A stretch of DNA of 62,662 bases, counting the filler. It is 4 parts of 4 records of this genome, joined end to end, with 100 filler letters (N's around TTAATTAATTAA, not from the genome) between each part and the next. Parts side by side here need not be neighbours in the genome. Positions count along the whole stretch, not along the records: positions 8,900 to 24,370 come from SRR20825019_1640; 3 more parts are not named here. The stretch is one strand, 5' to 3'. Below are positions 1-62,662 of the stretch, one piece after another. Made by a program: the position numbers and the translations under genes. The stretch's first letter is position 1; each line of letters opens with the position of its first letter. Below the pieces are notes generated by a model, which was not told the DNA's origin, did no database searches, and saw nothing but the letters and a program-made list of their open reading frames with translations.

Positions 1-197
1 CCCTTGGCGCAGAGCACGCCCTTGTTCACCGGGTGATTCTTGTTGCCCTCGATGTAACGGATGGTGCCGTCGCGCAGGTGCACTTTGATGCCGCAGCGGC
101 AGGCACACATGTAACAGGTCGTGAACTTGGTCTCATCCGATACGACGGGCGACGTATCGACTGTTTCAACCACCGTCTCAAACGGGTTGATGTTCAT
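1..197 (-). CDS. soeA: Molybdopterin oxidoreductase catalytic subunit, SoeA-like sulfite dehydrogenase (5' part, runs off window)
   Basis: Hand translation from ATG at 197: MNINPFETVVETVDTSPVVSDETKFTTCYMCACRCGIKVHLRDGTIRYIEGNKNHPVNKGVLCAKG. This is an N-terminal 4Fe-4S motif of the DMSO-reductase family, and TTCYMCACRCGI is typical of SoeA. Not in the ORF track because it is truncated. Confidence 0.75.
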   Translation of the reverse strand, partial: MNINPFETVVETVDTSPVVSDETKFTTCYMCACRCGIKVHLRDGTIRYIEGNKNHPVNKGVLCAK

Positions 198-345
198 TAT
201 CTCTCCGGGGCGGGCAGGCCTGAACGGCTCAAAGGCTTATTAATTGCCGAGACAATAGCAGGGCCTGTCCGAAAAAGTCAGGATCGTAACAAGACTTTTT
301 CTTCCATCCGGAATTAGTGGACGATTTAACTTTACCCGGACGAAC

Positions 346-831
346 TCAGGTGACGGCGTCGATCTGCTCGTCGGAGAGGTTGCCGGGGACAATGGTGATC
401 GGAACGCGCATCCGTCCGGCACCCTTGCCGGCCATGTATGTGACCAGCGGCCCGGGGCTCTCTCCCTGGGTGTTTGCGCCGAGAACCAGCACGGAAATGC
501 TCGGCTCCTCGTCGATCAGGTTGAGCAACTCGTCCCTGGTCGAGCCTTCCCGGACATAAATGATCGGGATCTGGCCGGAGATTTCGACGACTTGCTCGGA
601 GAGCGTGCCGAGAAGGGCTTCCGCATCTTCCCGGGCTTCCTCGCGCATGATTTCACCGACACCCATCCAGTGCTGGAATTCCTGCGGCTCTATTGCGCGG
701 AACAGGGCCACATGACCGCCGCTGTGGCGGGCTCGGCGACAGGCAAAGCGCAAGGCGATCTGCATCTCCTCGCTGTCATCGACAACGACAAGGAAAACCC
801 GGGGCTTCGATCCGTCCGTCAATTGGCTCAT
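346..831 (-). CDS. Universal stress protein (USP family)
   Basis: FLVVVDDSEE start, LVLGA...GPL and PITIVP motifs; 161 aa. Confidence 0.88.
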   Translation of the reverse strand: MSQLTDGSKPRVFLVVVDDSEEMQIALRFACRRARHSGGHVALFRAIEPQEFQHWMGVGEIMREEAREDAEALLGTLSEQVVEISGQIPIIYVREGSTRDELLNLIDEEPSISVLVLGANTQGESPGPLVTYMAGKGAGRMRVPITIVPGNLSDEQIDAVT

Positions 832-861
832 GCGCGTTCTGTCCGTTCTGCCAACACTGGT

Positions 862-1638
862 TCAGACTTTACGGAAAACCGCGGCGGCAAGCCAGCCCGC
901 GGCGACGGCGATCAGGATTGCCGCCAATCCGTAAGTCGCCGAACTCTTGTGGGCGAAGTCATAGACCTCGGCACCGATACCGACTTTTTCGACCAGCAAC
1001 GGTGTTGTCTGGGCATGTACGACACGGCCGTCGCGGATCAGATAGACGACGGCTGTATAGGTGCCGGTGGCAAGATTGGCCGGGAAATGAACCTGTGTCC
1101 GAAACAGCTTGCCGGCGATCACGGTAACGCGGCCCGGCTCGCTGGCATAAAGGCCCTGCACCTGTTTGCGCCGGATCAGAGCTTTCCGGAAGGTGGCCTC
1201 GTCTTCGGGCGGCACGCTTTGCTCGTCTCTCGCAGCGAGAAGTCTGAGGTTGTCCGCGCCGATCTGTTGCCGTGCCAGAACTTCCGGCGCGGCTATTTTC
1301 TCCAGCGGCCGGTTGGAGGCGACAGTGTAGAAATTCGGAGCACTTTTGAATTCCACGCTGCGGGTATTCATCCAGATCCCGGCGACGCGCTGCTTGCGCC
1401 GTACAGTGATCGACTCGCGAGGGCCGGAAACCGTGATGACAATGTCGCCATCATCGTCGACGGAGCCGAACAGGAGCAGATCGGCGCCTGTGAAGCCGGT
1501 GGTTATATCGACCCGGTGGCTGGACAGATCCGCGATCAGGTCCTGTGCATTTACCTTCTCTCCCGCGAGAAAGAGCAGGGCGATGATAACCGGCGCCAGC
1601 AGGCGGTGGGATGTGAAGAGCTGCATCGGACTAACCAT
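862..1638 (-). CDS. TIGR02186-family putative transmembrane protein
   Basis: DLSSHRVDITTGFTGADLLLFG and RRKQRVAGIWMN motifs, C-terminal TM helix; overlaps the TauE stop. Start chosen at ATG 1638. Confidence 0.8.
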   Translation of the reverse strand: MVSPMQLFTSHRLLAPVIIALLFLAGEKVNAQDLIADLSSHRVDITTGFTGADLLLFGSVDDDGDIVITVSGPRESITVRRKQRVAGIWMNTRSVEFKSAPNFYTVASNRPLEKIAAPEVLARQQIGADNLRLLAARDEQSVPPEDEATFRKALIRRKQVQGLYASEPGRVTVIAGKLFRTQVHFPANLATGTYTAVVYLIRDGRVVHAQTTPLLVEKVGIGAEVYDFAHKSSATYGLAAILIAVAAGWLAAAVFRKV

Positions 1639-2551
1639 TGTGCGACACGACAATGGAGTAGATGTCGTCCGGTGTTATGACCAGATCGAACGCAAGCTTC
1701 AGGCAAACTGCGACGACCATGAGGGCAAGCAGGCCCCGGAGCTGCTCGCCCTTCAGCTTGACCGCGAACTGGCTGCCGAACTGGGCACCGACAACCGCGC
1801 CGATCAGCAGCAGGATGGCGAGCACGACATCGACGGTTTGTGTCGAGATGGACTGCAGGAACGTCACGTTGGCGGTTACGAAGATGATCTGCAGCAGCGA
1901 GGTGCCGACCACCATGGAGGTACGCATCCCGAGCATATAGATCATCGCCGGGACCATGATGAAGCCGCCGCCAACGCCCATGATGGCGGAAAGCACGCCA
2001 ACAAAGCAGCCAATTCCGAGCGGCAGCAGGGCACTGATATAGAGCTTTGATTTGCGAAACCGCATCTTCAGCGGCAGGCCATGCATCCAGGTATGCTGGT
2101 GCAATTTCCGGCGGCGTGCGCCGCTTTGCCGGACCTGCAGGATCGTTCGGACGCTTTCCAGCAGCATCAGGCTGCCGATCACACCAAGGAAAACGACATA
2201 ACAGAGCTTAATCACCAGATCGATCTGGCCGAGGCTTTCCAGAAATTTGAACAGCAGCACGCCAAGGCTGGAGCCGACGATGCCGCCGGCCAGCAGGACG
2301 AGGCCCATCGTGAAATCGAGATTTCCGCGCCGCCAGTGGGCGATAACCCCGGAAACCGAGCTGGCGACGATCTGATTGGCGCCGGTGCTGACGGCAACAG
2401 GGGCCGGAACACCTATGAAAATCAGGATGGGAGTCATAAGGAACCCGCCGCCGACACCAAAGAGGCCGGACAGGAAGCCGACGGCACCGCCCATTGCCAG
2501 AATGGTCAGGACGTTTACCGACATCTCTGCAATGGGCAGGTAGATGTACAT
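1631..2551 (-). CDS. Sulfite exporter TauE/SafE family protein
   Basis: MYIYLPIAE start, repeated GxFGVGGGF / GVGGGFIMVP motifs, multiple TM helices. Confidence 0.88.
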   Translation of the reverse strand: MYIYLPIAEMSVNVLTILAMGGAVGFLSGLFGVGGGFLMTPILIFIGVPAPVAVSTGANQIVASSVSGVIAHWRRGNLDFTMGLVLLAGGIVGSSLGVLLFKFLESLGQIDLVIKLCYVVFLGVIGSLMLLESVRTILQVRQSGARRRKLHQHTWMHGLPLKMRFRKSKLYISALLPLGIGCFVGVLSAIMGVGGGFIMVPAMIYMLGMRTSMVVGTSLLQIIFVTANVTFLQSISTQTVDVVLAILLLIGAVVGAQFGSQFAVKLKGEQLRGLLALMVVAVCLKLAFDLVITPDDIYSIVVSHNG

Positions 2552-2719
2552 GGGCCCCGCGGGGAGGATCAGGAATGAACCAGATACCGGACAGCCACAA
2601 CAGCAGCCAACCGAACGATTCCCTCTTTGATAACAGAAAAGTATGTAACGGGGCCACGACTTGTTTGTAGCGGTTCTAACTATACTGCCGACGGGGGACT
2701 GTGATCGTTAAATCTTCCG

Positions 2720-3475
2720 TCACGTCCCGAGGATTGTCCCGATCTCGGCTTTCAGGGCGATAAAACCGGGAGCGGTTCTGATGCCGGCTGCGCGCGGCCG
2801 GGGGAGGTCAATGTCGATTTCCCGGAGAATGCGGCCCGGGCGGCCGCTCATCACCAGGACCCGGCCGGAAAGAAACACCGCTTCCTCGATGTCGTGCGTT
2901 ACCAGAAGCGCCGAGATGCCACGCTCGGCCAGAAGTCCGGCAAGCCAGACCTGCATCTTTGCCCTGGTTTGCTGGTCGAGAGCCCCAAAGGGTTCGTCCA
3001 GCAGCAACAGGTCCGGCCCGCCGGCAAGCGTGCGCGCCAAAGCGGCCCGCTGCTGCATGCCGCCGGAGAGGGCGGAAGGATAGAAGCTCTCAAAGCCTTC
3101 CAATCCGACCGCGCTGATCAATTCCGCCGTAAGCGTGGCGGTCTGCTTGCGGGAAAGGGCGCGAAAACGGGCTCCGAATGCGATGTTCCGTTCCACCGTC
3201 AGCCAGGGAAACAGCGCGGGTTGCTGGAACACCATGCCACGCCGGGGGCTGGGGCCGGTCACCGGCTCACCGTCGAATGCAATATGCCCGTCGCGGAGTG
3301 GGACAAGGCCGGCGACCAGCCGCAGCAGGGTCGATTTCCCGCAGCCGGAAGGACCGACGATTGCCAGGAAGTCGCCATCCGACAGAGAAAACCCGACCGG
3401 CCCAACCGCGTGAACCGCCGTTGCCTCCGCCGCGCCAAAATGATGCTGGACGTTTTCCAGGTTTAGTTTCGCCAC
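2720..3475 (-). CDS. ABC transporter ATP-binding protein (TauB/SsuB/NitT type)
   Basis: Walker A GPSGCGKS, LSGGMQQR signature, LLLDEPF Walker B, VTHD; likely GTG start at 3475. Confidence 0.9.
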   Translation of the reverse strand: MAKLNLENVQHHFGAAEATAVHAVGPVGFSLSDGDFLAIVGPSGCGKSTLLRLVAGLVPLRDGHIAFDGEPVTGPSPRRGMVFQQPALFPWLTVERNIAFGARFRALSRKQTATLTAELISAVGLEGFESFYPSALSGGMQQRAALARTLAGGPDLLLLDEPFGALDQQTRAKMQVWLAGLLAERGISALLVTHDIEEAVFLSGRVLVMSGRPGRILREIDIDLPRPRAAGIRTAPGFIALKAEIGTILGT

Positions 3476-3662
3476 GATACGCGGTCCGTCCTTTTGGATT
3501 GGTGCTCGGCGCAAGAATGCTTTATTCGAAGCCTATAGTTAATGGGGCGCTGGAATATATTGTCTCTTGTGTCTGTTCTCGCACAGAGCACGTTTCAAAT
3601 ATGTCATTGAGTGCGTATCATAGGTTGAAGTTTCGGCGATTGTGCCGAAGGAGTCCTGAGCC

Positions 3663-4022
3663 ATGTTAAGCGCTATTCTGCGGGCCATCGGCCTGTTCTC
3701 GAAAGACGAAAGACGGCAGTACGAACGCTATCCGGTCACCTCGCCCCTGGAGGTAACGGTGGAAGGCGTGGCGCATAGCTGCATCGTCGATAATGTTTCG
3801 GTCGGTGGTCTCCGGCTGGAGCCGCCAGTGGATGCGGTGCCCGGTGCTGAATTGACGATCCGGCATTCGGAATCGGGGCTCAATCTCACCGGCCGGCTGA
3901 TCGGCAACGATGCCACGGGCTCGCGTATCAGCTTCAATTCGGAGGAGGCCGGGGCGGTGGTATCCGTCTGGGTGCGAATGATGCACGAGCAGCAAAGCGA
4001 GACCCAGGCGCGCGCGGAGTGA
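3663..4022 (+). CDS. Stand-alone PilZ domain protein
   Basis: RRQYER (RxxxR) and NVSVGG (D/NxSxxG) c-di-GMP-binding motifs; AGGAG RBS upstream. Confidence 0.75.
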   Translation: MLSAILRAIGLFSKDERRQYERYPVTSPLEVTVEGVAHSCIVDNVSVGGLRLEPPVDAVPGAELTIRHSESGLNLTGRLIGNDATGSRISFNSEEAGAVVSVWVRMMHEQQSETQARAE

Positions 4023-4050
4023 GCGGTTTGTGCTCCCGGCCGCGGAACAG

Positions 4051-5070
4051 CTAGTCCGCGGCGAGGTTTGAAAAGACCCTGCCGGCAACCTGATCGGGGC
4101 TTATTTCCCCCATCCTTTCACTGCCGTATCGTAGTTCTCCGTAGGGAGTGATCGCGTCGATCCTGCTGTCTTCCATCATTGGCGGGGAGCCGCCGAACAG
4201 GCCGACTGACTGGACGCCAGTTGCAGCAGCGAGATTGAGAAACCCTGTATCATTGCCGACGGCCAGATCCGTCGCCGCGATGACAGCGCCAGTTTCGAAG
4301 ATCGGCAGGGTCAGAACGGGAACGATCCAGTCCGGCCGCCCGAAGCGTGTCTGCAAGCGGTCCGCAATATCGGATTCCCCAGGGCCGCCGATCAGGAAGA
4401 TCGTCCCGCCGGTCTCCCGGCGCACCCGGTCGGCAAGCGCGCCGAAATTATCGGCGCCCCATTGTTTGAAAGACTCACTGGCGCCGATGATGAAGCTGAT
4501 CCATGGCCGGGGCAGGGATGCGTATTGCTGCCGCGTTTCCTCCAGCATTGATGCGGGAACCCGGATCTGCGGCATGCTCTCAAGTTTCGGTACGGAGTGG
4601 TTCAGCAGGAGCTGATTTGCCTTTTCAATCGCGGTAAAATTCTTGGCGTTCCGCGAGAGGCTGTGCTGCGAGGTCAGGAAGGCGTCCTGCCAGCCGATAC
4701 CATATCCGGCCCTCTCCCTGATTCCCGCACGCCAGGTAGCGAGCCCGTATCGGGGGGAGGTGTGCAGGATCCAGACGCTTGTGAAACCGTAGGGCCGGAG
4801 CGCTGTCCCGAGCAGGAAGCCGCCGAGTGGTCCGCGATCCCGCTTCTCGTCCAGCCACAACACATCCCGCACGCAATCCATATGCTGGAAAAGCGAGTCC
4901 GCCCGCGAGCGTTTCTTGGTCAGTAGTGTGACCGTCTTTTCCTTGGTCTGTGCGGCAATGCTTTTCAGGTGCGGCAGATGCCAGATCGCGTCGCCGATGC
5001 CGGGCAGGGGCTGGATGACGAGCGTACCGCCAATGGGACGTGGGTTAGCTCCGGCGGTTTCAGCTTCCAC
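4051..5070 (-). CDS. Glycosyltransferase family 9 (LPS heptosyltransferase-like)
   Basis: GIGDAI, KQWG and GNDTGFLNLAAA motifs. Confidence 0.85.
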   Translation of the reverse strand: MEAETAGANPRPIGGTLVIQPLPGIGDAIWHLPHLKSIAAQTKEKTVTLLTKKRSRADSLFQHMDCVRDVLWLDEKRDRGPLGGFLLGTALRPYGFTSVWILHTSPRYGLATWRAGIRERAGYGIGWQDAFLTSQHSLSRNAKNFTAIEKANQLLLNHSVPKLESMPQIRVPASMLEETRQQYASLPRPWISFIIGASESFKQWGADNFGALADRVRRETGGTIFLIGGPGESDIADRLQTRFGRPDWIVPVLTLPIFETGAVIAATDLAVGNDTGFLNLAAATGVQSVGLFGGSPPMMEDSRIDAITPYGELRYGSERMGEISPDQVAGRVFSNLAAD

Positions 5071-5160
5071 GTCTCACGGCTCCCGAACTGGCTGCGCTTG
5101 CGGTCAGGTCCCGGCTACACCACAATGCGCCTCGTTGTCACAAGCTTTTCCGATATTTGG

Positions 5161-6198
5161 ATGATCAGACTTTATCAAACCATGGCAGGCGCGCGCCACG
5201 GCGGCGCCGAAGTGTTTTTCGAACGGCTGACATCCGCCATGGCAAAGCCTGAGCGTAGCGGGGCTGTGACGCAGCGCGTGGCGATCCGCAAGGATTCCCG
5301 GCGTGCCGCTCTCATGCGGGCGGGGGGGGTCGATTTCACTGAGTTCGGGTTTGGCGGTGCGATCGACTTTCTGACGCCCTGGCAGCTGAAAAAGGATATC
5401 CGCTCCTTCGCGCCGGATGTCGTGCTGGCCTGGATGAACAGGGCGGCGTCGAAAACCCCGCCGGGTGATTACATCCGTGCCGGCCGGATCGGCGGTTATT
5501 ACGACATCAAATATTATCGCGGCTTCGATCATCTGATCTGCAATGCGCCGGGGCTGATCGATCACATGACGGGGCAGGGCTGGCCGTCGGAGCGGGTGCA
5601 TTACCTGCCGAACTTTGTCGATGCGGCGCCGGGACAGGCACTGGACCGGAGCGCCTTCGGGACACCGGAGGATGCGCCGCTGTTGCTGGCGCTTGGCCGG
5701 TTACACCGGAACAAGGCTTTTGACGTCCTCATCCGCGCTCTTGCCAAGCTGCCGGAGGCTTATCTCTGGATAGCGGGGACGGGGCCTGAAGAAGCAGCGC
5801 TGAAGGCGCTTGCCGAAGAGTTGGGCGTTGCCCGGCGGGTTATCTTCCTCGGCTGGCGCGACGATACGGCCAACCTGTTTGCGAGCGCGGATATTCTGGT
5901 TTGTTCCAGCCGGGTTGAGGGGCTGGGCAATGTGGTCATTGAGGCCTGGGCGCGAAACCGCCCGGTGGTCGCAGCGCGCAGTGAGGGACCGGTGCATCTG
6001 ATCCGCCATGGCGAGACCGGTCTGTTGGCTGATCTTGAAGATGCGGACGGATTGGCGGCGCAGTTGAGAGCGGTGATTGCGGACAAGGCGCTGGCCGCCT
6101 CGTTCGTTGCGGCCGGACGGGCCGAATATGAAGCCAAATTCAGCGAGAGTACGGTTGTCAGCCAATATCTGGAATTGCTCTCGTCATTTCGGCGCTAG
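5161..6198 (+). CDS. Glycosyltransferase family 4 (GT-B)
   Basis: GGAE near N-terminus, GRLHRNKAFD, EGLGNVVIEAW (ExF/LGxxxxE); start taken at ATG 5161. Confidence 0.88.
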   Translation: MIRLYQTMAGARHGGAEVFFERLTSAMAKPERSGAVTQRVAIRKDSRRAALMRAGGVDFTEFGFGGAIDFLTPWQLKKDIRSFAPDVVLAWMNRAASKTPPGDYIRAGRIGGYYDIKYYRGFDHLICNAPGLIDHMTGQGWPSERVHYLPNFVDAAPGQALDRSAFGTPEDAPLLLALGRLHRNKAFDVLIRALAKLPEAYLWIAGTGPEEAALKALAEELGVARRVIFLGWRDDTANLFASADILVCSSRVEGLGNVVIEAWARNRPVVAARSEGPVHLIRHGETGLLADLEDADGLAAQLRAVIADKALAASFVAAGRAEYEAKFSESTVVSQYLELLSSFRR

Positions 6199-7070
6199 CT
6201 GAACTTACGGAACAGCTTCGTACGGTCGAACAACTGCTCGAGCGTCTTCATCCGGTCCCGGGTTTCCTCCCAGCGCTCCGTCTGCACGGCAGCGATCAGG
6301 GCTTCCAGAATGAACATGATGACAACCGAGCTGTCCCAGGCCGAGGGGGCCTCTATCCGGGCGCGGAAGCCATGGCTGGCATGTTTCGCGGCGGGTGATC
6401 CCCACTGATCCGTAAACAGCACGAGCTGTGCCCCCTGTTCGGTTGCCATCTCGGCCAGCCGGTGGGTGTCGTGCTCGTAGCGCCGGATGTCGAATGCCAC
6501 CAGCACGTCGCCTTCGGTCATGTTTAGGACATAATGCGGCCAGGTGTTTGAATTGGGCGGGATCAGCGTCACCCGGTCGCGAATGACCTGCATGTGGGTG
6601 AAAAGATAATCCGCCATGGAGCGGCTGATGCGGCCGCCGACGACGTAGATGTTGCGGGCCGGGTCGGCAAGCAGATCGACGACGGCATTGAAATCCTCGA
6701 GATCCAGTTGCTGCAGCGTCTGGCGCAGATTGTCCGTCACCGCGTCGGCGAACCGGTTCAGGATGTGGGTGTCCGGTGCGTTCGCCGCCCAGTTGTCATG
6801 CTTGGTGATTGGGCTGGAGAGTGTTGCTTCCAGCTCGGTCCGGAGTGCGGTCTGCATTTCGGGAAAGCCGCCATACCCGAGCTTCCGGGCCATCCGGGCA
6901 ACAGTGGGAGCGGATACTTCTGCCGTTTCGGCCAGCGCGGTGATCGTGCCGAGTCCGGAGACTGGGTAGTTCTCGAGGATCACATTGCTCAGTTTGCGCT
7001 CCGCATGCGTAAGCGTTTCAAACAGGCGGCTGATACGTTCCGCGACGGTTCTTGATGAGGTTTCCGACAT
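6195..7070 (-). CDS. MurR/RpiR family transcriptional regulator
   Basis: LTHAERK and VSAPTVARMARKLGYGGF HTH followed by SIS domain. Confidence 0.92.
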   Translation of the reverse strand: MSETSSRTVAERISRLFETLTHAERKLSNVILENYPVSGLGTITALAETAEVSAPTVARMARKLGYGGFPEMQTALRTELEATLSSPITKHDNWAANAPDTHILNRFADAVTDNLRQTLQQLDLEDFNAVVDLLADPARNIYVVGGRISRSMADYLFTHMQVIRDRVTLIPPNSNTWPHYVLNMTEGDVLVAFDIRRYEHDTHRLAEMATEQGAQLVLFTDQWGSPAAKHASHGFRARIEAPSAWDSSVVIMFILEALIAAVQTERWEETRDRMKTLEQLFDRTKLFRKFS

Positions 7071-7108
7071 TTGATCCTCCCGGCTGGCGCTTTGACGCCA
7101 TTCTTTGC

Positions 7109-7157
7109 TCTGAAAATAATGCTACATTCTGAATTTCAGAGAAGAAGAATTTTCAGA
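7109..7157. promoter_or_regulatory. Nested inverted repeats in the divergent rpiR/FGase intergenic region (candidate RpiR operator)
   Basis: TCTGAAAAT (7109-7117) pairs with ATTTTCAGA (7149-7157); inner palindrome TCTGAA-T-TTCAGA at 7128-7140; AT-rich patch in a GC-rich contig. Confidence 0.5.
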
Positions 7158-7218
7158 ATTATTCTTGACTGCCTGATCAAAGCTGAAAAGATGCCTGCAA
7201 GAGGCAGGGAGAATACGA

Positions 7219-8037
7219 GTGGCGACGATGGCTCAGCCAATGTCCGGTGCATCCGCTTGGGGTGATCCGGTGCGGGTAACCAATGAGAGCGGGCGCGGGC
7301 CGGCGATCATTGTCTGCGAGCACGCCTCGAATTTTATTCCCCCCGAATTGAACGATCTCGGTCTTGGCGCGGATATCTGCGAAAGCCACGTGGCCTGGGA
7401 CCCCGGCGCTCTGGCGGTAGCATCGATTATCGCGACGACGCTGGATTGCCCGATGGTAGCGGCCTCCATCTCGCGACTTGTTTATGACTGCAATCGTCCG
7501 CCGAGCGCCGCAAGCGCGATGCCGCCGGTCAGCGAGATCTTTCCAATCCCCGGCAATCAGAACCTCTCGGACGACGCACGCTCGGAACGGGTGGAGCGGG
7601 TCTATAACCCCTTTCATGCTGCGGTCGGCTCGGTGATCGAGAACAGGGTCGCGGCCGGTGCATCGCCCGCCATCGTCACCATTCATTCCTTTACACCGAC
7701 CTATCACGGCGCCGACCGGCCTTTCGAGATCGGCATCCTGCATGACGAGGATGCCCGGCTTGCCGATGCCATGCTCGACAGGGCTGGGGCTTTCGAAGGT
7801 CTGGATGTGCGTCGGAACGAGCCATACGGTCCGGCGGACGGGGTAACCCACACATTGCAGAAGCACGCGTTGCCGCGCGGCCTGCTCAACGTGATGATCG
7901 AAATCCGCAACGATGTGATCCGCCAGCCGTCTGAGCAGACGGCGATGGCGCGAGTCTTCTCGGACGTGATCCGGGATGCGATCGGCTGCTGCAGCGCTCC
8001 GGTCTCTCACAAGGCGCAAGAGGTCGGGGATGCCTAA
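7219..8037 (+). CDS. N-formylglutamate amidohydrolase family protein
   Basis: CEHAS, HVAWDPGA, SRLVYDCNRP, IHSFTP, NEPY and IEIRND motifs. Confidence 0.9.
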   Translation: MATMAQPMSGASAWGDPVRVTNESGRGPAIIVCEHASNFIPPELNDLGLGADICESHVAWDPGALAVASIIATTLDCPMVAASISRLVYDCNRPPSAASAMPPVSEIFPIPGNQNLSDDARSERVERVYNPFHAAVGSVIENRVAAGASPAIVTIHSFTPTYHGADRPFEIGILHDEDARLADAMLDRAGAFEGLDVRRNEPYGPADGVTHTLQKHALPRGLLNVMIEIRNDVIRQPSEQTAMARVFSDVIRDAIGCCSAPVSHKAQEVGDA

Positions 8038-8536
8038 AGCGATACGGCTTTATGTCAGGTATGTGGAGAAGGTGACCCGGGCAATCGGCCGGTGCGCGAT
8101 GTATCTGATCTTCGCGATGCTGGGCGTGCTGCTCTATTCGTCCTTCTCGAAGACCGTGTTCCTGCCGGCGCACTGGACCCTTGAGACTGCCCAGTTCCTG
8201 ATGGTGGCCTATTATCTGCTCGGTGGCAGCTATTCCATGCAGCTTGGCGATCATGTGCGGATGGATCTGCTTTACTCGACCTGGAAGCCGCGCACCCGGT
8301 CTCTGGTCGACTCGATTACGGTTCTTTTCCTGATCTTCTATCTCTGCCTGTTGCTCTATGGCGGCTACTCCTCGACCGCCTACGCGATCCAGTATGGCGA
8401 GCAGAGTTATTCCGCCTGGGCGCCTTACATGGCGCCGGTGAAAATCGTCATGACCTTCGGCGTCTTCATGATGCTGTTGCAGGCACTGGCGACACTCTTC
8501 AAGGACATTGCCGCCGCACGCGGGGAGGAGCTCTGA
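8030..8536 (+). CDS. TRAP transporter small permease (DctQ)
   Basis: HVRMDLLY motif, four TM helices, overlaps upstream stop. Confidence 0.88.
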   Translation: MPKAIRLYVRYVEKVTRAIGRCAMYLIFAMLGVLLYSSFSKTVFLPAHWTLETAQFLMVAYYLLGGSYSMQLGDHVRMDLLYSTWKPRTRSLVDSITVLFLIFYLCLLLYGGYSSTAYAIQYGEQSYSAWAPYMAPVKIVMTFGVFMMLLQALATLFKDIAAARGEEL

Positions 8537-8799
8537 TGAGCTATGAGCTGATCGCCCTCCTGATGTTCTCCTCGATGATGCTGTTGCTCCTGACGGGGCA
8601 GCGGGTCTTCGGGGCTATCGGTTTCGTCGCCTCTGCCGCAGCGCTTTTGATGTGGGGCGATGGCGGCTCGGAAATGGCCTTCAGCGCGGCCATGAAGCTG
8701 ATGAAATGGTACCCGCTGCTGACCCTGCCGCTGTTCGTCTATATGGGTTACATGCTGTCGGAGTCGAAGATCGCCGACGATCTCTACCGGATGTTCCAT
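8536..8799 (+). CDS. TRAP transporter large permease (DctM), partial
   Basis: LLTLPLFVYMG motif; TGATG coupling to dctQ; truncated at contig end. Confidence 0.85.
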
Positions 8800-8899
8800 N
8801 NNNNNNNNNNNNNNNNNNNNNNNNNNNNNNNNNNNNNNNNNNNTTAATTAATTAANNNNNNNNNNNNNNNNNNNNNNNNNNNNNNNNNNNNNNNNNNNN
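8800..8899. other. Artificial contig spacer
   Basis: 44 N + TTAATTAATTAA (stops in six frames) + 44 N; abrupt change in GC and gene content. Confidence 0.98.
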
Positions 8900-8966
8900 G
8901 ATCATCAAGGCACTTGGAAGGGGCATTGATAAGGCAAGGGGCACTGGTGAGGACATGGGCTATTGA
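8900..8966 (+). CDS. 3' end of a putative mobilization relaxase (MobB/DUF5712-like), partial at contig start
   Basis: Encodes IIKALGRGIDKARGTGEDMGY*; 58/67 nt identical to 24304-24370. Confidence 0.6.
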
Positions 8967-8991
8967 AACCCAAAAAGTAGGTTGCGCCCTT

Positions 8992-9039
8992 TCGGGTTTT
9001 TGCTTAACGCTTATCTATCGGAACACTACAAAAACCCGA
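8992..9039. other. 11-bp inverted repeat just downstream of the relaxase stop
   Basis: TCGGGTTTTTG (8992-9002) pairs with CAAAAACCCGA (9029-9039), 26-nt spacer. Confidence 0.5.
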
Positions 9040-9336
9040 TAGGATTCATGCGCAAAAGTTGGGGTAAGGATTTGGGGTTCTTGTTTTTAGATTTTCAAAG
9101 AGTTCGGTTTTGAGGGGAGCTTACAAGAAACTAAATTAAGTGTTTTATTTATGGAAGAAATAAAAGCCTCAATTGTCAATAAAAGAGACCTAAAACAATG
9201 ATAAGACTAAAATATTTCTTTAATTTAAATTTTTAAGTAAAAAAATGTCAATGTGAGTAAGATTATTCTTTCTTACCCCGTGCAATGTTATCTAACTTTA
9301 CCTTCTTATCAATATAAGAATGAATTAATATTAATT

Positions 9337-11609
9337 GTGAAATTTAAGTACACGTCTTATTTGTTGATCTTTTCTTGTTTTTGTTTAGCGACTGCCAAAG
9401 AGCATGACTCTTTACAATTGGAAAGCCTGTATAAGAAATACTTAGAGCTTCCTAGAGAGGATGTTCATATACACTTTAACAAAGGGGTTTACCTTAAGGG
9501 CGATAAAATCTGGTTTACAGCCTATATTAAAGAGAGAAACGGATTACTGTCTCTTAACTCTACCACTCAATACTGTTTGCTCTATGATGTAACAGGAAAT
9601 CCAATATCACAAAAGGTGTTACATATTTCCAATGCTAATGCATCCGGTCAATTCGAGGTCAAACCTGAATACACTGCGGGTATTTTATACATTACGGCAT
9701 TCACAAATTGGATGAGAAATTTTGACAAAGAGGATGTATTTATAGGTAAATTAAAACTAAAGGGAGCCGAATCTAATGTCTTGGAATTATCATATGACCA
9801 AAACGCTTACCAAGTTACCATACATGCGGAAGGAGGTAAATTTATCACTCAAACAGTCAATAATTTTGCTTTCAGAATTACAAATTATAATAATAGCTCT
9901 GGCATGGGCAAGTTCAATATTAGGCAGAAATCAAGGGAAGTTTATTTTTTCAAGGCCAAAATGGAAGATGGGGGTATAATTGAAAAGCAGCTTCCAAATA
10001 TTGAAAATGAAGGTGTTACCATCTCAATAAATAATCTAATTGAAGATAGAATATTAATAGAGTTCAGTTCCAATTCAAGCACCTTCCCGAAATTGAAAAA
10101 TAAAAAGTTTCTTTTGACAATTAATCAGGGAGGTCAAATGATAAGAAAATCTTTTACTTATGATAAGGTGGGATTTTCGGTCGAGTTCATGCGTGAAGGT
10201 CTAATGCGCGGTGTCAATATAGTGACTCTTTTTGATCATGATTATAACCCTATTGTTAAGCGTTTGGTTTTTAACAGTATCGAAAATTACCACATAACAA
10301 AAACTAAACTTGTAAAAGCTGCCAAAATGAATGATTCAATAAATTTACTGCTACAACTCTTGGCCAACAAATCCATCAATTCTAGCATCAGTATTTCTGT
10401 TTTACCGGAAAACACAGTGGCAAATTTCAATGAAAAGTCAATAATTTCATCTTTTTTATTGAGCCCTTTTATTCGTGGGGAAATTGATTATTACCTTTCT
10501 TCTGTCAATCGAAAAAAGAAATTCGAGCTAGATTTATTAATGCTTTTACAGAAAGTGAAAAGTCCAATCGATAATGACTTCATTTTTAATCCACCCCAAA
10601 AACAGTTCGAGTATTCTAAAGGAGTCACTTTAAAAGGAAAAGTATACAACGCAAATTATGATTGGGATGAAAAAATACTAATATATCCTACCTCATTTGA
10701 GAATAGAACTTTTACGAAAGTAGACAATAATAAAGATTTTGTTTTTGATAATATATTGGTGTACAAAGGAGATAGTATCAAACTTTCGTTGTTAAACGAA
10801 AAGGGTAAATTAATCAAGCCAGAGGTTTCTTTTGAATTTTCCCCTTTTAAGGAGTATACTGAGCCATTGCCAACAACCGATATACTTAATGACACGGAGT
10901 GTGTTCTTCAAAGACAATTTGTGAACAGATCTAATGATCCGCTAATTTTCGAAAATCTAACAGAACTTGAAAAGGTTTCAGTTTTTGGACAAAGGGACAG
11001 AGACAAACTTAATCATAGATCGGTGCTTACGGGAGGCTTGTTTGAAGGTGTAAAGATTACAAAAAAAGAGATTGAAGAAAATATTCTTCTTTCAAGATTA
11101 TTAAGGAAGTTAGGCTATAAGGTCAGTGCAGGCCCCATTAATGGAAATATTCTTGTCAAGGCCAAGCTGCCAATGAGCAAACCTCCAGTGGTTGTTCTAA
11201 ATGGTTTCCCCATGCGAGAGGGTCTTAGGGATTTCCCGTTAGAGTTAATCGATGAGGTCTACTATGAACATATGGGAACCCATGGGAGTAATGGTGGAAC
11301 GATATATATTTATCAAAAAAGTGGAAGCTTTTCGCGCAAGAACAATGAAGATCAATTCATTAACCTGTACACCGAAGAAGGTTTTGATAGGGAGGAGACA
11401 TATTATGCTCCCAACTATTCATCATACTCGGATGAAGGATTTTTAAATTATGGCGCAATCTATTGGAATGGAAATATAAAAACCGATAATAACGACATAT
11501 TTGAAATTACATTTCCAGATTACGGAAATGATAGGGTCAAACTTTTTTAGAAGGTATGAATACGAATGGTGGACTTATTTATGATTCAATAACCGTTCAT
11601 GTTAAATAA
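9337..11609 (+). CDS. Large Bacteroidota envelope protein (MG2-like N-terminus, TonB-plug-like region); probable frameshift near C-terminus
   Basis: Signal-like N-terminus from GTG 9337; REDVHIHFNKGVYLKGDKIWFTAY, AFTNWMRNF, AEGGKF, GF...YYAPNY and GAIYW motifs. ORF stops at 11550 after a T6 run; another frame continues EGMNTNGGLIYDSITVHVK* to 11609. Confidence 0.6.
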
Positions 11610-11764
11610 TAAACTTCAGAAGTATAGTCAGATTGGTTTTTTAGAAGTGAGTACTATTTTGTTTTCACGTGACCAAATATAAAAGTGTTTAACCCTAGCA
11701 AATTGAAGTGGCATAACCATTAAGTCCGCAAACATGTTTTTTCCTCATTTTAAACCATACAATA

Positions 11765-13966
11765 ATGACCTATAAACCCTTTCCTTTCTATCAGCAATTA
11801 GATCAAATGGATTGTGGGCCTACTTGCTTGAGAATGATAGCCAAATATCATGGCAAATCGTATCCAATTGAGTATTTAAGAAAAGCGGCCAATATTACAA
11901 AAGAGGGGGTTAGCATGGGAGGCATAGCAGAAGCTTCCGAAGCTATCGGATACAGGACACTTGCTGTAAGTTTAAGCTATAATGATTTGATAAAAGAAGT
12001 GCCCTTGCCCTGTATAGCTCATTGGCGACAGCGACATTTTGTCGTCATTTACAAGATAAAAAAGAACAAAATTTATGTGGCAGATCCGGCCCATGGATTG
12101 ATCACATATGAGAAAACAGGATTTTTGAATGGGTGGGTAGGTTCGGATAAGAATGAAGATTCCAACGGATATCTCCTTTTGTTGGAACCGACCCAATTGT
12201 TTTATGATAAAAAATTGGAAAGTAAAAAGGAGTATGGTTTCAAGTTCTTGTTCTGGTATTTTAAACCATATAAAAAGTATATTTTCCAACTGTTCATAGG
12301 TCTTTTTGTCGGCAGTTTGTTGCAATTAATATTTCCTTTTTTAACGCAGGCCGTCGTCGATTACGGTATTAACCATCAGAACCTCAATTTTGTTTACCTC
12401 GTTCTAATAGCCCAATTGACTTTATTTATATCCCAGACAACCGTAGGCGTTATACGAAGTTGGATATTATTGCACATGACAAGTCGGATAAACATCAATT
12501 TGATATCGGATTTTTTGATAAAATTAATGCGTTTGCCCATTTCCTTTTTCGATTCAAAAAACACCGGTGACATTATACAGAGAATTTATGACCATGATAG
12601 AATTCAGGAATTTTTATCGAGCACGACTTTAAATACGCTTTTCTCTTCTTTTAATATTATCGTTTTTGGACTAGTATTAGCATATTATAACATTATGATT
12701 TTCTCTGTTTTTTTTATAGGTTCAATCATATATGTTGTATGGACCTTTTTGTTCCTCAAGAGGAGAAAGGAATTGGACTATAAAAGATTTGACCAGGCGG
12801 CAGACAATCAAAGTAGCATATACCAGTTGATTTCAGGAATGCAGGAAATAAAATTGAACGGTTCTGAACGAAGGCGACGATGGGAATGGGAGAGTATCCA
12901 AATAAAACTTTTTAAAGTTTCTCTAAAAAGTTTGGCACTTTCTCAAACGCAGAATGTGGGCGGACAGTTTTTTAATGAGATCAAAAACATCTTTATAACA
13001 TTTGTCGCTGCCAAAGCAGTAATTGACGGGGATTTTACACTTGGAATGATGCTTTCTGTCCAGTATATTATAGGTCAGTTAAATCTTCCGATCAATAATT
13101 TGATAACTTTTATCCAAACTGGTCAAGATGCTAAAATCAGTTTGGAAAGATTGGAGGAGATTCACTCCAAGAAGGAGGAAGAAGCTAAAGATGAAGATTT
13201 TTTAAGCCAGTTACCCAATAATAGAAGTATTGTAATAAAGAACCTTAGTTTTCGATACGGGGGGAATCAATCACCTAAAGTTTTAGATAAAATAAGCTTA
13301 ACAATCCCAGAAGGAAAAGTTACGGCTATAGTAGGTGGTAGCGGAAGTGGGAAAACAACGCTCATCAAGTTGCTGTTGAAGTTTTATGAACCTACAAAAG
13401 GTGCGGTTTTGATAGATAATGTTGACCTTAAAAATTTTGGCGCCAGCTTTTGGAGAAGAAATTGTGGTACTGTGATGCAAGATGGATTTTTATTTAGCGA
13501 TACCATTTCTAGAAATATCACGGAATCTGATTCAGAAAATCAAATGGATAAAAAAAGATTGATACATGCCGTAAGGGTTGCGAACATTGAAAAGCTGATA
13601 GAACAACTTCCAACTGGTTTCAATACAAAGATCGGAGCAAGTGGAATCAACATCAGCGGCGGAGAAAGACAGCGTATTTTGATTGCAAGAGCAGTTTATA
13701 AAAATCCAAATTATATTTTTTTTGACGAGGCAACCAGTGCATTAGATGCTAATAACGAAAAACAGATTATGGATAATCTCGAAAATTTTTACAAGAATAA
13801 AACTGTTGTTGTTGTCGCTCATCGACTCAGTACGGTAAAAAATGCAGATCAGATTATTGTATTGGATGAAGGTAAAATAGTTGAGAAAGGCACCCATAAC
13901 TCCCTTAGCAAAAAGAAAGGACTATATTATAGCCTGGTCAAAAACCAGTTAGAATTAGGAAACTAG
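11765..13966 (+). CDS. lanT: Peptidase-containing ABC transporter (C39 peptidase + TMD + ATPase)
   Basis: QQLDQMDCGPTCL catalytic Cys, HW..RHFVV His, VADPAHG Asp; GGSGSGKTT, ISGGERQR, FFDEATSALD. Confidence 0.95.
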   Translation: MTYKPFPFYQQLDQMDCGPTCLRMIAKYHGKSYPIEYLRKAANITKEGVSMGGIAEASEAIGYRTLAVSLSYNDLIKEVPLPCIAHWRQRHFVVIYKIKKNKIYVADPAHGLITYEKTGFLNGWVGSDKNEDSNGYLLLLEPTQLFYDKKLESKKEYGFKFLFWYFKPYKKYIFQLFIGLFVGSLLQLIFPFLTQAVVDYGINHQNLNFVYLVLIAQLTLFISQTTVGVIRSWILLHMTSRININLISDFLIKLMRLPISFFDSKNTGDIIQRIYDHDRIQEFLSSTTLNTLFSSFNIIVFGLVLAYYNIMIFSVFFIGSIIYVVWTFLFLKRRKELDYKRFDQAADNQSSIYQLISGMQEIKLNGSERRRRWEWESIQIKLFKVSLKSLALSQTQNVGGQFFNEIKNIFITFVAAKAVIDGDFTLGMMLSVQYIIGQLNLPINNLITFIQTGQDAKISLERLEEIHSKKEEEAKDEDFLSQLPNNRSIVIKNLSFRYGGNQSPKVLDKISLTIPEGKVTAIVGGSGSGKTTLIKLLLKFYEPTKGAVLIDNVDLKNFGASFWRRNCGTVMQDGFLFSDTISRNITESDSENQMDKKRLIHAVRVANIEKLIEQLPTGFNTKIGASGINISGGERQRILIARAVYKNPNYIFFDEATSALDANNEKQIMDNLENFYKNKTVVVVAHRLSTVKNADQIIVLDEGKIVEKGTHNSLSKKKGLYYSLVKNQLELGN

Positions 13967-13969
13967 CTT

Positions 13970-15292
13970 ATGATAAATTTTGAAGAGAGTATTGAGAATA
14001 AGGCCGAGCAATTGGATGAGCGTTCAGTCGAGGTGAAGGAGGTTCTCGGGAAATCACCGAGCTGGGTCATTAGGTGGGGTAATTCGGTGGTTTTCATTAT
14101 TATAGGTATTATAATATTAAGCTCCGCACTAGTCAGTTACAACGATGTGATTCCGGCCACCATTGTTGTTACCAGTAAAAACCCCCCTTTGTATTTGAAA
14201 GCCAAGAGTGAGGGTAGGCTTAGCCATATATTTGTGGAAGCAGGTCAAAGAGTGGTCAAAGGCGATATCCTCGCCATGATTGAGAATACCGCCACTATTG
14301 ATGATATGTTGTATTTGCGGAGTCAAATTGTCAATTTTAGCGCACATATAGAGAATTTGGATTCTTTGCAGCTTAAATATCCCCCATATTTAAACCTTGG
14401 TACCGTCCAGGTAGCCTATGGTGAATTTCGCACGCACTATCAAAACTTTATTTTATTTAATTCTTTGACCCCCAGCCAAAAGGAGTCCAACTTGCTGAGA
14501 AGACAATTGGAAGAACAAAAAGTATTATATGAAAAGCAAAAGCGACAATTGGAAACCTATAGGCAAAGCCTCGAGCTTTCACAAAATAGTTATGACCGTA
14601 ATACGCTTTTATTTGATAAAGGTGTCATATCCAAGGCTGAATACGAAAATGCCACTCAGGACTTTTTAAACAACAAACGACAATATGAAGGGTTTCGGAC
14701 AAGTATGTCAAACACTCAAATTGCCATAGAAAATTATAATAATCTATTGACTAAATCCGATATAGCGGGAACGGAATTCAGAAACAATTATAAACAACAA
14801 TTGAATAATGCATACCAAAGACTAAAAAATGACCTGTTGTTCTGGGAACAACAATTTTTGATCATGAGTCCAATTTCAGGGAAGGTGACACTATTCGATG
14901 TTTGGAATCAATTTCAAAACGTGAATGAAGGCGAGATACTCTTCACGGTGGTTCCCAATGATTTAGAGGAAATCATTGGTAAAGTGGCTTTGCCTATTAG
15001 AAATTCGGGAAAGGTCAAAAAAGGTCAAAAAGTTCTCATAAAACTGGATAATTATCCTTTCGAAGAATGGGGCAGTTTACAAGGTGAGATCGATAATATT
15101 TCCGAAGTTCCCAAACAGGGAGAAAAAGCATATTATACCCTTTATATAAGTATCGATAACCTTACAACAACTTATGATAAAGAAATAGATTTTAAGCAAG
15201 AAATGCAGGGTACTGCAGAAATTATAGTGGAAGAGTTGACCATTCTACAAAGAATATTTTATCAGTTAAGAAAGGTCTTGGACATCAATTAG
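13970..15292 (+). CDS. HlyD-family membrane fusion/secretion protein
   Basis: ERSVEVKEVLGKSPSWVIRWG plus single TM, coiled coil, SPISGKV, GQKVLIKLDNYPFEEWG; 3 nt after lanT. Confidence 0.92.
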   Translation: MINFEESIENKAEQLDERSVEVKEVLGKSPSWVIRWGNSVVFIIIGIIILSSALVSYNDVIPATIVVTSKNPPLYLKAKSEGRLSHIFVEAGQRVVKGDILAMIENTATIDDMLYLRSQIVNFSAHIENLDSLQLKYPPYLNLGTVQVAYGEFRTHYQNFILFNSLTPSQKESNLLRRQLEEQKVLYEKQKRQLETYRQSLELSQNSYDRNTLLFDKGVISKAEYENATQDFLNNKRQYEGFRTSMSNTQIAIENYNNLLTKSDIAGTEFRNNYKQQLNNAYQRLKNDLLFWEQQFLIMSPISGKVTLFDVWNQFQNVNEGEILFTVVPNDLEEIIGKVALPIRNSGKVKKGQKVLIKLDNYPFEEWGSLQGEIDNISEVPKQGEKAYYTLYISIDNLTTTYDKEIDFKQEMQGTAEIIVEELTILQRIFYQLRKVLDIN

Positions 15293-15320
15293 ACACTTGT
15301 AATCACTGGGGCTTGTATAG

Positions 15321-16031
15321 TCACGGGTGAGGTTGATTTCCTGGTGTACTTACAATGAACCTTCTGAATATAAGGTCTTCTATCAAGGATTCTGTTATGT
15401 TTTGAAGCTCCTTTTCCTCCTCCTTATTTGAAATCTCAAAAAGGTTGATAAACTGTTGGTGTACCTCTTTTAGGTTTCTGGGCTTTTCGAATTGTTGAAT
15501 TAAAAAGTACTGGTATTCCGATAAAGGAAATTCAAAAATATTGCTATCCAATTTAACGTCAAAAGTTCCGCTTCTTTCCAAAAGAAAAAAGTTTTCCGTT
15601 TTTTTTGCATTCAAAATCTGTTTTAAATCATAGGGGTTTTGAAAGGGGTCTCGTACAAACCATTTCCAATTTGATACATAAAGATGTACCATTTTATTTT
15701 TGACAAAGACCTCTTGTAATAGTGCGTTAAATTTAGATTTTAGTAGTTTCTCCCTCTCTATATTATAGGATAATTCCAATCTTAAAATATCATCAACATT
15801 ATTTATGGAATCTCTTAGATGGAACTTCTCCTTTTCCAAAAAGAATATTTCTTGAATTCTTTCTCGATCAGATTCTTTAAACGAAGTCCATTGGTCCTTG
15901 AGATTTGAATGCAGCTGATTTATGGCATTTTCCCCTGCGAGATTAAAACTTGTGAAATCCCTATCGAATTTAATCCCAAGGAGTTTGCCAAAGGTATAGG
16001 TTCTATTGAAGTGCTTTGAGGCTAAAATCAT
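15321..16031 (-). CDS. Hypothetical protein with possible C-terminal RRE/PqqD-like winged helix
   Basis: 236 aa; ATGA overlap with upstream gene; C-terminus ends in short strands then LSEYQYFLIQQFEKPRNLKEVHQQF...LIEDLIFRRFI. The RRE assignment is inference. Confidence 0.55.
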   Translation of the reverse strand: MILASKHFNRTYTFGKLLGIKFDRDFTSFNLAGENAINQLHSNLKDQWTSFKESDRERIQEIFFLEKEKFHLRDSINNVDDILRLELSYNIEREKLLKSKFNALLQEVFVKNKMVHLYVSNWKWFVRDPFQNPYDLKQILNAKKTENFFLLERSGTFDVKLDSNIFEFPLSEYQYFLIQQFEKPRNLKEVHQQFINLFEISNKEEEKELQNITESLIEDLIFRRFIVSTPGNQPHP

Positions 16032-16909
16032 TTTTTCAAAAGGGATATTATTCGGGCATGATATTCAGGGTACTCCAATAATAATTGATGTTCCAATTCC
16101 CTACAATACTCAGGAAAATTCTTTGAGAACGAATATAGATGCACATATTTCTTTTTCTTGTACTTGTTCATGAAATTCACTAGGTCCATTGATTTTTTTT
16201 CGTCGCCTTCGAAAAAATGCCTGATTTTAATATTCTTTTTACGAGCCATCGCACTGAACAAATACTGTTCATAGATCATGGCAAACAGTGATCCTTTAAC
16301 GGTTTTGGGAATTCTCCCCAAGTAGGTGTTGATGAAATCAAAAGATTCCTTAACATATTCCTTAAAAAAATCCAGGTCAGTCCCGCCTATTATACCCGCA
16401 TTGCTGGAATTAAATCTCTGATAAGCTCTCAAATCGTCTAGTAGGAGGGGAGGCAGATTTATATTGTGTTCTTTCAAATGGTTCAGGGCAAATTCATAGT
16501 CTCTTTCATCATCGTCCACATGTTGAGAAATCAATCTTGCACTCTCAATGTCATTACTGAATTTTTCCCATATATAAATATCGTTATCCACATGGATGAA
16601 CGGTTCTTTCTGTATACCATAAGTATGCAATTTACCGACCGCCCAAAGCTGTTTCGGGTAATTGTTCAGAGAGTCCAATTCCGTACTGACTTTTTTATAT
16701 GGCAACTGAAGTTGGTCAATTAAAAGTTTTGCTCCCTTATAGTCGGTTACAATTTCTATGTTTGGGTAAAACTTTTTCAAGGTCAAACAACTTAAGGTCC
16801 AACTTATATACTCATATTTTTTCTCTCTCCAACCCCCGAAAGTTTTTTCATTGAAACTCTCATTTTCTTGAGTTGAAGGTTTAGACCAAAAACTTTGTAC
16901 GATCTTCAT
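16028..16909 (-). CDS. DUF6734-like protein; putative nucleotide-sugar (GT-A-like) transferase
   Basis: MKIVQSFWSKP start, WTLSCLTL, LWAVGKLHTY, EPFIHVDNDIYIW (DxD), NAGIIGG, EQYLF, YVHL. Confidence 0.65.
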   Translation of the reverse strand: MKIVQSFWSKPSTQENESFNEKTFGGWREKKYEYISWTLSCLTLKKFYPNIEIVTDYKGAKLLIDQLQLPYKKVSTELDSLNNYPKQLWAVGKLHTYGIQKEPFIHVDNDIYIWEKFSNDIESARLISQHVDDDERDYEFALNHLKEHNINLPPLLLDDLRAYQRFNSSNAGIIGGTDLDFFKEYVKESFDFINTYLGRIPKTVKGSLFAMIYEQYLFSAMARKKNIKIRHFFEGDEKKSMDLVNFMNKYKKKKYVHLYSFSKNFPEYCRELEHQLLLEYPEYHARIISLLKK

Positions 16910-17014
16910 GTCAATAGGAGTAGGATTATTTTATATTTAACAATGTAGTATAATTACTTCTTTTTTTGTATAAAATACTTTTTTTGTGTAAAACTTTTTA
17001 ATAAACCGTTAATT

Positions 17015-17224
17015 ATGAAAAAACAGAAAAATTTAAAGCTGTTTCTTAACAAGCAAAAAATCAGCAGCTTAAGCAATCTAAGCCAACAGAAGTTGTTGGG
17101 GGGACAAAGTTACACCGGCACCTCGCATTGCACTTGCGGTGGAGGAGGGAATGGATCGGAGGCTTGTGAAACACTTGCAGCTTACACTTGCGCATGTACT
17201 ATCCCTGGTCAAGGAATCTGTTGA
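17015..17224 (+). CDS. lanA: Class I lanthipeptide precursor LanA1
   Basis: Leader with LxLxKx5L (LFLNKQKISSL) ending in GG at residues 29-30; 39-aa core with 6 Cys and 9 Ser/Thr. Confidence 0.92.
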   Translation: MKKQKNLKLFLNKQKISSLSNLSQQKLLGGQSYTGTSHCTCGGGGNGSEACETLAAYTCACTIPGQGIC

Positions 17225-17299
17225 TCGACTTCCTTTGTTGACCAGATAAATAATTACTGTTAAGATTCAGTACGTTATTTAATTGTAGAATTTGTGATC

Positions 17300-17354
17300 A
17301 ATGGCTTTTGAAATCACATTGGATTCAATCTGATGTTTAATTTTAAAAGTCATT
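17300..17354. terminator. Long imperfect hairpin between convergent lanA1 and lanC1
   Basis: AATGGCTTTTGAAAT..ACATTGGATT-C-AATCTGATGT..ATTTTAAAAGTCATT pairs with G:U wobbles, followed by a T run. Confidence 0.5.
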
Positions 17355-17400
17355 TTTTATTGCTGCTCCTAGTCGAAACATGCTTATTCCTTAATGGCGC

Positions 17401-18615
17401 CTAACTTATCAAAATGCATTGGTCCCAATTATTGTCTTCTTCGGAAAGATAGTCTACCATTACCAAACCTATACCGGCCACACCTTCGAGCAATGATAGT
17501 TTTGGCACCCATTTGTTTTCCAAACCATTCCATTGCTTGTATCCTGCAAAACCGTCATGGTGAACACTCTTTTTCAATCCATCTTCCATCCAAAAATGAA
17601 ATGCCTCTTTAAATAGTTTGTTGCCGGTTTCTTTAAATATCCTTTTAAAGATAAGTGCATTTCCAAATGATCCATGACAAAATCCCGCATCCAAGACCAA
17701 TGAAGTAGTCGGTGACCTTCTAAATGAGCAATGTTCTAATATTCCAACGGCCTTTTTCTGTAAAGAACTATCATCAATGGCAAAGCCGGTCCTCAACAGG
17801 GATGTTCCTATCCCAAGGTCCCCATAACACCATGCTATTCTGCTATTATATTCAATTTCAGAATTTTCTTCGATCCAATTTGGAAACAAGGATAGGTCGG
17901 TCCTATCCATAGCTTCATGTTCAAGTAGAAATTTTATACCGCCATGCAGAAGCTCTTGCGATTCAATTTTAAAGGCTTCATGTGTGTATAATCTTGATAA
18001 AAAGTCTATAATTCCTGAAATCCCATGGGCAAAACTTAAGTTCGCCCCTTTTCTTTCCTTGGTTACATCTAAAAATGAAAACCAACTTATAGTATCCCCT
18101 TTTCTAATAGCAAGATTTTTTAGGTCATGGATCGATTCCAGAATAATGGCTTCATACTTTTTTTGCAATTCCTTTTTTTCTGTTGCCCTATATCTGGTGA
18201 AAAAGTAGAAGGCATAACCTAGAGCACCATGTAAGAAATCATAATTACCATTTTTAAATTCGATTTTCATTTCATTATGTAAATAATCGTCAAATGGAGA
18301 AAGTAGTTCATCACAATCAATATTGATATATCCTTCTGCATTCAAATGTGAAATTGTCCATGCTAAACCGGCTATACCATTGCAATACGAAGGATGGGTG
18401 TATCCCTGGTTTATTTTCTCGATACTGTGCGAAATCATCTTTATCCCCGATTCCAAATGTTCTTCGCTACCTAAATAATCTGCATAATAAAACTGAAACA
18501 TCGCTATTCCAGCAATTCCGCCTATGCCGCCCAAATTTGGTACAGCGTCGAATCTATTTATTAGCACATCGCTTATCTCACTCAATTTTTCTAAAAATAG
18601 CTGTTTGTTTTTCAT
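17401..18615 (-). CDS. lanC: Lanthionine cyclase LanC1
   Basis: YCNGIAG, YDFLHGALG, NLSFAHGISG, AWCYGDLG, FCHGSFG (Zn ligands Cys, Cys, His), LLEGVAGIGL; start ATG 18615 or GTG 18621. Confidence 0.95.
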   Translation of the reverse strand: MKNKQLFLEKLSEISDVLINRFDAVPNLGGIGGIAGIAMFQFYYADYLGSEEHLESGIKMISHSIEKINQGYTHPSYCNGIAGLAWTISHLNAEGYINIDCDELLSPFDDYLHNEMKIEFKNGNYDFLHGALGYAFYFFTRYRATEKKELQKKYEAIILESIHDLKNLAIRKGDTISWFSFLDVTKERKGANLSFAHGISGIIDFLSRLYTHEAFKIESQELLHGGIKFLLEHEAMDRTDLSLFPNWIEENSEIEYNSRIAWCYGDLGIGTSLLRTGFAIDDSSLQKKAVGILEHCSFRRSPTTSLVLDAGFCHGSFGNALIFKRIFKETGNKLFKEAFHFWMEDGLKKSVHHDGFAGYKQWNGLENKWVPKLSLLEGVAGIGLVMVDYLSEEDNNWDQCILIS

Positions 18616-18849
18616 GCGCACCTATGCAATTTTAAAAGACCTCTAACAAACCATGGTGATTATATATACACGTTTTTAGGCTTATGTTTTATAAACTCGT
18701 TTACATAAACAATAATTTCAATTCAAAGGGCTCTTATAAGGATTCCGATATTTCTTATAGAATTTTTAAGATAAAACCTATAAATTAAGTAAATATATAC
18801 TTATATTGTAGTATAAATCTTAATTAATGTTTAATTTAAATTTTTACAA

Positions 18850-19032
18850 ATGAAAAAAAGAAAAGGCTTAAGCCTCACGTTGAACAAGAAAAAAGTTAGT
18901 GAACTAAGTGTGGCAAGTCAACAAAAAATTATGGGAGGTGCAAGTTATGGCAGTGGCTCATATTGTCAATGCCCAACTCCCTACTGTACACAGACCCAAT
19001 CTCTATCTTGCTCGGGAGGGGCATGTGGATAG
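18850..19032 (+). CDS. lanA: Class I lanthipeptide precursor LanA2
   Basis: Leader LTLNKKKVSEL (LxLxKx5L), GG at residues 29-30; 30-aa core with 5 Cys and 9 Ser/Thr. Confidence 0.92.
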   Translation: MKKRKGLSLTLNKKKVSELSVASQQKIMGGASYGSGSYCQCPTPYCTQTQSLSCSGGACG

Positions 19033-19054
19033 TTGATTTTAATTAAATGTTTTA

Positions 19055-19096
19055 AGTACAAAATAACCGATTTCATAAAATCGGTTATTTTGTACT
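19055..19096. terminator. Perfect 19-bp hairpin, probable bidirectional terminator or mRNA stabiliser after lanA2
   Basis: AGTACAAAATAACCGATTT-CATA-AAATCGGTTATTTTGTACT. Confidence 0.75.
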
Positions 19097-19221
19097 AGTA
19101 ATCAAAGGGGTATTCCCAGCTGACCGACCATTGTGTTTCTCGTAAAACTAGTGAGCATTGAGATATGTTTCTACAACATCATTTTTCAGTTTAAGGTTAA
19201 AAACAAAATCAGACCTTCAGT

Positions 19222-20109
19222 TCATTGTTTGCTTAGTGCTGATTGGGTTTTATAGTATCTAAATAAAAAGTCATAACAGACCATTTCATTCAGCCTGTTC
19301 TTTGATTTAAATAATCTGTTCATCAGCATATGTATGTAACTGCCCAATAAGTTATTTAGTTTCAGCTGATCGTACTTGTCATTTTTGAGTGACAGTATTT
19401 CTTCTATTATCGGTTCCAACGCAATCTGTTTATATTCTAAAACGCTAAAAATAGGTGCATAATCAGGGTTTTCGTTCTGAGAAAAGTTCAGAAAAGAACT
19501 AATGCTGTTTCTCTCTTTTCTATATTTATCATCCAATTGCTTTTTGAGGGGTCTGGACATTCCAAATTCTTTGCCAAATCCTGTTTTGAGATAGTTCATC
19601 AATTCCAACTTGTCATCAAGTGAGTATTTAAAGCCGCTTAATAGCTCATTGATAGATCTTAGCCCAAATAACCAACGTAAATTTTCCCCTTCATTACCCT
19701 CTATCAAATCTAAGAATCTAACCGTTGCTTCACTATCATGGTAAAAAAGACTTTCAGATACTTCCATGGTGTTCAATCCATATCGCTCCAACTCTCGTTG
19801 ATAGGTATCCAATTGTATTTTCCAAACCAAATCCTGCTCCATCAGATCATTCAGTGGACGATAAAGGGTCGAGACCAATATGTTTATATCATTTAGGTCT
19901 TTGAGAAAGAATCGCACCCTAAGATGATGATTTGGGTCTGCATACCGAATAAAAAACCATTTATCAATGATTTGCTTTGAAAGCAATTTATCCGAACATG
20001 GCTTGATAATTTCCGTTAAGATCGTATCGGCCGTTTTATGTCCTGTATATATTTTATAATATACCCAATTACTGCCAATGGCAAAACTACGTTGGATTTG
20101 CTTTCCCAT
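19222..20109 (-). CDS. lanB: Split LanB, glutamate-elimination subunit (Lant_dehydr_C)
   Basis: GSNWVYYKIY, WFFIRYADPNHHLRVRF, YQRELERYG, SYIHMLMNRLF. Confidence 0.93.
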   Translation of the reverse strand: MGKQIQRSFAIGSNWVYYKIYTGHKTADTILTEIIKPCSDKLLSKQIIDKWFFIRYADPNHHLRVRFFLKDLNDINILVSTLYRPLNDLMEQDLVWKIQLDTYQRELERYGLNTMEVSESLFYHDSEATVRFLDLIEGNEGENLRWLFGLRSINELLSGFKYSLDDKLELMNYLKTGFGKEFGMSRPLKKQLDDKYRKERNSISSFLNFSQNENPDYAPIFSVLEYKQIALEPIIEEILSLKNDKYDQLKLNNLLGSYIHMLMNRLFKSKNRLNEMVCYDFLFRYYKTQSALSKQ

Positions 20110-20110
20110 A

Positions 20111-22351
20111 TTAGTCTTTTTTGGTGTTCAATTTACTTCCGTTAAACGCAGAGATTACAATTTGATGGGTGTAATTGCCCATTTCAGATTTGACAACGGT
20201 TTCATCACTGAATAAAAACTCTGTCAGAACAAAGCTCGGCTTACTTTTTACTTCATCCAGCATAACCTGTACAGAAGACATATTCGAGAAGTTTATTAAA
20301 AGCTCCTTATCGTCTTCAATCAGTAGGGCATACTTTGGAAGTTGAAATTTATTGCGTAAAACGAGAATTTTTTGCTTTAAAGAGTCACTTTTTTTATCAT
20401 TCAACAACGAACTGATGTCCTCCTTTTTTAGCCTCCATTTAGCACGGTGTAGGATCAAGTTTTCATATTCGACCCTGGGTATGAAACTTCGGTTGTTTCC
20501 CATATGACTTAAATCAAAATAGAACCCTTTTCTTGTATTCTGTGTTTGCATATCACATAAAAACTGATATATCGGCAACGTACTCCTATAATAGTTGTGG
20601 GCATTGGTCAAGTGAGGGATAACTTCCTTATTTAACTTCTTGGAACGTAGGAAAAGTTTATTGTTCTTAATTGAAATAAACAAATCGTCCAGTGGGATTT
20701 GATTTGAACTGTCTTTATTGGATTTGGCCAAATATGGTATTTCATAATCGCGAAATGATGGGCGCATTAAAATATTTCCAACCCTTGCCTCGGGTAAATG
20801 AATGATTTCAGCAAGTATTTTCTCAGGGTTCATCTCAGTCTCTCTATCGACTATTTTTTGCGTGTAATCATTTATTTTTTTGTCTCCATGACAAAACCGG
20901 CCCAGTAAGTTTGCCGCACTTGAACCACTCATCCCGGCAAAAAGTATTTTTTCGCAATTATCTTCCAATACAATTCTGATCATACCGGATAACGTGTCTG
21001 GAAGGTCATCCCAATTTATCGGGAAATCATCAAAGTCATTGTTGGTCAACACCACTTTCTTCCCATTTGTTTTCTCACAATGAATCAGCTTCTCTTCAAG
21101 AATTTGATGGATTTTGTTATGGACAATAGTGGTCTTACGGTAGAAATCGTCCTGTTGGGGCAGTAGGATATCATCCACCAAAGGATTGAAGTCGCCAATT
21201 ACCCCTCCTTGAATATAGCCAATTCCTGTTTCAACATCCAGAACTTTTGAAAGTTGCATTTCTCTTTCTTCGTAGCGCTCAAGAAAAGCCTCTTTAAATT
21301 TAGATAGATTATCGTCTGTCTTTTGAAGGGTTAGTTTATTCATTAATACCATTCCTCTTTTCAAGGATTTCATAAGGCTAAATGAAAGCTTGTTCTCCTC
21401 GGGCCTCAGCTCCAAATCAGTCTGAAATAAAAATCGGATATCGAAGGGTGTCGGATTGTCCTTGATTTTATCGCTAAGGGAAATGTAGGTGTTCGGCGGG
21501 TTGCACAAGCGTTTATCCAAATCTTTCAACCGCATTCCAATGTCGGTTAATAATTTAACTTCTTCATTGGAGTTTTTTAATTTTTTTAAAACCTCTAAAA
21601 TATGGGACATAAATTCTGGACCCGAAACCGAGGGCTCCAATTCACTTATAAGCAATTGGCTATCCAATAACTCCTCAATAAAACCTTCTGCTACCTCACG
21701 TGATATTTCTTCTTCAATCAGTACTTCGGTAAGTTCTTGAATATTTGCCCCGACCTTTGCCTTGGCAAATATTTTTTGCAGGTAGTCAGAATTTTCAACC
21801 TCGACCACGTGATGCTGCCTGATATTGTTAATATAATAATACTCAACGTATCTTATCTGATCTCCTGTTTGGTAGATACTTGTATTTGGAAAGAACATCA
21901 ATTCTTCACGAATCTGTTTTTTTTTAGAGATATCTTGAGAAAGTGCCACTAGATAATTCATATCCAAACGGGTATGTCTTTTATTCTGGACCGGGCTCGA
22001 ATTCCTTATGGATGTATGATCACCAAAAGACCCTAAACTACAACCTGCAAAAAGACCAAAAGGTGTACAACGAGTGCACATTCTGGTCAGGTATTTAAAA
22101 AATGACAGCCTAACTTTATCTTCTTTAATGGTATCCAGCTCACCTTTCACCCATTTTTCTAACTCAAAGAAAAGAGTTGGAGATGCCAAAAAGCAGGACT
22201 CCTTTATCAAAGGATCATTGAAGCATTCCTTTAAGGCTTCATCGGTGACATATTCATCTTGCGTTAGTTTTTTATAATAGTCAAAACTTAACAAGGGCGT
22301 TCTAAGAACATAGTTTGAGAAAAACTTATAGGGATTCTTATTTTTGTTCAT
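20111..22351 (-). CDS. lanB: Split LanB, glutamylation subunit (Lant_dehydr_N)
   Basis: VLRTPLL, FLASP, KYLTRMCTRCTPFGLFAG, LLGRF, RVGNILMRP, IPHLTNAHN, PRVEY. Confidence 0.95.
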   Translation of the reverse strand: MNKNKNPYKFFSNYVLRTPLLSFDYYKKLTQDEYVTDEALKECFNDPLIKESCFLASPTLFFELEKWVKGELDTIKEDKVRLSFFKYLTRMCTRCTPFGLFAGCSLGSFGDHTSIRNSSPVQNKRHTRLDMNYLVALSQDISKKKQIREELMFFPNTSIYQTGDQIRYVEYYYINNIRQHHVVEVENSDYLQKIFAKAKVGANIQELTEVLIEEEISREVAEGFIEELLDSQLLISELEPSVSGPEFMSHILEVLKKLKNSNEEVKLLTDIGMRLKDLDKRLCNPPNTYISLSDKIKDNPTPFDIRFLFQTDLELRPEENKLSFSLMKSLKRGMVLMNKLTLQKTDDNLSKFKEAFLERYEEREMQLSKVLDVETGIGYIQGGVIGDFNPLVDDILLPQQDDFYRKTTIVHNKIHQILEEKLIHCEKTNGKKVVLTNNDFDDFPINWDDLPDTLSGMIRIVLEDNCEKILFAGMSGSSAANLLGRFCHGDKKINDYTQKIVDRETEMNPEKILAEIIHLPEARVGNILMRPSFRDYEIPYLAKSNKDSSNQIPLDDLFISIKNNKLFLRSKKLNKEVIPHLTNAHNYYRSTLPIYQFLCDMQTQNTRKGFYFDLSHMGNNRSFIPRVEYENLILHRAKWRLKKEDISSLLNDKKSDSLKQKILVLRNKFQLPKYALLIEDDKELLINFSNMSSVQVMLDEVKSKPSFVLTEFLFSDETVVKSEMGNYTHQIVISAFNGSKLNTKKD

Positions 22352-22358
22352 TTTTTTG

Positions 22359-23576
22359 TTAACTAATCATTAGACATTCGTCCCATTTAGTGGTATTCTC
22401 GGAAAGGTAATCGATGATCACTAAACCTATTCCAGCTATTCCTTCTAATAAAGAAAGCTCAGGAGACCACTTCTGTTGTGATGGATACCATTGCTTGTAA
22501 CCACAATAACCATCCTTGTGGGTCGCTTTTTGGATGCCATCCTCAATCCAAAATTTATATGAATCTTGAAAGGTCCTATCAGATTTTTTTCTATGTAGGT
22601 TATTGTAAATCAATGCGTTTCCGTAAGATCCATGGCAAATGGAAGCATCGTTCACTAAAGTGTCTTTAGGTAATTTTCTTTTTGTTGTCTGTTTTAAAAC
22701 TCTTAGGGAGTAGTTCATTAATTGATCATCCGAGATGGATTCTCCCACGCGTAAAAGCGAAAGGCCGATTCCTAGATCTCCGTAACACCATGCCACCCTT
22801 CCATTGTAATCTATCTTTTCACCAGGCTCTACCCAACTGGGAAAAAGTGCAAAATTGTTTGAATCCTTATTTTCTAAGTTGATTATGTAGCTGACACCTC
22901 CTTGAATTAAGGCTAAAGTGGTTTTTTTTTCAATTCCGGTATGGTATAGCCGTGCCAAATAATTAAGTATGCTGGAGATCCCATGGGAAAGGGACAGATT
23001 ATAGCCTTTGTTCTTTTTGTTTATGTCAAGAATAGACTCCCAAGCTAAACCACCACTATCAGTTTTGATTGATAAATCGTTAAGATAGGCTAAAGACTCC
23101 AATAGATAGGCCTTATAGCGTTTTTTTAAGTCGACATCCCCAGTGCTTTCAAATCTACTCAAAAAGTAAAATGCATAACCCAGTGCTCCATGTAGGAAAT
23201 CATAGTTGCCAATCTTGAATTCAGCCAACATGTAGTTATAGAGATATTCATCAAATGGAGAAAGGAGCTCATCACAATCTAACTGGATAAAATTAGAGTT
23301 GTTCAAATGTTGAATGGTCCAGCCGAAACCGGTGATACCAGTTGAATAAGTAGGATTGGAATAGCCTGAGTTAATTTTTTCAATACCAAATGAAAGCATT
23401 TCCAGACCAATATTTGAACTGTCCCCATCCTCTAGATATTTTGAGTAATAAAACTGGAACATGGCCAATCCCGAAAGCCCTGCCAAAACTCCCAATTCAG
23501 TTTGACTCGTATATTTTGAAACAATGATTTCGCTGATATCGTCCAAAGTCTTTTTAAAATGTTTAGTATATTTCAT
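22359..23576 (-). CDS. lanC: Lanthionine cyclase LanC2
   Basis: YDFLHGALG, NLSLSHGISS, AWCYGDLG, ICHGSYG, LLEGIAGIGL; 7 nt upstream of lanB. Confidence 0.95.
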   Translation of the reverse strand: MKYTKHFKKTLDDISEIIVSKYTSQTELGVLAGLSGLAMFQFYYSKYLEDGDSSNIGLEMLSFGIEKINSGYSNPTYSTGITGFGWTIQHLNNSNFIQLDCDELLSPFDEYLYNYMLAEFKIGNYDFLHGALGYAFYFLSRFESTGDVDLKKRYKAYLLESLAYLNDLSIKTDSGGLAWESILDINKKNKGYNLSLSHGISSILNYLARLYHTGIEKKTTLALIQGGVSYIINLENKDSNNFALFPSWVEPGEKIDYNGRVAWCYGDLGIGLSLLRVGESISDDQLMNYSLRVLKQTTKRKLPKDTLVNDASICHGSYGNALIYNNLHRKKSDRTFQDSYKFWIEDGIQKATHKDGYCGYKQWYPSQQKWSPELSLLEGIAGIGLVIIDYLSENTTKWDECLMIS

Positions 23577-23841
23577 TTGAAAACCATTTTTGACATTTTT
23601 GTATAGTAAAATTCTTTCTTTTTTTAAAGGAATTACTTATTTGTTGAAAATATAAAATAAATTACTATTAGTCTTCATTGAAAGGATGAAAAATGTAGTT
23701 ATTATCATTCCAATAACTGTAATAATTTATTTATCTCTATCTAGACTTGAGTTTTTGAGCAATTAGGTCTTATAGAAAATGCAAATAGCAAACAACAAGC
23801 CTCGGACTTTTGTTATTTGGTGCCAGGCATCAACTCAATTA

Positions 23842-23982
23842 TTACAATACTTTGATTATTACAACCATGAAAGAAGATAACAATCCATCGACTATGAAAG
23901 ACCTATTGATCTATTTAAAAGAGCGGCTTGATAATTATGTTAGTTTTGTAGAGAAACTGTCCTAAAGATCGGGGTATCTACA
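23842..23982 (+). mobile_element. IS3-family remnant: transposase C-terminus plus right terminal repeat
   Basis: Hand translation LQYFDYYNHERR*QSIDYERPIDLFKRAA* resembles the IS3 YN..R.H.SL...P tail. It is followed by CTGTCCTAAAGATCGGGGTATCTACA, ending in the IS3-type CA-3'. Confidence 0.7.
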
Positions 23983-23983
23983 T

Positions 23984-24370
23984 ACCTATACACTTTCCCC
24001 AATGGCAAAGCACAAAGCATCCGAAGTGGAACTGAATCGAAAGACGGTCAAGAGAGGGTTACAATTTAATCGGGACAGTTTTTACCAAGCAGCCGAATAA
24101 ACCTTTGACAGGACAATGGGTTTCAAGAGGAACTATGTGGAATCCTATGCAGGGAGAAAGGCCCATGCAAAGGAACCGGGGAAGTTCTTTGCCCAAGTGA
24201 TGGGATTGCCCACCAAGGAAAAGGACATGGCTTTCAAACTTCTTAAGACAATGGGGGTCAAGGCTCCGAGTATACCTACCAATAAGGTGCAAATGGCGGC
24301 CAAGATCATCAAGGCACGTGGAAGGAGTATCGATAAGGCCAGGGGAGCGGGTGAGGACATGGGCTACTGA
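23984..24370 (+). pseudogene. Truncated putative mobilization relaxase (MobB/DUF5712-like), C-terminal fragment
   Basis: One frame reads TYTLSPMAKHKASEVELNRKTVKRGLQFNRDSFYQAAE*TFDRTMGFKRNYVESY...IPTNKVQMAAKIIKARGRSIDKARGAGEDMGY*. Internal TAA at 24098-24100; begins right after the IS3 end. Family assigned from recalled similarity. Confidence 0.6.
24304..24370 (+). repeat. Imperfect direct repeat of 8900-8966
   Basis: 67 nt, 9 mismatches, mostly third-codon positions. Confidence 0.9.
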
Positions 24371-24470
24371 NNNNNNNNNNNNNNNNNNNNNNNNNNNNNN
24401 NNNNNNNNNNNNNNTTAATTAATTAANNNNNNNNNNNNNNNNNNNNNNNNNNNNNNNNNNNNNNNNNNNN
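24371..24470. other. Artificial contig spacer
   Basis: 44 N + TTAATTAATTAA + 44 N. Confidence 0.98.
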
Positions 24471-24821
24471 ACAGATGTCGATCATCTCCTGGACTTCGCC
24501 CAGACCTTCGGACGGCGACTTGCCGGCCTCGATCGACACCATGCGGCCCAGCTCTTCCTTGGAGGCGCGCAGTTCCTCGGAAAAGAGGCGCACCAGTTCG
24601 CCGCGAAGGGGGGCGGGGACATTGCGCCAGATGCGGAACGCGTCGTTGGCCTTGGCGATGGCCGTTTCGGCATCCGAGACGCTGTGTTCAGCCAGGGTTG
24701 CGACGGTCTCGCCCGTGACGGGCGAGATCACGGCCATGCCGCCCGACACATCGAGGGGAGCGGTCACGCCGCAGGCGTTCATGGTGTCTGCGGTGACTGC
24801 GGACAGGGTTTTTGTAAGCAT
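24471..24821 (-). CDS. Aldehyde dehydrogenase, ALDH7/piperideine-6-carboxylate dehydrogenase type (5' part)
   Basis: SPVTGE, WRNVPAPLRGELVR, EGLGEVQEMIDIC; ATG 24821 with AAAGGA RBS; truncated at contig end. Confidence 0.85.
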
Positions 24822-24840
24822 CGTAGGTCCTTTCGTTATG

Positions 24841-26244
24841 TCAGGCGTGCGCGCGGCCCAGAACGGAGCGGGCACGGGCGATCGAGGCCGCTTCGGCCTC
24901 GGCGTAGCGTTGGTGCAGTTCGACGACCGGCGCGCCGAGGTCGGCCTCGAAACGGTCGCGGTTCGGATTGGCCACGAAGGCGTGGGCTGCGTCGTCACCA
25001 AGGTTGGACTGGAAAATCCCGGCGGCGGAAACCGGCAGGAAGTCTTCATAGACTATGGGGTCGGCGTGCAAGAGCCCCTCGGCGACAAGCTCGGAAGGGC
25101 TAAGCGTCAGGTCCGCATCCGAGGACGCCTTGCCCGTGGCGCTGTAGCGGAAATACCCCAAGCCCTGCGTGCGAAGCGTATCGACATCATCCGGAAACTC
25201 TTCAAAGACCCGCGCGAGCGTTTCCATGTACTCGGCCGCATTAGAGCCATCGGCCGCAGGGCGCACGATGTCCCGCGTTTGCGAAAGCAGCTTGTTATAA
25301 AGCGCCTGACCCTTGGGGGTCAGTGCGATGCCACGTTGTTCGATTTCTCCGAACCGCGCGGTGTGGCTGCCGGCAATGGTGGTGGTGCCGTCGCTGTAGG
25401 ACACCGGCTCTTCCAGTGCCTTGAAGGAGGTTTGGCGCAGAAGGATCGGGACCGCGCGGGAGGGCGGGCCTTCGATCACGGCCTTTGGCGCGATGCCCTG
25501 CTCCGGCATCAGGCGCTGCACTGCATCAATATCAAGGGTGCGCGGTGTCAGGTGATTGATATGTGGACCTTTGAAGGCAACCACGTCGGCAACAAGCCGG
25601 TGCGCCGCGTGCAGGCGTTCATACAGAGGATAGCTGACATTGGCCTCGGGGTGCCAACGGAAGGTCTCCAGCGCCTCGGCAACGAAAACCTCTGCTTCTT
25701 GGGCAGTCAGGCCGCCCTGCGTCTCTGCAAGCTTGATCTTTTCAAGGCATCCGGGGGTAAAGATCTCGCGGGCGGCGAGCACCTCTTGCGCTTCTTCGCG
25801 CAGCTTCGCGTCCTCGATCAGATCAAGGCGCAGCAGAGAGGTGAAGACCCGGAAAGGGTTGGCGTTCAGCGCCGTGTCATCCAGCGGGCGGAATGCGGTC
25901 GAATGGACCGGGACACCTGCCACGGAAAGGTCGTAGTAGCCGACCGGGTACATGCCCATGACCGCAAAGAGGCGGCGCATGGTTGCCAGTTCCTGCGCGG
26001 TGCCAAGCCGGATCGCTCCGTGACGTTCCTCGCTGATGCGGTCGAGTTCGCCCAGCTTCTCAAGGCGCGCATGAACGGCGGGGTTGGACTGAAGGGTTGC
26101 GTCGTTCACCTGGCGCACGAGGTCGAGAAGCGTGCCGTATGCGGGCACCTCGTCGCGGTAAAGCGCGGACATGGCGCGGGAAAACAGCGTTCGGATCGCA
26201 TTGGGGTCGAGATGGGACAATTGGGTCGGGCCTCCGTTGAACAT
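24841..26244 (-). CDS. hglS: 2-oxoadipate dioxygenase/decarboxylase (DUF1338, YdcJ/HglS)
   Basis: FSRAMSALYRDEVP, ERHGAIRLG, HINHLTPR, ARFGEIEQRG, YEDFLPVSAAGIF. Confidence 0.9.
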   Translation of the reverse strand: MFNGGPTQLSHLDPNAIRTLFSRAMSALYRDEVPAYGTLLDLVRQVNDATLQSNPAVHARLEKLGELDRISEERHGAIRLGTAQELATMRRLFAVMGMYPVGYYDLSVAGVPVHSTAFRPLDDTALNANPFRVFTSLLRLDLIEDAKLREEAQEVLAAREIFTPGCLEKIKLAETQGGLTAQEAEVFVAEALETFRWHPEANVSYPLYERLHAAHRLVADVVAFKGPHINHLTPRTLDIDAVQRLMPEQGIAPKAVIEGPPSRAVPILLRQTSFKALEEPVSYSDGTTTIAGSHTARFGEIEQRGIALTPKGQALYNKLLSQTRDIVRPAADGSNAAEYMETLARVFEEFPDDVDTLRTQGLGYFRYSATGKASSDADLTLSPSELVAEGLLHADPIVYEDFLPVSAAGIFQSNLGDDAAHAFVANPNRDRFEADLGAPVVELHQRYAEAEAASIARARSVLGRAHA

Positions 26245-26437
26245 CGAGCCACGGATCGACTAACACCTCTTTCCGGCACACCCCAACGATGGTTCGGACT
26301 GGCCCCATTCCATTTCGGAATGTGTGCGCTGGCGCAAGCGCGTGGGCAGCGTCAAGTGTCCAGAACGTCCGGGGGTGGAGATCAAGGGTCAGGCGTTGGA
26401 TCGCCCTTCAGCCATATGACGCCCGAAGGCAGGCCGG

Positions 26438-27028
26438 TCAAAGAAGCTGGCGTTTGGTGACGTCCATCGCGGTCTGCAATGGTGTGTCGTCCCTGGTGAT
26501 CTTTGCCATCAGGCTGGCGCCAAGCCACATCTGGTACTGCTGCGCGGCGAGTGCGGCCGGGTCGTCCGAAATCCGCAGCGAGCCATCTGCGATACCGGCC
26601 TCGATGGCCTCGGCCAGACGGGCTGTGACCCGCGCGGTTCCATCCACAAGGATGGCGCGCATTTCTTCCGACAGATCGGACACCTCGGCGGCAAGCTTGA
26701 CGACGAGGCATTTTCTCTGCGGATCGTCCGCCGCCTGATTGGCCAGCCATTTCGACCAATAAGTCATGAGCCGCTCGGCCCCCGACTGGCCCTCTCTGGC
26801 AAAGATGTCGTCCATGGCAGCCAAATAGACTTCGAAATACCGCGCCAGCAGGGCGGTCCCGAACGCCTCTTTTGACGCAAAGTAGTGGTAAAAGGACCCC
26901 TTGGGGACATTGGCCACCTTGAGCAACTCGGTAAGACCAACACCGGAAAACCCCTTCTCGCTCATGATCGCATGGGCGGAGGAGAGGATGTGTTCGCTTG
27001 CAGAGGTCGATTTCGATTCGCTTTTCAT
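26438..27028 (-). CDS. TetR family regulator, NemR-like
   Basis: KGFSGVGLTELLKVANVPKGSFYHYFASKEAFG, KCLVVKLAAEVSDLSE, WLGASL; start 27028 or 27046. Confidence 0.88.
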   Translation of the reverse strand: MKSESKSTSASEHILSSAHAIMSEKGFSGVGLTELLKVANVPKGSFYHYFASKEAFGTALLARYFEVYLAAMDDIFAREGQSGAERLMTYWSKWLANQAADDPQRKCLVVKLAAEVSDLSEEMRAILVDGTARVTARLAEAIEAGIADGSLRISDDPAALAAQQYQMWLGASLMAKITRDDTPLQTAMDVTKRQLL

Positions 27029-27049
27029 GTCGGCAAGGATATCCATAAT

Positions 27050-27064
27050 TAGACCGGTCGTCTA
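27050..27064. promoter_or_regulatory. NemR-type operator (autoregulation)
   Basis: TAGAC-CGGTC-GTCTA palindrome immediately upstream of the TetR start, resembling the TAGACC..GGTCTA NemR box. Confidence 0.65.
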
Positions 27065-27116
27065 TGCCGCGTGCGCCTTAGCCGGGAAAGCGCGATGATC
27101 CGACGTCCTCGCAAAC

Positions 27117-28043
27117 TCATGGACGTTGCTCCATGGAGGCAAGCTGGTTCCGGAAGTGTTGTTCAAACTTGACCGCCACCGGACTTGCAGTCCGGTGCGC
27201 CGCACGCACGCAATACAGCTTTCGTTCGAGGATAAGATCGGCAACGGGCAAAAAGGTGATCTGCGGATCATTGAACAACAGCACCGCATTGCGCGGCAGC
27301 AACGCGACGCCAAGGCCCGCCCGTACAAGGCAAAGCTGCGCGATGGTCGAATGGCAACGCAACGGGCCGGACTTCAGCGCCTCGGGCAGGCCGGGATGGG
27401 TGGCAAGCAACCGCGAAGACCCCGTTCCAGTGCCCAGATGGATAAGCTGCCGCGGGTCGATGTCCGCCAGATGCACCTGTGCGCTGCGTGCAAGCGCGTG
27501 GTCCGCTGCGCAGGCAAGGCCGAAGGGATCGGCGGCGATCTCGGTCTGAACCAGCTCGGGCGAGGTGCGGGCGCGGCCGGCGATGGCAAGATCAAGCCGG
27601 CCGTCCGCGACCATCTCGGCCAGCGTTTCCGCCACGTCGTCATGCAGCGTCAGGATCACTTCGGGATGTTCCGCGCGAAAGGCAGCGATGGCAGGCGCAA
27701 GGAGCGGGGTGATCGCCGAGGGCGCGGCCCCGATCCGCAGCACACCGCGGAGCCCGCGCGCATGATCGCGCAGACGGGCAAGCGAGAAGTCGAGCGCCTT
27801 GAGCAGCGGCGCGGTCTCGTTCAGAAAGTCCAGCCCAAGCGGTGTCGGGGCCGGTGGACGGCTGCGGCGGTCAAAGAGCGAGCCACCGGCGATCTGCTCG
27901 ATCTGCCGCACCGTCTCGGTCAGCGCCGAGGGCACAACGCCAAGCCTGTCAGCGGCCCGGACAAAACTGCCCTCGGCCCAGATTGCATGGATGGCGCGCA
28001 GATGGCGCAGGTTAAAGTTCGTATTTTCTGAATCTATCTTCAT
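27117..28043 (-). CDS. LysR family transcriptional regulator
   Basis: FNLRHLRA..GSFVRAADRLGVVPSALTETVRQIE HTH, GVLRIGA, GLGVALLP; start ATG 28043. Confidence 0.92.
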   Translation of the reverse strand: MKIDSENTNFNLRHLRAIHAIWAEGSFVRAADRLGVVPSALTETVRQIEQIAGGSLFDRRSRPPAPTPLGLDFLNETAPLLKALDFSLARLRDHARGLRGVLRIGAAPSAITPLLAPAIAAFRAEHPEVILTLHDDVAETLAEMVADGRLDLAIAGRARTSPELVQTEIAADPFGLACAADHALARSAQVHLADIDPRQLIHLGTGTGSSRLLATHPGLPEALKSGPLRCHSTIAQLCLVRAGLGVALLPRNAVLLFNDPQITFLPVADLILERKLYCVRAAHRTASPVAVKFEQHFRNQLASMEQRP

Positions 28044-28048
28044 ATATT

Positions 28049-28067
28049 TCAATTTCGACGAAATTGA
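28049..28067. promoter_or_regulatory. Palindrome in the 60-bp lysR/ydiJ divergent region
   Basis: TCAATTTCG-A-CGAAATTGA perfect 9-bp inverted repeat. Confidence 0.55.
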
Positions 28068-28103
28068 GTCTTCGGTCAATATGCTGCCAGACAGGAGATC
28101 CAG

Positions 28104-30953
28104 ATGACCACCACCGACCGCAGCCTTTCCGACGCCATCAATCGACTTCCCCGCGCGCTGAAGGACGCGGGCTTTCGCGGCGAGGTGGAGCGTGACAGTG
28201 CCCTGAGAGCGGCCCTGTCCACCGACAACTCGGTCTATCGCATCCTGCCCGACCTCATCGTCGCTCCGCGCGATGCCCGGGATGTGGTCACCTGCATGTT
28301 GATGCTGGAGCGCCCCGAGTTTGCCGCTGTCCCGGTGACCGCGCGCGGCGGTGGCACCGGCACCAATGGGCAGAGCCTGAACCGTGGCATTATCCTCGAC
28401 ATGCGGCGTCATATGCACCGGTTGCTGGAGGTCGATCCCGATGGAGAATGGGCCGATGTGGAACCGGGCATCGTGCTTGACGATCTGAACGCGCAATTGC
28501 GGCCCAAGGGGGTATTCTTTGCGCCCGAGACTTCGACCTCAACCCGCTGCGTTGTCGGCGGTATGGTCTCGACGGATGCCTCCGGCAAAGGCTCGCGGAT
28601 TTACGGCAAGACCTCGGACAATCTTCTGGGTGTCGAAATCGCGCGGGGACAGGGGCGCATCAGCAGCCTTGCCGACGCGCCTGACTGGGCTGCGCCGATG
28701 CTCAAGGCGGCGGAAACCGCGGCGCGGGCAGGGCGTGCCGCCTTTGTCGCGAACACACCGCGGCTCAACCGCCGCTTTACCGGCTATGATCTCGAGCGCG
28801 CCTGCCCCGAGGAAGGCGGTTTTCAGTGGTGGCGGCTTTTTCCCGGGTCCGAAGGCACGCTTGGGCCGATCACCCGCATCCGGGTAAAGCTCCGCCCGCT
28901 GCCAAAGGAAAAGCGCCTTGTGGTCGCGGGCTTTGCCAGCTTCCGCAACGCGCTGGCCGCCGCCATGCCGCTGCTGCAGGACAACCCGACCGCCATCGAA
29001 GTGATGGACGAGCGGGTGCAGGCGCTGTCCGAAGAGGCCGGTCTGCTTGGCCGCCTGCCCGAAACCCTGCGCCCGAAAGGCGGCGAGACGCTGGCCTATG
29101 CTTTCGTCGAATTCAATGGTGACGACGCCGTGGAACTCGCGGCACGCCTTGCCGCCTGCGAGACGCGGTTGCAGGGCTTGCCCGGCATCCGGGCGGTGCA
29201 TGTCGCGGCAGGCAGCGATGAAATCCGGGACCTCTGGGCGGTCCGCTCGGCCGGTGTCGGTTTGCTTGGAAAGACCAAGGGCCGCGCGCGTCCGGTCGCC
29301 TTTGTCGAGGATTGCGTGGTGCCGCCCGAGACATTGCCGGAGTTCCTCGACGGTTTTCTCGACATTCTCACCCGGCACGGGCTCAGTTTTGGCATCTACG
29401 GCCATGTGGATGTCGGCTGTCTGCACATCCGCCCGGCGATCGACATTGATACACAGGAGGGTCGCGCGCAACTGGTGCAGGTTTCTGACGAGATCTTTGA
29501 CCTCGTGAACCGCCACGGCGGCATCTTCTGGGGCGAGCACGGCAAGGGGGTGCGCGGTGCCTATCTCGAGGGCTGGATCGGGCCCGAGGCCTATGCCGCG
29601 CTGCAGGGGGTGAAGGCCGCCTTTGATCCTTCGGGGCGTTTCAATCCAGGCAAGCTGGTCACCGCAGGCGCGCCGGTCATGGGGATCGCCACAACCCCAT
29701 TCCGCCCGTTCAATGCACCCGAGGGCGACCCGTTGGAAAAGGCGTTCGCCTGCAACGGCAATGCGCAATGCCTCAGCTATGCGGCGAGCGTTGCGATGTG
29801 CCCGTCGTTCAAGGCAACAGCGGACCTGCGGCATTCCCCCAAGGGGCGCGCAGACGCGCTGCGGGCGTGGCATCATGACCGGCGCACCGGCGTGACGACG
29901 GTTGACGAGGCGGACCTGGTCGGGACGCTCGACACCTGCCTTGGCTGCAAGGCCTGCGCCTCGACCTGCCCGGTGCAGGTGGACATTCCGGCGATGCGTG
30001 CGGCCTTCTATGCCGATGTCTACGCCCGCAAGGCCCGCCCGCTGATTGACCGCGCGATGCTGCTGGCCGAACGCCTGAGCCCCCTGATGCTGCGGGCGGC
30101 GCCGCTGATGCGCCCCTTGTGGCCGCTTGCGCGCCGCGCATCAGAGGCCGTGCTGGGCGTTGCGGATTTGCCCGATGAAATGGCGCGCCCCCTGCCACGG
30201 TCGGCCCGGATCGCGGTGTCCGAGCTTGGACAGCGCCCGCTGCCGGAGGGTACGGTTCTTGTGTGGATGGATTGGTTTTCTGCACTCTTTGACGGCGCAA
30301 CACAGCGGGATGTCTATCAAGGTCTCAAGGCGCTCGGCTATGCGCCGCTCTTTGTCGAGATGCTGCCCGCCGGCAAAGTGGCTGGCGACCTCGGCGACCC
30401 TGCAGGATTTGCCAGGACGGCGGGGCGGCTCGTGGCGGCTCTCAAGGCCGGGGCGGCCAGCGGTGCGCCGATGATCGGTCTCGACCCGGCCTTTGTCATG
30501 GCGCTGCGACAGGACTATCGCAAGGCGGGGCTGGACGTGCCCGAGGTGCTCTTGCCACAGGAGTTTCTTGCAGCAGAGATCCGGCGCGGGGTCACGCTGC
30601 CGCATATTCCGGGTGGACGACTGAGCCTGTTCACACATTGCACCGAAAGCACCGGCGCGCCGACGGCGCGCAAGGATTGGGAGGATGTGTTTGCGGCGCT
30701 GGGTCTGCAGATCGACACGCCCGCAACCGGATGCTGCGGCATGGCGGGAATGTTCGGCCACAAAAAGCGGCATCAGCAGATGTCCCGCAAGCTGTTCGAT
30801 CTGTCGTGGGCCGAACCGCTTGCACGGGCGCAAGAGGCCGTGGCCACCGGGTTTTCCTGCCGCTGCCAGACAGAGCGGCTCGCTGGTGAACCGATGCGCC
30901 ACCCGCTGGGCCTGATCGCCGACAGGCTGGGGCGAGTGGGGGCCGGGTTTTAA
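28104..30953 (+). CDS. ydiJ: FAD- and Fe-S-binding oxidoreductase, D-2-hydroxyglutarate dehydrogenase YdiJ-like
   Basis: TDNSVY, RGGGTGTNGQSL, TDASGKGS, WGEHGKGVRG, CNGNAQC, CLGCKACASTCP, CCGMAG, GFSCRCQ. Confidence 0.85.
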   Translation: MTTTDRSLSDAINRLPRALKDAGFRGEVERDSALRAALSTDNSVYRILPDLIVAPRDARDVVTCMLMLERPEFAAVPVTARGGGTGTNGQSLNRGIILDMRRHMHRLLEVDPDGEWADVEPGIVLDDLNAQLRPKGVFFAPETSTSTRCVVGGMVSTDASGKGSRIYGKTSDNLLGVEIARGQGRISSLADAPDWAAPMLKAAETAARAGRAAFVANTPRLNRRFTGYDLERACPEEGGFQWWRLFPGSEGTLGPITRIRVKLRPLPKEKRLVVAGFASFRNALAAAMPLLQDNPTAIEVMDERVQALSEEAGLLGRLPETLRPKGGETLAYAFVEFNGDDAVELAARLAACETRLQGLPGIRAVHVAAGSDEIRDLWAVRSAGVGLLGKTKGRARPVAFVEDCVVPPETLPEFLDGFLDILTRHGLSFGIYGHVDVGCLHIRPAIDIDTQEGRAQLVQVSDEIFDLVNRHGGIFWGEHGKGVRGAYLEGWIGPEAYAALQGVKAAFDPSGRFNPGKLVTAGAPVMGIATTPFRPFNAPEGDPLEKAFACNGNAQCLSYAASVAMCPSFKATADLRHSPKGRADALRAWHHDRRTGVTTVDEADLVGTLDTCLGCKACASTCPVQVDIPAMRAAFYADVYARKARPLIDRAMLLAERLSPLMLRAAPLMRPLWPLARRASEAVLGVADLPDEMARPLPRSARIAVSELGQRPLPEGTVLVWMDWFSALFDGATQRDVYQGLKALGYAPLFVEMLPAGKVAGDLGDPAGFARTAGRLVAALKAGAASGAPMIGLDPAFVMALRQDYRKAGLDVPEVLLPQEFLAAEIRRGVTLPHIPGGRLSLFTHCTESTGAPTARKDWEDVFAALGLQIDTPATGCCGMAGMFGHKKRHQQMSRKLFDLSWAEPLARAQEAVATGFSCRCQTERLAGEPMRHPLGLIADRLGRVGAGF

Positions 30954-31994
30954 CGGAAGGCACGACTGTTAGGGCGATGGTCCGCGCTATCGCGCATCCG
31001 CCTTATTCGAATACGAAGGGGCGTATGGAGAAGGGCAACGCTGCCAGACCGCCATAGATCATGAACCTGAAAGTCCCGGAGAACTGAGGTCCTCCCGAAC
31101 CGAGGTAGCCAATTAGAGATCACCAGCGCGCCGAAGCGCGGCACCAGCGCCGGGAGGCGGCGTCTGTCGAGCCGTCATCCGGCAAGCACAGCCACTGATT
31201 GGTACTGATTGGTATAGCTTTGCATGGCAGCGCTGGCCGGTTGCGCAAGAAATTTCACCGCACCGTTACGTGTTGCCATCAGAATGGTAAAGGCGGGCAG
31301 GGCGGACGACAAGTGGATCGAGATTCGCGACTCTGTTTGGGATCTCTCATCAATACACGGGGTCTTCGTGGGCGACGCAGGCGGGCTGACCGCACCGGCC
31401 AGTTGCAGGTGAGTGTGCATGACGGATCGCTCGTCTTGCTGATCTTTGGCCCGCAAACTCGCTCACGATGCAGTCAGTAAACTCCAAGCTTTCCTGACCA
31501 ACTGGCAATACAGCCCAGAGGCCATCAGGAACAATTGTTCCTATGCGCGCAGGTCACTTGAGCAAATTGCACATCGGAATATCCTGCTCACGGAGGTGGC
31601 TGAAGCCCAAATGGAAAGTAGTCTGCATGATACGGTTACTCGGCTCCAGTATCGCCATGATCCCCTTTGCGGCCCGCGTTGGCATCAAATCCAGTATGCC
31701 GCTATTGGCGCACTGCAGCGACTTGCTCAGAGTCATTGGTCACCTGCTCCAAAAAGCAACCTGAGCGGCTGCCGCACAGCGAGTTAAAATTTTCCAAAAT
31801 ACGAGGTTTGGCATTTTCAATGAGCGTTGTTTTGCCCGGTCCCCCATCGATGCGCTATTGTGGGAGGCTCGACACGTCCTAGACTATCAACTCGGAAAAT
31901 GCGGCACCAAAGACCCGATGGGTCTGAGTGTCGGCGACATCAACCGCAATTTGAACCTGTGTACAATGGAGCTGATGTCCAATTCGTTGAAACT

Positions 31995-32192
31995 GTAACG
32001 GAGCGGTTTCGCTCGCTGCTGCGACATCTCCATAGAGCGGGCCAGATTGCAGCGGCACTGACAAGCACGACGGCGGAAAAGGCATCGGCGGGACTGCGGG
32101 ATAGTGTGGTTTTGCAACTTCTTGCAACCCATGGGCTGCGGTCTGGAGAAGTCTTCAATCGGCGCTCAGGAGCCTATCCAAGTTCAACATAG
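31995..32192 (+). pseudogene. Degenerate tyrosine recombinase fragment
   Basis: RFRSLLRHLHRAGQIA followed by AGLRDSVVLQLLATHGLRSGEV (box I Arg motif), then early stop; no HxLRH/Y box. Confidence 0.6.
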
Positions 32193-32309
32193 CAGAACAG
32201 TGACCCGTTCGCCCCGACCAACCTGCGCACCCCCATCTCCCGCCGATGCTACTGTTCAAAATGAATCAGTTTATCGAAATCGTGTTGTTCAAGGGCAATC
32301 TATACATAC

Positions 32310-32533
32310 TTAATGATAACTAAAATATCTTTCGTATATATATTGATATACTTTTTAATGTGCCCCGATTGCCACCATCCAATAAAAGTATCTACTAAAG
32401 TTAAAAAACCTTCAAGTTGGCGCCATTGGATATTGCGCGACCGCTTAGGTTGTGCATTACTAGATTTAGGCAGAAAATCGCCGACACTTAATGATCTGCT
32501 AAATGACAAGCCGATCACTTAAAGCAACCTTAA
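32310..32533. promoter_or_regulatory. CtrA-type boxes upstream of flp pilin
   Basis: TTAA-AGCAACC-TTAA at 32519-32533; one-mismatch TTAA-N7-(CTAA/TCAA/TAAA) at 32488, 32401 and 32310. Confidence 0.6.
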
Positions 32534-32546
32534 AGAGTAAGGATTA

Positions 32547-32747
32547 ATGATCATGACGGCTTTTAAGTTTATCAAAAAGTTCGCACGCGACGAAGATGGC
32601 GCGACCGCAATTGAATACGGTCTGTTCGCTGCTTTGATTGCGGCGGTTATCGTTGCCACGATTGCGACACTTGGTGGCCAGGTTAACACTGGGTTTACAA
32701 CTGTAAGCACTAAATTGGCCGCTGAGGGGATCGTTGTCCCGGAGTAA
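32547..32747 (+). CDS. flp: Flp/Fap type IVb pilin
   Basis: FARDEDG|ATAIEYGL prepilin cleavage site and Flp motif, hydrophobic helix. Confidence 0.95.
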   Translation: MIMTAFKFIKKFARDEDGATAIEYGLFAALIAAVIVATIATLGGQVNTGFTTVSTKLAAEGIVVPE

Positions 32748-32771
32748 ACCTCAACAACTTTGGTGATCTAA

Positions 32772-33692
32772 ATGCGCACGTTTATTGTGATATTGATCTC
32801 CTTGGTGCTTGCATCCGGTGTCGCTTGGGTAGGCGTTCAGGCGAACAATACGCCTGAACCAACACCCCCCAGGGCGGTCGCTGCAACGGTTGTTCCTGTT
32901 GCGTCGAAAGAGGCCTATTTGTTCTCAAATCAAACAATAGAATTGGGGGCGTCTATTTCCGCAGATATTTTAATACCTGTGAAAATGGAAATAGATCAGG
33001 CCGGAAAAGACCTTATTGTGGACACGCCAGAAAACCGCGAGGCTTTGGTGAAGGTTTCCACCAATAGGACCATTCCCGGCGGCACGCCATTCGTCAAAGC
33101 GGATCTTCTCGTTAAAGAAGAAAAACACCCTGAGGTTGTGCCTGAACAGGTCATACCCACGAGCGAGCCCACTGGCCCGTCAGAATCGCTTCGACCGGGC
33201 ATGCGCGCGATTGCTCTGCCATTGACCGGCGAAACGGCCGTTGCCGGGCTGATTGGCGTGCAGGACAAGATTGACGTGATGGTGTCCTACAACAGCTCTG
33301 ACGGGGTCCGCGCCGTCCGCACGGTTTTGCGCAATGTGCGCGTGATCGGAACAGACCAGCCGGCAGGACAATCCAACGCCGCCCTGCCGCGTGCGATCAC
33401 GCTGGAGCTGCACCCCGAGGGCGCAAAAATGCTGACTTTGGCCAGACACACCGGTGATCTCATCCTGGTGCTCAGCGATCAGAGCAACGACGACATGCCG
33501 ATGATCGTCGACGATGCGCCCATGCTGTCCACACAGATTTCCGGCCTTCCGGCGCAACGCGCTGCACCGCCACCCGCGCCGCCCAGCGTCCGTATCATCC
33601 GCGGCAGTTCGGGCCGCAAGGACCAGATCATTTCGATGCAGGAACCCGTCCCGCAAAACCTCCCCCCAGCTGCTGCGGGTACAGATCCGTAG
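32772..33692 (+). CDS. cpaB: Flp pilus assembly protein CpaB/RcpC
   Basis: N-terminal TM, LRPGMRAIAL, VAGLI..D.IDV, TVLRNVRVIG. Confidence 0.88.
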   Translation: MRTFIVILISLVLASGVAWVGVQANNTPEPTPPRAVAATVVPVASKEAYLFSNQTIELGASISADILIPVKMEIDQAGKDLIVDTPENREALVKVSTNRTIPGGTPFVKADLLVKEEKHPEVVPEQVIPTSEPTGPSESLRPGMRAIALPLTGETAVAGLIGVQDKIDVMVSYNSSDGVRAVRTVLRNVRVIGTDQPAGQSNAALPRAITLELHPEGAKMLTLARHTGDLILVLSDQSNDDMPMIVDDAPMLSTQISGLPAQRAAPPPAPPSVRIIRGSSGRKDQIISMQEPVPQNLPPAAAGTDP

Positions 33693-33712
33693 CTAAATTC
33701 ACTAGGACCCCC

Positions 33713-35068
33713 ATGCTGTCACGAGTGCTGCCCACACCCGCCAAGTTTTTAACGATTTTCCTATTGGGGTCCGGTGCCCTTGCTCTGCCCACCGCAATGC
33801 CCGCCCAGACCCTGATCGAAGCCACCGGCCGCCCGGTCAGCCTGTTTGCGGGCGAGGGCAAGCTGCTAAAGCTTGATACACCGTCGCAAACCGTGTTCCT
33901 GGCCGACCCCGAGATCGCAGATGTCGAGATCAAGTCGTCCAACCTGCTGTATATCTACGGCAAGGCCATGGGCGAGACGACCTTGTTCGTCATCGACGAC
34001 AATGACGAGGTGTCGGTCGCCAGTTCGGTCAAGGTCTCGACAAATGTCAAAGCGCTGAACAGTGCCGCCCACGCGTCGGTTCAGGGGGGGTCCTTTTCCG
34101 TTGTCGAGGTCGACGGCGCATTGGTCCTGACCGGTCGTGTCGGCACCATCAGCGATGCGGAACAGGTTCAGAACGTGGTGCAACGGCTGGCTGGCGATGC
34201 CGTGCCGGTCGTCAACGGGCTGTCGCTGAACACGCCGCCCCAGGTCAACCTTCAGGTCAAGATTGCCGAAGTGTCGCGCACCGTGACCGAGGATCTTGGC
34301 ACCGACTGGACATCGCTGTCGGGCAACGGGCTGACAGGCGGCACGTCGGTCGCGGGGGGCTATTCGCTGGCGTCGCAGTTCACCGTGGGCAGCTCGCTTC
34401 AGGGGGTGACGCTCGAGGCGCTGATGAACGAAGGGCTGGTGACCATCCTGTCCGAGCCGAACCTGACCGCGCGCTCCGGTGACAAGGCGTCGTTCCTGGC
34501 CGGCGGGCGCTTTCCCTATCAAACCCAGTCGGGCGACGGCGAGGTGCGCGTGGTCTTCGAACCTTTCGGCGTCGAACTGGACTTCGAGCCGGAAGTGCAG
34601 CGCTCGGACAAGATCAAGCTGGTCGTGAACACCAAGATCCGCGAACTGGACTTCTCCAAGGGCAGCACGACCGACCTTCAGAACCTGCCCCTGATCCTTG
34701 AACGCAGCGCCGCCACGACGATCGAGGTCAGCAGCGGCCAGAGCTTTGCGATTGCGGGCCTGTTCAAGGCCACGTCGCAGCAGAACATCAAGCAGATCCC
34801 CGGTCTGGGCGAAATTCCCCTCTTGGGCGCGCTGTTCCGGTCCACCAGCTTTCAAAAGGGAGAGACCGAGCTTGTCATCATCGTCACCCCCTATCTGGTC
34901 ACCCCCGGCGCGCCGGGCAAGTTCAAGACACCGTTGGACAAATTCGCACCCGCAGACCGGGTAAGCCGCACCATCGGGGGCGAGCTGACCTTTGGTGCGC
35001 CTGACGATGGTCGTGGGTCGGTTTCGGTCAAGGGCATCAACGGCAAAGCGGGGCTTCTCCTTCAATGA
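33713..35068 (+). CDS. cpaC: Tad secretin CpaC/RcpA
   Basis: ADPEIADV, QVNLQVKIAEVSR, LSEPNLTA, FLAGG.FP, IPGLGEIPLLGALFRS, ELVIIVTPYLV. Confidence 0.93.
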   Translation: MLSRVLPTPAKFLTIFLLGSGALALPTAMPAQTLIEATGRPVSLFAGEGKLLKLDTPSQTVFLADPEIADVEIKSSNLLYIYGKAMGETTLFVIDDNDEVSVASSVKVSTNVKALNSAAHASVQGGSFSVVEVDGALVLTGRVGTISDAEQVQNVVQRLAGDAVPVVNGLSLNTPPQVNLQVKIAEVSRTVTEDLGTDWTSLSGNGLTGGTSVAGGYSLASQFTVGSSLQGVTLEALMNEGLVTILSEPNLTARSGDKASFLAGGRFPYQTQSGDGEVRVVFEPFGVELDFEPEVQRSDKIKLVVNTKIRELDFSKGSTTDLQNLPLILERSAATTIEVSSGQSFAIAGLFKATSQQNIKQIPGLGEIPLLGALFRSTSFQKGETELVIIVTPYLVTPGAPGKFKTPLDKFAPADRVSRTIGGELTFGAPDDGRGSVSVKGINGKAGLLLQ

Positions 35069-35610
35069 TCATGCAATTTTCATCCCGCGGCGTCGCAATC
35101 GCCCTCTTGGCCGCAAGCACCGTCCTGTCGGCGTGCAGCACGCCCCAGCCAAGTGTCGGTGTCGTTGACAGATTGTCCGCCCCCTATGTCGAGGCGCAGC
35201 ATCAATACCGCTTTGCCGCCAAATCCGCGTCCCTGTCGGGATCGGAACGCGCCGCCATCAACAGCTTTCTGTCCCGCAATGCCTTGCGCGGGGGGGACGC
35301 GGTGATCGTGACCATTCCCACCAGCGGATCGCCCAAGACCGATGCGGGACGCGTCCAGACGATGCACGCCGTCTTTGCGCGCGTCCCGTCGCGTATCCGC
35401 ATCGGCATGGACCAGAGTTTTTCGACACATCCGACCGTGCGGCAGCAAACCGGCCTGATCCGTGTGGTCCGTGCCAAAGGGGTCCGCGTCGCGTGCCAGC
35501 CGGGTGTCGAGGATCTGGGCTGTGCGAACGCGATCAACCTTGCGGTGATGATCCACGAGCCGGGCGATGTCCTGGCCCCGGCGGAAACCGCCAGACTTGC
35601 GCCGCAATGA
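35065..35610 (+). CDS. cpaD: CpaD pilus assembly lipoprotein
   Basis: Lipobox LSAC, LGCANAINLAVMI..P.D motif. Confidence 0.8.
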   Translation: MIMQFSSRGVAIALLAASTVLSACSTPQPSVGVVDRLSAPYVEAQHQYRFAAKSASLSGSERAAINSFLSRNALRGGDAVIVTIPTSGSPKTDAGRVQTMHAVFARVPSRIRIGMDQSFSTHPTVRQQTGLIRVVRAKGVRVACQPGVEDLGCANAINLAVMIHEPGDVLAPAETARLAPQ

Positions 35611-35631
35611 CGCCCGAGCAAGGAGAGTGAT

Positions 35632-36873
35632 GTGAACCGCCCCCTGACCACAGTTCTCACCCACAACAGCGCCACCAAGGTCGAGGCTTTCATCAGTTCC
35701 ACAGAAGCCAAGGCGGCGCTGGACCTGATCCAGCGCCAGCTCGGGCGCGACTGTTTCGTCAACTGCCATTCCGGCACGCTGGCCACGGCGGCGCGGCTGG
35801 CGGGGATGACGGGCTTTGGCGATATTCTGGTGGCAGAGCTGGGGTCCGAGGATAAGGCGGCCAATCTGGCTGGGATCACCGAGTTGACCGCCGAAGGGGT
35901 CCGGCTGATCCTGTTGGGGCGCCAGAACGACGTTGAGACCTACAGAAGTTACATCGGGGCAGGCGCGCGCGATTATCTGGTGTTGCCGGTCGAGGCGGAC
36001 ACACAGGTGGCCCTCGGGCTGGGACAAACACAGGCGGCGCGCACACCGACGGTGGCCAGTTCGCGGGTGATCGGTGTGTGCGGGGTCTCGGGCGGGGTGG
36101 GGGCCAGTGTTCTGGCCACCAATCTTGCGGTCAGCTATCTGGACCGCGCCGCTGCGGGCACATTGGCGCGCGACACTCACGGCAACGTCGCGTTGATAGA
36201 TGCGGATCTGGGTTTTGGCTCTCTGGCGGTTGATCTCGACATCGACACCACGCCGGGGCTGCTCGAGGCGCTGCTGGCACCCGAGCGCGTAGACCACACG
36301 TTTCTGAACGCAACGATGGCCCTGCCGCTGATGGGGCTGTCGGTCTATTCCGCCGAAGCCAGCGAAGCGGGGCGCATCCCGACCTACGAGGCGGGCTTGC
36401 CTGCCTTGCTGCAAAAGATCAGGGCGGACTATCCCACCGTGATCATCGACCTGCCCCGCACGGTTCTGGCGCAAAATCCGGGGCTGGCGGACGGTCTGGA
36501 CGAACTGGTTCTGGTGTTGGGTCCGGGCTTTGGCTCGATCCGCAGCGGCAGCAGGCTGATGCACCGCGTCGGGGACAGCGCCGACGGTCCGCGTATGTCC
36601 TGCGTGATGTCCCAGACGCGCCGTGACGCGGGCCTGCGCAAATCCGAGATTTCCACCGCACTTGGCAGAGAAATCGACCTGGTGCTGCCGGATTGCGCCG
36701 CCGATCTGGCGCGCGCTTCGGTCAAGGGCAAGCCGCTGCAAAGGCTCTCGGCCCGTGGCAGCTATGCCCGAACGGTCGCAAAGCTGCTGACGCGGCTGGA
36801 AACGCCCGCGTCCCAGCCCACCGAAACCAGGCGCAGCTTCTGGCGCAGGAAAAAGGTGAGCCGGGATGTCTGA
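35632..36873 (+). CDS. cpaE: CpaE/TadZ pilus assembly protein
   Basis: Degenerate receiver region (GARDYLV), deviant P-loop GVSGGVGAS, IDADLGFG. Confidence 0.88.
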   Translation: MNRPLTTVLTHNSATKVEAFISSTEAKAALDLIQRQLGRDCFVNCHSGTLATAARLAGMTGFGDILVAELGSEDKAANLAGITELTAEGVRLILLGRQNDVETYRSYIGAGARDYLVLPVEADTQVALGLGQTQAARTPTVASSRVIGVCGVSGGVGASVLATNLAVSYLDRAAAGTLARDTHGNVALIDADLGFGSLAVDLDIDTTPGLLEALLAPERVDHTFLNATMALPLMGLSVYSAEASEAGRIPTYEAGLPALLQKIRADYPTVIIDLPRTVLAQNPGLADGLDELVLVLGPGFGSIRSGSRLMHRVGDSADGPRMSCVMSQTRRDAGLRKSEISTALGREIDLVLPDCAADLARASVKGKPLQRLSARGSYARTVAKLLTRLETPASQPTETRRSFWRRKKVSRDV

Positions 36874-37958
36874 AAGCGTGGTCCTGCCCCTGATCAGCCC
36901 AAGCCGTCTGCGCACGAGCATCGAAGAGCGGCTGTCCCAGCTTGCGCTGGGTGGCGGACCCGTGGGGCTTCACGAGATCAGCAGCGCAATTGACTGGTAC
37001 GAAACCCAGACCGGCCAAACCGTACCGCGCGAGATGCAGCGCGAACTCTTGCAGCATTTCGCACCCTCGGCACAGGCCGGGGGGCTGACGCCACCACTCA
37101 CGAACGAACGCATTGCCAAGACCAGCTATATGCCGGGATTTGCCAAGCGTCTGAACGCGCTCAGCCGCCTGATCCTGCCCGAAGCCCTGACGTTGCTGGA
37201 CCTTCAGGCCCTGTCCGCACTGCCCCAGGAGGCGCAGCGCGACACCATCCGCGACGCCGTTCTCAGCATCTGCGCCCGGCAAAAGCTGGAACTGAACGGC
37301 GCGGAAAGTGCCGATCTGGTGGGCTATGTGGTCGACGACATGATGGGGTTCGGCCCGCTGGAGCGTCTGCTGGCGGATGATGATGTTTCGGACATCCTCG
37401 TGAACGGGCCGCAAAAGGTCTATGTCGAACGCGGCGGCAAGCTTGAGCTGACGGACGTGTCGTTCCGCGACGACCAGCACGTGATGAACATCGCCAGCCG
37501 GATCGTGTCCGCCGCCGGGCGCCGCGTCGACGAAAGCACGCCGCTGGTCGATACGCGCCTGGCGGATGGCAGCCGGATCAACGTGACCATTCCGCCGCTC
37601 GCCGTCGACGGGCCGACCATCACGATCCGCAAGTTCCCCAAAGAGGACCTGACGCTCGCCGATCTGGCCAGCCGCAACACCCTGTCGCCGCAGATGGCCG
37701 AACTGCTGAGGATCGCCGCCTACCTGCGGCTGAACATCCTGTTCTCGGGTGGCACAGGCGCCGGCAAGACGACGATGCTGAACGCCGTGTCGCGCGAAAT
37801 TCCCGCGAACGAGCGGATTGTGACCATCGAGGATGCCGCCGAACTGCGCTTGCAGCAGCCTCACGTGGTGCGGCTGGAGACGCGCCCGCCCACGCTGGAA
37901 GGCACGGGCGAGATCACCATGCGGCACCTGTTCCGCAACGCCCTGCGGATGCGGCCCG
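36866..37958 (+). CDS. cpaF: CpaF/TadA pilus ATPase, partial
   Basis: [48 protein letters not shown]; truncated at contig end. Confidence 0.93.
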
Positions 37959-38058
37959 NNNNNNNNNNNNNNNNNNNNNNNNNNNNNNNNNNNNNNNNNN
38001 NNTTAATTAATTAANNNNNNNNNNNNNNNNNNNNNNNNNNNNNNNNNNNNNNNNNNNN
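37959..38058. other. Artificial contig spacer
   Basis: 44 N + TTAATTAATTAA + 44 N. Confidence 0.98.
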
Positions 38059-38725
38059 GCAGATGGGCGGCTCCGACCAGTGGGGCAACATCATAAACGG
38101 GATCGAGCTTGCGCGCCGCGCGTCCAGCCAGCATCTTTTTGGCCTCACCACGCCGTTGATCACCACGGCTGACGGTAAAAAAATGGGCAAGACTGCATCA
38201 GGCGCCGTATGGCTCAATGAAGACCACCTGCCCTCCTATGACTATTGGCAATTCTGGCGCAATACACAGGATGCAGACGTAGGTAAATTTCTGCGCCTGT
38301 TCACTGAAATGCCGCTCGATGAAGTACGGCGCCTCGAAGCGCTTGAAGGTGCAGAAATCAACGACGCCAAGGTTATCCTTGCTAATGCTGCGACTGAGTT
38401 GGTGCGCGGTGAAGCAGCGGCCAACGCTGCCGAAGCGACCGCCAAGGAAACATTTGAAAAAGGTGGTGCTGGTGCCGACCTGCCAACTGTAAGCCTGCCT
38501 GTCGGGGCTCTTACAGAAGGTATCAATGTCGTTGACCTCTTTATTGAGGCCGGCCTCGGCGGCTCAAAAGGCGAAGTACGCCGGTTGATCAAACAGGGTG
38601 GTGCAAAGCTTAATGATGTGAAAGTGGATGATGAAACCGCCATGGTCACCAAAAGCGCGCTGCAGGACGGACAGATCAAGCTTTCAGCAGGGAAGAAGCG
38701 CCACGCACTCGTAAAGACCGAATAA
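38059..38725 (+). CDS. tyrS: Tyrosine--tRNA ligase (3' part)
   Basis: [17 protein letters not shown]-terminal S4 domain ending GKKRH. Confidence 0.96.
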
Positions 38726-38745
38726 GGCGTTTCACTCAGGTTAAA

Positions 38746-41700
38746 CTATTCAAGAACCCCGGGCTGAGGCTCGGGGTTTTCTATTTTGGGCTCAACACCC
38801 TCGCCGGCTGGCTCTTCAACCTTCGGCACGTCAGGCCCCTCTACATCGTCAACTTTACCTTTACGACCCTCAAACAGCAGGCGCAAAAAGCCAGGTGCAA
38901 GGCCGGAAAGTGGATTAACGGAAAACTCAGGGTTGGCGGTAGGTCCTTTAACACGGTAAGCCACACCAAAGATGCCTTTACCCTCACCACCCGTAAGGAT
39001 GGCGCCAAGAAGCGGTATCTTCCCTAGAAGCGCATTCAGCCCATATGCTGGCACAAATACACCATTGACGTTGATCTTCTCGGCGCGTGCGGATATCTGG
39101 CCCTCCATGGTCATGCCCAACGAAGGCCCGTTCGCTTTCATTTTGCTGATATCCAGCACACCCTGTGAATAATCGAATGGCATCTCGATAGTGCCAAGCT
39201 CAACAGCATCATCCTTCAAATATTCGTTCAACCCTTCGATGACACCCTCGCTGACTTGATCGCTGAGCTTGTTTTTGGAAACCATATAGGAATCGCGAAT
39301 ATTAATGGTTCCCTGAATGTGAAGGTCATTCCCCCAGCCAGATGTCTTGCCACTGAGCTCCAGTTCGCCGTCGCGCAGATGCGAGAAAAGGCCAAGTCCG
39401 CGCAGGAAATGCCCGGCATCTGGTGTTGTCACCCGCAGGTCTCGCAGCGCCTGATTTTCACTCGGCGTGATATTGAGCGATAGTGCTTTTGACGTACCGT
39501 GTACTAAGGCATTGATCTCAAGCCTCTCGGGCGCACCCCCAAGGAAGCTGCCGTTCAATGTCACCGCATCCTGCTTCTCGCCATTCATCAACAGCAGTGT
39601 GTCTACGGAAAGCGCCAAGTTAAGGCGTTCAATGTCACCTTCTATTCCCTGTGCCTTACCCTCCTGTTCCGCATCCAATATCGGCCCCAGGTCGAACTGT
39701 TTCCCGGCTATATCAATCGTTGTGGAGCCATCTTCACCTTCCGTAATAGAGGCTCTGAAACTGTTCTCACCCAACTGCGTGACATCCACATCGGCAGTAA
39801 ACTGCCCGGTTCCTTCCGCGCCCCACCATATGTCGGCCCGTACATCCATATTCTCGCCGTTTACGATGAGGGGCGACAGGCTTGTCCGATCGTCGTCGAA
39901 TATAACGGTGCCAGTTACCGTGGCAGGCGAAGATGCTTCTTTTCGCCAGGACAGATGACGTTCTTTCAAAATCGCACCCGTGGTGTCGGCGGAGAAATAG
40001 CCGCGACTGAATGAGAAGTTACGACCAATGAACGTCGCCTCCGCCAAAACCCGGCCGGATAGATAGGGCGATACGTCAACGCCAAGCGCCATGATATCAT
40101 TTTCATCAACCGCACCGGATAGGACGATCTCTGTTGTCGTGGCTGCCGGGTCATCTCTCCCTGCCACGAGATCTTCCCGCCAGTATAGGGCGAGAGGAAT
40201 CCCGTTCATGCGGCCTGCACCCTCAGCAGCAACACTATCCTTGTCAACCAGCAGGGTAAGGTCGCCCTCCGTTAGGCCCTCGCCGCCAAGCAGGTCGGCA
40301 ACGGTGGTGTTCATAATGCTGGCATTCACCTCATAGGTTACGTCATCTGCCGGCAGGTCTTTGATAAGCGGCAGTGAAATCACCGCGCGAACATGGGCAT
40401 CACCGTTGACCCGCGACACATCAAACCCCATTTTCTGGGGAACGCGTAACGGCTCGTGATCGATAACGTCCATGATGGTGGCAACATCGCCGCTCAATCG
40501 TAGGTCAAACATACCTGTGGCACCGTTGCGCACATCAATGTCCGTCATATGGATCGTAGTGCCCGCAATCGGCATATCCTCAATTGAACCTGCGGTGAGC
40601 TCGAGGTCAAACACATCACGCGTGAGAACGCCCTGCCCAGCTGCACGCTTAATTTGAGGCATTGATAAAAGATAATATGTATCGAGATTATCGAAGCCAA
40701 AGGTGAGCCTATAAGGGCTACCACCATCAAACCCCCCACCTGTTGTCGGGTTCCAGTCCACTTCAAAACTGACGTTATGCGTACGGCCACTAATAATATG
40801 ACTATCTATCCACGCCCTTGCGCCGCGCGGTGTTCCGTCAGGGTGCACCGCTATCGGCCAATATTGTAGCACCTCAGGGATAGTAACCTCTTTCACCCTT
40901 GCTGTTAGCTGTACAGCTGGCGCTTGTTCATCAGCAATCCAATAAAATAGGCCTTCGCCAGATATCACGCGGCTCAACGTCGCGATTTCAATGCCGTCGA
41001 AAACGAGGGTGTTTTCACCCGCCTCATATCTCCCCGTGATCAAACCGTACCTTATGGTTGAGCCGCCCGGGAAGGAAACCGGATGCACGAGCTCCCCTTC
41101 GTCCAGAGTCGCGGAAAAGCGTGCTAGCTCCAGCCCGCGTGCGGCTGAAAGCTCAACATCAACGTCAAGGGCGACAGGCACGTTCAGGTAACTGACAACT
41201 TCCGGCAAGTCTGTGAGTATTGAAAGCGAAGACGGCCGAAACTCACTAAAGCTCAACGACAGTTCCATATCACCGAGAAATGGCTCCGCGGTCCCCTGTA
41301 GCCTGATTTGTGTTGGTGTTTCGGCCAGGCGGGCATCAATGACAGCATCAAGCGCCAGTGTCTGCAACCTGCGCGTAACGGTCAGGCGCGGTACCGCAAA
41401 TTCAGCGTTCTCAAGCCCTTCGGTCCGAACCAGCCCCACAAGCACGTTAGTGAAGGATACCTGATCAAGCGCAGGTGCATTATTGAGAAGACGAGCGCCA
41501 AACCGGCTGAACGCCTCACTTACAGGCTTAAACACTTCAGGGGTAGGCACACCGCTCTCACCATAGAGCGCGTTAAGCGTGCCCTCGTCCGAAGCATCAC
41601 TAAAGCCGCCCAGGTTGGAAACCAATACCTGAGCCCGATCGATCTCTACGGTTGAGAAGCTGACGTTGGTAAAAAAATCTGTGAAAGCAAGCGCAACACG

Positions 41701-41988
41701 TGCCTCTGGTACAAATGCCGTAAGCCGGTTTCGTCGGTCAATGAAGCGTACATCCTGTAGCGAAACCCATGGCCGCACACGCCGCCAATCCCAGCCAACC
41801 TCAGCTTCTTCAAAACTAACCAACCAACCAGGTAAAAGTTCTTTTGTTTGGCTAATAACGGCGTCACGCGCGAAACCAAGATCAATTGGCGCAATCAATA
41901 GACGCACGAAAAGAAGGGTTCCGAGCAGCAATCCTGCTGTCGCGACCCATATCCCTGACCGAACGACTATTCCCACTGAACGCTTCAA
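38746..41988 (-). CDS. YhdP/AsmA-like (DUF3971) envelope protein
   Basis: N-terminal TM, beta-rich 1080 aa, YWP...ARAWI, VPAYGLN...IPLLG, VNPLSGLAPGFLR. Confidence 0.82.
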   Translation of the reverse strand: MKRSVGIVVRSGIWVATAGLLLGTLLFVRLLIAPIDLGFARDAVISQTKELLPGWLVSFEEAEVGWDWRRVRPWVSLQDVRFIDRRNRLTAFVPEARVALAFTDFFTNVSFSTVEIDRAQVLVSNLGGFSDASDEGTLNALYGESGVPTPEVFKPVSEAFSRFGARLLNNAPALDQVSFTNVLVGLVRTEGLENAEFAVPRLTVTRRLQTLALDAVIDARLAETPTQIRLQGTAEPFLGDMELSLSFSEFRPSSLSILTDLPEVVSYLNVPVALDVDVELSAARGLELARFSATLDEGELVHPVSFPGGSTIRYGLITGRYEAGENTLVFDGIEIATLSRVISGEGLFYWIADEQAPAVQLTARVKEVTIPEVLQYWPIAVHPDGTPRGARAWIDSHIISGRTHNVSFEVDWNPTTGGGFDGGSPYRLTFGFDNLDTYYLLSMPQIKRAAGQGVLTRDVFDLELTAGSIEDMPIAGTTIHMTDIDVRNGATGMFDLRLSGDVATIMDVIDHEPLRVPQKMGFDVSRVNGDAHVRAVISLPLIKDLPADDVTYEVNASIMNTTVADLLGGEGLTEGDLTLLVDKDSVAAEGAGRMNGIPLALYWREDLVAGRDDPAATTTEIVLSGAVDENDIMALGVDVSPYLSGRVLAEATFIGRNFSFSRGYFSADTTGAILKERHLSWRKEASSPATVTGTVIFDDDRTSLSPLIVNGENMDVRADIWWGAEGTGQFTADVDVTQLGENSFRASITEGEDGSTTIDIAGKQFDLGPILDAEQEGKAQGIEGDIERLNLALSVDTLLLMNGEKQDAVTLNGSFLGGAPERLEINALVHGTSKALSLNITPSENQALRDLRVTTPDAGHFLRGLGLFSHLRDGELELSGKTSGWGNDLHIQGTINIRDSYMVSKNKLSDQVSEGVIEGLNEYLKDDAVELGTIEMPFDYSQGVLDISKMKANGPSLGMTMEGQISARAEKINVNGVFVPAYGLNALLGKIPLLGAILTGGEGKGIFGVAYRVKGPTANPEFSVNPLSGLAPGFLRLLFEGRKGKVDDVEGPDVPKVEEPAGEGVEPKIENPEPQPGVLE

Positions 41989-42087
41989 TGCCCTCGCCTA
42001 CAATACTGAAAGACACTTGATTTGATACGGCAAGGTATGAACACTCCCTGTATCTCGCAATGTAATTTATGGACCTATCAACATCTT

Positions 42088-45024
42088 ATGCCCAATAAAC
42101 CCACATATCCAGCAGCGCATGATAGCCAGAAAGCCGACGAAATTTGGGCAACCCTTGAAGAATTTGCGCATTCAAGCGACGAAAATACAATTGATGTTGC
42201 CAAAGCGGACAAAAATCTCGCCTGCGCGCTGTTTGGCAACAGCCCGTTCCTTTCAGCGATTGCGCGCCGCCAGCCGGCTCTTGCACTCAATGTTCTCTCG
42301 GGCGAGCCTGACCAGCAGTTTGATGCACTGCTCGCAAAAATGGCTGAAGCGAGACCTGATGGCGAAACGACCGCAGACCTGATGGCTTTCTTGCGAATCC
42401 AAAAGGCGGCCGTCGCCCTACTGACCGCCGCCGCAGATGTCGCATCTTGGTGGAGCTTGGAACAAGTGACTTCCGCGCTAAGCCGATTTGCTGATGCAGC
42501 GCTTGAACTGGCGCTGGCCCATCTGTTGCACCCGCGCATGAAAGCGGGAGAGCTCGCCTGGCCAAAGGGAGCGCCCGAACCTGTATCTCCCGGGCTCAGC
42601 AAAAAAAGCGGATATTTTGTCCTGGGCATGGGCAAACTTGGCGCGTTCGAGCTGAATTATTCATCTGATATTGACCTGATCGTGCTTTATGATGCCGCCC
42701 GCGCAAAATACCTAGGGTCAAAATCCCTAAGCCATTGTTTTATAAAAATAACGCAGGATCTGGTCCAGATTATGGAGCAGCGCACCATGCACGGCTACGT
42801 CTTTCGGACCGACCTCCGGCTCCGCCCAGATCCGGGCGCCACGCCCGTCGCGATCTCCATAGATGCCGCCGAGAGCTATTATCATTCCATGGCTGTAAAC
42901 TGGGAGCGGTCGGCAATGATTAAAGCGCGTGTCGTCGCGGGCGATATGGAGGCAGGAGAAGACTATCTCAACACCATGGCGCGTTGGGTTTGGCGCAAAA
43001 ATATGGACTTTGTTGCACTCCGGGACATCGCGGCAATAAAGAATCAGATCAACCGACATTATGGCCAAACCAACACCAGTTTCGAGGGATATGACGTAAA
43101 ACTCGGGCATGGTGGCATTCGGGAGATCGAGTTTTTTGCTCAGGTAAACCAACTATTATATGCAGGCAGGCACCCCGGCTTGCGTGTGCGAGGCACCTTG
43201 GATGCGCTCGAGACCATGGTAACAGAGCAGCTTATTGAAGCTGGAACCTACAAAGAGCTCCTTGAAGCTTACCGCTTTCTACGCACACTCGAACACCGCA
43301 TACAAATGGTTGACGACGCACAGACACACTCAATCCCTGAAATTGAAGATGCAATCCATCGAATAGCTATCTTTATGGGCTTCCCGGACATTGCTAGGCT
43401 TGAGAAAGCACTGCGGGCTCACGCGGAAAAGGTAAGCGCGCACTATGATGCCTTATTGCCGGAGGAAACAGCATCCACAACCCCCGCTGGATACACTGAA
43501 GCAAACTTGCCTGAGCAGCTGAAGGAACTTGGGTTTGACGATACCGGGGCCGCAACCGCGATGATAGAGGGCTGGCGACGTGGGCGGCACCGTGCGTTGA
43601 GAACCGAACGTGCCAAGGGCCTCTTGGAACAGATTTTACCCGACCTCCTCAAGGCATTTTCAGAGACACAACAACCTATCTCCGCGCTGACGAGGTTTGA
43701 CAAGTTTATCTCTCAACTCCCCGCAGGCGTGCAGCTTTTCTCTCTTATGCAGTCAAACCCCTCCCTCTTTGGGTTGATGGCCCGTATGATGGGATTGGCC
43801 CCTGCCCTGGCGGAGACACTAGCCAAAAAACCCGAGCTTTGGGATTCGGTACTAGAGCCAGATTTTTTTGATCCGCTTGAGCCCGAAAAGGATCTGGCCA
43901 GCTACCTCAGGCAGATGCTGTCTAGTGCAAAAGACTATCAGGATGTCTTGGATATCGTGCGCAGATTCGTCGCCGACGGGCGCTTCAGAATAGGCATACA
44001 GCTTCTGGAAGCCCTGGCTGACGTCAGGGAGAGTGGCGAGGGCATGACCCGTCTTGCAGACGTTTCCCTCAGGCAGTTGATTGCCGCAGTTGAAGATGAG
44101 TTTGCCGAGAAGCATGGTCGTTTTGAAGGTGGCGGCATTGCTGTTGTTGCCATGGGGAAATATGGTGGGCGCGAGCTCACAAGCACATCAGACCTAGATA
44201 TCGTATTCCTCTACCACGTGCCTGATATGAATGCGGAATCAGATGGGGTAAAACCGCTTTCTCCAAGTCAGTATTTTTCCCGCCTTGGTCAGCATATCAT
44301 TACGGCTATCACTGCTCTCACACCCGAAGGGCGCCTTTTTGAGGTCGACACAAGGCTACGTCCTTCGGGACAACAGGGGCCGCTGGTTGTCACGCTCAAG
44401 ACATTCTCAGACTATTACATTCAATCCGCCTGGACGTGGGAACATATGGCATTAACTCGCGCCCGTATTCTCATCGCACCAGAGGCCATCAAGGCGCCAC
44501 TGGAGCAAACGATCACACAGGTCCTCACGGCACCAAGGGACGCAGCCCAACTGCTACTTCACGTCCATGACATGCGGTTGAAGCTCAACAGCCAGTTTGG
44601 CACGGAGAATATGTGGGCAATCAAAAACGTTCGGGGTGGCCTGATTGATATGGAGTTTATCACTCAGTACCTCATGTTGCGTGAAGGCCATAAAAACCCG
44701 GATATCTTTAGTCCTGACTTAGGTACAGCTATTGATCGCCTTCAAGGTATCGGGGCACTCACCGCAAGTGGGGCCAACCTACTGCACAAGGCTCATATAT
44801 TTGAGCAGAATGTACAGTCCTTGTTGAGGCTTTGCTTGGGCAGCTCACAGGTCATTGACACCCAGATTTCAATAGGTATTCGCGAGGTTCTCTGTCGGCT
44901 CACACAGTCCGAGACGTTCGATGCTTTGAAGGACGAGCTGCTATTGCACCAGAGCGCCGTATACAGCTTGTTCCAAGATATGATAGAGAAACCCGCAATC
45001 GAAGCGACCAAGAATACTGAATAA
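42088..45024 (+). CDS. glnE: Glutamine synthetase adenylyltransferase/deadenylase
   Basis: Two nucleotidyltransferase domains (MGKLGAFELNYSSDIDL; MGKYGGRELTSTSDLD), DLRLRPDP, KLGHGGIREIEF; start uncertain. Confidence 0.95.
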   Translation: MPNKPTYPAAHDSQKADEIWATLEEFAHSSDENTIDVAKADKNLACALFGNSPFLSAIARRQPALALNVLSGEPDQQFDALLAKMAEARPDGETTADLMAFLRIQKAAVALLTAAADVASWWSLEQVTSALSRFADAALELALAHLLHPRMKAGELAWPKGAPEPVSPGLSKKSGYFVLGMGKLGAFELNYSSDIDLIVLYDAARAKYLGSKSLSHCFIKITQDLVQIMEQRTMHGYVFRTDLRLRPDPGATPVAISIDAAESYYHSMAVNWERSAMIKARVVAGDMEAGEDYLNTMARWVWRKNMDFVALRDIAAIKNQINRHYGQTNTSFEGYDVKLGHGGIREIEFFAQVNQLLYAGRHPGLRVRGTLDALETMVTEQLIEAGTYKELLEAYRFLRTLEHRIQMVDDAQTHSIPEIEDAIHRIAIFMGFPDIARLEKALRAHAEKVSAHYDALLPEETASTTPAGYTEANLPEQLKELGFDDTGAATAMIEGWRRGRHRALRTERAKGLLEQILPDLLKAFSETQQPISALTRFDKFISQLPAGVQLFSLMQSNPSLFGLMARMMGLAPALAETLAKKPELWDSVLEPDFFDPLEPEKDLASYLRQMLSSAKDYQDVLDIVRRFVADGRFRIGIQLLEALADVRESGEGMTRLADVSLRQLIAAVEDEFAEKHGRFEGGGIAVVAMGKYGGRELTSTSDLDIVFLYHVPDMNAESDGVKPLSPSQYFSRLGQHIITAITALTPEGRLFEVDTRLRPSGQQGPLVVTLKTFSDYYIQSAWTWEHMALTRARILIAPEAIKAPLEQTITQVLTAPRDAAQLLLHVHDMRLKLNSQFGTENMWAIKNVRGGLIDMEFITQYLMLREGHKNPDIFSPDLGTAIDRLQGIGALTASGANLLHKAHIFEQNVQSLLRLCLGSSQVIDTQISIGIREVLCRLTQSETFDALKDELLLHQSAVYSLFQDMIEKPAIEATKNTE

Positions 45025-45038
45025 TCAAGGAGGAACGC

Positions 45039-45503
45039 ATGACCGTCCAAGTTGGCGCCCCAGCACCAGATTTTGCACTACCCGGCGACAATGGTGAAAC
45101 CATCACGCTTTCTGCTTTGCGCGGAAAGCACGTTGTTCTCTATTTCTACCCAAAAGATGATACGCCGGGATGTACGACGGAGGCGAAAGACTTCACGGCA
45201 ATGGCCGACGATTTCGCCGCTGCGGGTGCCCTGGTTGTTGGCATGTCACGCGACACAGCAACGAAACATGACAAGTTTATCGCCAAGCATGACCTCAAGG
45301 TAAAACTCGCGGCTGATGTTGATGGCGACGTCACCGAAGCCTACGGCGTCTGGGTTGAGAAGAACATGTATGGCCGCACCTATATGGGCATTGAGCGCGC
45401 CACGTTCCTGATCGACGATAAAGGCATTGTACGGGAAGTTTGGCGCAAAGTTCGTGTAAAAGGCCATGCGCAAGCTGTTCTCGACGCTGTGAAAGCGCTT
45501 TGA
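45039..45503 (+). CDS. bcp: Thioredoxin-dependent peroxiredoxin BCP
   Basis: YFYPKDDTPGCTTEA, EKNMYG, IERATFLID. Confidence 0.95.
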   Translation: MTVQVGAPAPDFALPGDNGETITLSALRGKHVVLYFYPKDDTPGCTTEAKDFTAMADDFAAAGALVVGMSRDTATKHDKFIAKHDLKVKLAADVDGDVTEAYGVWVEKNMYGRTYMGIERATFLIDDKGIVREVWRKVRVKGHAQAVLDAVKAL

Positions 45504-45507
45504 CTTC

Positions 45508-46326
45508 ATGAGCAATGATTGGAAGACAATTGGCGAGGCAGCCGTCGCTGTGCTCAAGACCGAGCGCGCGCGTACGAAGGCTGAGACCGCGCGTGCGGTC
45601 GCAGCAGCCTGGCGCGCTGGTAAGCTGAAAGACGACTATAACGTCAGGCCGCCTTCCAGACCGGCACGCCCCGCACAGCCTCAACTGTTGGCCCCTGGTG
45701 ACATGCCGAAACGGCGCAAAGGCGGTAGCGAGAGCAATAAGCGAGCGCTTTTACATGCTGTGGCTCATATCGAGCTGAATGCTATCGATCTCGCTTTCGA
45801 CATTGTGGCGCGTTTTGGCGAGTTTATGCCGCGCACGTTCACCGATGACTGGATTCAAGTTGGAGACGACGAAGCCAGACACTTCGCACTCCTTAGCGCT
45901 CGCCTGAAGGCGCATGATAGCTTTTACGGCGACCTACCCGCGCATGACGGCTTATGGCAGTCAGCGGAAGACACCAAAGACAGCCTTCCGGCACGCCTGG
46001 CTATCGTTCCCATGGTACTCGAGGCACGAGGACTTGACGTCACGCCAAAAATGGTTGAGCAGTTCAAGCGAAACGGTGATCCGACATCAGCAGAAGTCCT
46101 TCAAACAATTTACGAGGAAGAAGTCGCTCATGTAGCGGCTGGTACTCGCTGGTTTAAATATATGGCAAAAAAAGGCGAGCTAGACGCTGACGCATGGTTC
46201 AAGGAGTTGGTGCAGGAATACTTTAACGGACACCTTAAAAGGCCGTTCAATAAACCTGCTCGCAGCCGTGCCGGTATGCCGCCAAGCTTCTATGAACCCC
46301 TTGCAGAGTTGCTGGAAGCAGAATAA
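45508..46326 (+). CDS. Ferritin-like DUF455 protein
   Basis: LHAVAHIELNAIDLA, DEARHF, AHDGLW, LEARGLDVTP, EEVAHV. Confidence 0.88.
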   Translation: MSNDWKTIGEAAVAVLKTERARTKAETARAVAAAWRAGKLKDDYNVRPPSRPARPAQPQLLAPGDMPKRRKGGSESNKRALLHAVAHIELNAIDLAFDIVARFGEFMPRTFTDDWIQVGDDEARHFALLSARLKAHDSFYGDLPAHDGLWQSAEDTKDSLPARLAIVPMVLEARGLDVTPKMVEQFKRNGDPTSAEVLQTIYEEEVAHVAAGTRWFKYMAKKGELDADAWFKELVQEYFNGHLKRPFNKPARSRAGMPPSFYEPLAELLEAE

Positions 46327-46460
46327 GAAGCTTGACCAAAGGCCCTAAAATGGGTGGAATGCAGACAAAATTAACCGAATAGTACAATAATAATCATAGT
46401 GTTGGGTCAGGGGCGACCCTTGAGTATCAGGGTACGGAAACGACGAGGCGTGGGCAGTAC

Positions 46461-47732
46461 GTGGCTAACGAGTTGACATTATTAGATAAATTTCATGCGT
46501 TCCGGGCTAGGTATTTCCCTGAGCGCCAGTTGTTCTTGCGAAGTGAAGGCCGCGTAAGGTTCCTTACCATTGGTAGCTACACGCAGATGTCAATAGCATC
46601 TGCACTATCAATTTCGCTGATTTGGGGCGGCGTTACCTCATACGCGTACCTGAGCAGTGATCTGACATTGCAGGAAAAAAACCGCACAATCTCGACCATG
46701 AGCGCACAATATCAGGCACTCTCAAGTGACTTTTCTGCCCTTGAGGTGGAAGTTGAACGCCGTGCACTTCAACTTGAGACACGCCAGAAGTTCCTTGAAG
46801 AAATGGTAGGCACACCGGCAGAGGCCCTGCCCGAAGCAGCCACCATTGACCAAGAGGGCGACGACGCATCATCGGCTGAAGCTGGCCCAAATACGTCCGA
46901 AAATCTGAATCCTGCAGCGCAGGATTCTACGTTTATCGAGCGTATTTTTGGTACAGGTACAGCTCAAGCCGCTGTTCACTCGAATATCGACCGGCGGAAA
47001 AACTTACTATATCGCCTGCAAGACATGGAAATGCGCCAGCGCAGCCTCGCCACTTCAATGCGCGACAATGCCTTTAAAGAACTCGCTGCTATTGATAGTG
47101 TGTTGGCGCCTACCAAGCTTGGGAGCACAGACCTTATTGATAAGCTCACTACAAACGTAGACGCCCAAGGCGGTCCGTTTGTGGCGGATGTCACTTTTGA
47201 GCCTATTTTTAACGCGGAAGACGGAAATATTTACGCAGAATTGTTCACAGGGCGTCAGCGCCTTGAGATGGTCACAATGGTTCTCGATAGTTTCCCCGTC
47301 GGCAAACCAGCTGAGAAATATTATCTTTCCAGTAAATTTGGCCGTCGCAAGGACCCATTGAAGAAAACTTGGGCAAATCATCCAGGGCTTGACCTCGCCG
47401 GCTGGCCCGGCACTGCGATTTATACAACCGCCCGCGGTAAGGTGGTGCATGCGGGATGGTATGGCCCATACGGAAATATGGTGGAGGTTGACCATGGTAA
47501 CGGTTTCAAGACCCGCTATGGCCATCTGCGCAAGATACGGGTCGCAAAGGGAGACGAGGTAACATTGGGTCAACGTTTAGGCGACATGGGCAAGACAGGC
47601 CGTGTTACTGGAACACACCTTCATTACGAGGTGTGGTTCGATGGAAAAGTCCGCGACCCAATGCCTTATATGAAAGCAGCAAACGATGTTCTCGAAATCC
47701 AAGGAAGACATGAAAAAACCAGCCAGCAATAA
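46461..47732 (+). CDS. M23 peptidoglycan endopeptidase with N-terminal TM and coiled coil (LmdC-like)
   Basis: YFPERQLFLRS N-terminus, TM, coiled coil, HPGLD and HLHYEV Zn motifs. Confidence 0.88.
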   Translation: MANELTLLDKFHAFRARYFPERQLFLRSEGRVRFLTIGSYTQMSIASALSISLIWGGVTSYAYLSSDLTLQEKNRTISTMSAQYQALSSDFSALEVEVERRALQLETRQKFLEEMVGTPAEALPEAATIDQEGDDASSAEAGPNTSENLNPAAQDSTFIERIFGTGTAQAAVHSNIDRRKNLLYRLQDMEMRQRSLATSMRDNAFKELAAIDSVLAPTKLGSTDLIDKLTTNVDAQGGPFVADVTFEPIFNAEDGNIYAELFTGRQRLEMVTMVLDSFPVGKPAEKYYLSSKFGRRKDPLKKTWANHPGLDLAGWPGTAIYTTARGKVVHAGWYGPYGNMVEVDHGNGFKTRYGHLRKIRVAKGDEVTLGQRLGDMGKTGRVTGTHLHYEVWFDGKVRDPMPYMKAANDVLEIQGRHEKTSQQ

Positions 47733-48141
47733 CAACCCGGTGCCCCGCCCTGGTTCGGCGCCGACTCCATCCATCATCGGTTCAGATGTTGAAATTGAAG
47801 GCAATATCCGCACGGTAGGTGAATTGCAGCTTGATGGCAGCATTACGGGTGACCTGACCTGTGGCGGCCTCGTGATGGGCGAAAGCGGCGCTGTTAAAGG
47901 CACCATTTCGGCCGACAATGTCACGATCCGTGGTTCAGTGAACGGTGAAATTCGTGCTCGCTCTGTTCGGCTTGAGAAGAGCGCCGTGGTAGATGGCGAC
48001 GTTTATCATGAGAGCCTGTCGGTTGAATCAGGTGCGAAGCTTACCGGCCGTTTTGCCCACACATCCAGCCCAAAGGAAAAGGCAAAGTCCGCACCCGATG
48101 AGACACCATCCTTTGTCGCAAAGACATCCGCTGCCGAATAA
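47686..48141 (+). CDS. Bactofilin (polymer-forming cytoskeletal protein)
   Basis: MFSK N-terminus, PSIIGSDVEIEGNI..LQLDG..GD beta-helix repeats. Confidence 0.92.
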   Translation: MFSKSKEDMKKPASNNNPVPRPGSAPTPSIIGSDVEIEGNIRTVGELQLDGSITGDLTCGGLVMGESGAVKGTISADNVTIRGSVNGEIRARSVRLEKSAVVDGDVYHESLSVESGAKLTGRFAHTSSPKEKAKSAPDETPSFVAKTSAAE

Positions 48142-48161
48142 GCGATGACCACAATTGAAAG

Positions 48162-48192
48162 AAAAAGGGGACGCTGACGCGTCCCCTTTTTT
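48162..48192. terminator. Bidirectional intrinsic terminator
   Basis: AAAAAGGGGACGC-TGAC-GCGTCCCCTTTTTT between convergent genes. Confidence 0.88.
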
Positions 48193-48215
48193 GCTTTAGT
48201 ACCACACAATGTTGG

Positions 48216-48803
48216 TTAGGCGACTTCGTCCTGGCTCGATACGATTTTGCCAACGATCCCATAGGATACCGCATCTTCACAGCCAAGCCAGAAATCCCGG
48301 TCTACATCTGTCTCGATTTTCTCAAACTTCTGCCCTGTAGCGTCGGCAAAAATCTTGTTGAGACGAGACCGCATTTTAACGATCTGCACAGCCTGAATAT
48401 CGATGTTGGTAGCATCACCGCGCACACCACCGGATGGTTGGTGCAATAGGAAGCGCGTATTTGGCGTCGCAAACCGGTTTTCCTTATCAGCTGCCACATA
48501 AATAAGTGCACCTGCGCTTGCAACCCAGCCAGTCCCAAGCACTTTAACCGGTGACTTAACAAACTTAATCATGTCATGGATCATATCACCAGATTCCACA
48601 TGCCCGCCTGGCGACGAGATCACAATCGTGATTGGGTCATTTGATACATGATCCATCGCCATCAGACGCGCGCATGTATCGCGGGCGATATCCTGATCAA
48701 TTTCGCCTACAATAAATATCTTTCGGGCATCAAACAGAATCTTGTTGATCTGCTCACTGCCCGATTTGCCTTTTTCTTTTTCGTTATCTGTTTCTTTGCT
48801 CAC
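48216..48803 (-). CDS. clpP: ATP-dependent Clp protease proteolytic subunit
   Basis: SPGG, VASAG (Ser), LHQP (His), DRDFW (Asp). Confidence 0.9.
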
Positions 48804-48844
48804 GTTTCATCCCCAAGTGGCTAAGCAGGCACGGTGGCCGCACA

Positions 48845-49973
48845 TTAATCTATATCTTCTACGCTCGAGTTCTCACCATGTACACGAGCTGCCAGTGCAG
48901 CCGCCATGAATGGATCGAGATCACCATCAAGTACCTTATCTGGCTGGCCAGATTCTTCGCCCGTACGCAAATCCTTCACCATCTGGTAAGGCTGCATTAC
49001 ATATGAGCGAATCTGGTGTCCCCAACCAATCTCTGTCTTTTGGGCGTTTACCGCATTGGCTTCTTCTTCACGCCGCCGCAATTCAGCCTCGTAAAGCCGT
49101 GCTTTCAACATGCTCATGGCAGCAGCGCGATTTTTATGTTGTGAGCGTTCCGCCTGGCACTGAACAACAATACCTGATGGTTGGTGGGTAATCCTGACCG
49201 CGGAGTCGGTCGTATTCACGTGCTGACCACCCGCACCGGATGCCCGGTATGTATCGACCTTGAGGTCGCCTTCGTTGATATCGATCTCAATCGAATCGTC
49301 AATCACTGGATACACCCAAACCGATGCAAAACTGGTGTGTCGACGGGCGTTGCTGTCATAGGGCGAGATACGAACAAGACGGTGAACGCCAGATTCGGTC
49401 TTGAGCCAACCGTAGGCATCCTCGCCTCTGATCTGCAGCGTCGCTGACTTAATGCCTGCTTCTTCTCCCGCCATATACTGTACCGTCTCAACCTTGAAGC
49501 CCCGCTTCTCGCCCCAGCGCATATACATACGGAACAACATCGAAGCCCAGTCCTGGCTCTCTGTCCCGCCTGCGCCCGAATGAATTTCCACGTAGGTATC
49601 ATTGCCGTCGGCCTCGCCTGACAACAGCGCTTTCAGCTCGGCCGTTTTCGCCTGTTCCGCCAATTGCTTGAGCTGGATCTCGGCCTCTTTGATCATATCT
49701 TCATCGTCTTCCATCTCTGAAAGCTCGATAATCTCAATCGTGGCCTCAAGGTCATCGCCGATTTCACGCACAGCCGTGATAGCGTCATCAAGCTTGGTGC
49801 GCTCGCGCATCAGCTTCTGTGCGTTTTGTGGGTCGTTCCAAAGGTCAGGATCTTCAGCGAGGGCATTAAGCTCCTCAAGCCTCAATAAAGCTCTATCCCA
49901 GTCAAAGATGCCTCCTCAGCAGCGCCATTGACTGCTGGAGTTGGTCTACGGTTGCCTGAGCTTCCGCACGCAT
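48845..49973 (-). CDS. prfB: Peptide chain release factor 2 with programmed +1 frameshift
   Basis: MRAEAQ...LLRRHL then CTT TGA C (49907-49901) preceded by AGGAGG (49916-49911); the downstream frame has SPY and GGQ motifs. Confidence 0.96.
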
Positions 49974-50022
49974 AAACAAAATCCTTCTATCCAGAGTGGC
50001 CCGAAACGAACGTTCGGGGCGG

Positions 50023-52542
50023 TCAATAAATCCCGCCGGTGCCTTTTCGAATTGTGCTTTTTGTTTTAGCGTCTTCAAGCGAACCGTCAAGCACTGCGTA
50101 TTGCCCTGCCCGAGGTTCAGTACCCGGCTTGAAAGCTTCAAGCACGATGTTCGCGTCCCCAATCGTTGCTGGCTGGCCTGTTTCGGCGTTCACGCGCACC
50201 AGTCGAATGCCTGACGGCATACGAAAAGGTACCCCAGGTTCGTTTTTAAGCGCGTCAGCCATAAAGTCCCGGAATATAGGTACAGCAACGGACGAGCCCT
50301 CCTCCCCGTCGCCGAGTGAGCGCGGGCGGTCAAACCCCGTGAAAACACCAACAGCAAGATCGGCGGAAAAGCCAATGAACCAGGCATCAAGGCTATCGTT
50401 GGTCGTTCCGGTTTTACCTGCAAGGGGTTTTCTGAGCCACTTGATTTTCTGGCCAGTGCCGTTCTCAACAACACCCTGCAGCATGGATACCATCTGATAA
50501 GAGGTCTGTGGGTCCAACACCTGCTTACGGTTATCCGGCAACTGGGGTTCACGCTGGTTTCTGTCCCACGTTAGGTCGCAAGGCATGCATATACGATCAT
50601 CGTGACGATAGACAGTATCACCACGACGGTCCTGAATTCGGTCAATCAGGGAAGGTGACACCTCTTTACCGCCATTAACGAGCATGCCGTAAGCGGCCGT
50701 CAGTTGCAGCAACGTGACCTCACCGGCACCCAGCGATGCGGCAAGTGATGGCTCCATATTCTCAGCAAGACCAAACTTGCCTGCATAATCCATTACCGTG
50801 CCCATGCCCAGATGCTGTGCGAGGCGCACGGTCATCAGGTTGCGGGATTTTTCAATACCCAAACGCAACGTGCTGGGACCATAAAACTTATTGGAACTGT
50901 TCTTCGGTTTCCATTTTCCAAGGCCGTCACCCTGGTCAATGACAAATGGTGCATCCAGGACAAGGCTGGCCGGTGTAAAGCCATTATCAAGCGCCGCCGC
51001 ATACACGAATGGCTTGAAGGCGGACCCGGGCTGCCGCTCTGCTTGAACCGCGCGGTTATACTGGCTTGCGGCATAATCAAATCCGCCGACCATGGCGAGT
51101 ACCCTGCCTGTATGCGGGTCCATCGCAACCAAGGCACCGTCAATCTCCGGTACTTGTCGCAAGGCATAATTCTGGACAGTGCCAATAGAGTCGCCCTTGG
51201 CATTCCAGAATGTGGAGATCGTCGTTGTCTGGTCTGCGTTCAGTGCTTCAATAGCAATAACATCGCCAACAGAAAGCACCTGGGCGGTATCCTTAACACT
51301 GGGGCCCAAACGCTCACCCTGACGCCATGCTCGCGCCCAAGTGATTTCGTCAAACGGCACAAAACCAAAACTGCCGTCTTTTAGTCCGATAATGGCACCG
51401 TCTTCGCGAACCTCATGTACCGCTGCAAGCGACCAGCTTGCAAAGCCTAGTGGCTTCTTGAAGGCGCGCAAACGTTCGGCCCACTCGCTATCCATTACAG
51501 TGCGACCGACCGGTCCGCGCCAACCGTGGCGGCGATCGTACGCCACCAAACCTTCGCGCAAGGTGCGTTCCGCAATTGCCTGCAACCTTGGCTCCAGGGA
51601 AGTGCGAACAGAAAGCCCACCTTCATACAGTACACGGTCGCCATACATACGGCCTACCCTGCGACGTACTTCTTCCGCAAAATGCTCGGCTTCAAAGCGT
51701 GCGTGCCCTTCGCGTTCGTGCATCACCAGGTCTTCCGCAACTGCCACCCGGTATGTGGCCTCATCGATATGACCAAGTTCATACATTCGAGACAGGACCC
51801 AGTCCCGGCGGCCAACCGCGCGTTCCTTATTTCTAACAGGGTGATAGTTGTTTGGTGCTTTTGGTAGCGCGGCCAGATACGCCATTTCAGCAACCGTCAG
51901 CTCATTGAGCGCCTTGTTGAAATAGTTCAGTGCCGCAGCCGCAACCCCATACGAACGGTTGCCAAAATAGATTTCGTTCAGATACAGCTCTAGGATGCGG
52001 TCCTTGGAGAACGCCCGTTCGATCCGCAGTGTCAGAATCATTTCCTTGATCTTGCGGTCAAGTCTCTGATCGAGCGTCAGCAGAAATGTACGAGCCACCT
52101 GCTGTGTAATAGTTGAGCCGCCTTGCAAGGGTCGGTCCCTAAGCACATTGAGCACGTTTCTCAGGTTGCCTCGGACCATGCCTAGGTAATCCAAACCGTC
52201 ATGCTCATAGAAGTTTTTGTCTTCGGCTGCAAGAAACGCCTCAATCAGGCCTTCCGGCACCACATTGATAGGTACAAAAAGCCGCTGCTGGCGTGCAAAC
52301 TCTGTCAGCAAACTACCGTCGCCCGCGTGTATGCGCGTAACAATCGACGGTTCATAGTTTGCGAGCTGACGATAATCAGGCAGGTCACGGCCATAGTAGA
52401 TGATCGCCCACAACACCGCACCACCAGCCACAACAACGCCCAAAACGCCAGAGATCAAACCAAACTTAAGCAACCGCCGCCAAAGCGGGCGCTTGGTTTT
52501 CACCGGCGTCTCATCGGTTTTCTTTTGTTCTAAGTCTGTCAT
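50023..52542 (-). CDS. mrcA: Penicillin-binding protein 1A
   Basis: AAEDKNFYEH, QGGSTITQQ, GSAFKP (SxxK), SRN, KTGTTN. Confidence 0.95.
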   Translation of the reverse strand: MTDLEQKKTDETPVKTKRPLWRRLLKFGLISGVLGVVVAGGAVLWAIIYYGRDLPDYRQLANYEPSIVTRIHAGDGSLLTEFARQQRLFVPINVVPEGLIEAFLAAEDKNFYEHDGLDYLGMVRGNLRNVLNVLRDRPLQGGSTITQQVARTFLLTLDQRLDRKIKEMILTLRIERAFSKDRILELYLNEIYFGNRSYGVAAAALNYFNKALNELTVAEMAYLAALPKAPNNYHPVRNKERAVGRRDWVLSRMYELGHIDEATYRVAVAEDLVMHEREGHARFEAEHFAEEVRRRVGRMYGDRVLYEGGLSVRTSLEPRLQAIAERTLREGLVAYDRRHGWRGPVGRTVMDSEWAERLRAFKKPLGFASWSLAAVHEVREDGAIIGLKDGSFGFVPFDEITWARAWRQGERLGPSVKDTAQVLSVGDVIAIEALNADQTTTISTFWNAKGDSIGTVQNYALRQVPEIDGALVAMDPHTGRVLAMVGGFDYAASQYNRAVQAERQPGSAFKPFVYAAALDNGFTPASLVLDAPFVIDQGDGLGKWKPKNSSNKFYGPSTLRLGIEKSRNLMTVRLAQHLGMGTVMDYAGKFGLAENMEPSLAASLGAGEVTLLQLTAAYGMLVNGGKEVSPSLIDRIQDRRGDTVYRHDDRICMPCDLTWDRNQREPQLPDNRKQVLDPQTSYQMVSMLQGVVENGTGQKIKWLRKPLAGKTGTTNDSLDAWFIGFSADLAVGVFTGFDRPRSLGDGEEGSSVAVPIFRDFMADALKNEPGVPFRMPSGIRLVRVNAETGQPATIGDANIVLEAFKPGTEPRAGQYAVLDGSLEDAKTKSTIRKGTGGIY

Positions 52543-52691
52543 GGCCTCGTATGGGTCTTATCTAGGAACTGACACCAATATACAGGTTTTGCACCAGATT
52601 GTGTCGCCCTTATGGCACCAGATGCCGCCTTATGGCACTTTGCTGTAGCGCGTGCAATTATCGCCTCAAATTTTTAGGGATTGTTATAACC

Positions 52692-53888
52692 TCAACGCCC
52701 CAGCGCGACCATCTGCTGAAAATATCTGTCAGTCGCCCTGCGCACTGCCTGAGCAATCTTCTTGCGCCCGCTGTCACTGTTAATAAAACGTGCATTTGTC
52801 TTGTTTGTCAGATAACCAGCCTCAAGAAGGATGGACGGAACGTCGGGCGCCTTAAGTACGCCAAGATTGGCAAACCGGTGGCTACGCCCCAGCATGGGCA
52901 CGTCGCGCGCTAACTCCTGCACAAGAATATTGGCATACTGAGCTGAGAAATTCATCGTCTCTCGCTGCGCCAGATCGATCAGAATACTTGAAACATCATC
53001 GTCCGCCTCATCAAGATTTACCCCCGCGATCACATCAGACTTGTTCTCGCGAGCAGCGAGTCTACCTGCTTCTTTATCTGAGGCAGTTTCCGAAAGGTTA
53101 TAAACGCTCGCTCCGCTAACCTTTGAGTTAGCTATAGAGTCAGCATGCACACTAATAAACAAATCAGCTCGGTGCCGCCGTGCGATCCTGAACCGTTCGC
53201 GTACCGGATGAAATATATCCCGGTCCCTTGTCATGTGAACTTCATAACGTCCTGTTCTATTAAGTTCATCACGGATAGCGCGCGCAATCTCCAGCACAAC
53301 CACTTTCTCGTAAACACCTATAGCTCCCAAGTTACCGGGGTCCGGGCCGCCATGCCCGGGATCAATAACCACAATTCGTTTACCTGCAATGCGTTTGCGG
53401 GGTGCTGTCACATCCGGCACCGATGCGCTCGTGACAACAGGGCGTTCATTTTTACTGCTTTGCACAGCCGCGAGGAAATTGCTGCGCGTCGCAGGTTCCA
53501 AATCAAGAACAAAACGGTGCCCATACTGGCCGCGCGGCGGCAGGCTGAAAGCGGTTTTAACCGTCGCGGCTTCTTTCAGGTCCAGAACAATACGGTAAAC
53601 ACCAGGTGCAAAAAGGCCGTGCCTGTATCCTTCAACCAGTCCTGTCGTTTGAACAGCGCTGTTTGCATGCCAGTTTGCTTCAGGAAGATCGATCACAACC
53701 CGGTAAGGGTCAGCCAGCAGGAAAATGCCTGGCTCTGTCTCATTGGATATATCCAGGACAAACCGTGTCGTCTCGCCATTGACCCCAAACCTGAGGCCGT
53801 CTATCTGCACATCCTTGGCCGCTGAAGGCGCTGCGGCACACATGAATGTGCCGACAATGAGCAAAATCAAATTAAACAGACGCAGCAC
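52692..53888 (-). CDS. amiC: N-acetylmuramoyl-L-alanine amidase (AMIN + Amidase_3)
   Basis: TRFVLD and RVVIDLP AMIN motifs, IDPGHGG.DPG, FISVHAD, SILLEAGYLTN. Confidence 0.9.
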   Translation of the reverse strand: MLRLFNLILLIVGTFMCAAAPSAAKDVQIDGLRFGVNGETTRFVLDISNETEPGIFLLADPYRVVIDLPEANWHANSAVQTTGLVEGYRHGLFAPGVYRIVLDLKEAATVKTAFSLPPRGQYGHRFVLDLEPATRSNFLAAVQSSKNERPVVTSASVPDVTAPRKRIAGKRIVVIDPGHGGPDPGNLGAIGVYEKVVVLEIARAIRDELNRTGRYEVHMTRDRDIFHPVRERFRIARRHRADLFISVHADSIANSKVSGASVYNLSETASDKEAGRLAARENKSDVIAGVNLDEADDDVSSILIDLAQRETMNFSAQYANILVQELARDVPMLGRSHRFANLGVLKAPDVPSILLEAGYLTNKTNARFINSDSGRKKIAQAVRRATDRYFQQMVALGR

Positions 53889-54411
53889 AAAAAATCCCCA
53901 CGAACACTTCCTTCACCCTGATTTTGCCGCCCATACTATGAACAACGCCTTAATCTCTCAAGAGAAACAAATCTGCGTGGCGACAATCGGGCTCTTTTGC
54001 CACTTTATTACGGCAAATCAGCAACATCATTGCAGTAGAACAACAATTTAGATTGTAATGCTTGCCCGACTTCACTATTTTAACCCTGCGAGTTTACCGA
54101 CCGGCCGCATGCGCGCGGCGGGTCTGGCTTTGACGGAACGCTCTCGTGGGCTGGCTTTATGCCTTGCTCGCCACCGGACCCAAAGCCGAATAAGGACAAG
54201 AACCGGCAATGGCCAAAAGGCTTTGCGCATTGAAAAAACATAAGACAGGTCTGCCTATATCTATTGGGCAGCGACCATCTTTTGTTGTCTGTGGTCTTCC
54301 GGGGACTGCCTACTCCACACCTACTGAAATAACATCATATAAATTGGACTTAGCCAGCGCCCCCCTTTCTGAGGGCGTGCCCGCGCGGCTGAGCATCCGG
54401 AGAAGTAGTTT

Positions 54412-57246
54412 ATGTCGACAAGAATGCTTATCGACGCGCGTCACTCTGAAGAGACGCGGGTCACAGTTGTTAAGGGAAGCCGCGTAGAGGAGTTTGACTA
54501 CGAATCTGCAACAAGACGCCAACTTAAAGGGAATATCTACCTCGCACGTGTAACTCGTGTTGAGCCATCCCTGCAGGCGGCGTTTGTGGAATATGGCGGT
54601 AACCGTCATGGCTTCCTAGCTTTCAGCGAAATTCATCCTGATTATTATCAGATCCCGGTCGAAGACAGGGAAGAACTGCTGGCTGCAGAAACCCAGGCTG
54701 TTGCAGAAACAATAGCGCATGACGATGTCCCTGCAGAAGTCGCCTCGCCCGCTGAAAAGCACGACGATGAAGATGGCGATGAAGCACCCGACGTCAAAGC
54801 CAGCGACGAAGACGAGAAAGACGCCGAAATCGAAGAAGCCGCCGCACGTCGGCGTGGTCTTCGTGCCCTCAAGCGCAAATATAACATCCAGGAAGTGATC
54901 AAACGCCGTCAGGTGCTGTTGGTTCAGGTGGTTAAGGAAGAACGCGGCAACAAAGGCGCAGCGCTCACCACTTATCTTTCACTTGCGGGTCGCTACTGTG
55001 TATTGATGCCTAACTCAACGCACTCAGGTGGCATCAGCCGTAAAATTTCAAGCGCTACTGACCGCAAGCGCCTGAAAAAGATGATTTCCGACATGCAGGT
55101 CCCGGAAGAAATGGGCCTTATTGTCCGTACCGCTGGCATGAAACGCACCAAAGCCGAGGTGAAGCGCGATTATGAATACCTGCTTCGTCTCTGGAATGGC
55201 ATTCGTGAACTGACGCTTCAGTCGGTCGCCCCTGCCCTCGTTTATGAGGAAGGCAACCTGATCAAACGTACCATCCGGGACCTTTACACCCGCGATGTTG
55301 ACGAGATTTTGGTTGAAGGCGATGAAGGCTACCGCGCAGCGAAGGACTTCATGAAGCTTTTGATGCCAAGCCACGCGAAAAAAGTGCAGCATTACAAGGA
55401 CCGCATCCCGCTTTTCCACCGGTATCAGGTCGAAAACCACCTGGAAGCTATGTACCAACCTGTGGTGCAACTGCGGTCCGGCGGTTATATCGTGATCAAC
55501 CCAACCGAAGCTCTCATATCCATTGATGTGAACTCTGGACGGGCCACACGCGAACATAATATCGAAGAAACAGCGCTTAAAACCAACATGGAAGCGGCTG
55601 AGGAAGTTGCCCGTCAACTTCGCCTCCGCGACATGGCTGGCCTCGTCGTGATTGATTTTATCGACATGGAAGAGCGCAACAACAACCGCGCTGTTGAGCG
55701 CCGCATGAAGGATGTTCTCAAGAACGACCGTGCGCGTATCCAGGTAGGCCGCATCTCCAGCTTTGGCTTGATGGAAATGTCGCGCCAACGTTTGCGCCCT
55801 AACCTTCTTGAAGCCAGCATGGAAACCTGTAATGCCTGTGGCGGCACGGGCGTAGTTCGCTCAGTCGAATCCGCAGCGCTTATGGTTCTGCGCCAGTTAG
55901 AGGAAGAAGGCATTCGTGGGCGCAGCTCGGTTGTTCGGGTAACAGCGAGCCCCGAGGTCGCGATCTATCTTCTCAACAAGAAACGCGCGATGCTTTCCGA
56001 TCTTGAGAGCAGCTACGACTTTATCATCGAGGTACTGTCTTCACCGAGCATGGCACCTGCTGAAGTGGAAGTTACACGCGAAGCACACGTCGCTGGCGGT
56101 AAAGCCGATGGCCCGGTTGAAAACGCCGCTGTTAAACCGGACGGAGCGGCCAGCGCCCTGCCAATTGGCCCTGCAGCTCCCGTGAGCCCGGCCCCGGTTA
56201 TTGAGGAAGAGCACGCTGAGGCTCATCGTCCTGAAGCCCATCGCGTTGAAGAAAAATCTGAGGATGATAAACCTCGCCGCAAGCGTCGTAGGCGTCGTAG
56301 GCGTAGGCGTGGTGACGAAAACACCGAAAATGCAGCAGCACAAGGCCCGGAATCTACCGCAGGCGAAGCAGCGGCAGACGATGCACAAGGCGGCGCTGAA
56401 GCTCATAAAGCTGAAGGTGACGAAACCGGTGGTGAACGCGAGGAACGGCCACGCCGTCGTCGTGGAAGCCGCGGAGGACGCCGTCGTCGTGAACGCCCTG
56501 CCGATCAGAACGCTGAACAGCAGAATACCGATGGAGAAGCAGTTGGTATATCCGAGGGCACAAGCCCCGAAACGCCAGCTGTAGCGGCTGATGAAGCACC
56601 TGCAGAACAAACCGCAGAGCCGCAGAAGCCAGCCCGTCGTAGACGCCGCGTTGTCAAAAAAGCTGACGATGCACCGCAAGACGCGGCAGCAGATGCTGCA
56701 CCGGATAACGCACCCGGTGCGGCAGAGGCTGCAGCACAGGAAGAAAAGCCAAAGCCGCGTAGGCGCACCCGCAAGAAAGCTGAGCCTGCATTAGAAACTG
56801 CAGCAAGTGAGGTACAAACGAGTGACGCGGCTGCACCACCAGACGCAGTTCCTGCAGATGAAAAGCCAAAGCGGCGCCCACGGCGCAAAGCTGCAGATAA
56901 GGTAGCGGCCGAAACCACAGAGGCAGCGCCTGTTGCTGATGAGGCAGCGGCACCTGAAGCGAAGAAGGAAGCCAAGGCTCCTGCCCGCCGCAGACGCGCG
57001 CCGAAGAAAGCAGAGGAAGCTGAGACAACTGTCGCTACTGAAGCAGCCCCCAAAGCGCCTGTGGTCAAGTCTGAGAAAAAGGCACCCGCTAAGCCAGCGG
57101 CTAAAAAGCCCGCAGCAAAAGACAAGCCTGTGCAGTCTATCAAGGTGAGCGCCGACGCTGATTCAGCGGAGGCCGCACCTACAGCGCCAGCGGAGGGCGA
57201 AGGCGGCCCAAAGCGTAAAGGGTGGTGGCAGCGCACTTTCGGTTAA
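54412..57246 (+). CDS. rne: Ribonuclease E
   Basis: MLIDA.H.EETRV, KGNIYLA, IDVNSG, DFIDM, CxxC Zn-link, disordered Arg/Ala/Glu-rich tail ending KGWWQR. Confidence 0.96.
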   Translation: MSTRMLIDARHSEETRVTVVKGSRVEEFDYESATRRQLKGNIYLARVTRVEPSLQAAFVEYGGNRHGFLAFSEIHPDYYQIPVEDREELLAAETQAVAETIAHDDVPAEVASPAEKHDDEDGDEAPDVKASDEDEKDAEIEEAAARRRGLRALKRKYNIQEVIKRRQVLLVQVVKEERGNKGAALTTYLSLAGRYCVLMPNSTHSGGISRKISSATDRKRLKKMISDMQVPEEMGLIVRTAGMKRTKAEVKRDYEYLLRLWNGIRELTLQSVAPALVYEEGNLIKRTIRDLYTRDVDEILVEGDEGYRAAKDFMKLLMPSHAKKVQHYKDRIPLFHRYQVENHLEAMYQPVVQLRSGGYIVINPTEALISIDVNSGRATREHNIEETALKTNMEAAEEVARQLRLRDMAGLVVIDFIDMEERNNNRAVERRMKDVLKNDRARIQVGRISSFGLMEMSRQRLRPNLLEASMETCNACGGTGVVRSVESAALMVLRQLEEEGIRGRSSVVRVTASPEVAIYLLNKKRAMLSDLESSYDFIIEVLSSPSMAPAEVEVTREAHVAGGKADGPVENAAVKPDGAASALPIGPAAPVSPAPVIEEEHAEAHRPEAHRVEEKSEDDKPRRKRRRRRRRRRGDENTENAAAQGPESTAGEAAADDAQGGAEAHKAEGDETGGEREERPRRRRGSRGGRRRRERPADQNAEQQNTDGEAVGISEGTSPETPAVAADEAPAEQTAEPQKPARRRRRVVKKADDAPQDAAADAAPDNAPGAAEAAAQEEKPKPRRRTRKKAEPALETAASEVQTSDAAAPPDAVPADEKPKRRPRRKAADKVAAETTEAAPVADEAAAPEAKKEAKAPARRRRAPKKAEEAETTVATEAAPKAPVVKSEKKAPAKPAAKKPAAKDKPVQSIKVSADADSAEAAPTAPAEGEGGPKRKGWWQRTFG

Positions 57247-57269
57247 CCACCCGCGCAGGTGACAAGATT

Positions 57270-57308
57270 AAGGCGGCGAGGCCACAGCTTCGCCGCCTTT
57301 CTATTTTA
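57270..57308 (+). terminator. Intrinsic terminator after rne
   Basis: AAGGCGGCGAGGC-CACA-GCTTCGCCGCCTT followed by T-rich tail. Confidence 0.8.
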
Positions 57309-57353
57309 TAATCGCTCGAGATCGGCTTTCACGCGCTTGTCAATCATTGTTCA

Positions 57354-58808
57354 TTGACGATTAAGGCCTCGGAGCCTAGCGTTCGCACACGGTGTTGGAG
57401 AATTATTTTGTCAAAAGCCTTTAAACAGATAACCACGTCTATTCTGCTTCTGCTCGTGCTGCCCTTTTCTGCCGCAAAGGCGCAGTCGATCCTCAGGGAC
57501 GCAGAAACAGAAGACTTTCTCCATGAAGTCTCCGATCCCATCTTTATTGCAGCCGGGCTAAACCCCAGTTCCGTGCACCTTTATCTCCTTCATGATAATT
57601 CGATCAACGCGTTTGTAACAGGTGGCCAGAATATCTTCATTCACTCAGGCCTTATCCTTGAAGCCAATAATGTGAACGAGTTTCTGGGCGTTATGGCACA
57701 CGAAACCTGCCATATCGCGTGTGGACACAGGGTGCGGACGGCGAGTGCTCTCGGCACAGCTGGCACAACCTCTATTCTCTCTATGGTGCTTGGCGCTGCT
57801 GCAATTCTTGCCGGTGGCGCTGATGCAGGCATGGGCATCATGATGGCAGGCCAGTCCATGGCGCAGGGCCAGTTTCTAGCCTACAGCCGCGGACAGGAAA
57901 GCGAGGCCGACCTTGCTGGCGCCCGCTACCTGCAAGAAGCAGGAATCCCGGGTGAGGGCATGATTGCCTTCTTTGAAAAGCTCCGTGATCAGGAGATTCT
58001 TGCGCAAGTACGGCAGGACCCTTACGTACGCAGCCACCCGCTTAACCGTACACGTATCATGCAACTACAAGAAGTTGTCGGCGATAGCCCCTATGCAGGA
58101 CAGCCACCGAATCCCGACATGAATGAAAAGTTCAACCGGCTGAAAGCCAAGTTGGCAGGCTATCTTTTTGAACCCCGGCGTACGCTGAGGGACTATCCAC
58201 TAAGTGATACCAGTGCATCGGCACGTTATGCTCGCGTGTACGCATATCACAAGGCACTTGAGTGGGACGCAGCGCTCAGCGAAGCTGATGCCCTTATCGC
58301 GATGGAGCCTAACAATCCTTATTTTTATGAGATCAAGGGCCAGATACTGTTTGAAAACGGCCGTGTTGAACAAAGCCTGCCGGTATTCAAGCAAGCTGTA
58401 GCACTCGCCCCACGCCAACCGCTCATCGCAACGGCTCTGGGTCAAGCCATGGTTTCAACCGAGGATGAAAAACTGATGGCGGATGCCATCCCTATTCTCG
58501 AAGCTGCCACCCGGCAGGACCGAAACAATAGTTTTGCCTGGTTTAACCTTGCCAAAGCCTATGCCTGGATGGGTCGGGAAGCTGAGGCCAGCCTCGCAAC
58601 AGCTGAACGTTTCTATTCTGGCGGGTCGCCAATGCAGGCTGTAATGCATGCCCAGCGTGCGATGGAAGGTTTTGACGAAGGCACACCAGAGTGGCTGCGC
58701 GCGCAGGATATCCTTTATGTGTCGCAAGAGGCCGCAGAAAAATTCAGACGCCAACAAGAACGGCAGCGTCGCCAGCAAGATCGGCAACGCCTGCAGGAAT
58801 TTGAGTAG
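57354..58808 (+). CDS. M48 family metalloprotease with TPRs (BepA-like)
   Basis: ILRDAETE, INAF, HExxH (HETCH), YSRGQESEAD, SHP, TPR C-terminus; start uncertain (possibly TTG 57408). Confidence 0.88.
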   Translation: MTIKASEPSVRTRCWRIILSKAFKQITTSILLLLVLPFSAAKAQSILRDAETEDFLHEVSDPIFIAAGLNPSSVHLYLLHDNSINAFVTGGQNIFIHSGLILEANNVNEFLGVMAHETCHIACGHRVRTASALGTAGTTSILSMVLGAAAILAGGADAGMGIMMAGQSMAQGQFLAYSRGQESEADLAGARYLQEAGIPGEGMIAFFEKLRDQEILAQVRQDPYVRSHPLNRTRIMQLQEVVGDSPYAGQPPNPDMNEKFNRLKAKLAGYLFEPRRTLRDYPLSDTSASARYARVYAYHKALEWDAALSEADALIAMEPNNPYFYEIKGQILFENGRVEQSLPVFKQAVALAPRQPLIATALGQAMVSTEDEKLMADAIPILEAATRQDRNNSFAWFNLAKAYAWMGREAEASLATAERFYSGGSPMQAVMHAQRAMEGFDEGTPEWLRAQDILYVSQEAAEKFRRQQERQRRQQDRQRLQEFE

Positions 58809-58823
58809 AAAGTACCAAACTCT

Positions 58824-59609
58824 ATGACAATAAAATCTACATTTGTTGCCGCCGCCCTGACGGCAGCGGTCACCCTTCAGCCCGCCAGTGCTCAGGACAA
58901 AGCTGACGCTGTGGCGGTGGACCCGGAAGAGAGGGCAAAAATTGAGGCGGTGCTGCAGGACTACCTGCTCGAGAATCCAGAGATTGTTATGTATGCAATT
59001 CGGGAACTTCAGCGCCGCCAATCAGTTGCGCAAATGCTGCCATCCATCGAGATGTACAGAAGCTTCCTCGAGGAAGACAAGGGTGCACCGGTAATTGGTA
59101 ATCCAGACGGTGATGTAACCATTGTTGAATTTTTCGACTATCGCTGCGGCTATTGCCGCCGCCACTTCCCTGAAGTTATGCGCTTAGTGAAAGAAGACGG
59201 CAATATTCGCCTACTTCCCAAGCAATTCCCTATCCTTGATCGGCCTGAAGAAAAAGCGCTCTCCCGCATGGCGGCACAAGCAGCGTTAGCAGCCAACAAG
59301 CAAGGCAAATTTGAAGAATTTCACGTCGCGCTGATGGGCGCGGGTGCATCCGTGACAGAAGAGCTAATCTATAAAACCGCCACAAGCGTCGGCCTTGACC
59401 TAACGCAACTCAAGGCGGATATGGCAGATAAGCTCATCGACAAGCGCATCGGTAATACACTGGCTATTGGCCAGGACATCGGCTTTGAAGGCACACCTGG
59501 CTACATCATCGGTAAAGATGTTGTACTTGGTGCAGAAGGATACGACAGGCTAAGGCAGGCTGTCGCCCGGGCGAGAGAGAAACTGGCCAGCGCTTCACCG
59601 AGCAACTAA
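58824..59609 (+). CDS. DsbA-family periplasmic thiol-disulfide oxidoreductase (ScsC/Com1-like)
   Basis: Signal peptide, YLLENPEI, EFFDYRCGYC, GTP. Confidence 0.9.
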   Translation: MTIKSTFVAAALTAAVTLQPASAQDKADAVAVDPEERAKIEAVLQDYLLENPEIVMYAIRELQRRQSVAQMLPSIEMYRSFLEEDKGAPVIGNPDGDVTIVEFFDYRCGYCRRHFPEVMRLVKEDGNIRLLPKQFPILDRPEEKALSRMAAQAALAANKQGKFEEFHVALMGAGASVTEELIYKTATSVGLDLTQLKADMADKLIDKRIGNTLAIGQDIGFEGTPGYIIGKDVVLGAEGYDRLRQAVARAREKLASASPSN

Positions 59610-59620
59610 CAGTCAAAACC

Positions 59621-59648
59621 AAAAAAAGGCCGCTCAAAGCGGCCTTTT
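59621..59648. terminator. Bidirectional intrinsic terminator
   Basis: AAAAGGCCGCT-CAA-AGCGGCCTTTT between convergent genes. Confidence 0.85.
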
Positions 59649-59671
59649 CCTATCGTCCTGTACTCAGACGA

Positions 59672-60661
59672 CTAAATCAAACCTGAAAGCGGCGAACTAG
59701 GATCCGCATAGCGTTTTTTGGGCATCCGCCCCGCGAGGTACGCCAGCCGCCCACTCTCAACGCCCAGCTTCATAGCCCGCGCCATACGAATGGGATCTTT
59801 GGCTTCTGCGATCGCCGTGTTCATCAAAACACCGTCACAGCCAAGCTCCATGGCAACGGCAGCATCAGAGGCCGTTCCAACGCCTGCATCCACCAGCACA
59901 GGCACGTTGGCCTGCTCGATCATCAACCTGATCTGAACCGGGTTTTGGATACCGAGGCCTGAGCCAATGGGCGCGCCAAGGGGCATGATGGCCACGCAGC
60001 CCATATCCTCCAGCTTTTTCGCCGCAATTGGGTCGTCAGAACAGTAAACCATGACCTTGAAACCGTCTTTGATCAGCGCTTCTGCCGCACTGAAGGTTTC
60101 CAGCATATTTGGGTACAATGTTTTCTGGTCACCCAGCACCTCAAGTTTCACAAGGTCCCAACCACCAGCTTCGCGGGCAAGCCTTAGCGTCCGCACCGCG
60201 CTGTCAGCGTCAAAACAGCCTGCAGTGTTTGGTAGATATGTGATCTTCTTGGGATCGAGATAATCCACCAGCATCGGCTGGTTGGGGTTGGAAACATTCA
60301 CCCGGCGGACGGCTACGGTCACAATCTCAGCGCCCGACGCTTCAACGGCTTTTGCCGTCTCGTCAAAGTCCTTGTATTTCCCGGTGCCTACAATCAGGCG
60401 GGAGTTATATGTTTTGCCCGCAAGTTGCCAACCATCACTTTGTCCTGCCACGGTGCTATTTCCTCCGCCAATAAAATGTACAATTTCCAGCTGGTCACCG
60501 TCCTGAAGTTCCACCTCCGCAAAGGTCGATTTGGGCACAATCTCAAGGTTGCGCTCAACGGCTACCTTGGAAGGTTCAAGGCCAATACTCTTGAGAAATT
60601 CGGCAAGTCGCTGCCCCTTTGGCAGTTTTTTGGCTTCGCCATTAACGGTGATACTGATCAC
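59672..60661 (-). CDS. thiG: Fused sulfur carrier ThiS / thiazole synthase ThiG
   Basis: GTG 60661 with AAGGA RBS; ThiS ([21 protein letters not shown]) in frame with ThiG ([26 protein letters not shown]). Confidence 0.92.
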
Positions 60662-60803
60662 GATACTCTTGTCCTTAAATGCTCTTGTCGCATCTTTTGC
60701 TGAAAATTTCCGCTCGAATTCTTGTCGATGCAGCTTTGCATGCCATGCATATGGCATTATACAAAGGGCTTCAAGCAGTCTGTCGAAACATTGGACGTGT
60801 TCT

Positions 60804-61259
60804 ATGAGTGATAGAGAGATGCCAAGAATACTGGTTCTCAATGGCCCCAATCTTAACCTGTTGGGTAGCCGTGAGCCGGAAACCTATGGCTCGCAAACCT
60901 TGCCGGAAATTGGCGCCATGCTGAAAGAGCATGCGCAGAGCCGTGGCTTTATGATCGATTTCCGCCAAAGCAATCACGAAGGCACGCTGGTGGACTGGGT
61001 TCAGGAAGGGGCGGATGATACCGCTGGCATTATTCTTAACGCCGGTGCGTATACTCATACATCCGTTGCGATCCGGGATGCGATAGCTGCAATCAAGACG
61101 CCTGTCATTGAAGTACATCTTTCCAATATTTTTGCGCGGGAGGAATTTCGCCATCACTCCTATATTTCGGACGTTGCCGAAGGGGTGATTTGCGGATTTG
61201 GCGCGGTTGGATATGTGCTTGCGATTGACGCCATAGCGAGTATGCTGCGCGTCAAATAA
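60804..61259 (+). CDS. aroQ: Type II 3-dehydroquinate dehydratase
   Basis: [38 protein letters not shown]. Confidence 0.96.
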
Positions 61260-61285
61260 CGATCAAGGGTTAAGGGCCTTAATGC

Positions 61286-61762
61286 ATGTCTAAAATCAAA
61301 GAATATAAAGAACTTATCCGTGAAATCGCTGAGCTTCTGGATAAATCCACCCTCTCTGAAATTGAGGTGGAAGAAGAAGATTTCCGCATTCGCGTTGCCC
61401 GCGAAGTGCCAGCTAACGTAAACTATACGGCTCCTGCTGCCTCTAACGCTGCACCTGCATCCGCAGCGCCTTCCGCAGCAACTGCGGCACCAGCTGCCGC
61501 CCCAGTTGCTGCTAACCCGGCTGACCACCCAGGCGCTGTGCCTGCTCCTATGGTTGGTACTGCCTATACGGCACCAACACCGGGTGCTGACGCTTTTGTA
61601 AAAGTGGGCGACAAGGTCAAGGAAGGCGATACGCTGCTCATCATTGAGGCCATGAAGGTGATGAACCAGATTTCTTCACCAAAGGCAGGCACGGTGAAAG
61701 AGATATTCTTCGCCGATGCCCAGCCAGTAGAATTTGGTGAAACCCTCTGCATTATCGAATAA
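61286..61762 (+). CDS. accB: Acetyl-CoA carboxylase biotin carboxyl carrier protein
   Basis: Ala/Pro linker, PMVGT, EAMKVMN biotinylation motif. Confidence 0.96.
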
Positions 61763-61774
61763 GGGCAGCATCAA

Positions 61775-62662
61775 ATGTTTGAAAAAGTCCTGATCGCTAA
61801 CCGGGGAGAAATTGCACTTCGTATCCACCGTGCCTGTCATGAGATGGGCATCAAAACGGTGGCTGTGCACTCCACGGCTGATAGTGATGCTATGCACGTT
61901 CGCCTTGCGGACGAAACCGTTTGTATTGGCCCGCCTGCGTCCGCGCAGAGCTACCTGAATATCCCCGCCATCATTTCTGCGGCAGAAATTACAGGTGCTG
62001 ATGCTATTCACCCCGGCTACGGCTTCCTTTCCGAGAATGCGCATTTTGCCGAGATCGTCGGCGAACATGAAATCGCATTCATCGGCCCAACGCCTGAACA
62101 CATCCGCATGATGGGTGACAAGATCACAGCTAAGGAAACCGTCAAAAAGCTTGGCATTCCTGTGGTTCCCGGTTCCGAAGGCGGGATCACCGAAGACGAG
62201 GAAGCCCGCAAGGTTTGCCGTGAAATCGGGTTTCCTGTCATCATTAAGGCGTCAGCCGGTGGTGGCGGTCGCGGTATGCAGATCGTTCGCAGCGAGGACG
62301 AGTTGCCACGCAAGCTGCAAACCTGCCGCACAGAGGCCAAAGCCGCTTTCGGTGACGATGCGGTTTATATTGAGAAATTTCTACAGAAGCCGCGCCATAT
62401 TGAATTCCAGATCATTGGCGACAGCCACGGCAACTGCATCCACTTGGGCGAGCGGGATTGTTCCCTGCAACGCCGCCACCAGAAAGTGCTTGAGGAAGCC
62501 CCTTCCCCGGTGATCGACACTGAAACGCGGGAACGCATGGGCGGCGTTGTATCCAAAGCGATGGCTGATTTCGGCTATTGCGGTGCAGGCACGATCGAGT
62601 TTCTCTATGAAGACGGTGAGTTTTATTTCATTGAGATGAACACCCGCCTTCAGGTGGAACAC
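61775..62662 (+). CDS. accC: Biotin carboxylase (5' part, runs off window)
   Basis: Hand translation: [57 protein letters not shown]. Confidence 0.96.

Follow-up and report, generated by a model that had tools for sequence, protein, structure and literature searches.

Retaining glycosyltransferases of family GT8 (PF01501), such as glycogenin (GYG1/GYG2), LgtC of Neisseria and the xylosyltransferase domain of LARGE1, bind metal through a DxD motif located behind the fourth core strand and carry a Lys six residues after a C-terminal His; glycogenin glucosylates a tyrosine. The glycosyltransferases of glycocin type belong to the SunS family (GT2). Sugars are also known from RiPPs such as NAI-112 and cacaoidin, while no sugar-bearing class I lanthipeptide of Bacteroidota is known to us and none was found in the literature searches made. 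RREs usually occur as a separate gene or fused to other proteins, and in TglH/TglI, lasso-peptide B1/B2 and PqqD/PqqE a catalytic subunit (an iron enzyme, a protease or a radical SAM enzyme) works with an RRE-bearing partner. Split LanB, LanC, a leader of the LxLxKx5L...GG type and a C39-ABC exporter are found in pinensin-type clusters of Bacteroidetes, according to PMC7268733.

The locus considered here shares all of the latter components and adds a DUF6734 protein whose predicted fold is of the GT-A type, encoded together with an RRE-like protein. Its proposed role is similar to that of the SunS enzymes, namely the decoration of a precursor peptide by a glycosyltransferase from a RiPP cluster, but SunS is an inverting GT2 type and the nearest folds of DUF6734 are of the retaining GT8 type; unlike GT8 enzymes, it comes with an RRE-like partner, and unlike the known two-part RiPP systems, the catalytic member of the pair would be a GT-A enzyme. 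In our opinion, the product of this gene probably decorates the peptides of its cluster, perhaps on a tyrosine.

The window, i.e., the whole stretch of DNA analysed (62,662 nucleotides), consists of several contigs with runs of N as joints. The DUF6734 gene lies on the contig at positions 8900–24370, which contains 35% G+C, the other contigs of the window having 51–65%. The following features were located on this contig:

9253–11550, plus strand: orf765, 765 aa, without Pfam or NCBIfam match
11765–13966, plus strand: LanT, C39 peptidase-ABC exporter, 733 aa (PF03412, PF00664, PF00005)
13970–15292, plus strand: HlyD-type membrane fusion protein, 440 aa (PF13437, PF13533)
15321–16031, minus strand: orf236, 236 aa, with a helical N-terminal part and a C-terminal RRE-like (PqqD-like winged-helix) domain in the AF2 model
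16028–16909, minus strand: DUF6734 protein, 293 aa, Pfam PF20508, a GT8-like transferase with GT-A fold by prediction
16910–17014, no strand: A+T-rich spacer of 105 bp that separates lanA1 from the divergent DUF6734 operon, read from the sequence and presumed to be a divergent promoter region
17015–17224, plus strand: lanA1, precursor of 69 aa, LxLxKx5L and GG leader, core QSYTGTSHC... with 9 Ser/Thr, 6 Cys and Tyr3
17401–18621, minus strand: LanC cyclase a, 406 aa (PF05147, E 7.8e-45)
18850–19032, plus strand: lanA2, precursor of 60 aa, leader of the same type, core ASYGSGSYC... with 9 Ser/Thr, 5 Cys and Tyr3
19222–20109, minus strand: elimination domain of split LanB, 295 aa (PF14028, E 2.7e-72; TIGR03891, E 3.2e-73)
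20111–22351, minus strand: glutamylation domain of split LanB, 746 aa (PF04738, E 5.5e-133)
22359–23576, minus strand: LanC cyclase b, 405 aa (PF05147, E 4.1e-43)

With both parts of LanB (PF04738, PF14028), two LanC proteins (PF05147) and a precursor with a class I leader, the surroundings of the DUF6734 gene are a Bacteroidota class I lanthipeptide cluster. The leader of LanA1 was recognised by the NCBIfam model NF038153 (lant_leader_L1a) with 22.6 bits against a cut-off of 22; LanA2 obtained 21.5 bits, just below this cut-off, and was aligned with 16 relatives. The motif LxLxKx5L corresponds to that described for class I LanAs of Bacteroidetes in PMC7268733, and cleavage by LanT is expected after the GG site. 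No sugar-nucleotide biosynthesis genes were found on the contig.

The DUF6734 protein matches PF20508 end to end (residues 1–290 on positions 1–286 of the 286-position profile; E 9.5e-99; 330.8 bits, the cut-off being 27), far beyond chance, and is therefore a true full-length member of the family, which goes further than the "DUF6734-like" label of the preliminary description. The 293-aa ORF of that description was recovered on the minus strand in the six-frame list, and all the strings quoted from it are present in the translation (LWAVGKL, FIHVDNDIYIW, NAGIIGG, EQ within YEQ, YVHL within KYVHL). Its divergence from lanA1 across about 105 bp is likewise correct, with start codons at 16909 and 17015 on opposite strands and 105 bp between them, as are the counts of 9 Ser/Thr, 5–6 Cys and Tyr3 when the translated cores are read from the residue after GG.

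PF20508 was present in all 120 homologues among the matches listed, and of the first 600 pattern matches in a set with one genome per species, at least 563 were confirmed as relatives. In the searches made, the homologues came only from natural-product clusters, in loci of Bacteroidota type and in one Chlorobiota MAG (L035). The NCBIfam and PHROGs libraries gave no match for the protein, and a literature search found no paper naming DUF6734. No such enzyme is described in the available parts of two works on Bacteroidetes lanthipeptides (PMC10352776, PMC7268733), Supplementary Tables S6–S11 of the latter, on families that co-occur in lanthipeptide clusters, being a place where it may be recorded as an unnamed neighbour; the bacteroidetocin paper PMC6671954 had no match to the terms sought, and further searches on related terms produced nothing relevant.

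The AF2 model of the DUF6734 protein (pLDDT 94.4, pTM 0.92) gave 137 Foldseek matches in the PDB at E ≤ 0.001, led by retaining GT-A enzymes of families GT8, GT6 and GT24, including XXYLT1, glycogenin, LARGE1, LgtC and UGGT. In a second look with VIA, glycogenin (Z 13.8, rmsd 3.4 Å, 202 residues aligned) and LgtC (Z 12.4) were again close. When 48,161 chains were searched with VIA without preselection, glycogenin (13.1) and LgtC (12.3) stood at the top of all representatives, together with Skp1 alpha-GalT (12.3), WbbM (12.1) and LARGE1 (11.8); the top matches all span residues 1–293, and the best GT8 comparisons, with Z of 13.8–12.3, align 202–226 residues. By this model, the protein has a GT-A fold that is closest to the GT8 retaining glycosyltransferases.

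The same relationship is seen in the order of motifs, which DUF6734 and GT8 share: K/R, DxD after a beta strand, NxG, D/E-Q and H-x5-K. In the DUF6734 protein these elements are H106-x-D108-x-D110, directly preceded in the model by the strand 104–107, then N170-x-G172, E214-Q215 and H257-x5-K263. A helical insertion that DUF6734 has between its DxD and NxG elements is absent from GT8 enzymes. K93, H106, D108, D110, G172, G175, G176, E214, H257 and K263 do not vary among 48 aligned members of the family (37–71% identity), and conservation of N170 and Q215 is 90% or more, so that the motif residues picked out beforehand proved to be the conserved ones of the family. When 12 DUF6734 proteins were aligned by MAFFT together with 5 GT8 proteins confirmed by Pfam, which is not a test of significance, D108, D110, G172 and H257 fell on the DxD, the Gly of NxG and the His of GT8 in all five rows and N170 in four; K93 stood opposite Arg in three rows, K263 on Lys in only two, and E214-Q215 failed to align with the DQ of GT8.

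Comparison of sequences revealed no such relationship. None of the 48 members matched PF01501 or another glycosyltransferase family in a Pfam scan, even at E ≤ 10, and the GT2 family of SunS (Glycos_transf_2) was equally unmatched (0/48 at E ≤ 10). Alignment of the DUF6734 profile by hhalign with five PF01501-confirmed GT8 proteins had a probability of 0.18%, without significance, the GT8 profile being thin because these genes were hard to collect (found in 1/21, 2/41 and 1/31 genomes). Searches of PDB sequences with phmmer and with the 48-sequence profile gave chance-level matches only (E at least 1). In the protein atlas, the nearest clusters are unnamed, and clusters partly assigned to PF01501, PF03407 or PF11051 score 0.90, which is a lead only. 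The resemblance to GT8 thus consists of structure plus motif order: the GT-A fold proposed in the preliminary description stood up to modelling and Foldseek, but a link to GT8 at the level of sequence did not emerge.

The start ATG of orf236, the downstream gene, overlaps the stop codon of the DUF6734 gene (ATGA), which suggests translational coupling. This RRE-like partner gene was absent from the earlier reading of the locus. The AF2 model of orf236 (pLDDT 88.2) contains strands at 108–120 and 147–170 and helices at 172–222, i.e., the three-stranded sheet and three-helix winged helix of an RRE. Over its whole length, it resembles the DUF2063 protein 3dee (Z 10.7) and chain A of TglHI (Z 10.1) in VIA; its C-terminal half resembles leader-binding modules of RiPP systems, namely NisB (8.9), TbtB (8.6), MibB (8.0) and MccB (7.3), as well as PqqD (5.8) and leader-bound TbiB1 (Z 7.1, 87 of 88 residues), which are stand-alone RREs. 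These matches are modest, and the modelled fold is best called RRE-like, i.e., resembling a peptide-recognition domain. Foldseek had no hit for the model at E ≤ 0.001, and the sequence matched neither PqqD (PF05402) nor related profiles. Pfam at E ≤ 0.01 yielded no family save a sub-threshold match to Kyano_Gp96, and none to DUF2063; no family was found in the NCBIfam and PHROGs libraries.

The pairing of the two proteins recurs in homologous loci. At least 55 of 80 loci have a domain of the orf236 type beside DUF6734 (51 found by script, plus L001, L016, L018 and L019); it is either a protein of its own or part of a fusion with DUF6734 or with a LanC-like protein. One locus (L012) has the direct fusion with DUF6734, and in ten more the DUF6734 protein is of a long form, with a C-terminal extension that could be aligned to the RRE-like region of orf236 (hhalign probability 63%, E 6.8e-5). 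Prediction of a complex of the DUF6734 protein, orf236 and the LanA1 peptide, run without controls, had a score of 0.25 and a mark of 0.34 and counts neither for nor against the pairing.

A property of the peptides themselves varies together with the gene. Tyrosine occurs among the first four core residues of 31 of 44 distinct GG-leader peptides from DUF6734 loci versus 4 of 27 from LanB loci without DUF6734 (Fisher p 6e-6 for peptides; 23/27 versus 4/18 per locus), in a statistic that counts related sequences and has a control set from one family only. Elsewhere in those cores, Tyr makes up 5.2% of residues, from which about 19% would be predicted for positions 1–4; it was observed there about 3.5 times more commonly. 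Tyr-bearing peptides were not concentrated near the gene (22 of 32 peptides within 1.5 kb versus 9 of 12 farther away). In four Tenacibaculum loci without LanB and LanC, a peptide of 75–76 aa, with Tyr directly after GG, is encoded immediately upstream of a DUF6734 protein of 427–441 aa.

Family membership, predicted fold, conservation of motifs, the gene pair, its fusions and the co-variation of Tyr are the data on which our preferred reading rests. We consider it somewhat better than an even chance that DUF6734 is a metal-dependent nucleotide-sugar transferase that, together with orf236, forms a two-part system for leader-guided tailoring of LanA, most likely at Tyr3. In the scheme that we infer, including catalysis, sugar donor, peptide acceptor, Tyr site and sequence of events, the leader of LanA1 and LanA2 would be bound by the RRE-like domain of orf236, and the first core residues would so be held at the active site of DUF6734. 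A sugar would be passed in O-glycosidic linkage to a residue beside the junction of leader and core, most likely Tyr3, in parallel to the action of glycogenin. Split LanB and both LanC enzymes would install the thioether rings, after which LanT would cut behind GG and export the peptide.

Of the other explanations, the strongest, to which we would give about one chance in five, agrees that DUF6734 is an active GT-A peptide transferase and differs in the product: a sugar-1-phosphate (as with Stealth/GNPTAB-type enzymes), a nucleotide-derived group, or a sugar on Ser, Thr or Cys, with Tyr as a recognition element. Sugar-phosphate transferases are indeed close to GT8 in structural comparisons with the model (GNPTAB Z 12.4 and 11.1; CpsY, sixth in Foldseek, Z 10.2), and nucleotidyltransferases such as MobA and GlmU reach Z 9.5–10.9, the latter value being the upper limit for this group in the unbiased search; both groups lie only 1–3 Z units under GT8. 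However, the eight best representatives in that search are all glycosyltransferases of the GT8/GT24-like group, and the DxD and H-x5-K elements co-align with GT8. The peptides point both ways: Tyr is missing from core positions 1–4 in 13 of 44, some having Phe or Trp instead, and each core of the window has 9 Ser/Thr for only 5–6 Cys, but Tyr in these positions exceeds the composition-based prediction as given above. The argument from spare Ser/Thr hydroxyls, by which glycosylation had originally been proposed, received no support, Tyr in the first four core residues and the RRE-like partner gene being what co-varies with the enzyme.

The distribution of homologues bears on a further explanation. 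Of 80 DUF6734 loci, 26 have lanthipeptide hallmarks (a LanA-type peptide, LanB or LanC), 25 are NRPS clusters, 8 have only a C39-ABC exporter and 21 have none of these. The NRPS-type loci contain C-A-T-C synthetases, a thioesterase, a PPTase and an acyl-CoA dehydrogenase, and a fusion of LanC-like and orf236-like parts follows DUF6734 in them; no GG-leader peptide was detected by the leader pattern in these 25. The family therefore needs no lanthipeptide, and perhaps no ribosomal peptide. Since NRPS and lanthipeptide clusters are about equally represented, it is not RiPP-specific; the expected enrichment near RiPP clusters was borne out as a strong tie to peptide natural-product clusters, and the earlier interpretation as a whole holds for the GT-A fold and this association, but not for RiPP specificity or the hydroxyl argument. 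Among 301 sampled Flavobacteriaceae genomes, LanB was found in only 27 and DUF6734 in 16, 9 of which also have LanB; the gene lies within about 10 kb of only 2 of 28 LanB places, so that most pinensin-type clusters in this sample are without it, as would be expected of a tailoring gene that is optional.

With 25 of the 80 loci in NRPS clusters and 21 without any tested hallmark, the pair of DUF6734 and the orf236-type domain may act off the ribosomal peptide, on an NRPS product, a carrier-protein-bound intermediate or a cell-envelope component (self-protection), and may merely have been recruited into different peptide clusters. We regard this as a little less probable than a different product: lanA lies within 100–350 bp of DUF6734 in most loci of the clade nearest the window, the fold of the partner is that of RiPP leader-binding domains, and N-terminal Tyr co-varies with the gene across several lineages, also in clusters without LanB. 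Least credible is a catalytically inactive DUF6734 protein whose role here would be that of a scaffold or chaperone within the complex of lanthipeptide synthetases. This would fit the lack of donor-sugar genes in the cluster and of a match in sequence to any active glycosyltransferase family, but not the invariance of D108, D110, H257, K263 and K93, at metal- or phosphate-ligand positions, in 48 members down to 37% identity, the window's protein included, as is typical of an active site under conservation.

Returning to the preferred reading of a leader-guided sugar transferase, its broader form is a tentative one that we hold to be rather improbable as it stands: DUF6734 and the orf236-type domain would constitute a new enzyme family that O-glycosylates tyrosine in the manner of glycogenin under guidance of the leader, the RRE-like domain docking on the leader and acting as a ruler that selects a Tyr one to four residues past GG for glycosylation. 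If so, the class I lanthipeptides made by the cluster of the window would be the first of Bacteroidota to carry a sugar, and the same module would be reused in loci of non-lanthipeptide GG-Tyr peptides and in NRPS pathways. A family of unknown function would gain a role, and RiPP biosynthesis would gain a glycosyltransferase that is GT8-like, structurally distinct and dependent on an RRE. Guidance by the leader and selectivity for a site would make such an enzyme of interest for peptide engineering. Some of the many uncharacterised lanthipeptides of Bacteroidota would then be predicted to be glycopeptides. The tie to NRPS clusters was unexpected and raises the question of the role of a LanC-like, RRE-like and GT-A trio in a non-ribosomal pathway. 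As for the gene at the beginning of the cluster, relatives of orf765 were found by phmmer to flank the same kind of cluster in two other loci (L009 and L010).

The contig at 8900-24370 is a complete class I lanthipeptide gene cluster of the Bacteroidota type, consisting of the following features:

11765-13966, C39-peptidase ABC exporter, LanT (Pfam)
13970-15292, HlyD protein (Pfam)
15321-16031, minus strand, orf236, 236-aa protein gene with its ATG overlapping the stop codon of DUF6734 (ATGA, 16031-16028)
16028-16909, minus strand, DUF6734 protein (Pfam PF20508)
17015-17224, precursor gene lanA1 (NCBIfam class I leader model)
17401-18621, first LanC cyclase (Pfam)
18850-19032, precursor gene lanA2 (same leader pattern as lanA1)
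19222-20109 and 20111-22351, split LanB dehydratase (Pfam)
22359-23576, second LanC cyclase (Pfam)

The contigs of the window are joined through paired 44-N runs (8800-8899, 24371-24470, 37959-38058). Because the G+C content of this contig (34-37%) contrasts with that of the remaining ones (51-65%), because 15321-17224 had no match in the nearest genome compared, with 44% of window k-mers in common, and because the closest DUF6734 proteins among the matches listed belong to a metagenome contig (99% identity) and then to Muricauda/Allomuricauda and Aquimarina (71%), the cluster contig most likely originates from a member of the Flavobacteriaceae and not from the organism behind the other contigs. 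Its presence here may be due, for example, to mis-binning.

LanA1 passes the NCBIfam class I leader model (22.6 bits, cut-off 22) and LanA2 reaches 21.5; both leaders carry the LxLxKx5L...GG pattern, which Walker et al. (PMC7268733) give for Bacteroidetes class I precursors. The LanA2 core differs in one residue from that of a peptide in an Allomuricauda MAG (locus L006:9680-9862), despite merely 71% identity between the corresponding DUF6734 proteins, and constraint on the peptide seems to be much stronger than on the enzymes that go with it. An additional gene, orf765 (9253-11550, plus strand), had no family in Pfam or NCBIfam, and its relatives flank clusters of this kind in two other loci (L009 and L010); orf765 may belong to the cluster, perhaps for export or immunity.

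The six-frame ORF list contains the 293-aa ORF with the strings LWAVGKL, FIHVDNDIYIW, NAGIIGG, EQ and YVHL noticed in the preliminary description, and its start lies 105 bp from that of lanA1 on the opposite strand, in agreement with the divergence reported there. Translation reproduced the earlier counts for both cores (9 Ser/Thr in each, with 6 Cys in LanA1 and 5 in LanA2) as well as the Tyr at core position 3, and the proposed DUF6734 affiliation was confirmed by a PF20508 match over the whole ORF (E 9.5e-99). The word-indexed search gave 228 homologues at E<=0.001; PF20508 was present in all 120 listed, and the named homologues among the matches listed were all from Bacteroidota. Residues invariant in 48 members (37-71% identity) include K93, Q100, H106, D108, D110, G172, G175, G176, E214, H257 and K263. 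Among 14 well-known control genomes, only that of Bacteroides thetaiotaomicron carried a DUF6734 gene. In Ascidiimonas-type loci, a conserved 111-aa ORF directly 5' of DUF6734 (L013:9662-9997, L014:9662-9997) resembles, by eye, a LytTR-type DNA-binding domain.

The GT-A fold suggested earlier found agreement in the predicted structure. The AlphaFold model (pLDDT 94.4, pTM 0.92) has strands alternating with helices and D108-x-D110 straight after strand 104-107. Foldseek against the PDB gave 137 matches at E<=0.001, led by retaining GT-A glycosyltransferases (XXYLT1, glycogenin-1 and -2, LARGE1, GlyE, alpha-1,3-GalT, LgtC, UGGT), and VIA structure re-alignment gave Z scores of 13.8 for glycogenin (rmsd 3.4 A, 202 residues), 12.4 for LgtC and 12.4 for GNPTAB. 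A Foldseek-independent VIA search of 48,161 representative chains placed glycogenin (13.1), LgtC (12.3) and Skp1 alpha-galactosyltransferase (12.3) at the top, followed by WbbM (12.1), LARGE1 (11.8) and UGGT (11.4), with nucleotidyltransferases at <=10.9. Since the three structure searches agree, the model very probably represents a nucleotide-diphospho-sugar transferase (GT-A) fold, and its nearest structural group is GT8.

Sequence searches gave no match for DUF6734 among PDB sequences, and a Pfam scan of all 48 members at a cut-off as loose as E<=10 detected no glycosyltransferase family. The hhalign probability against five PF01501-confirmed GT8 proteins was 0.18%, which is not significant, and the single aligned stretch was the one with K93 and DxD. 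In a joint MAFFT alignment with GT8, DxD coincided in 5/5 rows, H257 fell on the GT8 His in 5/5, K93 on Arg in 3/5 and N170/G172 on NxG; E214-Q215 was not aligned with the GT8 DQ. Such a motif alignment is consistent with distant homology, short of proof, and the ORF is a DUF6734 member that probably works in the manner of a GT8-type enzyme but lies outside GT8 by sequence. An active NDP-sugar-type transferase is a likely assignment. The sugar-phosphate transferase CpsY was also among the Foldseek matches, and Stealth-type sugar-phosphate transferases lie within 1-2 Z units of GT8; another chemistry, or another site on the peptide, is a reading to which we give a minor share of probability.

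The neighbour orf236 was assigned to no family by Pfam, NCBIfam or PHROGs, and its model (pLDDT 88.2) gave nothing at E<=0.001 in Foldseek; the weak list above this threshold consists mostly of RiPP proteins. Over the whole length, VIA matched 3dee, a DUF2063 protein (Z 10.7), and TglHI holoenzyme chain A (10.1). Residues ~90-235 matched NisB (8.9), TbtB (8.6), MibB (8.0), MadB (7.6), MccB (7.3), leader-bound TbiB1 (7.1, 87/88 residues) and PqqD (5.8), all of them leader-binding modules (RiPP recognition elements, RRE) of RiPP enzymes. Since scores of this size are modest for so small a domain, the protein is termed RRE-like and not a proven RRE.

Homologous loci were collected by scanning a set with a single genome for each species for a pattern. 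Of the first 600 pattern matches, 563 were confirmed as relatives; the best 80 loci were retained, and their genes were labelled by phmmer and HMM searches with the window proteins and Pfam-checked proteins of two loci (L025 and L032). By script, an orf236-type domain adjoins DUF6734 in 51/80 loci: as a stand-alone protein of ~230 aa (13), at the C-terminal end of LanC-like proteins 570-690 aa long (36), in one 323-aa form and, in L012, in one fusion with DUF6734. The domain is also present in L001, L016, L018 and L019, which the script missed when the greedy gene caller dropped the gene or lanA lay between the two genes; this brings the total to 55/80. In 6/80 loci the sequence stops before any downstream gene. 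Long DUF6734 forms (411-554 aa) occur in 10 loci, with a C-terminal extension that can be aligned with the RRE-like portion of orf236 (hhalign probability 63%, E 6.8e-5).

The expected RiPP neighbourhood was borne out in part: LanA-type peptides, LanB or LanC were present in 26/80 loci, but NRPS genes in 25/80, so that the association is not RiPP-specific. A C39-ABC exporter was the sole hallmark in 8/80, and none of the tested hallmarks occurred in 21/80. Among 301 sampled Flavobacteriaceae genomes, LanB was found in 27, DUF6734 in 16 and both in 9, with DUF6734 inside the ~10 kb fetched either side in just 2/28 LanB places. It may therefore be concluded that DUF6734 is an optional, cluster-associated gene in the manner of tailoring enzymes.

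The usual NRPS-type locus contains a thioesterase, an ABC transporter, a C-A-T-C synthetase, DUF6734, the LanC-like fusion and a PPTase. In L025:3079-15445, L032:8709-19340 and 23 other loci (including L020, L027, L031, L033, L034, L036, L037, L040, L046, L048-L050, L052, L053, L060 and L064), DUF6734 is followed, inside NRPS clusters, by a 590-690-aa protein with a LanC-like N-terminal and an orf236-like C-terminal part; clusters of the L025/L032 type also include an acyl-CoA dehydrogenase. The leader pattern used here revealed no GG-leader peptide in the 25 NRPS-type loci, and these contexts suggest a non-ribosomal substrate; that DUF6734 acts on such a product or on the cell envelope is, in our opinion, rather improbable, and a peptide substrate is favoured, if with some reserve.

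The precursors compared were short ORFs that combine a leader of the LxLxKx5L type and a GG site with a core of 12 or more residues that includes Cys, identical cores being counted once. Tyr occurs in core residues 1-4 of 31/44 peptides (23/27 loci) in DUF6734 loci vs 4/27 peptides (4/18 loci) in DUF6734-free LanB loci; Fisher p values of 6e-6 and 3.5e-5, respectively, overstate the case because the sequences are related, and the control set represents one family alone. From the Tyr frequency past core position 4 in the DUF6734 set (5.2%), an early Tyr would be expected in ~19% of peptides vs 70% observed. The Tyr-bearing peptides come from the near clade of Flavobacteriaceae, Kordia, Cytophagales, Saprospiraceae and a Bacteroidia MAG, in several architectures. 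In DUF6734 loci, 13/44 peptides have no early Tyr, some having Phe or Trp, and within the same loci Tyr-bearing peptides did not differ in distance to the DUF6734 gene.

The predicted fold and the observed conserved residues, gene pair with its fusions, cluster contexts and Tyr co-variation can be arranged into a tentative pathway. The leader would be bound by orf236, DUF6734 would take a nucleotide sugar with the aid of a metal that D108, D110 and H257 hold in place, and the residue just beyond GG, probably Tyr3, would become glycosylated; LanB and LanC would form the rings, and LanT would cleave after GG and export the peptide. That Tyr stands at a short, fixed distance from the leader is in keeping with a tethered enzyme working like a ruler. 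Glycogenin acts specifically on tyrosine, a property that does not transfer automatically to the DUF6734 family, and Tyr as the modification site is only a tentative assignment. An inactive scaffold is very unlikely because the active-site-like residues are invariant.

RiPPs that carry sugars are already known, as are two-part enzymes that depend on an RRE. The literature searched did not contain the present combination, in which a DUF6734 protein of GT8-like fold occurs with an RRE-like partner in class I lanthipeptide clusters of Bacteroidota and Tyr is a possible site. The DUF6734 gene in the lanthipeptide cluster is a real feature; its RRE-like partner, its occurrence in NRPS contexts and the statistics on early Tyr are additions of the present study.

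Four Tenacibaculum loci outside the Tyr count encode a Cys-rich peptide of 75-76 aa with a different leader and Tyr straight after GG:

L043:9691-11272, GG-Tyr peptide locus
L076:9690-11269, GG-Tyr peptide locus
L077:9699-11287, GG-Tyr peptide locus
L080:9699-11287, GG-Tyr peptide locus

The peptide gene lies directly 5' of DUF6734, which is 427-441 aa long here and ends in an RRE-like tail, LanB/LanC were not found near DUF6734 in these four loci, and the peptides may form a separate family of modified peptides. Two or three tandem DUF6734 genes were observed in L030:9106-11796, L038:8196-10894, L079:6248-10876, L054:10001-11855, L062:9068-10900 and L023:124-1902, mostly with a single LanC-like/orf236-like gene behind them; the lanthipeptide clusters concerned have cores beginning with SY.., HSYY.. 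or NDPY..., and these tandem genes may serve several sugars or several sites.
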